A stretch of 64,000 nt of DNA from Oculina patagonica (lineage: Eukaryota). The stretch is taken from assembly GCF_052425735.1 (NCBI RefSeq), contig NC_135761.1, positions 33,046,001 to 33,110,000 of the forward strand, in the 5' to 3' direction. A program made the position numbers and the translations under genes. The notes beneath the pieces are model-generated. The model ran no database searches. It had not been told where the DNA came from and saw nothing but the letters and a program-made list of their open reading frames with translations. Positions 1 to 64,000 of the stretch are shown here, piece by piece (the first letter of the stretch is position 1; each line of letters begins with the position of its first letter).

Positions 1-452
1 TTGGCAAGAAAAACTAATAACATAAAACTAACTTAGCCCTGACACAGTCCCTTTAACAGAGTATGTATAAAAGTGAACACAACACAGTATAAGATTTCAA
101 CGCTCAATACAGCCATTTAGTTAACATGAAACTAGTTTTTCCCTGGTTTTGTTACGTTGAAGGTAGTTTCTCAAGGCAGGTGGACTGCAAACGATTGTAG
201 AGTACAAGTCACCAACGGTTTTCATCAACAAGATTCCAAAATTAATAGCTGAGTGACAAAGGTAATGGATTAAACAAGTACTTTTGAACGGATAGAGTCT
301 GTGCATTGACACACTAGAGTTTGTGCATTGAGGGGAGTCACATTATGACGCCATGGGGGTATGAAGCAAGAGTTCAAGCTCTCCACTTTAAAGTTTATCA
401 ATTTTCGCATTTTTGATTAATGTCAACTGCCTAAGCTTGGTAGACGTTCTAC

Positions 453-621
453 ATGAATTTTAGAACAAGGTATCAAACCTTAAGAATGACCAGTACAGAT
501 GCCAATGCAGATTCGACTTGGATAAAGCTGGATACCGTCTTCGCTAAAATGGACGACCTACTGAAATCCAGAGACTTGCAAGAAACAAAACTAAACAGCA
601 TCCTGGAGAAACTGAATGAAA
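453..621 (+). pseudogene. 5' part of a decayed LINE ORF1-like coiled-coil reading frame; probably continues at 4458-4707
   Basis: MNFRTRYQ...KLNSILEKLNE joins in frame to MQSILIDTQTK...(frameshift)...LEERVNILEFEHD immediately after the poly(A) at 4448-4457; both halves look heptad/coiled-coil-like. Confidence 0.4.
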
Positions 622-1287
622 TTATTGTCTGCATAGCTGAAAACATACAATTTCATGCACGAATGGTAGGCAGAAAGCACTTGTACTTGATGTACCAGCA
701 GTACTTATTCTCTCTTTGAAGAAATATAGAAATTAAACTGTACAAACAGAAATCGCCTCTTTGGGACGTGAAAAATGAACTACCACAACAGGCAGAAACA
801 AAGTCTGGCAATATCAGGAAATTGAGAAAGAGATGGGTATGAAAAAGGATAAAATTGTGCAGAAGTAAACCAAGCTCACTATATCAATACTTACTTTATA
901 TTTTGGACAATCATTGTCCCACCAGGAATTTATCTACACCATATGGTAAATATTACAATTCTCAATTACAAAACAACAACTTCCAATGAATAACTTTCCA
1001 TGTGAATAGCTGCACTTTAAACTTAATTGGATTTTGAACTTGTCTTTTAGATTATATCTCGCCAACACTCTTAAGAGGTAACCTTGCTGCCTGGATTACG
1101 TTAAGAAGACTAGAAGGAGTTGCGGTATCCACCACTGTTGTCTGCTTAAAAGCCAAGGCCCTTGCCCAAAATAAATTAATTCCAGCTGACACTTTCAAGG
1201 CATCGCAAAGCTCTAACTCAAACTCCTGATAACTCAAACCATTTTCAATTTCCCTCGAGGGTTTGAGTTATCGGGAGTTGACTGTAC

Positions 1288-1545
1288 TAAAAAAAAATTG
1301 ATTGTGTTGTCAACAAGATGCTTTACATCAAGCAATTAACACCAAGTTTGAACGTGCAAACGGATTCAATCCGTGCTAAAGTATTTATAGCCACCACCAT
1401 TATGTAAATTAATAACTCTTTGAACCTCGAATTTAATTAACTTTTCTCAATCTACCCTTGGTAATGGCGTCATGATGTTGCCGAAACGTGGGACAATATT
1501 GTTTGTGTTTACCTGTTTGTGTACAACTAAATCACTGTTTATACT
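1288..1545 (+). mobile_element. Penelope-like element 3' fragment (GIY-YIG ORF C-terminus plus tail)
   Basis: Reads DCVVNKMLYIKQLTPSLNVQTDSIRAKVF, a typical PLE ORF end; followed by a degenerate hammerhead-like motif at 1455-1492. Confidence 0.7.
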
Positions 1546-1863
1546 AATAGCACACAAAACACAAAAATAACTAAAGCCATGACATGAATCACCCCAACAG
1601 CATAATCACCTAGGCTCACTTATACTCACTCCATCACTTGAAAAATCACTCCTGCACGTTTATCGTTCCTATGTTCTGTGCCCCCGCAGACTATACCCGG
1701 CCCAAAACGGGAATGATTTTTCTTAATTTTCCTTTAGTACGCCTGATTAAAGTACTATGAGTTCCTTGGTCAAGAAAATTACCAATTTCTTTGATTAATT
1801 TATTTAAAGGACTTGAGGGGAAAATGATTACAGTACCCATTACAAAGTGATAGCAAATATGGT

Positions 1864-2168
1864 GTACTAAGGCGTAAGGGGAAGCTACAATACTAAGAAT
1901 ATCAAGAATACTGCCGTACTAAGCATTATAACGCACAAAGGGAAGCTACAATACTAAGACATCAAGAATACTGCCGTACTAGGAGTACTAAGCGTACTAA
2001 GGCGTAAGGGGGAGCTACAATACTAAGAATATCAAGAACACTGCCGTACTAGGCGTACTAAGCATTATAACGCGCAAAGGGAAGCTACAATACTAAGACA
2101 TCAAGAATACTGTCGTACTAGGCGTACTAAGGCGCAAAGGGAAGCTACAATACTAAGACATCAAGAAT
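1864..2168. repeat. Minisatellite, ~5 copies of a 55-70 bp unit in alternating variants
   Basis: Core AAGGGAAGCTACAATACTAAGA(C/AT)ATCAAGAATACTGCCGTACTA is repeated with alternating spacers. Confidence 0.9.
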
Positions 2169-2483
2169 AATTTCGATTCTTCGGCGGTGTTTTGTGACTT
2201 GCGAAGAGATGGGCCAGACAAAGGCGGTTCGAAATGCGATTAACCGCACATTTTGATCCCAAGGCGGAGTGTTTTGGCAAGATGTTAAAGATAGCCAGCT
2301 TAGTGCATACTGGCTCAAAGTACTGGACGAGTATCTCAAACAACCTAAGGAGAACCAGAACAGAAGAAAAGCGGCTCGTCCACGCTTGGACCCTACTTTC
2401 TTGAGAAAGGTCGTTCGCTCATCAGCACAAAGTAGAAGTGCAGGTATGTATACAAGCTTATATATTTTCGCTTTTCTTTGCTC

Positions 2484-4457
2484 ATGGCATTAAGTTTATC
2501 CTGCATCGCGTTAAATGTCAGAGGATTAAACAATCCTCACAAAAGGAGGCAAGTTTTTCGATGGATACATGGGCGAAAGTTTCAAGAAGTCTTCCTCCAA
2601 GAAGTTTATAGTTCGCCAGATATACAAAGAATATGGTCCGCCGAATGGGGCGGTAAGGTGGTGTATTCCCATGGAACCAAACACAGTAGCGGTATTCTTG
2701 TCTTGTTCAATCCATCCCTCGATGTTGAGGTAGAAAATTATGAAATTGATCAGAAAGGTAGACTAATTATTTTGCGCGCTAAAATCGACGAATCCAGATT
2801 TATTTTTATCAATGTTTACGCTCCAAACGACCCGAAATGCAATTAGAATTTTTTGAAACTTTAAAGTTACGCCTACGGAAATATGATGATGAAAATATTA
2901 TAACAGGAGGTGACTTGAATTGTTGTTTAACACCCGAAGACAAAAGGGGTGGCCGACCCACGGAGGAAAAGAAACAAGTAATTTATTTATTTAAATTTCA
3001 ATTTTTTTATTTGTCGTCTTGGAGAAATTTGAATTGCTATTCACCTGGCATCGCAGCTCATCAGCAATTCAGTGTAGACTTGATTACTGGTTGGTGTCAA
3101 AACATTTGCTTCCACAGGTGTAAGATCTCCGGTCTGTTTTCATTCTGCCGTTTCTTTTACCATCCAGTCAAATGATTTCATTAAAAGAGGACCCGGCTTT
3201 TTCAAATTCAACAACTCACTTCTTAATGATCATTGTTTTGTGGAGGAGTTGAATAAAAAAATTCCCGAGTTCAAAGAAAAATACAGCTATTTGGAGGATA
3301 AAAGGCTCTAGCCTATTGGGACATGTTAAAAATGGAAATCAGAAGTTTTACAATATGCTACTGTAAACAAAACGCCAAAAAGACAAAGGACGAAGAGGCC
3401 TTGTTACAGCCACAACTCTCCTTACTCCACAAGCTAATGAGCAAAAATCCTGCACAAGAGACTTTAGCAAAATTCTATGAGGAAGCGTTTATCAGCGATC
3501 CAGAAAATGAATTGGTTTGTACGGAGCAGTCAACACAACCAATAATCAACAGTTCATTCTGGACTTGCCAACAAGCACGTTTATTTTACGTCTCCAAAGC
3601 GTTCCAAAAACCTACAGCAGAATATCGTCTAATCAAGGCCGGTTTTAGTAATCAGAACATCTCTGCGGTATATCTACTTCCATTTAAAGTCACAAAAAAT
3701 ATAAAACTTTCGATGTTTCAATTCAAAATAAACCACCATATCCTTTACACTCGTGATAAACTTTTTAGAGCTAAAATTACTGACGATGATGAATGTCAAT
3801 TGTGTGAAACAAGACAAACGCTACAGCATTTGCTTGCAGCATGTCCAAATTTTCTGGAACCTCTTTACCTCTTGGTGGAACTCTTGCAACTCACCCAAGG
3901 TGGCTCTGACCAACAAAGATAAAATATATGCATATCACCCCGAGGAACGATCTTTCCACGTGCTCAATTTTTGCCTGATTGTAGCTGGATACTACATCTA
4001 CACAGCAGCCAAAGAAAGTGAATCCTTTAGCTTACTAGCATTCAAAATCGTGCTAAAAAACAAATTGTCTACGGAACCGTCCGGCATTCGAGCATCTGTG
4101 AGCTTTTAGATAATTAAAACTGTATGGGGTATTAAGCATAATATTTATATAGTACTACTAGAAGAATAAATAATAGACAATTAAAAATATATACAGTTAG
4201 TATTAAGATCTAATTATATTAGTAAAAACTGAATTTTGTAAGCACACTGTAACCTTAACCTTTGTAAGAATGTTATTTGTTATAGTAGGCATTGTAATGC
4301 GTGATATCGTGATATTACTATTTAAAAAGAAATGTTCATAAAAGTAGTGAAGAAACAATGTAATAAGTAATGTATTGTAAGTAACATTGTAAGTAGTGTA
4401 TGTATTTGTGTTGTAAGTAGTGTTCTTTGTGTTGCAAAATTAAATTTAAAAAAAAAA
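2484..4457 (+). mobile_element. Internally deleted, frameshifted L1/Tx1-clade non-LTR retrotransposon (APE endonuclease plus C-terminal zinc finger, no RT) with AT-rich 3'UTR and poly(A)
   Basis: LNVRGLNN, FLQE, NVYAPND, GGDLN, RLDYWLVS, RGPGFFKFNNSLL (endonuclease region), then directly FQFKINHHILYTRDKL...CQLC...QHLL (zf-RVT-like); A-tract at 4448-4457. Confidence 0.88.
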
Positions 4458-6145
4458 TGCAGTCAATCTTGATAGATACCCAGACCAAAGTTGGAAAATC
4501 TTAGCCGACAATGCCACCTTAACAAAGGATATCGAGGAGGTTAAAAGCTTATTGCAGCAAAAGGATGAAGAAATAACCACCTTGTACACAGCAGTTACAA
4601 ACCTCTCAATTCAGTCTAACTATACAATGGGTCAAATAGAGCAACAACAAATTTACATCCAGGGACTTGAAGAAAGGGTGAACATTTTGGAATTCGAGCA
4701 CGACTAAGTTATTTTTTATTACTAAGGAAGCTTACTAGAGTGTGCAGTTGTTTACTTTGCCGCCCTACGGTCTTAACAAAAGGCAGGAATTCCATTCAAA
4801 AAACCGAATCCATTACAATGGAGACCTAAATTTACATCATACCTCATTATGTGGGGTTAAAATGAATTTGGGCGTTCAAAAATCCCGTTGTGGGATCCTG
4901 TTATTTCTCTTGCTTTTCAGCATTCAAAGGCTCCGGTCTGGAAATTTCTTATTATTATTTAAGGGCCCCAGTCAGGGAATTTGTTATGACTTGTTTTTGG
5001 CCGAGTTTATTCAGGGGCCTGCAGCAAGGAGTTTGTTACGCCTGAGTTGATTTTTCCACCATTAATTCTTGATTTTCATTTTGCTTTTCCGACTGCATTG
5101 TGCTTTATGATTTAATTAAACATATGAAAATCTTTGGTGTTTCGACCTTATTTTTCTGTCACAATTCATTGCGTTTGTTAGTATTACACACTGTACCTCA
5201 TTATTGATCTCAATGGTTTACGATGTAAATATTTTGTGTTTTTAAATGTAATTAGACTGTTTTTTTGTTTTGTTTCACAAACATTTCTTTTAGTATGTAA
5301 CACTATTTTGTAATTAGGGAAGCATTCATATTAATTTTTTAACAGTTTTATATTTGATGCTGTAAACTTATGTAATCACCGAAGGATTTTGCATCAAAAT
5401 GTATTTAAGAACCATTGCATTTAATCCATGCGCTGTAAACTGATGAAAGTCGTACAACTGACACGTTTTTAGTACAATTTTTATGTCATATTAGCCAGAA
5501 GATGTCCATCCTTGGATTTACTCTTTAATTTCTATTATTACCAATGCCAAGGTTTGGACTGCGAATCTCTTTGGGATCCTGCTGGCATTGGTCATGAATT
5601 AGTTCATTTTATAAACGTTGAAAGAACAGGAAGAGTAACAGATGTACAAGAAGAAGGGCAAAGATTTAGAAAAAGTTATTGAACATCAAAACTAAATCCC
5701 AAGTACCGTAGTTATTCGGTTATAAGGCGCACTCGGTTATAAGACGCACCCCAAACTAGGCAACATTGTTATGCTAAGTTTACAAACTGAAAATTCTCCA
5801 AAAACACTCGGTCATAAGACGCACCATGAGTTGGAGAGTTGAAAAGATGTAGTGATCAATTTAAAGTGTCTATCCAGCCTACAGGTTTTTTGTGGTTTTC
5901 GTATCTCTATAATGCATAAACAAGTTTTCTAAAAGAAATTTTTGGATTCCGCCACTTTTTCGCTGCAAAATCGAGCTTTAAAGTTCCCGTTTCGGCCACG
6001 CCCAAAGAAGTTGACCGGGAGTCAAGACCAGAAAGAGTCTGGGTTCCAGACCGGCTGTGACGTCAGGTCAGGAACCGCGAAATCTTGCCGCCATTTGAAG
6101 TCAGCATTTCTTCTGTAATAGCGAGGAGATACTGACGGTAGAAAT

Positions 6146-6408
6146 ATACCAGATAGATGCGTTGTTGCGGTATGCTTGAATACTCCAAACGAAGAAAAGG
6201 GTACTGCGCTGCATTTTGGCGTGATATGAGAACAGAAGCAAGGGCTAGAATGCTAGAAGGAAAAAAGAAGATGGACTTCGTCAAGTTAAAACGTGCAAAG
6301 TGGAATCTGAGTGCTTCGTCTGCCGTCTGTGCTTGCTACTTCGCTCCCAGGGATATTACAAGAAGACATTCCTTTGAAAATCTTCAATGCCAACGGTCGC
6401 TGATCTAA
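6146..6408 (+). pseudogene. Degenerate THAP zinc-finger (N-terminus of the Kolobok-like transposase)
   Basis: PDRCVVAVCLNTPNEEKGTALH, frameshifted to ...DFVKLKRAKWNLSASSAVCACYFAPRDITRR; fits the THAP CxxxxC...W...VCSxHF pattern with substitutions. Confidence 0.65.
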
Positions 6409-7552
6409 GATGATATTGGCATTGTTCCTGTGCCAAGATTTCACCGGAATACTTAACTTTGTCCAGTCGAAGTCGTCATCGGGTATTCATTACTCATTAT
6501 TCATTTGATTGAGTGTCTGTTCTCGAACGACAAGACATGCGTCTCGCTAGACGCCTAAAAAACTACAAGTAAACGTCGCCAACTTCCCAAGAGATTTTTA
6601 TTGCCTATTGTCAACCATCGTGTAGAAATAATAAGCGAGCAAGCGTCGCCAAGCAAAGATAACATGTAGCTGAAGCGACGTTCGATTTGTCGACCAGTCA
6701 AGGTAAAGCGAATTATTTCTCCCTCGAATATCGCTTGATTTTCTATTTCTGTTTCTTGTAGTTCTTGTTCATAAAGTCTTATTAAAATGTGATCTTTATA
6801 ATCGAAGTCACTGCGCTCGTACGTAGCTGTTCAGGGTTTCAACTCCCATACATGTAAAGTTATAATTTTATCGATCGGTCTCTGCAAGCGCTATTGTTTG
6901 TTTAAAGTGCGTACAATGATAAGTTTATCAAAGCTTTCACAGCCTAAAGTAAGCATTGTCACAATGAAAAGAAAAGTTTTTCTAAGTTATAAAAGTTAAA
7001 ATCGATAGGTTAATCTTTTTTGAGACAATCAGTCGCACTTATCGTAAGCGCGTGTTGTCGGCATTTCTAAACGCGTGAAAAGTCGCTTGTATTTTTATTA
7101 GGCTGTAACAAGAAGGACTAAAGTAGCTCGTATTTTAATAAGCTGTTATAGAAGGGACTAATAAAAGTAATAAACAGGTTTATTAATATCAATCTTTTGC
7201 ATATCAACTAAGGGCACATTTATTTGCAACATACGCAAATCTACCGGCGCGACAAGTTTCGATTCAAAACAAACAAGCATACCACTTTCAAGTCAATGCG
7301 TTGTGTGCGTGTCAAGGGCAATTTTCGGGAATAATAGTGCTTACAGTCTATTCGTTATATTGTTTTCATTTTCGTTTCACATCTGTAATGAAAATTAAAA
7401 GGTGTACAGCCTGAGAATGCAGATCGATTTCCGTCCGTCGTTGTAGGTTTCGCGACGCGTCAAGTTTCCATTCAAAGCTTTCTGGAGTGAATTTGCGTAC
7501 AAAATGCAAATTTAACGCGCGGAGTGAGTGTTAGGAAAAAGTATCTATATAC

Positions 7553-7827
7553 CGGTATGTGTCTAATTCCACTCTGTTAAGCTGGTTTTGTAATTTTCGT
7601 TCCCTCTCTTCAATAAGTTGCTTCTCTCGATTATATTCTTCTATCCATGCATCGTCCGTTAGAGGTTCTTGAGAGTAAGCGCCTTCTTCTTTGTTACTCT
7701 TATCTTCTACTGCAGTGCAAGCGAACGATTCGAGTTCTCCGGACTCGATCTCTTCGTTCGAATCAGATGAACAGCTAGTCACGTCTTCTTCAGATAAGAA
7801 ATCGCTGTCTTGTGAGTATCAGTCCAT
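7553..7827 (-). pseudogene. Acidic N-terminal exon of a putative second Kolobok ORF (KolX-like)
   Basis: ATG at 7827 followed by an in-frame stop, then an acidic tract and AYSQEPLTDDAWIEEYNREKQ..ERERKLQ; convergent with the THAP remnant inside the same TIRs. Confidence 0.4.
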
Positions 7828-8703
7828 CCAAACTCGAAGAATTCTTGGGAAAAAACAAACTTTATGTAATGGTTGTCAAGCAAATAAACAACTGCAAACG
7901 CTTCGAGCGGTTCCTGATATGACGTCACTCATCACCAATCCTCGATCACGCGGTCAACTTCTTTGGGCGTGGCCGAAGCGGGAACTTTAAAGCTCGATTT
8001 TACAGCGAAAAAGTGGAGGAATCCAAAAATTTCTTTTAGAATACTTGTTTATGCATTAAAGAGATACGAAAACCACAAAAAAACCTGTAGGCTGGATAGA
8101 CACTTTAAGGACAGCTTTTTCTTACAAAATTTGAATGTTTGAATGTTGTTCATACTCCTTGGCACAATCTCCGCGTAAAAAGCTAACATTTCCTGCTAAA
8201 AAATACGTAAATCCACTTGAGCTGAACATTCCATCGTTCATGCTTCGAACTTAGCTGCTGAGTAACCTGGCAGATGTGTAGTTACCAGTGACACTGAGTT
8301 TGTAGCTCGGTTACCAAGTCCTCAAGCATGCTTCGTATCGCCACGAACTTTGTTTATCGAGTGTTTTTCAAAGATTCTCAAGCTTTTTTGGTGTTTTCCT
8401 TGTCTTCTAAAGTCAATTTCCACTTTCCACGCTTAGAAAGGTTTGTTTCAAATGAGTATGCTTGGTTTTCTTTGTCTAATTTCAACAAAATGCTGGCATA
8501 TACAGGCATATATATATAAAACTTTGCGTTTAAACTAAATGTTTCTTATATCTTTAATACTGTTAAAGTCAATAAACTATGGCGTACGATCCCCGCCAAA
8601 ATTCATTGTTTGGATTTTAACTTCATCATTTAAATTTTCAACTTCAACAATTGAATTTTATATATCGATTCAAAATTTTACACCCTTCTTTCAGATTTCA
8701 CAT

Positions 8704-8835
8704 GGTTTACGGTCGTTTCGAGACAAAGTCTTTTCGAGACAAGTCGTTTCGAGACAAGTCGAGGTCGATTCGAGACACAAGTAAAGTCGTTTCGAGACAA
8801 ACTCAGACACATGTAAAGTCCATTCGAGACAAACT
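8704..8835 (+). repeat. Clustered TTCGAGACA motifs, probably the orphan left end of a MULE-like element
   Basis: GGTTTACGGTCGTTTCGAGACA followed by ~5 more TTCGAGACA copies, starting right where the IS3EU TIR match ends; no matching right end found. Confidence 0.5.
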
Positions 8836-11800
8836 GAAATTGCTTCGATTTAGAAGTAAACCCCCAAAAAGATCAGTATATTTTAGTGTTTCAGTTTGCG
8901 CATAAGCGACTCGATCGATCGATGTAAATAATACCCAGTGCTCCCGCGACACAATCGAATTGTAATACCCAGGTTTCCCGCGACTCAACCGATCGGTCGA
9001 CCGATCTTGTTTTATTTCGTTGCAACACGATCTCCTGGTCAAATTCACGATAATCCTTAATTGTGACATGCGTCCAAATGGACTATAATCCTTAATTTTC
9101 AAATGACCGTGATGTCCTGGACTTTAAATCTGAGCAGCCGCGCATGAATTTACATACCGCGAGCGATCCAACACGCTGAACACGATCGAGCTATCCGTTT
9201 CATTTTTTTCCTGTTCCATCAATTTTCTTTTTTGATATCATGGCATCAAATTCAGAAGGTAAGAAGTTAACAATGTAGAATGCAAATTAATTGTTTTGAA
9301 TATTCATATGAAGTGCGATATTATTAGCTTTTCAGATGCAAATTACGGGTTATAAATATTTAAAACAATGCAGCCATGCATAAATTGCAATACTGTATGC
9401 AGTCATAGCGGGTTCTAAATGGCGTGCACTGATTACTCTAAAGTTCAATCATAATGCATTTTTAGAATGCATTCCGAAATCTGTGTGTAGACATCGCTTC
9501 CTGCTGGTCTTAGAATGCATTCTGAAATCTGCTAGTCTGCATGGGTTATTTGTGCTTTTTATATTTTAATCTTGTAATGTATTTACGTATTTTAGCTTAT
9601 GCTATTAAAAACGGAAATTTTGAGCAGTTTTTTTTACACAGTTTTAGTTTAACAGTTCACGTGGTAGACCAGTATATAAGCCTCATTTGTGATGTGTTTT
9701 ATTATAAATGTAGAAAATGAGGCTCTTTAGTGTTAAGTCCTGCATTTAAGCTGCAAATCCTTTTTTTTTACCTGTATCTTTTTACAGACCTCTTCTCAGT
9801 GTATAAACCGATAATGTTTAACCTTGTAGCGTTTCTGCATGGCATATTAGTACAGCATAGTAGGTCATAAAAACTGAAGTTGAATTAAGATATTTCACCA
9901 TGTGCTATTTTTATTGCCCATGCATGCAGTGATCCTTGTATTTTCGGTTGATAGAGCTTGTTTGTCCATTTACAGATAGACCTACACAAGTCCTATAGTT
10001 AGCCAATATATGACTGATATATCGGTCGACAATTAGTCTATATAGATACATTGACTTTAACTATAAATAAAATTATTGCTATACGAGCCATCATGCGAGC
10101 AGCAGACTAATTCCGCAAGCTGCATTCATTTTCCATTTTAATTGTATCGACTGCATTGACCATTAACACAATTCTATGAAGGCAGCACTGACAAGATTTT
10201 TGTTGGTGCATAATTCACTGACTGTTAACGGTCATATATTGGTGAACAATTGCATTTCCAACTATCGACTATTTTAGGTGTTTGCCAATATTTCAACCAT
10301 CTATTTACTGAATTTTTATCGAGTTTCAACCATGCCTTGGTTGCTATGTAGGGGGTATGAAACCAGTTAATTTTGTTTTTCAAAATCACGAGGTATGCAG
10401 TAGATCTTGTAGGTCCTTTACATATATGCTATACTCACTACTGTAATGTATATGGATTATTGGCCAAGCTTGTTCTGTCAAGATGGCGGGATATTGGCCA
10501 ATTTCTTTCCGGCCTGCCTCGGTCCATAAACACCCAAAAAAGAATGAGGCCAATATTCTGCCATCTTGACCAAACAAGCTTGGTCAATAAAGGATTTATC
10601 ATATGGCTTTTCTGTTGATTCTGGGAACGTGGGTAACAGGTAATCCAGAGCGGGCAAGATCGCTTCATCTTGACCATGCATGCGGGTATAGTCAATCAGA
10701 GTGCATGATTTGCTTTATTTCTCCCGCATGCAGTGCCAACCATAATAATAAAAACCTTTCTTGACAGTGTTGCTGATGCTATGTATAAGATTGCTGGGAT
10801 GCTTGCTCTTGAAACCTGGCTGCATGTCTGGAACACCTGAATTCTAACTCCATGCTCACAATTAAATTAAAGTTTGTCATGCAATTCAAATTGTGAGGAT
10901 ATTGCCATGCTCATCTGAACACTGTGCTCATGCTCTAGCATTCTAATGCAATGTATTTATTCAATATCCAAAATGCCAAATTAAAGTGTACAAACAAACT
11001 GCTAAACTCAACAACGCAACAGGCTATAAACCGATAGACTATAGCTTAGTTTTACATTTGCAGTTTTTACATTTTGAGGCAAATAAAACTGCAATCAGAG
11101 AACTCACAAAGAACAGTACTTAAAAAAGGCAAAACCAGGTCTTGCAGATTATTAATTCTCTCTATAATCCTGGATGGTAAATTATGTGAGAGATGCAATA
11201 ACCTTTGTGAAACTCAGTGCCTTTCTTTTGCATTTTTAATTACAAAGTCTTCACGAAACAATGCATAAGGTACTCAAAATGCAATCTCAGTGAGAAGATG
11301 CATTGGAGGGAACTATAGCTTAAGTAAACAATACTTGACAAAAATAATGTAAAAAATAATGTATATTTTCCTAAATTGTTCTCTTGTTACATTCGTCTCA
11401 GTATATTAGGGGCAGTTTTTCTAGCTATTATATAATTGAAATGTATGTTTAAATTATGCCTTAAATGTATGTTAACTTTTCAGAGCACAATGTTCAAGGA
11501 AGGCAAAGTTCCAAGAAACTAAACCAGAAGGTTTGATGTAGTTTGCATTGCTTTATTGTTCCAGAAAATATCCATACTCCCCCTGAGGAGTTTTGGTTTC
11601 TACCCCCACCTCCTGTGGAAATTCCAATATCCCTCTTCAGGTGGGTATGGAAATTTTCCGGAACCACACATTATGTTTTAATGCAAATTAACATGACATG
11701 GGTTATTTAACCAACTTATTCATTCAATGAAAATAGTTAAATTGATTGAAGTAAATATAAAATAATCTCCTCCTTCAGAAATCCCCAGACAGGCAGTATT

Positions 11801-12469
11801 CCTCTACCAGTTATTGGGCAGTTATTAAAGGGTGTTGTGTACAACAACAAGAATGCAATACTTCTTGGAAAAGGCACTTATTCATAAGAAATATATTTTT
11901 TATAATTAAATAAAACTAATAATTATTCACTAATTATTATTAACAAATGCCTTTTCAATAACTATTGTTAATAACATTTTCAACAGGCTTTGTCTTTCAT
12001 TTTTTATATGCATTTCCATTGCAACCAGGTCTCATGTAAATGTAAAATACAATTAATAGGCATGCACTTTATGGATATGGCTTACACGGTGTGTATTTTA
12101 TTTTGGTAATTGATCAGCTATCACCATTAAGACAAATATATGCATGTTAAAAGCCTAATTAGTTTGATTTACAGTGAATAATTTATAACTTCCTTTTATT
12201 TTCTCTGATTATTTTATTTCAGAAATGTGATTCATGTGAGGCATATAATCCCAATGCCACCAAGCAGTGCAAAGGATGTGGTGCTCAAATCAAAATAAGA
12301 GCTTTTGATTGGGCAAAATTAAAAACCAAAAAGAAGACAAATCCAACAAACCAACGAAAGATGCTGCAGTACCGGGTGATTTTTTAATTACTTAATTAAC
12401 TTACCAAAGAACACTTTATACCTGCCGGGTCTTTGATGTGAATGTAAACAAAACAATAATTATTATCAT

Positions 12470-12608
12470 TGTGTGGCTCCAGAAAATATCCATACCCACC
12501 CCACAGAGGGTCACGTATGAAGCTAAACTGGAATTTTCAGAGGGGGGTGGGGGTACAAACCAAAAGACCTTCTGTTGGGGGAGTATGGATATTTTCTGAA
12601 ACAACACA
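12470..12608. mobile_element. Short MITE-like repeat in an intron (related decayed copy ~11556-11670)
   Basis: Inverted ends TGTGTGGCTCCAGAAAATATCCATAC ... GTATGGATATTTTCTGAAACAACACA. Confidence 0.65.
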
Positions 12609-14480
12609 TTTTGCTAAAAGGTATTAAAACATTGAAAAGTACATTTCAGTTTTAGTTTTGTTATTATTATTTTTTATTGATAAATTGTCTATTTATATAA
12701 TGTTATTCACATAGGTTTAGAGTTTAGAAAGTTTTGTTTTTTGTTGTTGTGATTGAAGCATATATATATTGCAGTATTTTTCAAGCTTCCTGTACCTGTT
12801 ATAATAATATTATATAAAACTATGAGAAAATTGTTGAATCTGATTTTTTTACCAGCAGGCCTGATTAGAGCATAAATTGGACATTTTATGTCATGCTTGT
12901 TGTTGTACAGTACTCATCATTTGTACGTGCCAATCTTTGCCCGTGCATTAATCGTCATAAAGACAAATTCCAGCAATTGTTATGTTTTGAATCACCAAAA
13001 CCTAATAATTCTCAAATTTTGTTATAGTACTAATTAATTGTTAACAGGACTTTGTCTCATCCAATTCTGCCTGTAATTTGTGGTTAAACAGATTGGACTC
13101 TTGTTACGTGTTTGTCCGATTTTGTTAATCACTCGTATTGGACTCCACTCAGTTCTATTACCATTTCTAATCACAAATTATTGTGAATCATAATTATAGT
13201 TATCATTAATTATTTGTGTCATTATTGACTGCTTATTTTGTCTCTAATTATATGCAGGCAAATGTTCTTAATTTCCAACATGGCTGGCATGTGGTTGTCC
13301 TTTGCATGGCAAATCATAAAAGAGGCCGCTCCCTATATACGTATGGCACACCAGGGGTGGGCCTTAAATTTGTCGGCGATAAAAAGGAGAAGGCCTCTAA
13401 GGCAGGGCGTCTTTGTGCCAGCATGTTTAAAAAGTTCGTCAAAAGTAAGACTTAACTGAATAATCATAATACAAGTTGTATATTATGTATATTGCTATCT
13501 CTTTGGGGCGATCAATATCATGTGCACATCATTGCAAATGTATTTACTTTGCTTATAAGTTTGTGTGAATTGAAAATGCTCCATGCAATAAACTACCCTT
13601 AAGAAATTTTGAAAATGGAGTTTGAATAATCCATGCATGACTACAAATGACTTCAGGTCATGTTAGCATTAATGCAAAGAAAACCCTATTACTAAGCTTT
13701 CAATTTACTGTTCCCTTGGAAGCATTGTGAAAGAGTATGCATTAGAATCCTCTGGTCCCTGTTGTTTCAAGTCCTAACAGAGATCCTTTGCCCCCCCCCC
13801 CCCCAAAAAAAAAAAATAATAATAATAATAATAACAATAATAATAATTAGGATCAGTTTTCTTTGTTTCCTAGATCTTAGCTTGATCATATCAGGGCCTT
13901 GAAGAATAGAATTCTGTATCATCTCGAATAGTATCCCAGGCCATTGAATTTTTACAGGATCCTATATAAATTATAGGAGATTCCAGTACTAAAGAGTATC
14001 TTCATTAAAGGATCCTTTCCAGATCCCATTTAGAGGATCTTACAGGTTCCTATAGGAACCTATTTATGGTTTTTAATAGGTAATCAACTCCAATGTGTCT
14101 TTCATCAAACATTTTGAACATCACTCTGATTGGTTAAGAAAACTCACTGGGTTTAGTGCCATTAATTGTATGTATTTGCTACTAGATCTGTTTTTGGTTT
14201 TATGACACTCTTTTGAAAGCTGTATTAATGAATTAATTTTTATTCATACTCCAAATAAGTATGTAAAATAAACCTGTTGCTTGCCTGGTACAATACAAAT
14301 TATTTGCCTATATTATTAGATTCTTTAAATGGAAATATTTTAAAGATTACTTTATAATAATTTATTTTAACTGTTTCTTCAGAACATGATGTTGGGAGTG
14401 ATTCGGTTTCTCAAGGTGATCAAGACATGAATTCAGCCAGTGGTGGTAATAGTGTACAGCCAATGGAAATTGATGACAAC

Positions 14481-14698
14481 TGTTCAGGAGGAAAGCGTGA
14501 CTTAAGCGTGACCGTGACGTTGTGTTATTTGAGTGACATATGTCAAAAGATTGGATGTGCATGCGGTGAGGTGTAAGGTTTCTTGTCGAGTAGTTTTTCC
14601 GGCCATGTTGAGCCATGATGTTAAAAAACAAGACAAGTTTAGTGTCTTTAGTGGATTAAAGTTGTGTTATTTCAAGATGCCTGTCTATCTTCGCAACA
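14481..14698 (+). repeat. 5' LTR (218 bp)
   Basis: TGTTCAGGAGG...CTTCGCAACA, direct repeat of 20590-20806. Confidence 0.97.
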
Positions 14699-14703
14699 TT
14701 TTT

Positions 14704-14720
14704 TGGCGACCACGAAGGGA
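14704..14720 (+). promoter_or_regulatory. Primer binding site complementary to the tRNA-Arg 3' end
   Basis: TGGCGACCACGAAGGGA just after the 5' LTR is the reverse complement of ...TCCCTTCGTGGTCG-CCA, the 3' end of metazoan tRNA-Arg(UCG). Confidence 0.85.
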
Positions 14721-15073
14721 GACATGAGCTAGTGGAAATTCGAGGAATTGTCTTGCTCAAGGGGAGCTCAAGGTTGATTTATTCGCATCGCATCGCATCG
14801 CATCGTCTCGATTTGCCATTTTGGATTTCGCGTTCGCTTGTGGAACTTCGTACAGGATTTGGACTGTTTTCGGTGGTAAAAGTTCAGGAAAGTTGAGGTC
14901 AACGTTTGTTATTCTTATCGCTTCGCATGTATTTTCGTTTCACGGTTTTGTGGTTGTTTATTATCTTGACGTACAATTATTCGTCGGAGTCGTTCGTAAG
15001 GAAATCAAATCAACAAGAAGGTCTTCGAGGTTGTAGAGCGTGTGTTAAGGGTTTTGTTTTACGTCGCACGATA

Positions 15074-18000
15074 ATGCCGCCCCCAGGAGAGTCAGTAGAA
15101 GTTGACGATAATGAAGAGCGAATTATAGAACTTAAACGGGAAAAGAGGAACAGAAAGACTACACTTACGAAAACGCGACACAATGTGGAAAGGCTTTGCG
15201 CGAGTGGCGAAGATCCCGAGTTGATTCAAAACGAAATTGACACTTTATGGAAGGTACTAGAAGCATGCCTTGCTGTCATGGACGAGCTACAGAAGGCTTA
15301 TTTACACTTGGGCGACAACGACAACAAAAAGTCGGTCGCGGAAGAAATAGAAGCTGTGGAGAACGAAATAAACAATGCCATCGAAAAGGCCGAACGTGTG
15401 GCGAAGGAAATCCTGGAGAAGAAACACGTGGACGCAAGTAAAGAGGCATTGCCGCAAACTCCTTTGATGAATTTACCTCCTCCGTCAGGACATTCGCCTG
15501 CTTACAGCCACTTGTCAGGTTCTCAAAACTCAGGTAACTGTAGTCAGCGACTTAAGCCTTTAAAAGTTCCAGTGTTTAATGGTGAGAAAAGTAAATTCGA
15601 AGATTTCTGGGAGATGTTTTTGAGTCTTGTCGACCAGGGAGGGGAGCCGTCAACTATTAAAATGGCAAGATTGAGACAGAGTCTTACAGGAACTGCCCTT
15701 GAGGCCATTAGGGGTCTAGGGGTTTCAGAACCCGAGTATAATGAAGCTAAAGATATTCTTCAGTCGAAGTTTGGTGGAGAGCGAAGAAAGCTACAGGCAT
15801 ACATGGACCAGATCGAAAAGATGCCCCCATTGAAGAGTGCTGATGTCCAATCTTTTGAGCGGTTTGCTGATCTTGTTCGAATAGCAGTTGTTAAGTTGCA
15901 GGCAGAAGGGCGTGGTGGAGAGCTTGGTGATGGTACACTGCACAGTTTGTTAGTTAAGAAGTTGGCCGACAGTCAGGTTGAAAGTTACAGTCGCTGGTTG
16001 AGAGAACATAAGAAAGACAAGTCGGTGTTAACCTTGAGGGATTGGTTGAAGGAGGAAGTGAGGGTCCGAGTCGAGGCAGTGGAAATGGCACATGGCATTG
16101 AGGCTGAGCCTGTTGGAGGTGCTGCGGATGGTGGTAAGCATGGTGATAGAGGTCGTGGAAGCAGGAGTTTTTTCGGTGAAAATGGTAACTTTGGTAAAGA
16201 AACACCCTTTCTGAGAAGCAAGCCACCATGTGCATACTGTAAAGGATACCATGGAGTGTGGAGCTGCAGACGCTTTCAGAATCTGGAAGTGAAAGAGCGT
16301 TGGAATATCGCAAAGGAAAAACGGCTTTGTTTTCGTTGCCTGGCAAGTGATCATGAAGGAAGAGCTTGTACCAAGACTCGACCATGTAACATTAACGGTT
16401 GCACGCGGAATCACCACTACTTGTTGCATGGCTTCGCACAGGATAATACAAAGGATGGGAGAGTGGTGACTTCACGGGAGGGGGCACCTACTCATACACA
16501 CACATCGACCGCCAAGCAGGAGACAGCAATCGAGGCCCTTTCCCTTCGTACAGTGCCAGTGTGGTTGAAGGCAAATGATCGCAAAGTAAAGGTGAATGCT
16601 ATTTTGGATGATGGTTCTAACGAGACTTTTCTTAACGAAGAAGTCGCAGGAGTTCTTGGTCTCAAGGAGAGATACCAGACAGTTACAGTTAATGTTTTGA
16701 ACAATGAAGTGGAAACATTTCAATCAATGCCATTAGATGTGACAATTGAGAGCCTTGATGGGGAGTTAAGTAAGGATATTAAAGTAAAGACTTGCCCTAA
16801 AAGGGGAACTGGAAACTACAAGGTAGAGAACTGGAAACAAAGTAAGGGCAGATGGGCTCATCTTAAGGAATGTGACTTTGCTGAGCCTGCTCAAGATGGA
16901 CTTGTGGATTTGTTAATAGGCGTGGACAATGCAGAGCTGCATTATTCTAGAGCCGATATACGTGGTGAGGAAGGAGGCCCAGTTGCTCGCCTTGGACCTT
17001 TGGGTTGGACATGCATTGGATCACCAGAAGGAAAGCAGTGGACAGGAGCAAGGGCACATGTCAGTCGCACTTTGTTTGCCCGGGAGCCCAATGCCAGCGT
17101 TGATGGTGTTTGTTGTGACATTGATCGTACTTTAAAGGGATTTTGGGAGATAGAAAACTGTAGCATCGAGGGGCATGACACTGTGATTCTTACTGAAGAG
17201 GAGAATGAAGTGTTGGAGAAACTTAAGGGATCAATTTGTTACACTGGGAAAGGATACAAAGTGGGTGTACCGTGGAAGGAGGATAAACCTCGGTTACCTG
17301 ATAATTGTCAGACAGCATTATCTCGGTTGTGCAACACAGAAAATAAATTGAAGAAGGACTGTGCTCTTGGGACAGAGTACTCTCAAGTTATTAAGGGTTA
17401 TGTTGAGAAGGGGTACTTGAGAAGAGTTAAACCAGATGAACCATCGCCACCGGAAGTTTGGTACTTGCCTCACTTTCCAGTCGTCCGCATGGACAAAACT
17501 ACCACTAAAGTACGCATTGTGTTTGACTGTTCTGCGAAAACAGATGGGGTTTCGTTGAATGATGTCATTTGTGCAGGTCCTAAGTTGCAGAAGGATTTGT
17601 TTGATGTGCTTATTCGGTTCAGGAGGAACCGTGTAGCTTTAGCCTGTGACATTAAGGAAATGTATTTGCAAGTGGAGATCGAAGAGGGAGATCGTCCTTA
17701 TTTTCGAATATTATGGAGAGACCTCGATTCCAGTCGTGAACCTGATGTCTATGAGTTCAGTAGAGTAGTATTTGGTAAGAACTCTGCACCAATGGAGGCG
17801 CAGTTTGTCGCTCAAGAGAATGCTAGAAGGCACCAGGATGTGTATCCAATGGCCGCTGAAACTGTACTCAAATCAACTTACATGGATGACTCGATTGATA
17901 GTGTGGAAACTGTACAGGAGGGTATTCAGTTGTACAAAGAGCTGGACAGTCTGTGGGGAACAGCAGGCATGCAGGCAAGGAAGTGGATATCCAATTCTCC

Positions 18001-20500
18001 AGAGGTTGTTGCAGCCACGCCTGAAGCTGACAGAGCGACTGAGTTGCAGATCACTGAGGGGCAAGAACCTGTTGTTAAGACACTTGGTATTGCCTGGAAT
18101 AGTACAGAGGACACATTTACTATTTCGACTGCAGAGGTACCTACGGAGATTCAGCCGACAAAGCGAGATGTACTGAGGAAGGTGGCTACGATATTTGACC
18201 CACTTGGGTTTGTCAGCCCTTTTGTCGTCAAAGCTAAGATTCTGCTTCAGGAACTGTGGTCGCGGGGATATGACTGGGATGATGTCATACATGACGAAAT
18301 CGCGAGTAGAATTGGGAGCTGGTATGAGCAGCTTAAGAGCCTGGGTAATGTGAAGGTGCCTAGGTGTCTTCGTGAAGCAAAGGAAGTAGTTGCTAAGAGA
18401 GTTGTTACATTTGTCGATGCTTCATTACAAGCTTATGGGACTGTTGTATACTTACAGTGTGTATACAATGATGCTACCACTACAAGTCGGTTAATTGCTT
18501 CAAAGTGCAAGGTAGCACCATTAAAGCCAGTGACTGTGCCTCGCCTGGAACTTATGGGAGCTGTACTTGGTTTGCGCTTGACACAACGTTTAGCGCATGT
18601 ACTTGGACTTCCCATGCAAACTGTAACATTTTACTCTGACAGTATGGACGTGTTGTGGTGGATTAGGGGTCATGGGCGGAACTTTCGTCCTTTCATTGCC
18701 AATCGCATCGGGGAGATACAGATGTTGACCGAGCCATCGCAGTGGCAACATGTAGCCACAGGAGAAAACCCAGCTGATCTATGTACAAGAGGGGCAACAC
18801 CAGAGGAACTAATGGAGAACTCACTTTGGTGGCATGGACCAGAGTGGTTACTGTCAAAGGATAAGCAAAGTTGGCCTAAGATGGATCTTAGGAGTCGTCC
18901 CACTTCGTTGCCAGAAATGAAGACGTCAAATCGCAAGGAAGAGGTAGAAGATGTTGCACGTGTTCTTACCAGTCGTGTACAGAGTCTGACGAATAGAGAA
19001 GAGAAAAAAGGGAAGTGTGAGGATTGGAGGCTTGAAACCACCCGTTTTTCAAGCTGGATACGGTTGGTACGGCTACAAGCCAGGGTGTGGCGAGTCGTCT
19101 ACAATATGCGTAACCCAAAGGACAGGGTGAATGGGCAGGAACTGTTGCCAGAAGAAATTGAAGATGCCGAGGAGGAAATCATTAGTCGAGCACAGTTGGA
19201 GGCATTTCCTGAAGAATATGAGGCATTGCTGAGGGGAAAGGAAATTCCTAAGAAGAGTTCACTGGGCAAGTTATGTCCCTGGTTGGATGATCAAGGTGTA
19301 ATGCGGTGTGGGGGTCGACTTCAATTTGCTGAATGTCTTCCTTACGATGTCCGGTTTCCTGTAATACTAGCAAGGGGTCAGTGGGTGACAAAGCTGATAG
19401 TCAAGTATTACCATGAGTTGTCTAACCACAGTGCTGGGACAAATTTTGTGTTATCACAGATTAGTGGAAGATTCTGGATTGTCGCAGCCCGAGAGGAAAT
19501 AAGAGCGTGGGAGAATGAATGCAACGAGTGCAAGAGACGAAGGAACAAACCAGCCACACAGATAATGGGTCCATTGCCACAAGTAAGGCTGCGCTTCACA
19601 TTTTGGGCATTTGACCAGACAGCGGTGGATTACGCAGGCCCGTTCACCACTATACAAGGGCGTGGGCGTCATCGGTTAAAGAGGTGGTTGTGTGTATTTA
19701 CATGCTTTTCAACTCGTGCTGTTCATCTCGAAGTGGCGTGGGGGCTCGACACAGATAGTTTTCTAAATGCATTTACCAGATTCACCAGTAGGAGAGGAGT
19801 TCCCAAGGAAATGGTTAGTGATAATGGCACTAACTTTGTTGGAGCAGTAAATGAACTTAAGGAACTTGTGGGTCAATTAGACAAGGACAAGATTCAGCGA
19901 ACGACTGCACAGACGGGGATAAAGTGGAAGTTTAACCCCCCAGGAGGTCCTCATTTTGGTGGGGCCCATGAGATTATGGTGAAGGCAGCCAAGAAGGCGA
20001 TTTATGCTGTGCTGAGTAGCAGTGATGTCACAGATGAGGAACTAATCACAGTCGTCACAGGTGCCGAGAGTTTGCTTAACTCTAGGCCACTCACCTATCA
20101 GTCAGCAAATGTTAAAGATGATGTGCCGTTGACACCCAATCACTTCTTGTACGGGCAGATGGGTGGACAGTTCGCGCCAGAGAGTGTCGATACTACGAGA
20201 TTCAACCCACGGAAGAGGTGGCGCAAGGTTCAAGAGCTGATCTCTCGAGTGTGGTCCAGGTGGTTAAAGGAGTACTTACCCATGTTAAACACTCGTCCAA
20301 AGTGGACCGAAGTTGTCAAGGACCTTAAGGAAGGAGACGTTGTGCTGGTTCTGGATCCAAAGCTGCCACGGGGGAAGTGGCCATTGAGCCGTATCATTGA
20401 AACCTATCCAGGGAGAGATGGACATTCTCGAGTCGCAAAGGTTCAGTGCGGAGAGAAGACTGTGGTGCGACCAATTCATAAATTGGTACCACTCTCGTAG
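15074..20500 (+). CDS. BEL/Pao Gag-Pol polyprotein (~1808 aa from the first ATG)
   Basis: DUF1759-like gag (PVFNGEKSKFEDFWEMF), three Zn knuckles, protease AILDDGS, RT YLPHFPV...VFDCS...YMDD, RNase H FVDAS...SDS, integrase HHCC plus DYAGP/SDNGTNF/E, C-terminal RWRKVQ...WLKEYL; PR-RT-RH-IN order. Confidence 0.96.
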   Translation: MPPPGESVEVDDNEERIIELKREKRNRKTTLTKTRHNVERLCASGEDPELIQNEIDTLWKVLEACLAVMDELQKAYLHLGDNDNKKSVAEEIEAVENEINNAIEKAERVAKEILEKKHVDASKEALPQTPLMNLPPPSGHSPAYSHLSGSQNSGNCSQRLKPLKVPVFNGEKSKFEDFWEMFLSLVDQGGEPSTIKMARLRQSLTGTALEAIRGLGVSEPEYNEAKDILQSKFGGERRKLQAYMDQIEKMPPLKSADVQSFERFADLVRIAVVKLQAEGRGGELGDGTLHSLLVKKLADSQVESYSRWLREHKKDKSVLTLRDWLKEEVRVRVEAVEMAHGIEAEPVGGAADGGKHGDRGRGSRSFFGENGNFGKETPFLRSKPPCAYCKGYHGVWSCRRFQNLEVKERWNIAKEKRLCFRCLASDHEGRACTKTRPCNINGCTRNHHYLLHGFAQDNTKDGRVVTSREGAPTHTHTSTAKQETAIEALSLRTVPVWLKANDRKVKVNAILDDGSNETFLNEEVAGVLGLKERYQTVTVNVLNNEVETFQSMPLDVTIESLDGELSKDIKVKTCPKRGTGNYKVENWKQSKGRWAHLKECDFAEPAQDGLVDLLIGVDNAELHYSRADIRGEEGGPVARLGPLGWTCIGSPEGKQWTGARAHVSRTLFAREPNASVDGVCCDIDRTLKGFWEIENCSIEGHDTVILTEEENEVLEKLKGSICYTGKGYKVGVPWKEDKPRLPDNCQTALSRLCNTENKLKKDCALGTEYSQVIKGYVEKGYLRRVKPDEPSPPEVWYLPHFPVVRMDKTTTKVRIVFDCSAKTDGVSLNDVICAGPKLQKDLFDVLIRFRRNRVALACDIKEMYLQVEIEEGDRPYFRILWRDLDSSREPDVYEFSRVVFGKNSAPMEAQFVAQENARRHQDVYPMAAETVLKSTYMDDSIDSVETVQEGIQLYKELDSLWGTAGMQARKWISNSPEVVAATPEADRATELQITEGQEPVVKTLGIAWNSTEDTFTISTAEVPTEIQPTKRDVLRKVATIFDPLGFVSPFVVKAKILLQELWSRGYDWDDVIHDEIASRIGSWYEQLKSLGNVKVPRCLREAKEVVAKRVVTFVDASLQAYGTVVYLQCVYNDATTTSRLIASKCKVAPLKPVTVPRLELMGAVLGLRLTQRLAHVLGLPMQTVTFYSDSMDVLWWIRGHGRNFRPFIANRIGEIQMLTEPSQWQHVATGENPADLCTRGATPEELMENSLWWHGPEWLLSKDKQSWPKMDLRSRPTSLPEMKTSNRKEEVEDVARVLTSRVQSLTNREEKKGKCEDWRLETTRFSSWIRLVRLQARVWRVVYNMRNPKDRVNGQELLPEEIEDAEEEIISRAQLEAFPEEYEALLRGKEIPKKSSLGKLCPWLDDQGVMRCGGRLQFAECLPYDVRFPVILARGQWVTKLIVKYYHELSNHSAGTNFVLSQISGRFWIVAAREEIRAWENECNECKRRRNKPATQIMGPLPQVRLRFTFWAFDQTAVDYAGPFTTIQGRGRHRLKRWLCVFTCFSTRAVHLEVAWGLDTDSFLNAFTRFTSRRGVPKEMVSDNGTNFVGAVNELKELVGQLDKDKIQRTTAQTGIKWKFNPPGGPHFGGAHEIMVKAAKKAIYAVLSSSDVTDEELITVVTGAESLLNSRPLTYQSANVKDDVPLTPNHFLYGQMGGQFAPESVDTTRFNPRKRWRKVQELISRVWSRWLKEYLPMLNTRPKWTEVVKDLKEGDVVLVLDPKLPRGKWPLSRIIETYPGRDGHSRVAKVQCGEKTVVRPIHKLVPLS

Positions 20501-20576
20501 AACATTAGGAAACTTTCAGTTGAAAACATTTATTGTTACATTTTTTCGTGTTATACACACTGCGGTCCCCTCAGTG

Positions 20577-20589
20577 CGGGGAGGGGGAA
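20577..20589 (+). promoter_or_regulatory. Polypurine tract
   Basis: G-rich run ending ...GAGGGGGAA directly before the 3' LTR. Confidence 0.85.
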
Positions 20590-20806
20590 TGTTCAGGAGG
20601 AAAGCGTGACTTAAGCGTGACCGTGACGTTGTGTTATTTGAGTGACATATGTCAAAAGATTGGATGTGCATGCGGTGAGGTGTAAGGTTTCTAGTCGAGT
20701 AGTTTTCCGGCCATGTTGAGCCATGATGTTAAAAAACAAGACAAGTTTAGTGTCTTTAGTGGATTAAAGTTGTGTTATTTCAAGATGCCTGTCTATCTTC
20801 GCAACA
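20590..20806 (+). repeat. 3' LTR (217 bp)
   Basis: Near-identical to 14481-14698. Confidence 0.97.
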
Positions 20807-20922
20807 ACAACACGATGGAATACGATGCCACCATTGAAAATGACCCATCAATTGATGATTTTCAATTTGCTGACGTCTATGGTAGGGTGGGTTTGGATGG
20901 AGAGGAAACCACTGATGGCCAA

Positions 20923-21164
20923 GCAGTGGTAGAGGGTGGAGTGGCTGATGGTGGCAGGGGCCGAGCAGTGGTAGGTGGCGGAGTGGCTGATGGTGGCAGG
21001 GGCCGAGCAGTGGTAGGTGGCGGAGTGGCTGATGGTGGCAGGGGCCGAGCAGTGGTAGAGGGTGGAGTGGCAGGGGCCGTGCAGTGGTAGGGGGTGGAGT
21101 GGTTGATGGTGGCAGGGGCCGAGCAGTGGTAGAGGGTGGAGTGGCTGATGGTGGCAGGGGCCGA
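20923..21164 (+). repeat. 42-bp coding minisatellite (~6 copies; one has a 10-bp deletion)
   Basis: GCAGTGGTAG(A/G)(G/T)GG(T/C)GGAGTGGCTGATGGTGGCAGGGGCCGA encodes AVV(E/G)GGVADGGRGR. Confidence 0.92.
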
Positions 21165-23673
21165 CCTTTGCGATCGACCAGTGAATGAACGGTCTGTCCT
21201 GTATGTAGGAACGCTCGATTGCTGTGCACTCGATAAACATGCTAGGGCGATTATGGCAATTCCCCAAAATTTATAAGATTACGATTAAAATACTCCAATC
21301 GAAGCAACATTCTACTATAATCACCGTCCTGGCAGGAATCTAGCCGAAAGAGCCTGGGGAGGAGGCCTATCCCTCTCCCCTCCCTCCCCGACAAAGGCTT
21401 ATTGTCTCGACAAATGATCACTGAAGCGTAAACAAAAATTAAAAAGTCGAGTTGAAAATTTCTACGTGAGTTAAAAATGTACAGCGAGCAAGGTCAAGTA
21501 CAAACGTTGAGTTAGAAAAAGGAAAGATAAGTGTACAACACATCTCCAATAATTTGAAATCTGAAAGAAGGGTGTAAAATTTTGAATTGATATATAAAAT
21601 TCAATTGTTGAAGTTGAAAATTTAAATGATGAGGTTAAAATCCAAACAATGAATTTTGGCGGGGATCGTACGCCATAATAAACAACATTAAGTATTTTCA
21701 TTTCTCTTGTTTTAACTGTAAGTTCCAGTAAAATGGTGGTCATAAGATTTTGTTGGGCGAAAATACTCGGCTATAAGACGCAGCCCAATTTTCGCATGAA
21801 CTTCCCACAGAAAAGCAGATTTTTCTCGAAAAAACCGTGCGCCTTGTAACCGAATAACTACGGTAGGTTGAATAAAATGTTTTGTACAGTAAAAAAAACA
21901 AAGAAATAACATTATTCTGTACATTGCCCAGAATTCTTAAAGACACTTAACCAAAGTTTCTATTATTATAGCTTTGGGTTTTGGGAGGTCCACATCAATT
22001 CCTTTAAAAAAGAGAGATCTCCAGTCCAAGTGAAATTCACAGCTTTTATAAGGGTTTTTAATCATTGCAGGTCAGACTGCTCTACCACGTTTTTGCTGTT
22101 TGTTTCTAATTAATACCTGTGCTAAGAGGAATGCAAAAATAAGAAAACCTCATGAATGGTGTAAAGAAAGAGTATCAAAATAAATTTCATCAGTTGGTAA
22201 TTTAATTGTTTCAAAATTATGTTCCACTCAATAATACTCGAAGGGATGAGCTACCTTTCAGGATGATACATGTTGACTGTAATACAGACAAGCTCGTCAT
22301 TCTTTATAAAAGTCACTCATTCTTATAATAGACATAACGTACATTATATTATAATGTACAAAATGAGTGAGCTTTTAATCCCAGACGAATTCAGCAGGGC
22401 TTTAATCCCTAACCATCACGCTGAACTGTGACGATGGCTGCGAATAAACAAAGTCCAAGAGGACATTATTCAGGTTATCTGTGGTGAGAAAATAGACAAT
22501 GTTTGGTGCCAACTCTTAGCAAGGCAATTTTTGCATTGAATTTCACATTTTCACAAATAAAAAACGGGTGGAAAGTAGAAAGTATTTTTCCACTGCACTC
22601 TTGCTTTTAATAGATCTTAATTTAACAGAGTTTGGAGATTCAAGGAAGCAAATTTGCACTTAAGATCAAATGTCTTTCGGCGATGTTTTCTTGCATTAAT
22701 AAAATTAAATATTACTTGTAACTATGCAGTTTGCCCGACTTAATTCTTAAAATTTGCAAAGCAAAGGTCTCCTGCTTATATACGGTTGCGTATTAAGAGA
22801 GTACTTTTAAACACATCCAATACTTAGCAAGACAATATTCGCATTGAATTTCACATTTTCACAAAAAATAACCAGGTACCTAAAAGAGGAATTTAGAAAC
22901 ATGGCATATTGGCCAAATGATGGAGGTCGTTTCAATGTCATGCACTTAGCTGACGGAACTTTCTTTCAAGTTATGGGGGAAGGTCTACAAGTAGATCTGT
23001 CACCACCTGATTTCGGTCACCAGCCGTAGCAAAGCCAAGGATTTCCCTACACAGGCACGGGTGCAGGATCTATGCCAATGCTCGCAGCCTGTAATACAGA
23101 CCAGCTGGTCATTCTTTATCAAAGTCACTCTCATTCGTATAATGGAGGACTCATTACAATCATGTCTTATTCAAATATTCATAACTTGACCTCCAGTAGA
23201 ATTATGTAGATCAAACATCACAACACTAGTATAGCTTGGCTGATTTAACAATGTTGAATACAGTCTGACTTATGGCATTTCTGAATGTAACACAAATTGC
23301 ATTAACTGTTATCTACAGTTATACGGCCAAGTCTTTCCAATAAAGGGTTAAGCAACATATGCAGTAGGCCTGGTAAATCATTTACAATGATGACTTGGAT
23401 TGGCCAAGCTGATAAGGAAAAAAAGGGAAAAGGCAAAAAAATATTTTAATACCCACCGCTTGTGAAAAAAGCCAGGTGGTCAAATTTCCCCACCTCAAGG
23501 GATATCATTATCATTTCCAATATCATATTTCGAAAACTGCAAAGAGTAATGCAAGCCATCAAAGGTATATTTGCACTGCTAGATGCATCCATGGCCCCAA
23601 GCAGCCATTCTTCCATATAAACAAAGGCTTACATTTCTGATCGATTTAACCGGACTGACAAGATATTTTGAAC

Positions 23674-23985
23674 AAGGTTCAACAAAAGTTTGACGAGTTT
23701 ACACTGGGCCAAACTAGTGAAACTCATGAACGATATGTATTCAATAGTCGTAATTAAGAAGCACAAGAGTCCATTGATGCCTATGTCACTGCCCTTTGCA
23801 ATCTAGTTAGGTCATGCAATTTCTGCGATTGAATGCGTGACACTCTGATCAGAGACCGTATTGTTCTCAAAATAATCAACAATACCATAAGAAAGAAGCT
23901 TCTGCAAGCGCGAAGTCTCACCCTCAATCAATGCATAGATATTTGTGAAGTGATGAAGCCACAGCGACCCAGTTAGAAGCTATTT
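23674..23985 (+). pseudogene. Gypsy (Mag-like) gag fragment
   Basis: KFDEFTLGQTSETHERYVFNSRN*EAQESIDAYVTAL..L.RSCNFCD*MRDTLIRDRIV....IRKKLLQARSLTLNQCIDIC. Confidence 0.8.
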
Positions 23986-24620
23986 CTGGGGACGATAGCG
24001 TGCTAAAATAAGAGATTGGAGACGAAATGGCAAGAAAGATAAACATCCCTCATGCAATGGGAAGAATGATAGGAATGTGCCACCGAAACCTCCTGGCTAA
24101 TCTCACAAGTTATTGTTGACCACATATTTTCCATGACACATTCTGACCCTTTAGTAACTCGTATCTATATGAAAGAATTACAACGTACACAAAAATATTA
24201 ACCTATACAATCATATATTGTTGTGTAGAATGATCTTCAGATGTGTAAATTTTCTTTTGCCTGCCAAGATATAAAAGAAACCGTTTGGAGTGTTAATGCT
24301 GAAGGGGGAGCTAAGTGGCTTGCTGTGTATTTATATCACAAAGGCAATCTTTATCCCTATCAGAAAGGAAACCAAACAAAAAAGATTGTTGTTTAATCAC
24401 CGAATCTTAGGGCCAGATTTAATTGCTGGTATTTCGAGTAAGAAGAAAACATAGAGACTGTCGCTGAGTGCATATTTGTCATGTCTGTAAGTACCTAGTG
24501 TATATGTTGTACTGTTTTGATCTTTTTGAAGAAGGTTAAGTGCTACAACACCAAAATATCCACTTTCTAACTGTTTTTATCAATTGTTATAGCCCCACTC
24601 TCTGAGTGACACACAATACA

Positions 24621-24860
24621 AACTGTTCTATTTGACCCCCGAAGCAGTTGTGACAGAAAGAATTAAAAAAATTGGAGAAGAATAAGGTACTGGGAAGATT
24701 TGTAATTGATGAGGCTCACTGAGTCGACACATGTGGATCAACGTTCAGGCCAGCATATGCAATGCTCAATTCCCTTACGATTTTCAACAGACCTGTGCTT
24801 GCCTTCACTGGAACTGCAACTCCCTGAACACAGAAAATAATGATTAAAACAAATTGGCCA
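24621..24860 (+). pseudogene. RecQ-type DEAH helicase fragment 1
   Basis: KLFYLTPE...LGRFVIDEAH*VDTCGSTFRPAY...PVLAFTGTATP (motifs Ib, II, aromatic loop, III), with stops. Confidence 0.8.
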
Positions 24861-25014
24861 TGACAAGTCATGTTATCATTGAATTACCACAGGAGCAATT
24901 TGGTTTTTAAAGTTTTGCCTAAAAATGATCAAATGGAATTGTACACTGTTCTGAAAGAAAAGACCCAAACGAAATTGCATTTTTGCTGAAAAATTATGCA
25001 ACCCTGCCTGAGAA

Positions 25015-25300
25015 AAAGTATGCAATTTGGGTGTCATATTGGACAAGGAACTAAATGTCATTTGCAAGGCTATCCTGGCAATATGATCAATAAGTTGACT
25101 GAGGAAATATTTTTCATATGACACTTTCAAATGAATTGTGAATGTTTTTGTCATTTCACGCCTGGATTACTGCAACAGTATACTCTACTGCCTCCCTAAG
25201 CTCGAGAATAATAAACTGCAGTGAATACAGAACATTGCGGTGCCACTGATTACTGGAAGTAAGTGGAAAGAACACATAACTCCTGCCATCAAGGAGCTGA
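25015..25300 (+). pseudogene. L2/CR1-group LINE ORF2 C-terminal fragment
   Basis: NLGVILDKEL...FVISRLDYCNSILYCLP...KLQ*IQN...HITPAIKEL. Confidence 0.8.
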
Positions 25301-26728
25301 GAAGACATTGTCCTTGGTTGTTATGTCCAAGTCCATTCAATCAAGTCTGGAGAAGGGCAAAAGAGAAGTATTGTGAACCCCTCAGTAAAGGTGAAGATTG
25401 CTAAACCATACACTCCTTTGTATCTCTTGAAACTCTTTGATCCATAGTCAAAAATCTTCGAAAGACTTCAGTTGAACCATGGACACCTTCTAAACTCTTC
25501 GGGTCAACTTTGAAAATCTTCGGCAGTCTTCGTGTAAACTTCGGAAACCCTAGAAAGTATTCATGTCCACTTCAGACATCTTCGAAAGTCTTCGAGCCCA
25601 CTTTGGAAATCTTCCGAAGATTTCGCTTCAAGTTCGAAAATCTTTGGAAGATTTCAAGTTGACTTCAGTAACCTTTGGAAAACTTCAGGTGAACTTTGGA
25701 AGTCTTGGAATGCTTTGTGGGCACTTTCCGAGGTTTTTAGTAAACTTTGTGTCAACTTCGGCTAATTGGAGTAACTGGTACACTTGTAGAGTTCAATCTC
25801 AGATTAATTGTACTCCTTGCCCAAACAGAATTCACTAATTCTGTTATGTGTACTGTTTAATAGTCGTTACACTTATTGATGTATTGATGCTCTGCTATTC
25901 TTAGCTAAGTTTATTTTCATAAACTGTGTTTGGTCACAGCACAAATTTTTTCTTGCATTTTTGCTCGCTTGGTAGCGTAGTAAAAATGGCGCCTGCGCAA
26001 AAAAGGTGTCTAAAAATGGCTTACTCGTGAAAGAGATATTCGCAACCCCATTACCATAGATATTTTAGGAACTTCTGGAAATATTTAATTCTTGGCAGCA
26101 GGACTAATAGCCACTTTGTTTTATGTCGCTTTGTTTACAGAATTATCAGCTAAAAGCAGTCTATCAGATGAAGAACAAAATCATTGTGTGCCACTCAGCG
26201 ACCATGAAAGCAACCAATCTGATGACGAATAAAACCGTAGTTTGCCACTCAGTGACCATGATTTCAGCAATGCGAGTATACAATCTGATCAGGAAGTTGA
26301 CATTTTGAGGTATGTATTTTTCATGCCCGACCCGATACCCATTATGAACCGGGGGTGGTGTGATAGATTCTCCCTGAGGCATATTATACCCCTCTTTTTA
26401 TCAGACATTTATCAGCTAAGTGCGACAACAGTGCCTGATGGAAGCTGCTAGTTTCTCAGCAATTGAAACGAGAACTGGGATTGCATGGTGACAATGAAAA
26501 ACGTACAGGTAAACTTGGACTCTTTGATAGCAAGTGAAATGAACAATGTGACTGTGGCCTAGTTAAGTGGGGGGACAACTTCGAACACCTGTAGCAGCCT
26601 TTTTTCACCTCTTCGACGCTCCTACCGGCAGCTCCCACTTCTAACAAAACTACTTTTGGTGCCATCCCAGCCAACCATTCTTCGCCATCAGATTTGTGAT
26701 CCTTGGTCTTGGTACAACTATTGCTACG

Positions 26729-26851
26729 ACAGAATAACCACAACATAGTGAACCACTATACTTTCCTACGTTTTCAGTACTTTGGCCATTAACATAATTC
26801 TGAAGAAAATGTGCAAATTATAACTATAAGTCGGAAAGGTACAGAATAGTT
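26729..26851 (+). repeat. 123-bp exact direct repeat, copy 1 (copy 2 at 31837-31959)
   Basis: Identical by eye; starts with ACAGAATA and ends with ACAGAATAGTT. Confidence 0.9.
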
Positions 26852-28699
26852 TTATGAGATCGAAGGAGGTTTTCCCTGGGAAATTTAACATCTAACATTT
26901 GACATTATTTATTACTTTATATTAGTTATTCAGTTATTCTTACTATATATAAGGTCATTTTTCTTATTACCGACGTTATTGGTGTTTTTATTAACTGTTG
27001 TTAAATTGCAAAAAAGTAGTTTTTTCCTGTTTTCAGAATTTTATGGTTAATTGAGAGAATCTAAAAAAAAATGGGAAAGTGGGAGGCTACACATCAAATC
27101 AGGATTCTACCAATGTAATGGGGATAAAAAAATAAAAATATGGCATTTAAGATTCACTCACTTATTTTTTTTTTTACAGATTGACCAACAAGTAAATCAG
27201 TTTTCTTGTAACTATATTTGTTATCTCTAAACCTATTTCCAACTATCATTATTTGTATATATTTCAGAGAACTTCCTGGCAGATTTGTACATACGTGGAG
27301 AAAGTACATTCCAAATTGAGGATAATGGGAAACAAAAAGTCATGTCTGTGGAACGTGCCGAGTTCTACCTTACAGATGAAGCAGTTAATGTCTTCAGACG
27401 AATCCATGATGAATGGGAAATAGAAGTGTGCAAAAGAAATCCACACGATGCACTGATTGGAGATATTTTCAAACCTGACATGTTAACAACCCCATGACCT
27501 AAAGATTCTAAACTTCCCTTTAAAACCTTATACCCTACTTTGTCAGGGTTTTGTTTTTACTTGCCACCACCTGTTCTTCATAAATTTAAAAGGATGAATG
27601 TAAAACTCCCTTGTTATATATCAGTGAGTAAGTTACTACCCAGAAAAACCTAGGCTTCCTTTTGCAATTTCTAACAACACTTATTGCATTAATTTACTCC
27701 ACAAATCTTTTCCCGAGGAAAATCACATGTGCTTCGCCTGGCAGAACCAATTCAGTTGCTATGGGATGAATTTGAGCTTATATATGGAGATGAGGTAACT
27801 TGATTGAAAAACATCTCTTATAAAAAAAAATACCATTTTTTGCCAAAAGAAACAAATATTTTCGAATAATCTCAGGGACAATGTCATGGAATTGTCCCAA
27901 CCCTTGTAATCACCTCAGAACTTACACTAACATTGAAACTTTTGCTCAGGTCTGGTGGATACAAGTGAACATACAGACTACTTTTGTTTAAAATTAGATC
28001 AATGCTGAACTTGGTCATTGGAAGTCATTTAAACGGCCATCTTTATCACTGATCCTCTTTAACAAATGCCAATACCATCTGTCTGATGACCATGATTGGA
28101 TTGGATTCCAATTCCATCCAGCCTCTGTCATCTTTTGTCCATAACATTTTGTGGGGTCCTCTTTTCCTCTTTCCTGCAGGGGTCTATCTTATGGCTTTCC
28201 TCTGGGTGGCATTTGGAGCCACTTAAATCTTAAAAGTATTTACCCACTGGGATTTCTTTCATCATCATTTTAATACTTATCCCAAAATGAAATTTTTCCA
28301 TCATGGCATTCTCTTCTTTGGCATCCCATGAAGCTTGATTCCACCATATGATCCTTTTTTTTGCTTCTTCCGAAACAATACGTGTGCAGCATGTTTATCC
28401 TCTTACCATTTTATAACATTCCATTTCAGTGTTGAACGATCGATTTCGAGTGTTATTTACATCATTTTTCCTCTAAAATATTCTAGTTAGTGGTTTCCTT
28501 AAAAAAATCATCATTTTTTATTTTAATGTGATCTTTAATCTTGCAGGTTCTTGTGTCGCGAATTCTTAATCAACAAAGCACAAAAGGAAGTACTTTGCAA
28601 AGGACATCAAACCAAATATTAAACAATGGAAAATAAATACATCATATACAAATAAATATACAAAGAAATTTTCAGTTATCTGCATATGTTAAATGTCCA

Positions 28700-30610
28700 T
28701 TGCAGATTTGTCCTTGGCCACTTTTTCCAGTTGGTTCCAACTCATCCCAGTCTGTTGTACTTCAGCCTCAGTTGATCTTCTCCATGTTGTTTTAGGCCTT
28801 CCTCGGTTCCTTTTACCCTGAGGTGTCCATCGAAGGGCATGCCTGGTGACATTGGCAGATGGCTTTCTCAGCGTATGGCCTAGCCAGCGCCATTTCCTTT
28901 TCCTGACTTGCAGGTGGAGAGGTTGTTGTTCTGCTCTCTTCCATAGATCTTCATTTCTGACTTTATCTTGCCATCGAACTCGGAGGATACCGTATTTATT
29001 CGGCTATAAGCCGAGCGATTTTTTCACCAAATCTTGCAGAAAACTGGTCAAAACCCAACCAAATTGGGGGTTCGGCTTATAGCCGAGTATTTCCGCCGAA
29101 AAAAAATTCCATGGTACTAGAAAAGAGTTGAATTTGAATAAATTATTCATCTATAAGCCGAGCGATCATCGATAAAGAAAATTAACAAGCATTTGTAATT
29201 AATTCTTGTTCATTACCTTTTATTTAAGTGGCAGCTCCTAAAAAGCCATTTGGTTTAGTGAAAAAACGTTAAGAATGAAGTTTTTATTCGTCATTTCTTC
29301 GCTATTTACTAGTAGGCTGGAACTGCGGTCGTCCATCGGCTCGCTCTGGAATATTATTTTGTCGGCGTGCGTGATCGTCTTTTGAACGGTCGAGATCATT
29401 CGAAATCTCGCATGTATTAAACAATTTCCTTGCAATCTCTTCCACAAGCAAATTTCTGCCTGAGACTGTTTCTTTTCCTTCAGTTTTTTAAAAGTTTTAT
29501 GCAGAATCACCGCTAACGTGACACGTCAAGAGAAGAAAGAAAGAATCGATTGTTTTGACTTGCTTTGGCGACGTCAGAAACTGACCAATCAGAAGCGGTT
29601 GTTCTCACGCGCTTGGCAAACATTGTAACACGATCTATCAGAAAGCGGCTGGCTGGATGTAATATTTTTGATCAAAACTACAAACTTTTAATACCACGAC
29701 TTCTCTGCTAAAAGAAACCACTTCAGAAAAGCTTGATTGGATTCAGAATATTCGGCAAATACCGGCAACAGCACGGCGTTTCGTGTTGATAACATCTAAA
29801 GTTCATCCACTTGATCTGCTCGCTGGCGACTTGCAAAATATTTTGCAACGAACTGAACAGTATTCATCCCGTATTCTCTGGCGATTTTGCAGTTGTTTTG
29901 AACGGTCTCTACCTCAGCAACAACTTTCATCGGAAGGTTTAGTTGTTTGAAAACTAGTAGCTTTTGGAATGATGATCGATAACCACTTAATTCTTCAGAA
30001 GAATGCGTGATTGTTTGAGATGGGATTCTAAACTCAGGTGAATTGTTTGTCACACGTATGTACGGTTCTAAATAAATTCACCTTTTATTAGTAATTTCTT
30101 TTGTTGTTTTTTCAATTGCATACATGTAGTTGTGATTTAACAAATATGTTGATTTGCTGCACGTGGATTGTTTTGTAGTTTGAAGGGAAAACTGGGTCTC
30201 GGCTTATAGCCGAGTGTTTTGGGTTTATTTTTTGTCAGACTCGAACTGGTTCTGAAAACCGAAAGTTTAGGGTCTCGGCTTATAGCCGGGGTCGGCTTAT
30301 AGCCGAATAAATACGGTATGTCGGAGACAACGGTTGACGAAGGTCTGTATCGTGTTGTTAGAGGCTTTGGTGACACGCCATGTTTCACAGGCATACAGAA
30401 GAACACTCTTCACATTGGTATTGAAGATTCGAAGCTTGGTCTTCACTCAGATTGCACGTGATCTCCATATTGGTCTTAGGATATGAAATGCAGTTGTGGC
30501 CTTCCCGATCCTTGCTACGATGTCCTGGTCTGTTCCACCCTCACTAGAGACAATGCTGCCAAGATAGGTGAACTTTTCGATGTTTTGGATTTCGTCTCCT
30601 CCGATCCGAC
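28700..30610 (-). mobile_element. 5'-truncated RTE-clade LINE interrupted by a MITE
   Basis: Minus strand: EKFTYLGSIVS..GGTDQDIVARIGKA...KTKLRIFNTNVKSVLLYACETW...CLRHI | LRVRWQDKVRNEDLW...KWRWLGHTLR...ALRWTPQGKRNRGRPKTTWRR. Confidence 0.88.
28990..30316. mobile_element. Tc1/mariner (pogo-like) non-autonomous element, 1327 bp
   Basis: Perfect 25-bp TIR CCGTATTTATTCGGCTATAAGCCGA; TA TSD (28988-28989, 30317-30318); the RTE frame resumes across it. Confidence 0.92.
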
Positions 30611-31836
30611 ACCTCGATCCGACACCATGTATGATAAAGTGCGTAAACGTTTTTAGTACTTCACTTGCACAATTTATTGGACTTGTCGGCAGTGTTGTCC
30701 TTTGCTAAAATCTTTGAGATGTGGCTCTTCATAATGCTTTCCATGTTGCCTATGTACCACAAGCTGACCTTCACATTGTTTCTATTCATCTCTTGTGTGC
30801 AAATTGACACCTTAGAAAACACTTATCACGTTAGTAGAGGAACGATCTCTCAATATTCATTTGGAGATTGTCACTGTATGGTTAAACCAAATGAAGTTTT
30901 CTTTGGTATCTTTCTTCATCTGCTGTCTGTCCAGTTATTGTTTCTGTGGTTTTTGTGGTTTGGGGCATTCATTGTAAAACTGGAACATCTTATTACATTT
31001 ATCAGGGTCACAACTTAAGCTCCATAAAAGCTCCTTGCCAAAATTGCCAAATGATGTTCAGTACATTAGTTGGCTTCAAATCTCACAGTGATCTTTCTGA
31101 AAATAAAAGAAGTGACACATTCTTAAGTGCATGTGGCGAATATTGTCCTGTTGATCAGCTTCTTGAGGATGAGGTTAAGGCTTTGTCCAAAATAGATAAG
31201 CAATCTAAATTTACTGCACTAAAGAAATATAAGGCTCGATGTCCAGTACTTTTTTGTTCCCTTCAAGGAACGATCCAACGATCCTAAAGGTCTGAAAAGA
31301 TTTACAGGGAAATAATAGAGAACGTATATATTTTTGGTACAAAACCAGAATGAAATAATCAGTTACATCTAAACTTCTAAGAACTTAGTTCCATGCAAGA
31401 ACCCAGCGGACTGAGACCAAGTAATTAGTTGACTAAAATTATTTTTGTGGTGGTTCTGGCTAATTTTTTACACAGTCTCTGCATTGCACTGCACTGTATG
31501 GGTCCTTTTGTTGGCTTTGCGCATTAGTTAGTTGTTGGTCTTTTGCTTTCAATTGTCCTTGCAAATTAGAAACTGACACCAAAGCAACCCTTGTATCATC
31601 CTGGCTGGTCTCCCAGAAAACTTTGCAATAAGATATATCCTTGTTGCCTTATTCCCTAACCAACAAAGCTCTTTCAACAACAGCTACATCAACTTTGTGG
31701 CCTTCTTTAACCTAACACCAAACAATATAGAAAGTGGACACCCTGGCATTTCCTTCAAGGCGACGTCACCAGGCAACAGTGCCCCGATCATCTATTGGTA
31801 TCATGAGAATACCGTCGCTGAGAAGGGCCAGGGATT

Positions 31837-31959
31837 ACAGAATAACCACAACATAGTGAACCACTATACTTTCCTACGTTTTCAGTACTTTGGCCATTAA
31901 CATAATTCTGAAGAAAATGTGCAAATTATAACTATAAGTCGGAAAGGTACAGAATAGTT
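31837..31959 (+). repeat. 123-bp exact direct repeat, copy 2
   Basis: Identical to 26729-26851. Confidence 0.9.
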
Positions 31960-32164
31960 ATATTGATTTTAAAAACAAGCAAACTACTCATAAACTATAC
32001 CTGTAGACCGCAAAAATAAGCATGATGATCCCCTCTTTTTATTTCATGTATGAGTTGTAATGAACAACTGTGCAAAGTTTTAAAAAGACTTTATTATTTT
32101 TTTTTCAATTGAATCCCCTTAACTAAGGATCTTATGTTTAAGTAGCTTATTTTGAAAACGACTT

Positions 32165-32340
32165 TGTCTCACACCATTGTCCCTCTCTCTTGACGAACAT
32201 CTGTTTATTCATGCACTCATATTTATCTTTTAATGACAGTGAACTAGCTAAAAGTCTCAAGGAAAAAGTGGATTTTCTGTTTGAGTGCGGGATCACTAAA
32301 TTGGGATGGTCATTTGGTGAGAAGGAAAACCTGAAAAGAT
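32165..32340 (+). repeat. Diverged dispersed duplicate of ~36445-36645
   Basis: Shared CTCTCTCTTGA.GAACATCTGTTTATTCAT.CACTCATATT and ATGACAGTGAACTAGCTAA...TTTTCTGTTTGA.TG.GGGAT...AAATTGGGATGGTCATTT. Confidence 0.75.
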
Positions 32341-32711
32341 TTGTCCCTTTTATATAAGTCCATGTATTCAATTTAACTTTAAGTCCAAGCTTGCACAAAT
32401 CTACAACTCATGATCTCAAGGATATACACTGTACGCAGTCTGCTGAGTAATGGTCGATAACTTAAGTCCTAAGTGTCAGATTCATTATTGATTCTTTATT
32501 GTTTGGTGAAATTATTGTCTAAAATCCCAGTCCCAAACTCGCCTGTATTATAAACTTTTACCTGATTACAGGGCATTTAGTTTTGAGACAGCATACATCT
32601 GGTAAATATTTATTATTTCACAGACATACTGCAATTCACTAGTGGACTAAAGTACCGTAGTAAATATTTTAATTTTGGCTCCCAAATTTAATTTTTCTTA
32701 CTTTCTTTTAG

Positions 32712-33280
32712 GGGAACGTCTGCAAAGAATAAGATGGCAAAATTCCTTTCTGCATGTGGAGACTGCATAAACTTAGGACTCTAGCTCCATCAGTAAGATT
32801 GATGGCTTTAACAGCAACAGCAACAGAAGATACAAAGAACACTATCATTGGTCTACGAATAAAAATGTTTACAAAGTTTCTGATAGTCCAAACAAGGGTA
32901 ACGTAGCCTATGTGGTAAATTACATGCCCAATGAAAGTAGGTGCAGGACTATTTCAATTGAAATGTTAAAGAAATTAAACAAGATGCTGAAAAGACAATG
33001 CTTACTGCCAAACAATAGCTCAATGCAAGCATATTTATAGAACAGTGAGATCTATGCTTGGCACGCATATGTACACAACAGAAACTAAATGCCCTGTTTA
33101 GAGACGCTTTACTTGAGCACACCAGAAGACAACAAGCAAGCAGTCTTGCAGTCATTTCATCAAGAAGATGGGCCAACTCAAATTCTTGTGCCAACTATAG
33201 CATTTGGGATGGGGTAGACTGCAAAAGGAGTGCACAGAAATATCCATTTAGGACCTTTCAAAAATGTTGAAGCATTTGGT
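32712..33280 (+). pseudogene. RecQ-type helicase fragment 2
   Basis: LRTLAPSVRLMALTATATEDTK...SDSPNKGNV...STPEDNKQAVLQSF...ILVPTIAFGMGVDC..VHRNIHLGP; several frameshifts. Confidence 0.8.
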
Positions 33281-34012
33281 GGAAATTGACAGACGTCGTG
33301 CTAAAGCGGTCTATCAGCATTTACCAGAAGACTGCTCTGAAGCTTGTAAGGAGCGCGGTGAGGAATAATTTGTTTACTTTCATCAAATTATGATTCAGTT
33401 GAATGACCATACCTAGAAATGATAAATGCACCTGAAAGCATGGAGAATGTAACTTGAAATTTATTATTTATGCCATAATAAGTTATTTGTCATCATCTCT
33501 ATTGAAAAGCTTAATGTTTGCCCATTGTATGATGCAGAGGAAGGTAATAATGGAATGAAATTTTGGTTACCATTAAATGTTATGCACACAGAACAACTTA
33601 TGGCTCTTTTAGTTGTCTCTTTTTTAGCTGTTGAATGCTTTCATAAGATTAAAAAAGCATCATTTGTTCCGGTTCATGTTTGCAGTCTTGCTGGCTAAGG
33701 TAAAAGGTTAAAAGGTACTTGCTTAAGTTCTAGCAGTGTTGGAGATTACACCATTGCTGAAAGAAAGCATATAACAGTTTAAAACCTTAAAAATGTCACA
33801 ATGAAAGCCACCTGTAAGAAGTGGCATTTAATAAGACATTTAAGATAGATGTGCAATTTGAAGGAGACTCGGAATACCTCATTTATTTAAGGTATTAATG
33901 TGCAATTAATTCATCTGTTGCAGTCAAATTTTTGTTCTCAGTTGGATTAGGTAGTATTTTTTCGAACTTGACCCTAACCCTATATTTAATCAGTTAAAAA
34001 ATAAACTAGTTA

Positions 34013-34412
34013 GGCCATCCTAATAAAATGTTTGGTTTCCCATCGCCTGACCGATCCATTTTTTCGAAAAGTAAAAAAAAAATTCAGATTCACTAGTCAA
34101 AGTAGCGAGTACTTCAATTTACATGCACACGATCTTATTTTTTAACAACAATTGGTATGATTTGATGTCTTTGTCTTTAATAAACATTTATACTACGTTA
34201 TTAAAACTATTTAGACATTTGATAAGGGATACGGAATGAAAAGACCACATTTTCGTATTTACTTTGTAATCAGGCTTTCATACATAGCCTGGCCTTCTCT
34301 GGAACCCAACCCCTTAAAGTGATTCATTCATTTTTGTTTTTTTGCCCGATCGACCGACCCACCATCACAAGAGACGGGGCGATGGGAAACGAAACATTTT
34401 ATTTGGATGGCC
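34013..34412. mobile_element. PIF/Harbinger-like MITE
   Basis: TIR GGCCATCC(T/A)AATAAAATGTTT(G/C)GTTTCCCATCGCC; flanks TTA and TTT. Confidence 0.7.
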
Positions 34413-37400
34413 TTTGGAAAAACTGACTAGTTAAAATAATATAAAAAATACTGAGATCAATAACTAATTAACTGCAACACATCCATTGTAACTGGAATTT
34501 TGTATGTTTTGTTTTATGTTTTCCATAGAATATTGTCAAAGGATTACCCCTGTTAAACTACCAAAATGTTTGCACTGCTTCTCCCAAAAATGGAAAGGCC
34601 TTCTGTGAGGAGCATATTGATTACTTGACCAGAGAGCAACCCAACATCCCAACTGATATTCGTGGATTTCTGGCATATTGTGGAATCCAACGTGGTGATT
34701 TAGGTACATGATTAACATGAAATTTGTTATACTTTTTTTATTAATTATTAATTATCATGAAATCTGTTAATGTATTTAGCAAATATCTACATAGCTGATT
34801 ATCTTAAAGTGTCCCTAATTTGTTTTTTGATTGAGTAAATCGTTATATTATATGGAACAAAATTCTACAAATATTTTTTGTTTTGTACCAAGACAGTGAC
34901 TGGGTTTAGACAGCCTGTACATGTACATAAACCTGTAATTTTTTTTGTCTATTTTTTAAATATGTCGATGCGGTATTGTCTTCCATTTAGAATGATGAAG
35001 TTTCTCGATTTGGAAATAGTGCTGTGGAATCTCAAGGTAGACTGCTGTTTTGCTTTTTTTTTGTGAAATGCAGTTCAGTTTTTAGTATAGAGTTTGTAAG
35101 AGTAATACTTTGCAATTCAATTTGTTTAGTAGTGATCAGTATAATTTGTAATTATCAACTTTTTTGTTTGTAACACTGAACAGGAAACACAGAGTTCATA
35201 GAAAGGGACCATGCTGCAGTCAGTAATGTACTTGAACGATGCATCAAACCTAAACCTACAACTTGTAACAAAGATACTGGTGCCAAGCAACGTCTTCAAA
35301 AATGGTCATTTGTTTATTGTGAGAGGAGGAGAGGATCATTGACAAGAAGAATAAAAAAAAAAGACATTCCCAGAAGAGGAACGACAAAAGCTTATACCAT
35401 CATTATGATGAACTTTTATTTCAATTTTAATGCTTTCATTACTACACTTTTTTACAATTACCATAACATTGTTTTTAAACTAAACTTGACCCACATGGGA
35501 GTCCGCATGGGAATGTCTTTTCGTCGCACACGCCTAGCACTGTAGGGAGGGGTAGAATGTTCATTTGTCGCTTGCACGCGTAATCTGACCTCGGTTTTTT
35601 TAAACTTTGAATTTGATAACGGCGTTATGATCTCCGCCTTTCCGCCACATCCACTGACAATGGCGGATTCTTGTCGAATGTGAAAATTCGCAGCAGCTGT
35701 TTAGGTCGTTAAAACCGGGCGATTGCCACGATTTTCAGCCCAAAGCTTGGTAATTTATCGAACTATATTTGACCGAGGCTGGATGGCGAAGCAACGCCTG
35801 GAAATACGAGGAATTGGAAAAATTCTGGGCCGTGTCGGGACTTGGCGGCGTTGGAAGCTGCATGCCTTGTCTTTTTCTTTGGTATTTGTAGGGGGCGTCA
35901 GCGGCAAGTGGGGAATAAACGTCCCAAAACCCCTCAAAATCACACAAAAGCAGACAATCAACAATAGGTAAGTGATCTTTATTTATATGGCTTACAGTTT
36001 ATTGTAATTTAGGAACGAAAGATCTCAAATTCGTCAATTTATGAAGCATATTTTTCGATTGCTTGAATCGAACCGACAACTGAGGGAACGACCGTTGCAA
36101 ATAATTAACGACAGAGCCTGGGCCGCCTGTGGGTGCACTATGAAAATTTTTGCACATTGTGTTCTATCAGATTTATGGTCATTTCTATGTTCTCCAGGGA
36201 CCCAATAGCAGCAAAACCTTCACCAAGAATCCATTGCTGTTAGAAAGGGGTGCATATTATTGGTCAGAGTTTAGTTGGGGATTTCTCTTCAGCAAGAAGG
36301 ACCAGGACTCCAATGCCTTGCAGACTCGACGTATGATTACTTTCTTGGAAGACCATCCTCAGCCACAGCAGAACTAGACAATGGAGTAGACCACAATATT
36401 AAAATGAAAATAAAAAGGATCTTTCTAATTGCGCTGTGACTTTCACACACTGTCCCTCTCTCTCTTGAAGAACATCTGTTTATTCATCCACTCATATTAT
36501 TTATTTGTTTGTTTCATTTACACAGATATTGTTTGCAAGAGATGACAGTGAACTAGCTAAGGTCTCAGGAAAGAAGCCAATTTTCTGTTTGAATGTGGGA
36601 TTAGTAAATTGGGATGGTCATTTAGTGTAAAGGCGAACCTGAAAAAATCGTTATGTAAATGTAGCGTCACATATCAGAAAAGGCAGCCTTAGACCAGTTC
36701 ATCAAAGGGCTGCAAACAGGAGTCCTTGTGCAGATGCAGCCAAAATTTATATTTTTGGATTACCCCAAAACACCGATATTGACTTCTTTGATTACCAACC
36801 TGGCATAAGGCGGTTCCCAACTGCTTCTACTTTCAGTTTAGGCTTAACGCCAGTTATTGTTAAGGCTAAACACTCCCTCCTATCAGAACTTTGAGAGCCT
36901 GATTACCCCAGCTTTTAATGAGGGCTCCCACGCCTTCGGCAAGCTTTAAGTGCTGATATTGTTCAAAGGCAAAATACCAATAAAAATCAGTTATCAGTTA
37001 TATCCCCATGAATTTTAATGTATTGTTACCAGAGCTGATATGTAGAAAAAATAAAAGACTTTTCCAACGATGTTTTTTAAACATGCTCTAAACTGACACT
37101 ACAAAGCACTGTTTAAAATTAAGTAAAAATTAACTGAATAAAATAGTGTAGTGCTTATAGTATACACTGCAGTAAGCAATAAATTGCTTGTTTTTTAACT
37201 TTATTTTCCATGGTTCTTTTTATATGTTTCAGTTATGTCTAGAGTTTAGAATATCAAAACGTTCTCCTCAGCAAATTACAAAATGATACATGTTAACACC
37301 AAAATGTTGACAGGGGAGTTCATAGCCAAAGTAGCTAAAATCTTTAATTTGAAGAAACAGCTCATTGGTTTTTATTTCAGCAAGTTATAAATTTTAAAAA

Positions 37401-37866
37401 TAATGCCTTTCTTTAGTGCGGAAAGAACAAATTGAAAGAGCAAACGGTTTGCAGATGATCGTGAGCGAAAAGTTTCTGTTCCTATGTAACAGAGAATAAA
37501 GATGCTGTGACACGTCACACAAAACGAGGACAAATATCACGTGATTTCTTTGCAAGCGGTGGTGATTTCCATAAAATCGACTTTCATAGAGTCCTATTAG
37601 TTATCTGGATAATATTTATTTTCTTATTGAATAGGTTTCTATGAATAAATTGAGTGGCAATTTCAGCCTCGTTCTTATGTGAGCCCTTGTTTGACCTGTA
37701 TCGACTGACAAAAACATAGCTATAACTCAAAACGTATACCACAATTTGAAACCACAAACTACCTAGCGTGAAAGAGGAGGTTTTAATCTATTGAAATCCG
37801 TCGTCAAATCTTTTCAGTACTCTTGAAGCGCAAAACATCATTTCTGTGCTCCTTGCTCCCGGACTA

Positions 37867-38410
37867 GTAGGATCTACTGAGAGATCTGATCAGCAATAAA
37901 ATGAAATAACAAACAACTGCAAGCAAGGCTGATCATTTTACATATTTTTGGACTGTAGATCTTTTCAGATCCGATATGCTGTGCTTTTATTTAGCATGGT
38001 TTTGTCCATGCGCTTAAATGTTCGGAATGGCTGTGCCTACCACATTTAAGTTATTTTGCTTTGCGAGACTCCATCGTGACACTTTGAATTTCTTGTCCCC
38101 CGAAACACGTGATGTGGCAGCGCGTGATTCGGGGGACAAGTAAGTTCAAAGTACGGAACTTGATACAGTGTACGGGTTATTGGGCAATTTATTTGCGTTG
38201 GCCTTTGGGCTGGCGTCATTACGATTCGCTACACCGCGCTGATGAGTTCCAATAAGAACGAAACAGCTGTCCGCGGTTTCAATCCTGCTGTATCGGTTCC
38301 AGTCGTGGTGTTGTCTCGCAAAGCCTATTTTTCACGTAGTATGATCAGCCTTGCTTGCAGTTGTTTGTTATTTCATTTTATTGCTGATCAGATCTCTCAG
38401 TAGATCCTAC
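37867..38410 (+). mobile_element. Penelope/retrozyme-like non-autonomous unit bounded by a perfect 70-bp inverted repeat
   Basis: 37867-37936 is the exact reverse complement of 38341-38410; contains a hammerhead motif and a hairpin at 38081-38152. Confidence 0.7.
38233..38277 (+). ncRNA. Minimal type I hammerhead ribozyme
   Basis: Helix I ACCGCG/CGCGGT; core CTGATGA; helix II GTTC-caataa-GAAC; GAAA; palindromic helix III CAGCTG; cleavage triplet GUC ending at 38271. Confidence 0.88.
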
Positions 38411-38574
38411 GAAGGGGGGACTACGAATAGCAGCATTATCGTTTGCGGTCCCTTGCAGTTTTAGTCTAGATTTTAGGACTTCCGGTCTTCATGTATGCAG
38501 TCATGACGTTTCAAAAGAATGTATGAGAGAGTCGTTTGGTTTTAACTTCCGTTTAGGAATTCTTTGTTCCAAAC

Positions 38575-38935
38575 AGCCAATCAAAAAATTCGAATTAATT
38601 CAAAAATCCTATGTCCCCAGAGCCCTCCGTTTTCTCGTGCCAAGCCGGCTAAGAGAAACGAAAGGGCTATGGGGACGAGAAAGCCCCCTGACACATTTGC
38701 ATATCGAAGTTCCACCCACGGCCCGTTTCTACGCTCCACGTGTTTTTAGTGCGAATACTCGAACCGGGACAGTTTGAACAAAGTTAACCAATCGCAGCGA
38801 TAATTGATAACAAAGAATTGAAACAATAAGTTAACAACAAAATTTGAAAATTCAGCAACGTTGCAAATAGATGCGGACCTCTCAGGAAACCCTTCTTTCT
38901 TTTGATTGGTTAGTTTCGATCCCAAATTTGAAATA
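38575..38935 (+). promoter_or_regulatory. Putative promoter of the DM-domain gene
   Basis: CCAAT boxes near 38577, 38788 and (reverse) 38905, within ~400 bp upstream of the ATG; relatively CpG-rich. Confidence 0.4.
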
Positions 38936-38980
38936 ATTTCGGTTTTGCTTCAAAACGGGTTCAGATGCGAAGTCTTCAAG

Positions 38981-39407
38981 ATGTCGGCAACAAAAGCAAC
39001 TGCGCCAAAATGCCGGCGTTGTAGGAACCATGGTTTTGTTACGAATGTGAAAGGGCACAAAAAAGTGTGTCCGTTTCGGGATTGTTGCTGCGTTGAATGT
39101 ACCGCGCTGTTATTGGAACAGCGTGCTACTGCTGTTAAGGTGGCAAAACTTCGTGCTAAAGAAGGTAGTTAATGTGAAGTTCTGTTCGTATTCATGCATA
39201 GTTGTAACGTTGTTGAGCAGACCGAGGGGACAATTGAGCGCGCAAAGAAAAACCTTTAATAAATATGTTTATTTATGCACTGACTTACGCTAAATGCTGC
39301 TCACTTTGCTTTTGTTAGGAAATAAAGCTGCAAAAAAACAGCAAGAAGCATTGCCTGCCAAACAGGCCTCTACCGTGGGCATGACAAAAACAGTTAAGAA
39401 TGCAGAG
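38981..39407 (+). CDS. DM-domain (doublesex/mab-3, Dmrt-family) protein, exons 38981-39164 and 39319-39407; candidate last exon 54350-54418
   Basis: PKCRRCRNHGFVTNVKGHKKVCPFRDCCCVEC is the complete C-x2-C-x2-H-x8-H-x3-C-x4-C-x-C-x2-C DM module; a phase-1 GT-AG intron joins an open exon 2 (GNKAAKKQQEALPAKQASTVGMTKTVKNAE). Confidence 0.88.
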
Positions 39408-41164
39408 GTTGGTTTAGTTTGCTGTTTTTTTTCCCTTTTTGATAAAAACCTTCAAAATAAATATTAATCAAGCCGTAACGACCTTCCTGTATTTTCGGTG
39501 TATGCTTCGAAGCTGTGGAATTTGCGGCCACTAGACATCAAGCGCAATGCATCATTAGACTCTTTAAAAATCTTCTAAAACGTTTCCTAAAGAAAACTTA
39601 TTGCAGATTATTTTTCGGGGCGATTTTGCGAGTCGCACGAAGCGCCAGGGAAAAATATGTTTCACGCGACACGCTTGTATGAAGCTGCAGTGACGGGGAA
39701 AACTCACACAGCGGTCAAACGCAAAAGTTGACGTCACATCCGGTCTTCGCCGCCTCGAACTTTCGACTTGAAAGTGGGCAAACTTTTGCAAGAAATTGTT
39801 AAAGAAATAGTACGGTGAAAGAACAGTTCAAGCTGGGACACTCAGTGAAGATGAATTATCAAATTTGGCTTTAAAGCAAAAGTTTACGAAAATTTATAAC
39901 TTTGTATGGAACATTTTGGCGGCAATAGTGAAGCCTCGCTTTCGTGTTAGTAGAAAAAGAAAAAATGATATTAAACTTGGTAAAGAAAGAAGCAATGTTT
40001 AATGAAATTTGCCCACAAGGAAATATTTCTCTGGAGGAGAGGCAGTTAAGGTAGAAATTGAGGAAGGGGATGAAAGCAGCCTACTTCATGGGTTACTCCA
40101 AGCTGAAGGCAGAGGTTAAGCTGCTTCCTAGCTCAGCAGATTATTTTGCTATTGACGGAAAACGAAAAGTAAGGTCAAAATAAGTAGTTTGTCAGCAATT
40201 GAAATAACAACTGGGATTGCATGATGACAATGAAAACGTAAACATGGAGTCTTTGATAGCAAAATGGACTGAACAATGTCACCGACTATTGCCTGAAGAT
40301 TCAAGATTTCTTCTTCAATTTGATAAGCTGAAGCCTAGTGTGATATTGATGTTTGGAAGTGATGGTTATTTTCTCAACCATGTGCAGTTGAATTGTCCCA
40401 TCTGTTTGGAAATCAAGATACTGAGTTCAATGAACACACCTCGGTCGTTTTATAAAGACATGCATCATGACAATCCTAATGCCTCAACAAACGCTTAAAT
40501 GCCTGGAAAATAACTTCGTCACTGAAGAAGCACTTGCCCAAAAATGAGTGCTTCCCGGTGGACTAGTCACTCAGGTTGCTGGAGGAAACTTATTATTATT
40601 AACTTAAAATTAAATTAACTTAACATTAGAAATGTTTTATATACGTTTATTATTTATTTTCTCATTATGAATTATTATTGTAAATATTCTGTAATTAATT
40701 TTCGTTTTTATGTATTTCAATTTTTTAATACTGAAATTTTTGAATTAATGTTTCATAATCCTGGCAATATGGTCAAGTTTGAGTCAGCATTTTGGCATTT
40801 TAGTATCAGCTGTACGACATTGGATATCCGATGGACAGCTGCAAGTATGAGTCAACTTTCGTTTTTTGTAAGCTACAAATGTAAATGCGTTTGCAGTTTC
40901 AAGTAAAAGTGGAGTACCGCATGGATGATGTTGTAAAGGTTTACATAGAGGTCAACGTTTTGGATTTAAATGTTTAAACTGTAATTATAACATAATTCCT
41001 TAGACCATCATTAAAAAAAATATTTTAACATGTCCATACAGTACCTTGTGAAAAATGTTTTGGATGTAGCCTAAATAATCAACAAGAACAACGATTGATT
41101 AAGACCATATTTATAGTAAATGTAGGTTAAATGGTACCAAGGAAGCGTACACTGCAGCTTCCTG

Positions 41165-41430
41165 TATTGGAAGACAACCAGACAGTGACATATGGGTGTT
41201 TGGGGAGGACCTCCAACTCAGTGGAGATGGCTCCATTGTGGAAGATCAAACTTTACCTTTCATCTGGGTGAGGGATGTCTTCCTGCTTGAGTAGGGGGTT
41301 AGTACGAAAATAGAGCAGTGGCCACTGCCTTCTATGAAACTGCCTCTCTACTTATATGCTCTCAGAGATGTCGTTAAATCTTTGTACCTAACACTACATG
41401 ATAATGCCATGGCTGGAGTCTTTACAACAG
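41165..41430 (+). pseudogene. Decayed exon of an unidentified (probably TE-borne) protein
   Basis: IGRQPDSDIWVFGEDLQLSGDGSIVEDQTLPFIWV...LHDNAMAGVFTT ending at a GTATGT donor; contains a stop. Confidence 0.35.
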
Positions 41431-41534
41431 GTATGTGAACTGTTTTGTTTATAACATATTATTTTCCATTCTCATAAGTTAACATTTTGAGGTGAAAGAA
41501 AACTTCTGAGGAGTTTGCACTGGTTAAGAATGAA

Positions 41535-42122
41535 GGATGCTTTTCATGTTTGCGCATCATGGAAAAAGCTGGAATAAGCGAGAAAGAAGTAAGTTTAAGA
41601 ACTGTGCCTCGCTACTTACATAATGTTTTTGACCAAACCATTTTTTCAGTCACAAGATGTCTGCCACCGGGCCCAGTGGTCTGGAAGTGCATGTGGCTGT
41701 GGCTATGGCAAAAGCCAAGTACAATTTGTGACTAACTTCTATTAATTTACCTGTATATAAATAAACAACCATCTGTACAAGTCTGTCTTAGAGTGTTATC
41801 TTGAGACAAGATTGGACTGATTTTACCATGACAAAGTGGTTTTGCTTTCACCCAACCAGAAGCAGCTACCTTTTTTTGCAGGCAAGGAAGAAAGGTCTTT
41901 TAACAGAGAAAGGTCTAAAACTGCAAATTTCGCTTTGCAAGAATGATGAACAGGAAATATTCTAAAGATGTTTGGACTGAGGACAACATTTTATCTCCAA
42001 GGCGTTACTTTTGTTCACAAAACAACCCTGCAGATCAGGCGCGTGCAGCGGAAGGACAAATTTGGCGGAAAAAAAATGTGAGGGGATGAGCTTTGATATA
42101 CTGCAAAGGGACAAAAAGAAGG
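41535..42122 (+). pseudogene. Tc1/IS630-like transposase fragment (HTH to first catalytic region), interrupted at ~41620-41860
   Basis: RIMEKAGISEKEVSLRTVPRYL ... FLQARKKGLLTEK ... KDVWTED ... NPADQARA..GQIWRKK ... TAKGQKEG. Confidence 0.65.
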
Positions 42123-42319
42123 TACATGTGTAAGACTTGTGAAGTTGTTTATGGCAATCAGAAAAGGACAATTGCGACATATGACAGTTCCAGAAAGAGC
42201 GTTGAGGGATGTAATGGTGAATGGCTAGTTTGCGCAACGCAAGTTCTCAGCAATAATTCAATATCTCCAGTGTTTTTCAGTGCTGCTGTGAAACATATGT
42301 TATCCAAGCTTGCTTCTTC

Positions 42320-42578
42320 AAACAAGGTGATAATGCACCCCCAATTTCTTGTGCCTTTCAAGAGAACAGCACCGCTGCATAACATTAGCAGCTGTGCCAC
42401 TTGTGAAGGACTGCACCACAACTGCAGCAAAACCTTCTCTTTTTGAAAACTGCAATAAGTCAGCTTGGCTGCAGGTAATCAGATAAACACTGTTAATATG
42501 TTTATCGGTCAGTTCATCACTATCCAAACTACTTGAGAAGTTTGAATCATTACTGAAATAGCCTTGTACTGACTCCAT
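42320..42578 (-). pseudogene. HUH (rolling-circle Rep) endonuclease N-terminal fragment
   Basis: SVYLITCSQADL (motif I-like) ... CCSLERHKKLGVHYHL (E-x-H...HUH motif II); truncated before the catalytic Tyr motif. Confidence 0.6.
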
Positions 42579-42966
42579 AGCGCATAGAAATGAAAATCCA
42601 GTATTGCATGATGAGAAACAACTTGAAGGTTTTGTAAAAGTTAATAATTTGTCAGCCTTATCACTTCCCATTGCAGTGATTGCAAACATCCTAGGCATTT
42701 CATTGGTTTGTTGACAATATATCTTTTTCGATCACTCTCACAGTTGACTGAGCATTGTTAGCTGACTGCCGAATTCACACATTTTGCCAATGCACATCTT
42801 GTCTGCTTCGTTCAAAGGGATTTTCGTTGGCTTTCTCTGGTAATTGTGTCAATCATTTCATGCCGGTTTCACTGTAAATATTGTATATTATCATTAAGGT
42901 TAGTGGCTCGTCGATAAGTTTCATTGTAAATATTGTAAATAATTCTGGTTGCGGATTCATAAGTTG

Positions 42967-44193
42967 ATGGCGTCCAGGGAAAAAGGTTCCTGTCCTTGCT
43001 GTGCTTTTCTCTACTCCACTCGTTGGAAGCCTTCCAGCTGCCCTAAATGCGGCTTTGAACTTGGAGGTACTGCACTTGCTAAGGTTGCTAAAATATGTTG
43101 TCCGAGAGCGGTTGAAATTCATGGCGGATTGTTCTTGGTTCGATCAAGTTCATGCGACAATCGTTGCTTTGTTTACCGTGAAGGCTTGTTGTGGAAATGT
43201 CTCCACGCTGCCTGCAAGGGCATGATGGCGATATTTGTTTCCAGTGACTGTTTACAGAAGTTTTCCTGTCAACACATCAAGGAAGTAACCCATAGCGTTG
43301 GTGTAATGGGCAGATTTTATCTTTCAGAGGAAAATATGTCATCCTATCCTTGCGATGAATCAACGAAGGTTATCTTGCGCAATTTGACTACACCAAACAG
43401 TCATTGGCCTGTGTATAAAGTCTCAGATCACACTTGGTTCACCGAGTGTGAGGAATACTCTTGGCTTCTGCCACGTTAAGATACAAAGACGGGATGACAT
43501 TAACATATACAGTTGTATCTGTAAGGGTTGCGTTAGCAAAGGAAAACAGGAGAAGTCACGCACCATTTGTAGTCATCTTCATGTGTTGTTTTGTGTCCTG
43601 GCGCTGTCATCATCTGGCGACTCCAAGCCCAAAACAACTTCTGCTGCATCATCAGAAGATACTGCAACCGAAACCTCGTCTACATCTACACTTGCATCTA
43701 CCTCTTCCTTTGCGTCGTCAATTGGGGGATGCTATAGTGACTTACGCCTCTGCGTCTTCAGAAGCTAAAGTGACCGCAGCCTCTGCGTCTTCAGAAGCTA
43801 TAGCAACTGTAACTTCAGGAGCAACAATAACCTCTGCATCCTCAGGAGCTGCAATTGCAGACTCTATGGCCTCAGTGTCCAGAGTCAACACTATGGAGCT
43901 GCATTCTTCCTTTAAACTCCCATATGAGTTTGATTATCAGCTCTTAGAACTGATAAATTATAAAAATGCCGCCACATACATGGGGTCAAACGAGGGTTGG
44001 CCATTTGATGTAATGGACTCACAATGTCGAGTCTGTGGTAGTACCTTGGGTTATTCAAAGGCCCATCCTGGATCAAGAGGTGGCTCAGTGTTTTACACAA
44101 ATTTAAATGTATTCAAGGACATTGTTAACTCTGTGCGTGAATGCACCAATTCTCTGTGCAAGGCAATGCATAGAGTAATGCCAACTGAATATG
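42967..44193 (+). pseudogene. HMGXB3-like / KDZ-transposase-associated Cys-rich protein 5' region, two frameshifts
   Basis: CPCC..YSTRWKPSSCPKCG; RCFV...CLH..C...CQH; CIC...CSH (SWIM-like); WP......CRVCGSTL...RECTNSLCKAMH (CxC-type cluster); ends at a GTATGT donor. Confidence 0.6.
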
Positions 44194-45189
44194 GTATGTA
44201 TATCTTGAATGTTAATTATAATTTGATGGTTGAAATACAATTAATATGTACAAGGCTATGTGGTGAAACAGTAGACAAAATTATAGAAGGGACACAAACC
44301 TTGGAATATTTGTTTTTTTACCCACTGAATATGAAGAAAAAGTAGCTACCCGTATGGCTGATGGAGTTTGGACGACACAATTTCTTGAAAAATTTTTAGA
44401 TTCATGCCATGTTTTGGAGTGCTTCTCAATTACTGTGGCTAAGTTCAGCTGGCACCTAATTAAATCATTTCTTTGAAAAAAGAAGTTAAGAAACATTAAG
44501 AAGGTGATATTGCAAGCAGGCACTGATGATAGGAGACCTGAAGATTACTACATTATTCGTGCAGCAAAGGACATTTCTTTCCCTACCCAGAGTAGTCTTG
44601 CGGTGTGTTTGTGTGAGACCTTAATGAAGAGTATTTAGGAGGCATTCCCTTCACACGATTTTTTTAAAAAAGACGTGATTATTTTTATGCTTAGCAAAGA
44701 AAAGGTACCAATCAACAAAACTAACAGCACTTTATACATGTTTATGTAATTGCGACTTCAATTCTTGATCAAATGTCTTCAATTGTTTCTTTTTAACTCA
44801 CAGTCTCCAGTGTTATCACTGATGCTATGCAATATGTCAATTTCCCCTGACTCAAAATAAAATTCTCTGAATTTTCCCTGACCTTGAAGAAGGTTATTTT
44901 TCCTTGGCAATTCCTTTCCTGTTCAACCCTGATAGTGCAGTATGGTGCCTCTGACTTTTGCCACCTCATAAAAATCTCCAAACCACTGACCAAGAATACA
45001 ATAAAACCTCACTTCACATTGTCAACTGGAGTATGCTTAACATTTGTCGGAAAGTGGCAACACTTTTCACAATGTCATATTCTCTTACAAATGTTCCATT
45101 TCCCCTGAGCAGTATCAATGTGCCTGTTACAAGTGCAAGCTAAAACCCAAACATCCAGTCAAAGTTCAGATGGGAATAGCAGACATGCT

Positions 45190-45402
45190 CCCACAAGGAT
45201 TTGTAAATTTGATGGCATCATGGATGCTGTTCTCTTCTGTAACATCCTAAAAACCACTCTGGTTCCATTCATCGGAGAAAAGCTGCCAGACCATCCTTTA
45301 ATGCAATATAACAATGCAAAGCATACTTCAAGACAAGCAAAAGCCGAACGGAAAATGGAGGAATCAACTGGTGGCCGACTCCAGCTGAAAGTCCAGACCT
45401 GA
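45190..45402 (+). pseudogene. Tc1-type transposase C-terminal fragment
   Basis: FDGIMDA..FCNILKTTLVPFI...MQYNNAKHTS...INWWPTPAESPDL (degenerate QDNxPKH...WPxxSPDLNPIE). Confidence 0.8.
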
Positions 45403-46808
45403 TGCTAAGAAAATTCATTTAGCTGCACCTACATGATATTTCCCCACCTTGTCTTTCATTGCTATAGTCTATTGAAGCAGAAGAGGCATGTCACCTTTCT
45501 GACATTAATTTTGCAAGCACAAAATGTAACACATTTTGTTAGTCTTACAAATAGAAAGAAAGTACATATGGCTGAGATTTGGTCACATCAACATAACTTT
45601 CGCTGTCATCATCTCAGAATACTGCATTGCCCATGTGACAAGGAGAATGGGTAATGCAATGAAAAATCAACAAAAATAAATTTATTATAGTTTTCTTGTA
45701 CAGAGCAGAATGCAGGCTATGAATAAAATTTACGGTTTCATCGCATCACATTTATTTACTTAAGATCTCAGCTTCCAATTTTCCACCAACTACATTGACA
45801 TTGATTTTTGATGCAACATCCATAGTGATAAAAACACTTCATTTGCTATCGTCATGTGCAACACATTCAAAAGAAGGATGAGGTGGTCATGGAAAACTAT
45901 TACAATGAAAAGAAGGACACACACAAATCTAGTGGAAAGAGTGGAGGAAAAGGCAAAATACCCTTGGCTAACCCCAAACAAGTTTTGCCCTCAGCAACAA
46001 AACGTCCGCATCAATCTCCTTCAAAACATCAACTTCATCTATTGACAAGACTGGGAGTGAATCAGCTGAAGGGGTTTTCAATAGAGACCTCTTGTGGCAG
46101 AAGATAAAGCTTTGTAGCCAACTTGCCAGTAGCATACCAAACTCTTCACAGTTGGTGGAGTTATCAACACTGTCACAAGATAGGCTCTTGTCAGGGCCAG
46201 ATGAAGAATTCCCGGGTGGGCAACACTTGAAGTCAGGGAAGACAATGTCTCTCAACCATACTCTGAATTTCTTTAAGTTTTGATGTGTCTGAAGGCTGAT
46301 TTATCTGTGAAGGATCATGTGACAGGTTTGGTATTGACAGGTTTGGTATTCAATTCCATACATTGAATGATCCTCATAAAGTAGTTTAACTTCCATGTTG
46401 CTTTGTCTTCCCTAACTGGTGAGACATATGCCTTGTGTCTAGGATTCCCATAAAATGGATTAATTTGTTTCAATTTTAGCTACAGGATAAGGCGAAACAG
46501 ACGCCAATGAGGCAAACGCTTATACCCTCTGCAAAGGGAGAAGAGAGTGGCAAATCCCTTCCAGAAAGCCCCTTAAATGTGGATGTACCAAATACTGAAG
46601 GAGTTTCTTCGCGTCTGTATCCATAACACAAATTTATACACTTTCCTTGCCACCTATCAAGCAATAAAGAATAGCACGAAAGACCCCGTGTAAAAATAAG
46701 TTGAACATTAAATACTGTAAATTTACTGTAGAAACTCCAAACATTTGTGGTTATTACAGATTTGCACATTATCTATACGCATATCTGTACATTATCTGTA
46801 CTTCCTAG

Positions 46809-47075
46809 ATCAATTTAAAGATTTTGTCGCAGGTCTTGTAATCACACATTTTATTGGACAGTATGCAAAAACTGGTATGCAATTCTCTTGGTGTGTCCAC
46901 AACAATGTTGGGTACAAGGAGGAAGCTAAATTTCTATGCCTGAACAAAGACAAGGACTGCATCAAAGAAGTCGTTAACATCATCAAGAGTTGGAATCCCA
47001 CTTGGAAACTGAAGTATTTTATGGTGAATTATTTGATGGCAGAAATAAGTGGGATTGAACCATCAATGTACACCT
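46809..47075 (+). pseudogene. MULE transposase domain fragment
   Basis: CVHNNVGYK..AKF.C....DCIKEVVNIIKSWNPTWKLKYFMVNY..AEISGIE resembles the MULE core around the second catalytic Asp (here Asn). Confidence 0.6.
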
Positions 47076-47574
47076 TATTGACTATGTAGATAATGCTGTT
47101 TCATATACCAAAGACAATTTCAAGCCTTATAAATTTATATTACCCTTAACAAGAGAGTAATAGACAAAGTAAAAATCCTCACCGAATTGCAGGAAGCTTT
47201 ACCAAAGCTAACTGTCATACATACCGACTTGGGAGAATTGTTTGCCATTCAACAAGTCAACTGGTTTTAGTTTTTAGACCTTGCTGATGACAAACGCAAA
47301 TTTACTCTTGATTACACATGTGACAGAGAGCTGCATTTTAATACTCAAGCAGTTGCGCTGTCCTTGAAATTACATGTTTCTGTGGCAGTGATCATCTCAG
47401 CAAAATCTGGGGACTGAGAAATTGGATTCATACCCCCTCCCCCCCACCACCTTCAGGACCTCCTCAGCTGAACATCCTTTTAATACTTAATCGAATTACA
47501 GCAAAATACCAAACTAGCCTGCTTGAGGTTCTTATCACATACTTGCTTCCTTTGTCATGTTGTGTTGAGTCTAT

Positions 47575-48005
47575 TTGAAGAATTCAGAAAGGAATTTAAA
47601 GACTGCACTGCTGGAGACATGCCAATCATGGCCCTGACAGCAACAGCATTACAACTCTGTTGAAAAGCCTTAAGCAAAGTCTAGCATTAAATAAGAACTA
47701 TCAAGTCATTTTAGCAAACCCAAATCGGATGAAGATATATTTTGACAAGAAGGTACCGATGAGTAGCCAGCATGGTTTTCATAGATATGAACAAATTCTA
47801 CTACCTATTGCAAATGAATTTGCCCTTCAAAGAGAAAAATATCCTATGAACATGATATATTTAAAACTGCAGTATAGTGGCTATAGTTTTTGAGTGAGTT
47901 CTACAGGAAAAAACAGTTTGTTGGGGGCAAAACAGAACCACCTGCTAGCCTTTTTGCTCAATTCCATGCACCACAGACAACAAGCATAAAGAAGAATACT
48001 ATTGC
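47575..48005 (+). pseudogene. RecQ-type helicase fragment 3
   Basis: EFRKEF...MPIMALTATA...LANPNRMKIY...YEQILLPIANE...KYPMNMIYL...LFAQFHAPQT. Confidence 0.7.
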
Positions 48006-48347
48006 AAAGTAGGGTACATTTCACTATTATGTGGGAGTCGCCCTTGAGATGTAAACCATTATAAATATGTACCATCTGATATGTAAGTGATCTAAACATT
48101 TATTAATTTATATTATTCATAGCAAACCTCTATTTGTTGATTTATTTAAATATTGCTGTGTAAATTGGGCAAGCTGAACGCCATTGAGGTACCCGTCGAG
48201 AGGAAAACATGTAAGCACAAAGAGGTTGTAACATCCAACTTTGACCATTTGAAGGGGATGTTTCCGGTCATTGTGCAGAAGTGTTGGTGCAGTCAGGGAC
48301 TGCAGCAACTTCCCGGCTTCGCGTTTGCCAGGGGAGCTGCACTGTAT

Positions 48348-49245
48348 CAGGTGATGGTTATCTACGGGATATTTGAGGGTTACGTGGCACACATCAGTCA
48401 TGTCGACGTACCAAGAGAGATGATGGCTGGAGCTACATTGTACCTGCTCCAAGTGGGAATGCCCTCTTCCATGAAACCGATGAAAATGGACTTTATGACC
48501 ACACAGTTGCAGAGATCAAGCCTGGGACCTACCAGTTGCCGCTGGCGGTCCTGGATTATTGCACCCAGGAAGGGAGGTGCGTTAAAAGAAAAAAAGGAAG
48601 CAGAAGATCATGGCCATGCCGGTGCCATGTGAGGCAGGTGATGGTTATCTGCGGGATATTTGAGGGTTACGTGGCACACATTAGTCATGCCAAGAACCAA
48701 GAGAGATGATGGCTGGAGCTACATTGTACCTGCTCCAAGCAGGAATGCCCTCTTCCATGAAACCGATTAAAATGGATATTTTGCGGAGACTTAATGACCA
48801 TGCAGTATTTTTAAAGCCAAGTTCAAAACACACCTTTTTCATCGTGCATTTTTATCATAGTTGTTTTTAAATTATACTCTACTTTTAATAATTGTAGTTT
48901 TAGCTTTTTTTGAATTATTCTAAGTTTACCTTTAATTGTACTTTTAGCTTTTTAAATTCATTGTAAGTTAAATCTTAATTGTAATTTTAGTTTTTAGCTT
49001 TTTTATTCCATTTTTAATCTTGTAATGCGCATTTGAACATTTTATGAAATTTGCGCACTATAAATGTTATTGTTATTATTATTATTATTATTACTATTAT
49101 TATTATTATGCAGTTGCAGAGATCAAGCCTGGGACCTACCAGCCGCTGCTGGTGGCGCTGGATTATCACACCCAGGAAGGGAGATGCATTAAAAGAAAAA
49201 AAAAAGCAGAAGATCATGGCCCTGTCGGTGCCCAGCGAGGTCCAA
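48348..49245 (+). repeat. ~287-bp tandem duplication (copies from 48348 and 48635; third partial copy 50849-50973)
   Basis: CAGGTGATGGTTATCT...GCTACATTGTACCTGCTCCAAG...CAGTTGCAGAGATCAAGCCTGGGACCTACCAG is repeated. Confidence 0.85.
48807..49107 (+). mobile_element. 5'-truncated L2/CR1-group LINE 3' end with (TAT)n tail
   Basis: FKAKFKTHLFHRAF*, AT-rich UTR, GCGCA stem-loop, (TAT)n; 7-bp TSD ATGCAGT (48800-48806, 49108-49114); absent from the upstream duplicate copy. Confidence 0.85.
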
Positions 49246-49499
49246 ACCATGAGGACATTTGTCACTAGCTTGAAGAGGTGTCGAAAGCAGCACAACTCTC
49301 ACTCACTCAAATTTGAAGCTGAATGTGACAGAGTGGTAGATATGCTGATAAACGAGAATGCCAAGACCTTCAACATTGCCTTGGACAGAGTTCTAAGTGG
49401 AATGACACGTGAAGTGTGTAGTGCCAAGGAGCCCCCAATCCCATGTCTTGTGCAATGAAGGGTGTAGTGAAGAGTGGTAAACGGAAAAGGCATGTTATT

Positions 49500-50280
49500 G
49501 ATAGATAAGAAAAGATAAGATAAGATGGCCTGGGAGTAGTGGAAAGGATTTATTTCCTTGACGAGTTGAACAAGCAGCGATTGTACTCATTGATCAAGGG
49601 ATTTTGCGAATTTCACCCACGATCAAGTTCTGCCCTTTTCCTTTTGGAACGAAATCAACGGAGGCCGACCTGGGGACAAGGCGTTCGTGAGGCAGCTGAT
49701 GTATGCCCTGGGCCGTTCAAGACTCGATTACTCGGCTTTTAACTTGTTTGTTGGCTGTGAGATTCAGTGGAACTTCTTCGATGAGATAAGGTAAGATATT
49801 CTTCTATGATAAGATAAGATAAGTTGATAAGATGAGATGAGATAAGATAAGATATTGTAAGATAAGATAAGACATTCTTCTAAGATAAGAAAAGATAAGA
49901 CAAGGTAAATTGATAAGAAAAGAAGAGTAAAGATAAGATGACCTTTGAGTGGTGGAAAGGATTTATGTCCTTGACAAGTTGAACAAGCAGCGGTTGTACT
50001 CATTGATCAAGGGAATTTGCAAATTTCACCCACGATTGAGTTCTGCAATGTTTTTGTGGAACGAAATCAACGGAGGCCGACCTGGGGACAAGGCGTTCGT
50101 GAGGCAGCTGATGTATGTCCTGGGCTGTTCAAGACTCGATTACTCGGCTTTTAACTTGTTTGTTGGCTGTGAGATTCAGTGGAACTTCTTCAATAAGACA
50201 AGATAAGATACGATAAGTTGATAAGAAAGGAAAAGAAAAGATCAGATAAGATCAGATATGATACTAAGATAAGATAACCG
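49500..50280 (+). repeat. Two ~260-bp copies (49523-49790, 49937-50200) embedded in (GATAA)n microsatellite
   Basis: Both copies read ERIY.LD.LNKQRLYSLIKG.C.FHPR.SS...; GATAA runs before, between and after. Confidence 0.85.
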
Positions 50281-53200
50281 CCAGCTATAAAATATCCTGA
50301 AGCCTAATACTAAGAGGTTTTAAAGCTTTTATAAGTCGGTTTATTTTTACTCAGATCCTTTCAAATCAAGAATAAAATAAATTAACACGACACAATACTT
50401 GATACAGAATCAAAACCAAGGATTATTTTCGTGAATGTCTACTCTTTTGTCTCCAGGCAGCTTTCCACAAAGAGGCCAATTGTTGTTTACTTTTATCACA
50501 CATACACCAGGAAGCTGAAGTTTGGACATGTTCACAGAATTTATAAGCACTCCTATGCTGTTTATACAAAAGACAAAAACTTTGACGTCGTGCTATTTCT
50601 AGCTTGTCCCAAAGTGGATCTGTCCTCTTGTAAGTTGACTGTAAATAATGCAGGCCAAAGCACTGGTCTAGTTGAGCAGTTTAAATTATATTTAATTCAT
50701 GGGTCATGAAAACACTTTTTCCACAAGAATTTAATGACCACAGATGAGGCCATGAAAAGTATTTTGCAAGATTCACCAGTCATGAAATGATTTTTATGGT
50801 CTTTTTCAAGGGATTTTCGTGGGATTTTAACAAATCCGTGTTTCATAGTGCAGTTGCCGATGGCAGCGCTGGATTATCGCACCGAGGAAGGGAAGTGCAT
50901 TAAAAGAAAAAAGAGGAAGCAGAAGATCAAAGATGGCTTGAAGAGGTGTCGAGAGCAGCACAACTCTCACTCTCCTTCCATGTTTTAGTAAAATTCTAGG
51001 AAGAATTATATACAAAAGGACACTGTGGACAAACGCAACATGTGTCAAAGTCAATATGGTTTTTGTAAAGATCATTCATTCATGTTTCAGGAAGCAGTCA
51101 TTTGGCGATGAAGGGAAATAGTTTATTGCAGAGGCATTACTTTTAAAGCAATTAAGTTGTAGCATGGGAAATCTTGAATTTTTTAAGTATTAATTTTAAG
51201 CCAGAGGAGATCATCAATCAAAATTGTATTGAGGGAAGCAGGCACTGCTTCCTGTAAAAGTGGCTATCATAAGGAAGTACGTGCTTAAGCCATATCCTTG
51301 TTTGCCATCATTGGAGGAATCAGTGTGGAAAAATGCACATGGGAGGAATATTCGAGTCAATGGTCAAGCAGGTGAAAAAAGCATGCCATGGATGTTTCCT
51401 AATAACTATTCTTAATTCTTTATGCACACTTTATTTAAGTGACGTTTGTCATTGTCAAATAAAGTTGATTACAGATTTTAAGTATACGCTCAAAACTGCA
51501 TGTTGGTTGTTTGGCTTTGTTCGGGCAAGTGAAGGCAGAGCGTTTATGATATAATTTGCCCTTAGTTTTGAAGTAAATATTTGGTCATGTGCTGACAAGT
51601 TAGACTGTTATGTAAGTGTTTTGTTTCTTACCTAATAAACAGGGTGGGCCAGGGTTTTCGGGTGTACGGTATGCAAGGGCTTTTTAAATTTAGGTATTCG
51701 GTATACCACATTTTATTACAACCATCGGGAAAGAACACATTGTTTCCAAATTTGGCATAAAGGGAACAGTAAACGTTAGGTGGATTGCAGATGACACTAT
51801 CGAGATTGAAGAAAGTGATTATTACATTTACTTAGCGTTGTTACACTCATCAAGAGACAAAGTTCTCTCTTTTGAAGAACCCGAACTTATCGCTGATAAA
51901 TACTTGAGTGAAAGAAAAGAGGAAACCGACAAGCACTACAGCAGACCCAAAAGATGCAGGAGAATGGCAACAACAACAGATGACTTTCTTTTTTATTAAG
52001 AGACTAAAGACAACATCGCACTTGAGCCTATTTTTTATATAAAACAATACTAAAAACTTGTGTGTATCTAAAACAACGGACAAGTTTTCTAGAAATCTTT
52101 TCTAAGCATTGAGGTTCTGGCTGCCTTTGAGAAAGCAGAACATGAACATAACAGTAGAAAGAGGAAGGCCTCCGCAGAACAAGACAAGGGATGTTTCTAA
52201 GAAGAGGAACTTGAATTAGTGACTAAAGGCGTGAGAATTTTTTTTTCATTGTTTTCTGATGCAAGACATGAAAAAATGCTGCTTAACACCCTCGAGTATG
52301 TTGTCATTTAAGTGTTATATCACTGCAGAATCTTATTTTCTTTACTAAATTGACGTCTTAATAGGCAGATTTCTTAAAGATATTTCTGAAAAGGCAGTCA
52401 TGGCATCTTAAGTCAAGAAAAAGACATCTTGGTATAATATATTCTTACAACATTCTTGTCTCCTTTGGTTGTTTCCTTCAGAAACTTTCTCAATGACTTT
52501 CTTGTTTGAGAAACACAACCATACTTTCAGACAAAGACAAGAAAAAAGCACTAGAAATTCTGTCCTCTCAAGATGCCATGGATTTCATGTCATCTGAAAA
52601 AAGCCACAAGGAACCAAAGAGTGGCCCCAAAGTTTATTGAGGAACAAAAAAAGCAAAACTTGATAAAGCACATTCAGCTGGACTGAGTGAAAGGCAACGT
52701 CGAACAAGTGCCTGTGTCACTCGCAGTGAAGAGAAATCAGCTTCTCAAGCCGAAGAAGCTCAGGTCAATCCCTTAATCAATATGAATGCTGACGACCTAG
52801 CCAAAATTCTCTCCGACCATACGAAACAACTTGCTGAGTATTGGGATAAACAATTAGTCACGCTCTCCAAAACAGACGAAACTTCACATCAAACGCCCAC
52901 TTTTTTAGTAAAGGCCCTCGTTGGGCAGTTGGCAGGACATAATATGAACGTTATATATACCACAGAGCAGTTGAAAATGCATGTTATGTGACTGACTTGT
53001 GACATGTTATGTGTTTCCGTGGCCCTTTAGGTCTGTATACGTCGACAGAACCATGAACAAGCCGTATTTCCAGAACCTAATTGCATGTTTCCGCAAAGGT
53101 AACCATGTCCGCTTGCAGAAACCAATGTTTCCTTCAGATGAAACTTAACAGAAACCTAAAAAAGTGGTCCGGTTCCACTGTGTCTGCATCAACGGACACA

Positions 53201-54349
53201 CAAGTAAACGGCACAAAACCGCAGATGGAAAGATGTATAGTTTTCTTCGTCATATTTCTACAACGGTGACACATGTTTCCGCAACAAATTATTACAAATT
53301 CATGGTATTTCGTCCTGTGATGGCTGATGGATAGATACCGAGATAAGCTTTGACATGAAAAAACAAAACCCGAATATGGAAAATTCCATGCACGTTTTTT
53401 TAGCCTCTTGATGTACAAAATGACAGGTTTACTTGCCCAGTTGTTAAGAGAACCCATCTCCAAATAGAAATAGACTAAAGAGCCAAGAAACAAAGTGGTG
53501 AGTACAGACAAGAGTCTGAAGATCCAATCTATTTAAGATCATCCCGACACAAGCTCTACTCCATTGAAAAGAGAATGGCAGACAATTTCACACAGATTCC
53601 TTCACAAATGGCTGAACTAAGGTGCAAGTTCAAGCAACAAATTCATGGTATCAAATTCAATTTTTTGAACCATACTGGTCAAAAGGTCACACCTCTTTCA
53701 AAATTAATTTATTTGACTTGAGGTGGACTGTTTTCCTAGTTTTTGATATCTAACTTGCGTGATCTCTTTTAGTTTCTCCACCTATGGAAAACATTGACAA
53801 AAACAAATTTGATTATCATTCCATAACTGCTGAAGGAAAGTTATATTTACATAACTTTGCTGTCCTGGTTATTTACCAGCGGTTGACTTAAATGAGAAGA
53901 GAAGTAAAGTTCTTTTGGAAAAATAAGAGACCTTGACTAGCTGAATAACCAGAAAGTAAAATTAAGTTTGTTTTCCTTAATTCAAATAATTTATCCTGAT
54001 GATATTGAGTGTACTATAAAATTAATTTTGATGATTAATTTATTTTATCACTTGATGGTTATCGCTATTATAAAAGTAACAGATTTTAGAATTTTAAGTC
54101 ATAAGGAAAAGCTAATTGATGATGGTTCTATTATAGAGTTAAAGAAAAGCATGTGATGTACATGTATTTGTCTAACTTGTAGTAAGAAATATCAGTAACT
54201 CATAAGGTATTGATTTGTAGAACCAATTTGCGTCAGTTAAGGTCGTATTTGAGTATTTATAATTAGATCCCTAGTACAATTTTATAAATTGCTTACTACG
54301 TATTCCCGGGTGTATTTGATTGCTCGAATATTATGTTTTGTTTTTTTAG

Positions 54350-54418
54350 GATCAAAGAAAGACAAAGATTATACGATACCGTGTCCAGTCACTTCCTCCA
54401 AAACCATTTAAGGAATAA
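54350..54418 (+). CDS. Candidate terminal exon of the DM-domain gene (DQRKTKIIRYRVQSLPPKPFKE*)
   Basis: Strong T-tract+AG acceptor ending 54349; phase 0 is compatible with the donor at 39408; AATAAA at ~54747. Linkage is inferred, not shown. Confidence 0.35.
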   Translation, partial: DQRKTKIIRYRVQSLPPKPFKE

Positions 54419-55319
54419 TCAATAACTTTTTACTTGCAAGTAAGACTATTTGAATTAAGTTAAATTTGGTTAAATTCTCCTGTTTTTTGGTCCTTAAGTA
54501 GTCTGGAGAATTTCACTCGCTATGCTGTCAGAATTCCTCAGCTTAACTGGCACTAAGCCTGCATGCTTATTTGGGGATATACCATGATTGAAGTTTAATG
54601 GCAGTTTTGTCAGTTCTCAAGCCATGTTTGCCTGTACTTAAAGCAAATTATTTTATCTGCTGGTAAGTGTATTAATTGTTCATTATTTATCATTGGTGTA
54701 TTTGAGAATTCTAAGTTTTAGCTTAGACCTCCCAAGGCCGTCTGAAAATAAAAGTTTATTTGGATTGAAGCTTGTGTTGTTATTTGTTGTGGAGTGGAGA
54801 CAGAATAGAATATTACAGACACTGCTTTTAAAGTAATTTCAGTTGTTTCTGCCTCTTATTTCCTGTACATTTTGGAGGTCAAGCGAATATGTATCACATC
54901 TAGTATCTGCACAACAAACTTTTACTCACCAATACCACTTGTTGTAAACATTTTAGAGTTCAATCTTTATTTCAACCAGTGCCATTGCAGAGCAAGAATG
55001 CTTTGATTTCATATCTGCCGTATGTAAAGCAAATACCAAAATTATTTTAAAATGTGTCAGTTCTACAATGGTTGGTTGGTTTGTTTTTATACTACTTTAT
55101 CTATAAAATGTCAGTGTCAACTATTACCAATTATAATTCATCAAATATTTTCGTTTGTTTGCTTTTGGTTAAAAAGCATCACATGACAAAATATGCCCAG
55201 ACTTAAATTGAGCAATATCCGAGTGATATTCTCCAGTTTACACACTTTGTGATTTATGCTTGTGCATCCAGTATTCAGGCTGAGTAAATTGTTAAATTAA
55301 ATACAACTGAACATTTTAA

Positions 55320-56797
55320 GGTATCAGCCACCCTTCAGGACCGTCCGCGCCCGGATCGCTCCAGCGCTTTTGTTTTTAATACAATCCCCTACAAACCACA
55401 CATAAATTTTTCTGAAAGCTTAATAGTTCCAGATTATGAATTATTCCTTTAAAATGACGAAAACTTAAAACAAACGCAAAATTGAGACGTTTTTGCGAAA
55501 GTATATGTCTGTGTAAATCAAGCTCCGGGCCCGCCGAAATTAAGCGGAAGAAAACGAAAAACATTGCGTTTGCCTCTTAACACCTTTCTCTAAAAAACCG
55601 TGTCTCAGATTTTTGACAAGTGCGTTTGTTCTTTTGTAATGCACAGATGAAGTTAGGGGAGACGAATCATCGCCACTTCCTGTGGAAAAATATAAATTAT
55701 TCGAAAACGAGAAAAGAAAACAAAAATCACAGACACGGTTTCGGAGAAAAACTATCTGGCAATAAGCTGGCCAAATTTCAGCCAAATCGGTTCAGGGGCT
55801 ACCGACTTGGAGTTAAAAACGTACGTTCAACTTGTCGAAATTTTCTTTCCGAGAAAAAAGCGAAATATATTTTTTGCGGAGTCTTGCCCATAATGGGATT
55901 ATAACGCCTGGAACGTCAAGGTTGATGCTTACCAGAAAGGGTCATCCTTCTCTAACAATAGATGCTTGACAGGTTACAATCAGCAGGCAAAACATTTACG
56001 CGGAACGTGGCGATATATTTTTATCTTCTGACCGGATACAAATCGAGGTTTATACAGTTTATAGAAAATTCAAAATTTTCGCTCCACATACGGAGCCGCG
56101 TTTATATTATATAATTTGACATGCTTCGAGTTTGGTGGTGCTGATTCATCGAAAGCGCGACAAAGCCGGTAACAAACGGCGATTGCAGCTGAAAGTGAAG
56201 GTGAAGCCTCGAAATAACGTTCGGTCAACACAAAAGAAAACAGGCTTGCCGAAATGAGACTAGTAGTTCTAGCTGGGTAAGAATAAATTTGATTTTAGGC
56301 TTACATATTTTCAGACAACAAATATCGTCGATTGTAAACCCTAAATGTTTCCGGCACAAGGCAGGAGGTATCCACCGTCATTGTTGTTTTATTTCAATAT
56401 TTAGGCGTGTCTGTTTCCATTGAACAGTAGCGCGTCTTCTATTCTATTCAGTGTGACCACTTTCTAGATCTTCAACCGGTTCTTCAACATGAATTTACGA
56501 TCGGCTTTCATTTGCTGGCGCGGAAACCGACTGCCCGTATTCGGCGCTTACCGCTTGTTCTTGCAAATATGTTCTTGCGTGAACAATGGATCTGGGATTT
56601 TGTGACGTGTTGACAGGACATCTCAACGGGCAATTAACATAATTAACCTTGCAAAAACTTTATCGAGCAATAACTTCGCGCAGAAATAAGATTTTTTTGT
56701 GAACTTTTTTGTAAAAGAACGCCCTTGAAGAGCTTTATCTGAACATCACAAAATCTCAAATTTAGAAAAACTGCACCTTTTAACGGTGGCTGATACC
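55320..56797. mobile_element. Kolobok-like non-autonomous element, 1478 bp
   Basis: TTAA at 55316-55319 and 56798-56801; 13-bp TIR GGTATCAGCCACC; GG...CC ends (piggyBac would be CC...GG). Confidence 0.8.
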
Positions 56798-57097
56798 TTA
56801 AATAGACTGACAGTATTTTGAACAGCAACAAAAAATATTTTAACATTTAAAAGCTTTGAGAACAGACTTCCTAAGAGTAAGCAGCCTTGTGTAAAATGTT
56901 TGCAGGATAATAAAAATCAATTTGGCTTCAAAAACATGCATGGATATTTGTCCTTGAACATTATCTGTCTCTAAAAGCTCACAGTTTTCCTCAAGCTTTG
57001 CCCTCCAAAACCTTTTTGCTTCTTGCAACAGACAATGTCCAAAGACAACTATCCATGCATATTTTTGGGCAAAATGGAGGCTATTGTTAATCTTTTC

Positions 57098-57220
57098 TGA
57101 GAAACGTTTTTTTCATTCGGCTTATAAGCCCTCCCGAATATAAGCCCCTCCGCTTATAAGCCCACCCAAAACCCCTTACTAAGTTGTATAAGCCCAGGGC
57201 TTATAACCGGAATTCTATGG
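57098..57220 (+). mobile_element. Right-end fragment of the MITE family at 58187-58508
   Basis: Close match to 58390-58508, ending ...CCGGAATTCTATGG-TA. Confidence 0.8.
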
Positions 57221-58186
57221 TATTTGTCGATTGATTAGTATCGAATTCGATCGACAACGATCGAATTTTTATCGACTTTCGAAATTATTGAGTTGTTACG
57301 TCCTGCTTAAATCGAACAGGCAGATTCCAGACAAGGCGCCCAATAATGAACCTAAAACAACGAAATAACCCTAAACAAAACAAACCTTGACCCTTAAACG
57401 ATAACCTTGAACTTAAAGGTACAGCTAAATTGCCGTTCGTTTGTGAAAATTTGTCACGTGCGCGAGATACACTGTTCATTTGTTTGCTGTCAAAGGGTTG
57501 AAAATACACGTTAGAGTAATTTCACCGCCGGTAAACTGCTTTCCCTTGCTCGTTATTTCAAAAAAAAGTTTTAACAAAATCAAGTTTTCAGTACAAAGCT
57601 CAAGCGTAAGAACGGAACTACTCACCAATATTGGACTTATATTGGACTTGCCACGTCCGACATTTTGCATCGTGTGTTCCTTCGCAGCTTGCGTGTTCAT
57701 TCGCACTGCAGACGAAAAAACCAGGACAAAATTGTCTTGGTATCGTACAATACTGAAAGGTAAAAGCACCATAATAATATTATGTCTTTTACACGAGGTG
57801 AACTGACCATATTCTGATAAATTTCAACTTATTTACCTGAGTGTTGTAGACTGCCCGTTCCACGAAATGACAGAGGAGGAGCTGTAAGCGGGCTGTACTT
57901 CATGTAAACCTACACTAATATTCCCATTCTCGTCCCAGACCTACTCCTCTTGTCTTTCGGAGAGAAAGAGAAAATGACGTCATAAAATGTTTTAAAAAAA
58001 CAACGACTACAACAACAAAATTGAATAATTAGTCATTTTATGGCGTCATGTCTATTCCTTATAACAGTGTAGGTCATGGAAATATGAAATAGGTGGTCGT
58101 TTTTGCGTTATTTTTTCAAAAATAGCTCTTAGTCGGCGTGATGTTTCAATTCCCTGTAATCAGTCAGTGGGTCAGTCAGTGGAGTA

Positions 58187-58508
58187 CCGTAGAATTCCGG
58201 TTATAAGCCCCCCCCCCCCCGCTTATAAGCCCTCCCGGTTATAGACCCATCTACCTGGAAACAAAAAAATACATCCGATTATAAGCCCCCCTCTGCCGGA
58301 TGACAGTACTGAACAAGGCTAAATGTTGCTTTTTTATACGTTTTCAACTTAGAAACGTATTTCGATCAACACTCCCGTGGCTCTTTTCGAGACGTTTTTT
58401 TCATTCCGCTTATAAGCCCTCCCGGATATAAGCCCATCCGCCTATAAGCCCACCAAAAACCCCTTACGAAGTTGTATAAGCCCAGGGCTTATAACCGGAA
58501 TTCTACGG
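58187..58508. mobile_element. Tc1/mariner (pogo-like) MITE, 322 bp
   Basis: Perfect 24-bp TIR CCGTAGAATTCCGGTTATAAGCCC; TA TSD; internal TATAAGCCC repeats. Confidence 0.92.
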
Positions 58509-58664
58509 TATGTTTGTTTGTCACACCAATCAGATTTCAGGTACTATCAGAACCAATCAAATTGAAGTTTAAAAAGGGGAAGGAATCTGACACAGTTGTA
58601 GTGAGCGATTTCGTTCGAAGATTTTAGATTTTCTTGAGGCATATTTTATTCGCTTTTGGCATGC

Positions 58665-58922
58665 GCTATATTCAAAATACTTACTAAAACATGTTTCGAC
58701 GGTACATCCGTCATCGTCAGTGTGACGGTTATGAAAGTTTACAGTGATTTAAAACGTGCCTGTTACAAATCATACGTTACATTGTGTTGAAAAGTAATAC
58801 GCTAGATAAATTTCGAAGTTAACGGAATTAAAAAGAAGCGCGCGTGCGTGCAGCCCCGGGCGTGCAGCTATAGGGAAAGCGTCAAATTGATGTGTTTGAC
58901 CTGTTGATTAAGGTCCGGCTTA
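58665..58922 (-). mobile_element. Penelope-like element 3' fragment with an atypical hammerhead-like core
   Basis: Minus strand KPDLNQQVKHINLTLSL*, then CTGACGA-TGACGG-atgta-CCGTC-GAAA-CATG-TT at ~58688-58722. Confidence 0.7.
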
Positions 58923-59898
58923 CTAAAACCAAACTATCACGTGGACAAACCTTCCTCGACTCAGGAAGTGTTCAAAACAAAAACAACTTGCCACTCTAAT
59001 CCTTGCTCAGTCAGTCAACTTTTACCGAATTTTCCCACGGTCGATTTCTATACTACCAGGAATAATTTGATACAATGCGTTGGTCAGAAACTTCCGCTCA
59101 CAAACCGCCAGCGGAGTTTGGCCAAAGTAATTAACTTACGTTTGTCGTAAACACCTTTTGTTGATCTTTCGGGTTATTTTAATAGTCCAAAATGTTCTCA
59201 AAGTGTTTTCATGCTTATCACAGTTTTTTTAGATTGGCAAGTACGAGTGTTTGTGCTTTTAGCTATGCTTAGAGTGAATTAACTTATAACAAACAAGCTC
59301 AAACATGTTTCGAGATAAGTTATGTGATCTTAGTTAATTGCGTGGGACGTAAACCTTCTTATGAGCAATTGCGTTGGTCGTGTACTTCAAAAGAACTGTA
59401 CTCATACACACGGGAAATATTTACTAAGTTTCATAACATAGCTTTTAATTCTTTTGTGCTGCTTAAAGAAAAAAGGGATCACGTACATTCGGGTTTCGAA
59501 GCATTCTGTCCAGCAACTGCCGTGATTGGTATTTAAATCTATTCCGATTTCGGGATTGCTTTTAAAGATACTTTCAGTTGAGCGAAAGTTAAACATTCAA
59601 TTTGGATGATATCTCACTTAAAACGTGCTCTGAACTCGAAGCACGATTTCGACTATAAAAAAAATGCAATTTCCATAGTTCTCGCAAACTTCAAAAGAAT
59701 GTAGCTTTTAACCAATCACTGCGCAATATGGACATAGTGCGAGCGTACTTAATCGCCAGTTTTTGATGTAAGTTTATGAGTTACTGCCGGCAACGGCTGA
59801 GAGTAAGAGCTGAAGAATAAAGAAGACCTCTGATCCTAGAAGTTGGACTCTGACTGAGCTAGTCCCCTGGTTGCAGTGCATTTTGTCCTCAGATTTGG

Positions 59899-59902
<4 letters not shown>

Positions 59903-59946
<44 letters not shown>

Positions 59947-60074
59947 TATAATAATAAAAGATTTATATAGCGCCATATCCATGGCTCATGGCGCTTTACA
60001 GTAAAAAATTATTAAAAAATGAAAACTTACTTAAAACATTTACATCGGCGATAAAAGGAAATACTAACAAATAA
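59903..60074 (-). mobile_element. L2/CR1-group 3' tail (or SINE tail) with (ATT)n
   Basis: Minus strand TGTAAAGCGCCAT...ATGGCGCTATATAAAT stem-loop then (ATT)n; 7-bp TSD TGGTGAA (59896-59902, 60075-60081). Confidence 0.75.
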
Positions 60075-60254
60075 TGGTGAAGAACTCGCTGTGTTCAAAA
60101 GATCCCTGGTACAAGCTCAAGACCATCACGCCCAACGCCACAAGCCGCCTAACTGTGAGTAACTTTGAGCTTTGTGAGAGAGATGTCTCGGTTTTAAGGC
60201 AAACCAAGCCAGTGCCATCAAACACTAGAATCCTAGAATTAGTGTATATTTAAG

Positions 60255-61720
60255 AGCAAGTTTGAGGACTGGAAAATGGCTGCTGATAATAAGGAGTACG
60301 TGACTGTTCTATCCACCGATATGAGCAAAGCGTTCGACTCACTGCACCCTGCACTAATGATCCAGAAACTGAAAGCATACGGCTTTTCTGAAAGAGCACT
60401 AAATCTTTTGCGATCCTTTCTTGAGCGTAGAAGATACAGAGTCAAACTACAAAAAGCGCACAGCGCATGGAAAGAACAAAAAAAGGGGGTGTCCACAAGG
60501 CTCCTCCTTCGGGCCTCTTCTCTGGAATTTGTTCCAAAATGATCTCTCGCTGCATAGGCAGTCTGCTAGTCTATTTATGTATGCTGATGATCACCAAATA
60601 TACGCCAATGATAATGATATACAGAAGGCCGCCCAATCTCTTAGGAGAGAAACAGAGGCAGTGTCACAAGGAGAACCTACTGCAAGCCAACCCTCAGAAA
60701 TACTAGATCCTTACCCTTGATCTACAACCTTCCAAGAGTACCCCTGAATATGCACTGAAGATGGAATTCGATGGTCATGAAGTCAAATCATCGGAGTATC
60801 TTAAAATTCTTGGTGTAACCATCGACAACAAACTGACATTTAGCGAACACATCAGTGATATTTGCAAGAAAACGAGTTGTAAGGTTGGGGTGTTAATGAG
60901 ACTACGTAATCTAATTCCATGGTCTCCAAAGTTACAGCTGTACAAATCTAGTATTTTGCCTCACCTTATATATTGTTATATTGTATGGCACTTTTGCAAA
61001 TCATCCAATAAGAACAAAATGGAGAGAGTTCAAGAGCCCGCACTCAGGGCAGTCTTTAAATCCCAATCGGAGACCTACAGTGAGCTACTGAAAAGAGCAG
61101 GTCTACCAAGTCTGTACCAAAGACGGCTACAAAACTTTGCCATTCTAATGTATAAAGTAAAACACGGACTTGTGCCCACTAATATAACAGAAATATTTAA
61201 TACAGCCCCGAAACGATATTATCTGAGGAACGCTGATTTTAATATTCCACGTTTTCGCACAGTACATTATGGAAAACATTCTTTACGATATTTCGGGCCT
61301 TGTCTATGGAACAAACTAGACTACAGTGATAGAGAGAAACGGCCTAATGTCGCGAGTTTTAAAAACAGTATTGGGAAAAAAGACCTCACACGTCTTATAC
61401 AAACTGAGTGTAAATGTGACATATGCAGCTAGCCGATATACATTTTTAAATTTTTAATTTATAATTATTAACTGTAATTTTTATCTTTCACCTACTTTTA
61501 TTATAAAATTTTATATTCTATTGTCATTTATTTATTTATTCATTTATTTATCTATTTGTCTATTTATCTATGTAGTACGGTTCTTTTTTTTCTTTTTTTT
61601 TTCTTCTTAGAATTTTAGTGTAAATATTTTAACTTTAAATAGCTAAGATATATAATAATGTAAATAGTGTCCACAATTAGTTTTTTTTAGCTAAATACCT
61701 CAGACACTTTAATAAAAGAA
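60255..61720 (+). mobile_element. 5'-truncated, frameshifted CR1-group (L2/Crack/Daphne-like) LINE: RT, C-terminus and 3'UTR
   Basis: DMSKAFDSL, GCPQGSSFGPLLW, YADD, KILGVTIDNKLTF, C-terminal CKCDICS* (stop at 61432); AT-rich UTR ending in AATAAA. Confidence 0.9.
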
Positions 61721-62725
61721 AGTATTTCATACTCGATTCGATTCTGTAATGTTCATGTCGCTATTGGGGGTCACTCCGTGTAAAACCTTCTAGTTTTCTC
61801 GTTGTTTCGATTAAGTTTTCTGTTCGGTGTGAGTTTTCGTATGCGTTTTTCTCTTGTTAAGGTTTTTATCCGCCACTAACAACGTGCTTACACGACGGAA
61901 AGCGAAATTGGCTGCCGCACAAAAACGTGCCAGTACAAAAGATTCTACTAAGTATTGTGACGGAACTTGCGGAAAACCTGTTTCGCAGAAATCGGCTAAG
62001 GCCATTCACATTTCCGGTTTCGCCTGCCGCGAGTCTTAAACAATTATCTCGAGATCTTTTTTTTAAGTTTCTTGTAAATCTCGTCCGGAGATAAACTGAT
62101 CAAGGCTTTTCTCCGTTCAAGTAGTTTGCGCTTGGTAAATCGCGGTTTTGGACTAAGGCTTGCTTATCGTAAATCGCAGACAAATTTGAAGATATGGCTT
62201 GATATGTTCGTACGTGTTCCTAGACATATTTCTTCTTCGGCCACTCAGATGTAAAAAAATGTGGATTTTCTTACTTCTCTGCGAGTTACTTAGTTAATTA
62301 TCGCGAAGTCTTTTCAACAATTGCATTGCTTCCGGCTTTTAGACATTGTGAAATGAATAGGCCTCGAGTAAAACTCAAATTATCTTTTTCAAAATTCTGC
62401 CCAACTGCAATCAACGTTTACAAGCGTCGTTTGTTTGCTTGTTGTCATCCGTGCACGTGCTCATGCTTGGACTGTCATCATTACCCAATCATCGTTTACT
62501 TGCGTCATCATTGACCAATCACCGTATGTCGGCATTTTACAACTCCCGATACCTACTTGCGGGCTTTCAGCTTGTCGGCATTTTAAACTCCCGAGACTAT
62601 TTGCGGGCAAAAAATGATCAAATCGAGATTTTTCCCGGTATATACTATATATATACTCTATATTCGCGCGGATTACAATGATGCCTCCTCGGGTTTTGGC
62701 CTCTGGGCCAAAACCCTGCGGGGGC

Positions 62726-63377
62726 AATAAACATTCATTAGTGATCATCTCACGGTCCCTTGCCATAAGAATCATTTCACCATGAGAATAATTAAATTGT
62801 GAGCTCCAAACAAACATATCAATAAACACTCATTAGTGATCATCTTATGGTCCCTTGCCATAAGAATCATTTCACCATGAGAATAATTAAATTGTGAGCT
62901 CCAAACAAACATATCAATAAACACTCATTAGTGATCATCTTATGGTCCCTTGCCATAAGAATCATTTCACCATGAGAACAATCAAATTGTGAGCTCCAAA
63001 CAAACATATCAATAAACACTCATTAGTGATCGTCTTACGGTCCCTTGCCATAAGAATCATTTCACCATGAGAACAATCAAATTCTGAGCTCCAAACAAAC
63101 ATATCAATAAACACTCATTAGTGATCATCTTACGGTCCCTTGCCATAAGAATCATTTCACCATGAGAACAATCAAATTCTGAGCTCCAAACAAACATATC
63201 GATAAACACTCATTAGTGATCATCTTACGGTCCCTTGCCATAAGAATCATTTCACCATGAGAACAATCAAATTCTGAGCTCCAAACAAACATATCAATAA
63301 CCACTCATTAGTGATCGTCTTACGGTCCCTTGCCATAAGAATCATTTCACCATGAGAACAATCAAATTCTGAGCTCC
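62726..63377. repeat. Tandem array of a 95-bp unit, ~6.9 copies
   Basis: Units start at 62726, 62821, 62916, 63011, 63106, 63201, 63296. Confidence 0.97.
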
Positions 63378-64000
63378 GAGAAAGAAGACCTGCCGGGACT
63401 TGTGGCATCTGAAATGCCCCACTAAGGCATTGCTAAAACCTTCTTCCCTGGAAATACGTATCCAGCACCAAAAGCGTTCCACTTTTCCCTTGTAGCCAAT
63501 GTAATCTACATTTGAGGTCCTCGCGCGAACGTTCTCGTCGAGCAATTCCGTCCATAAAATTCAACACTGGAGGACGAAAGCTCACACGTTTACAATTTAA
63601 CCGAGAAAAGCAATGGTATACACATTTGTAGTTACAATTAATCTAAGGAGCTCAAGTCTGCAGTCAATACTACAGATAGTGTTGAAGTTTCCGATGAAAA
63701 CTCGACGAAAGACACAGGCATATTCCCGGAGACGATGCACTTAAGCAATGACAATTTATTCATAATCTGTGCCACTTATATCCTATATCGATAATTTCTG
63801 CAGTACGAATAGTTTGTTAATACAGGAACCACAAAAGGAAACACAGACAATTATTGAGAAACACAACTTTCATGTTCAAGGACCGTCCAATTTTAGATCG
63901 AACTCAGAAATAAATAAGCCCATAAAGACTGACCAGGATTTTACTTTCGTTACGCCACAAATATTGCAACTAACTTTTGAAACTATAGAATCGCAACCAC

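What the first reader, a model, noticed from the sequence alone, without database searches (positions are those of the whole stretch)
38981..54418. Short, divergent Dmrt-family gene with intact zinc module but rewired DNA-recognition residues, embedded in a TE graveyard
Seen: all eight DM zinc ligands are present at canonical spacing. The recognition helix reads CTALLLEQRATAVKVAKLR instead of the family consensus CxLIAERQRVMAAQVALRR, and there is no Arg four residues before the first Cys. Established: in human DMRT1 the equivalent R72, R111 and R122 contact DNA, and R111 substitutions cause sex reversal. By manual alignment these are T, E and L here (also M115->T, Q118->K). No DMA or long transactivation region is visible; the best exon model gives only ~113 aa. 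Inference: a DM microprotein with altered specificity or dominant-negative action. Truncated Dmrt duplicates act as sex determiners or repressors elsewhere (Xenopus DM-W, lobster iDMY), and a TE-dense setting is what a low-recombination sex-linked locus looks like. A drifting young pseudogene is the alternative.
Basis: partly seen in the sequence, partly recalled or inferred. Interest (0 to 1): 0.8.

Follow-up and report, generated by a model that had tools for sequence, protein, structure and literature searches.

The report
Small divergent DM-domain gene in coral

Summary
The DM exon is real. Positions 38981-39164 (+) encode a DM domain with all eight zinc ligands (Pfam 57 bits against a cut-off of 27; DMRT1 structure 4yj0, E 4e-14). 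The recognition helix is unusual: the human R111 position is Glu here, which occurs in 1 of 170 compared domains. The zinc module scores at the family median and the helix falls in the lowest 6.5%.

The 113-aa exon model is not supported. RNA contigs from three studies of closely related corals join 39146 to 47896, and the frame stops at 47946-47948. The product is therefore about 72-77 aa, a DM domain plus a 16-residue tail. The roughly 8.7 kb between the two points is either a repeat-rich intron or a structural variant.

No close homologue was found; the best identity is 56%. Neutral drift is unlikely to have kept the ligands and the open frame (p about 0.0005). Even so, all three differences between the two sequence forms change the protein, and the end of the helix also differs.

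My best reading is a fast-evolving, lineage-restricted DM-only small protein (0.45). A transcribed decaying relic is nearly as likely (0.40). Sex linkage is untested.

The parts
38835..38980 (+). 5' untranslated region. The transcript start is approximate. It holds two upstream ATGs at 38871 (21 codons) and 38965 (19 codons, overlapping the main ATG and out of frame).
   Evidence: The X2 contig aligns from 38855 with 22 unaligned letters before that point, and X2 depth is 0 upstream of 38835. The upstream ATGs were listed.
38981..39164 (+). Coding part of exon 1: start codon and DM domain (residues 8-58, about 39002-39154), ending at a GT donor at 39165-39166 in phase 1.
   Evidence: RNA contigs cover 38855-39146 in X2, X3 and X4, and 38916-39178 in X1.
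39147..39164 (+). Last 18 bases of exon 1 (KLRAKE plus one base). They are present in the window and in the X1 contig. In the X2, X3 and X4 contigs they are replaced by the three letters GAG.
   Evidence: Loose ends at 39146; translations.
39165..47898 (+). Proposed intron of about 8.7 kb (GT at 39165, AG at 47897-47898), rich in repeats. Alternatively, 39147-47895 is a segment missing from the expressed allele of the relatives.
   Evidence: Zero RNA depth at 39171-39572 in four runs. Expressed multi-copy repeat at 39707-39866. 40185-40282 resembles 26449-26552. Weak ZSWIM1-3 RNaseH-like (MULE-type) match at 46745-47089, E 0.008. No terminal repeats or target-site duplication at its ends.
47896..47948 (+). 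Start of the terminal exon. It codes the 16-residue tail VLQEKTVCWGQNRTTC and the stop codon TAG at 47946-47948.
   Evidence: The 30-letter continuation of the X2, X3 and X4 contigs matches 47896-47925 exactly and nowhere else in the window. Frames; sequence.
47949..48280 (+). 3' untranslated region, end not defined.
   Evidence: The contigs run 96-185 letters past the junction. Their word shares (X2 0.29, X4 0.32) fit collinearity to about 48080. RNA runs X11, X35 and X36 hold as many words of 47880-48280 as DNA runs of the same species.
39319..39407 (+).
   Evidence: Depth 0 in X1-X4.
54350..54418 (+).
   Evidence: No RNA call was left to lay reads on it.

Best explanation
This is a genuine, transcribed, lineage-restricted DM-domain gene of a stony-coral species group, with two exons rather than three. 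Exon 1 holds a 5' UTR from about 38.84 kb, the ATG at 38981 and the DM domain. In RNA it is joined to a terminal exon at about 47.9 kb, and the frame stops at 47946-47948. The product is about 72-77 residues: a DM domain plus a 16-residue tail, with no DMA or activation region. Shown: the domain, the transcription, the downstream partner, the short open frame and the unusual helix. Inferred: the intertwined CCHC/HCCC zinc module still folds, because it scores at the family median. The helix is still helical and the peptide is strongly basic (14 K/R against 4 D/E). However, the residues that read the canonical DMRT site are replaced (R111->E, M115->T, Q118->K, R122->L, R72->T). The protein therefore probably does not read that site in the canonical way. 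It would act, if at all, as a small DM-only modulator. It could join or compete with full-length DM proteins on DNA without supplying an effector region, or it could bind other sites. The gene is evolving fast between sister lineages.
For: Domain. Helix against zinc module: the zinc module ranks 83 of 170 and the helix 11 of 170; column counts are. Transcription: contigs in four RNA runs from four studies, with depth 0 in the flanking non-exon DNA, which rules out DNA carry-over. Downstream exon: the same 30-letter continuation in X2, X3 and X4, unique at 47896. Word shares show collinearity past the stop. The tail is read in the same frame as a canonical GT(39165)-AG(47898) splice of the window sequence. 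Long-term constraint: drift to 44% residue divergence keeps all eight ligands and the frame in 0.05% of simulations. The nearest library domain is 56% identical. The helix is predicted with pLDDT 86-95. Precedent: DMRT1 R111G is a dominant, neomorphic allele that alters binding by the wild-type protein (PMC9713387). DM proteins can heterodimerise on DNA (PMC1931443, title and abstract only).
Against: All three substitutions between the two sequence forms are nonsynonymous (K10T, V20I, T21R). None is synonymous, and none lies in 126 bases of 5' UTR. Purifying selection with omega <=0.2 has p about 0.002. The end of the helix also differs, KLRAKE against R. The junction 39146|47896 is not GT-AG on the window's letters. 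The splice reading therefore needs a small indel plus one further change in the relatives. The one contig identical to the window (X1) reads 14 bases through the donor unspliced. Two upstream ATGs precede the start. No orthologue outside the species group was found. There is no protein-level evidence.
Confidence: 0.45

Rival explanations
1. Transcribed relic. This was once a constrained DM gene and has recently lost constraint in this species group. It is still transcribed and spliced but is drifting, so the odd helix, the indel or deletion at the helix end and the all-nonsynonymous differences are decay.
For: Three of three differences are nonsynonymous, which fits omega = 1 (P(>=3) = 0.13) but not omega <=0.2. 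The helix end differs between forms, and R123, an Arg in 122 of 170 domains, is lost in the relatives' form. Near-invariant DNA-contact residues are replaced. The surroundings are rich in transposable elements. Contig depths are low, 3-44. Upstream ATGs are present. No annotated protein or homologue was found in the databases.
Against: Both forms keep an open frame, the start codon and all eight ligands. The difference at the helix end preserves the frame of the tail. The zinc module is as good as a typical DM domain, whereas drift would damage both halves. The three changes fall in variable columns of the family.
Confidence: 0.4
2. One reading: a 113-aa, three-exon DM microprotein (38981-39164, 39319-39407, 54350-54418) sitting in a sex-linked, low-recombination region and acting as a sex determiner like DM-W or iDMY.
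For: The donor at 39164/39165 and both acceptors look canonical. The DM-only architecture resembles DM-W and iDMY (cited in PMC10194864). A Y-linked dmrt has been reported in the coral Goniopora (PMC10194864).
Against: Exon 2 has zero RNA depth in four runs while exon 1 is covered in the same runs. The observed continuation is at 47896, with a stop at 47946-47948. DM-W and iDMY act with near-canonical DM domains, whereas here the DNA-contact residues are changed. Every DNA run listed from three organism labels, plus a coral metagenome, holds the locus, and no sex information exists.
Confidence: 0.04
3. An ordinary longer Dmrt paralogue whose further coding exons (for example a DMA domain) lie downstream or are used in tissues that were not sampled.
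For: Only a few RNA runs were examined. Many Dmrt genes have an intron directly after the DM domain, as here.
Against: tblastn with 150 DM proteins finds no other Dmrt-like segment in the 25 kb downstream; the weak hits at 44.8-45.1 kb lack any Cys/His pattern. The observed mRNA is collinear through a stop codon 16 codons into exon 2.
Confidence: 0.05

Closest known systems
Canonical DMRT/Doublesex DM domains (human DMRT1, PDB 4yj0; Drosophila DSX, PDB 1lpv; Pfam PF00751)
   Same: It has the same eight-ligand intertwined zinc scaffold and spacing, and the same conserved non-ligand residues of the zinc module (R78, R80, N81, G83, K89, G90, K92, R98, D99 in DMRT1 numbering). A helix follows the last Cys..
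   Different: It is only 42-56% identical to any library domain. The recognition helix lacks R111 (Glu here), M115, Q118 and R122, and the N-terminal arm lacks R72. Nothing recognisable lies beyond the domain.
Truncated sex-linked Dmrt paralogues: Xenopus laevis DM-W and spiny lobster iDMY (as cited in PMC10194864; mechanism from my own knowledge of the primary papers)
   Same: It is a DM domain with little or no effector region, which could interfere with a full-length DM protein.
   Different: Those proteins keep a near-canonical DM domain and compete for the same DNA sites, and they are sex-limited in the genome. Here the DNA-reading residues are changed. The parent gene is unknown and sex limitation is untested.
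Human and mouse DMRT1 R111G (PMC9713387)
   Same: The same helix position is changed. The mutant is not a simple null but alters DNA-binding specificity and the binding of the wild-type protein, which shows that a non-Arg residue at 111 can be dominant.
   Different: R111G is a single substitution in a full-length protein. Here the residue is Glu and several other contact positions are also changed, in a protein of about 75 residues.
Cnidarian Dmrt genes (Goniopora GddmrtA-C, PMC10194864; Nematostella Dmrt set, PMC4433094, title and abstract only)
   Same: They belong to the same phylum and the same domain family. One Goniopora copy is reported as sperm-limited.
   Different: The three Goniopora genes all carry DM plus DMA domains with conserved DM sequence. 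This gene has no DMA domain and a divergent helix. Orthology could not be tested because no cnidarian genome sequences were available to the tools.

Membership tests
DM domain family (Pfam PF00751) | Profile score above the curated threshold | tested here: met
   57.2 bits against a cut-off of 27, E 1.5e-15, covering profile positions 2-44 of 47.
DM domain family (Pfam PF00751) | Eight zinc ligands (CCHC + HCCC) at canonical spacing | tested here: met
   C11, C14, H17, H26, C30, C35, C37 and C40; these columns are invariant in 170 of 170 compared domains.
DM domain family (Pfam PF00751) | Recognition helix carrying the conserved DNA-contact residues (R111, Q112, R113, M115, Q118, R122/R123 in DMRT1 numbering) | tested here: not met
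   Q112, R113 and R123 are kept. R111->E (1 of 170), M115->T, Q118->K (0 of 170) and R122->L. The helix score lies in the lowest 6.5%. A helix is still predicted, with pLDDT 86-95.
DM domain family (Pfam PF00751) | DM fold in three dimensions | tested here: inconclusive
   The AlphaFold2 model has mean pLDDT 65, and the zinc module is poorly modelled without metal. The only PDB match is DSX 1lpv at E 0.45.
DM domain family (Pfam PF00751) | Sequence-specific binding to the DM consensus site | not testable with these tools
   This needs EMSA or SELEX.
DMRT subfamilies with a DMA domain (DMRT3/4/5 type) | DMA domain downstream of the DM domain | tested here: not met
   No Dmrt-like segment other than the DM exon is found anywhere in the window. 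The mRNA stops 16 codons into exon 2.
Truncated sex-determining Dmrt duplicates (DM-W / iDMY type) | DM-only or effector-less architecture | tested here: met
   Open frames of 63-77 aa in every transcript reading.
Truncated sex-determining Dmrt duplicates (DM-W / iDMY type) | DM domain close to that of a canonical paralogue, so that both bind the same sites | tested here: not met
   At most 56% identity to any of 2191 library hits, and the contact residues are changed. The species' own paralogues could not be examined.
Truncated sex-determining Dmrt duplicates (DM-W / iDMY type) | Presence or expression limited to one sex | not tested

The most novel reading that the evidence does not exclude
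This is a naturally evolved 'poison-subunit' DM microprotein. In this reading, a roughly 75-residue zinc module with a Glu at the R111 position is kept by selection. It assembles with full-length coral DMRTs on DNA and changes their stoichiometry or site choice, as the dominant human R111G allele does. It evolves quickly because it sits in a reproductive or sex-related pathway, possibly as a polymorphic or sex-linked locus.
Probability: 0.15. Interest if true: 0.75.

Novelty: new member of a known kind. Interest (0 to 1): 0.4.

Why it matters
DM-domain genes are the one class of sexual regulators shared across animals, and how corals determine sex is largely unknown. A transcribed DM-only peptide whose DNA-reading residues have been replaced would be a compact natural test. 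It could show whether the zinc module alone can modulate other DM proteins. If it proves to be a relic, it still matters in two ways. It shows how a DM gene decays, with the helix going first and the zinc scaffold last. It also warns annotators that the exon model read from sequence alone was wrong.

Tried and rejected
1. Canonical splicing for the junction 39146|47896 on either strand. No shift gives GT-AG, CT-AC or AT-AC with the window's letters. A de Bruijn chimera is rejected because the two sides share no 30-mer. A one-off artefact is rejected because three studies show the same junction.

2. A transposon insertion with target-site duplication at 39147-47895. There are no terminal direct or inverted repeats and no duplication.

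3. A second copy of the DM exon or of exon 2 in the window. None was found.

4. A degenerate second DM domain at 44.8-45.1 kb (-), suggested by weak tblastn hits. Translation in all three frames shows stops and no Cys/His pattern, so the hits are chance.

5. A link between DM domains and transposases. The long multi-DM library hits carry only DM domains.

6. Close homologues. Two word-indexed searches covering 34-154 aa were empty. An exact-match DNA scan of metagenome contigs was empty, and a protein-pattern scan found only a canonical domain at 55% identity. Exact look-ups of the 63-aa and 88-aa open frames found nothing on record.

7. The many 70-200 aa DM 'proteins' in the library cannot show that DM-only proteins are common. 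Most come from gene calling on short Logan or ENA contigs and are probably exon fragments.

8. I did not type the spliced 72-88 aa products into any tool, because spliced products have no reference. Annotated models of that length were therefore not looked up.
Full report
**1. What is in the sequence**

Positions 38981-39164 on the + strand open with ATG. They translate without a stop to a 61-62 residue peptide containing C-x2-C-x2-H-x8-H-x3-C-x4-C-x-C-x2-C. This is the only such motif in the six frames of the window.

The peptide matches Pfam DM (PF00751) at E 1.5e-15, 57.2 bits against a curated cut-off of 27. Among solved structures it matches human DMRT1 (4yj0, E 3.8e-14) and Drosophila DSX (1lpv, E 3e-11). 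The match is far beyond chance.

**2. The 'rewired helix' claim**

HMMER's ungapped alignment to 4yj0 fixes the numbering, with the first Cys equal to C76 of DMRT1.
- R72 -> T
- R111 -> E
- M115 -> T
- Q118 -> K
- R122 -> L

I extracted 170 distinct DM domains from the 150 best hits of an exhaustive search of 1.8 billion representatives and counted residues column by column.
- Column 111 is Arg in 140, Gly in 20 and Glu in 1.
- Ala at column 114 and Lys at column 118 occur in none.
- Thr at column 72 occurs in 3.

A leave-one-out log-frequency score places the window's zinc module at rank 83 of 170, which is the median. Its helix ranks 11 of 170, in the lowest 6.5%. It is not unique, because a dozen domains in the set have helices that are even less canonical.

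The peptide stays strongly basic, with 14 K/R against 4 D/E. AlphaFold2 predicts residues 38-61 as one helix with pLDDT 86-95. It models the metal-dependent zinc module poorly (mean pLDDT 65; the only fold match is DSX at E 0.45), so the fold test is inconclusive. R111 is established as central to DNA binding, and R111G is a dominant, neomorphic allele in humans and mice (PMC9713387).

**3. The gene model**

Public runs holding the locus were found. One DNA run holds 100% of the sampled words and is flagged as the likely source (organism C). DNA runs labelled organisms A and B hold about 0.7, which is what roughly 1% divergence gives for 31-letter words. A run labelled 'coral metagenome' also holds the locus. 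The window is therefore from a coral, and A and B are very close relatives or other lineages of one species complex.

Contigs of four RNA runs from four studies were laid on the locus.
- *Exon 1 is covered in all four runs.* The neighbouring non-exon DNA (39171-39572) has depth 0, so this is RNA and not DNA carry-over.
- *In X2, X3 and X4 the contigs match 38855-39146 and then continue for 96-185 letters.* These runs carry organism labels A and B and come from three studies. The continuation begins with the same 30-letter string in each, which occurs exactly once in the window, at 47896-47925 (+).
- *Word shares of these runs on 47880-48280 (0.29 and 0.32) fit contigs collinear with the window to about 48080.* Three further RNA runs hold as much of that stretch as DNA runs do.
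- *The frame entering at 47896 reads R-VLQEKTVCWGQNRTTC and stops at TAG 47946-47948*.

The expressed product in the relatives is 72 residues.

**4. What the junction is**

On the window's letters the removed segment 39147-47895 begins AA and ends GT. No shift, on either strand, makes it GT-AG. It has no terminal repeats and no target-site duplication. Two readings remain.

(a) Normal splicing.
- The window has a good donor at 39164|39165 (AAG|GTAGTT) and an AG at 47897-47898.
- Splicing these gives ...KVAKLRAKE-VLQEKTVCWGQNRTTC, 77 aa, in exactly the tail frame seen in the relatives.
- The relatives would then differ by a 15-base in-frame change at the exon end. KLRAKE would become R, and their exon would end ...GGCAAGAG, which happens to equal the last three intron letters.
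- This needs an indel plus one more change.
- It explains why presumptive DNA runs of organism A (type not on record) hold 0.70-0.78 of the words of 38850-39500. That share is impossible if 39147-39500 were absent, because the ceiling would then be about 0.3-0.46.

(b) A genomic deletion, or an insertion in the window's lineage, of 8,749 bases.
- This is a single event that fits the letters exactly.
- It requires the variant to be polymorphic.
- It also requires the frame match and the closeness to both splice sites to be coincidence or the result of selection.

I put (a) at about 55% and (b) at about 35%. Either way, the second and last coding exon is at 47.9 kb and the protein is a DM domain plus 16 residues.

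The one contig identical to the window (X1, depth 2.9) runs 14 bases through the donor without splicing. The window's own lineage may therefore retain the intron at least sometimes, which gives a 63-aa frame.

**5. Is it under selection?**

*Long term: yes.* The nearest of 2191 library hits is 56% identical. In simulations of neutral mutation to 44% residue divergence, all eight ligands, the start codon and the open frame survive in 0.05% of trials. This is not a young drifting copy of a canonical Dmrt. The caveat is that a young copy of an already divergent, unseen parent cannot be excluded.

*Short term: no sign of constraint.*
- The relatives' contigs differ from the window at three places in 55 codons. 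All three are nonsynonymous: K10T, V20I and T21R.
- There are no differences in 126 bases of 5' UTR.
- With about 1% neutral divergence, three or more nonsynonymous changes have p 0.13 at omega 1, but p 0.002 at omega 0.2.
- The three sites lie in variable columns of the family.
- Both forms keep the frame and the ligands.

The data fit either fast, possibly adaptive, evolution of a working small protein or recent relaxation of constraint. The numbers are too small to separate the two.

**6. Context**
- tblastn with 150 DM proteins finds no other Dmrt-like segment in the window. The weak hits at 44.8-45.1 kb (-) are chance.
- Two word-indexed searches covering 34-154 aa, exact look-ups of the open frames and scans of metagenome contigs found no close relative.
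- The short DM 'proteins' in the library mostly come from gene calls on short contigs. They say nothing about how common DM-only proteins are.
- The window is repeat-rich. It holds a Pao LTR element with an intact 1864-aa frame and 99% identical LTRs, nested in an element with terminal inverted repeats. It also holds a reverse-transcriptase fragment, expressed multi-copy repeats on both sides of exon 1, a hammerhead-like motif and a weak MULE-type match inside the intron.
- Repeat density was not compared with the rest of the genome and does not by itself indicate a sex-linked region.
- A sperm-limited dmrt has been reported in the coral Goniopora, but it is a canonical DM+DMA gene (PMC10194864).

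**7. Verdict**

The exon model and the 113-aa product are not. The microprotein idea survives in a smaller form of 63-77 aa. The dominant-negative and sex-linked parts are untested speculation.

My best reading, at 0.45, is a fast-evolving, lineage-restricted DM-only small protein that has given up canonical site reading. A transcribed gene in early decay is nearly as likely, at 0.40.

This is a new member of a known family, of moderate interest. The interest would rise sharply if the peptide were shown to modulate a canonical DMRT or to differ between the sexes.

Noticed in passing
window 38219-38294 (+), inside 37867-38410: There is a match to Rfam Hammerhead_HH9 (38.7 bits, below the gathering score of 52; E 1.4e-07). 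It lies between perfect 70-base inverted repeats at 37867-37936 and 38341-38410, about 0.6 kb upstream of the DM gene.
   Followed up: partly
window 38434-38701: This stretch has very high summed RNA contig depth (hundreds to about 17,000), with many sequence variants and 'opposite strands' joints. It looks like a highly expressed multi-copy repeat just upstream of the DM transcript. A second expressed repeat lies at 39707-39866, inside the intron.
   Followed up: no
window 38813-38939: Several RNA contigs match this part of the DM gene's promoter and 5' UTR with a few mismatches. They then diverge at 38929-38939. The 5' end of the gene therefore seems to share sequence with other expressed loci.
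   Followed up: no
window 14481-20806, nested in 8578-21677: A Pao/BEL LTR retrotransposon has an uninterrupted 1864-aa frame (Peptidase_A17, RT, integrase, DUF1759, DUF5641) and 218-base LTRs that are 99.1% identical, so it is young. It sits inside an element bounded by 126-base inverted repeats that are 97.6% identical.
   Followed up: partly
window 62725-63377: A tandem array of units of about 95 bases, 92-98% alike.
   Followed up: no
window 48150-50930: A block of interspersed direct repeats (for example 48348-48490/48635-48776 and 49497-49870/49909-50277) with positive GC skew. It includes a 159-aa frame with no Pfam match and lies just downstream of the DM gene's last exon.
   Followed up: no
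window 46745-47089 (+): A weak match to the ZSWIM1-3 RNaseH-like domain (E 0.008, below the Pfam cut-off) suggests a decayed MULE-type transposase inside the proposed intron. A 77-aa frame ends at 47893, three bases before the RNA junction.
   Followed up: partly
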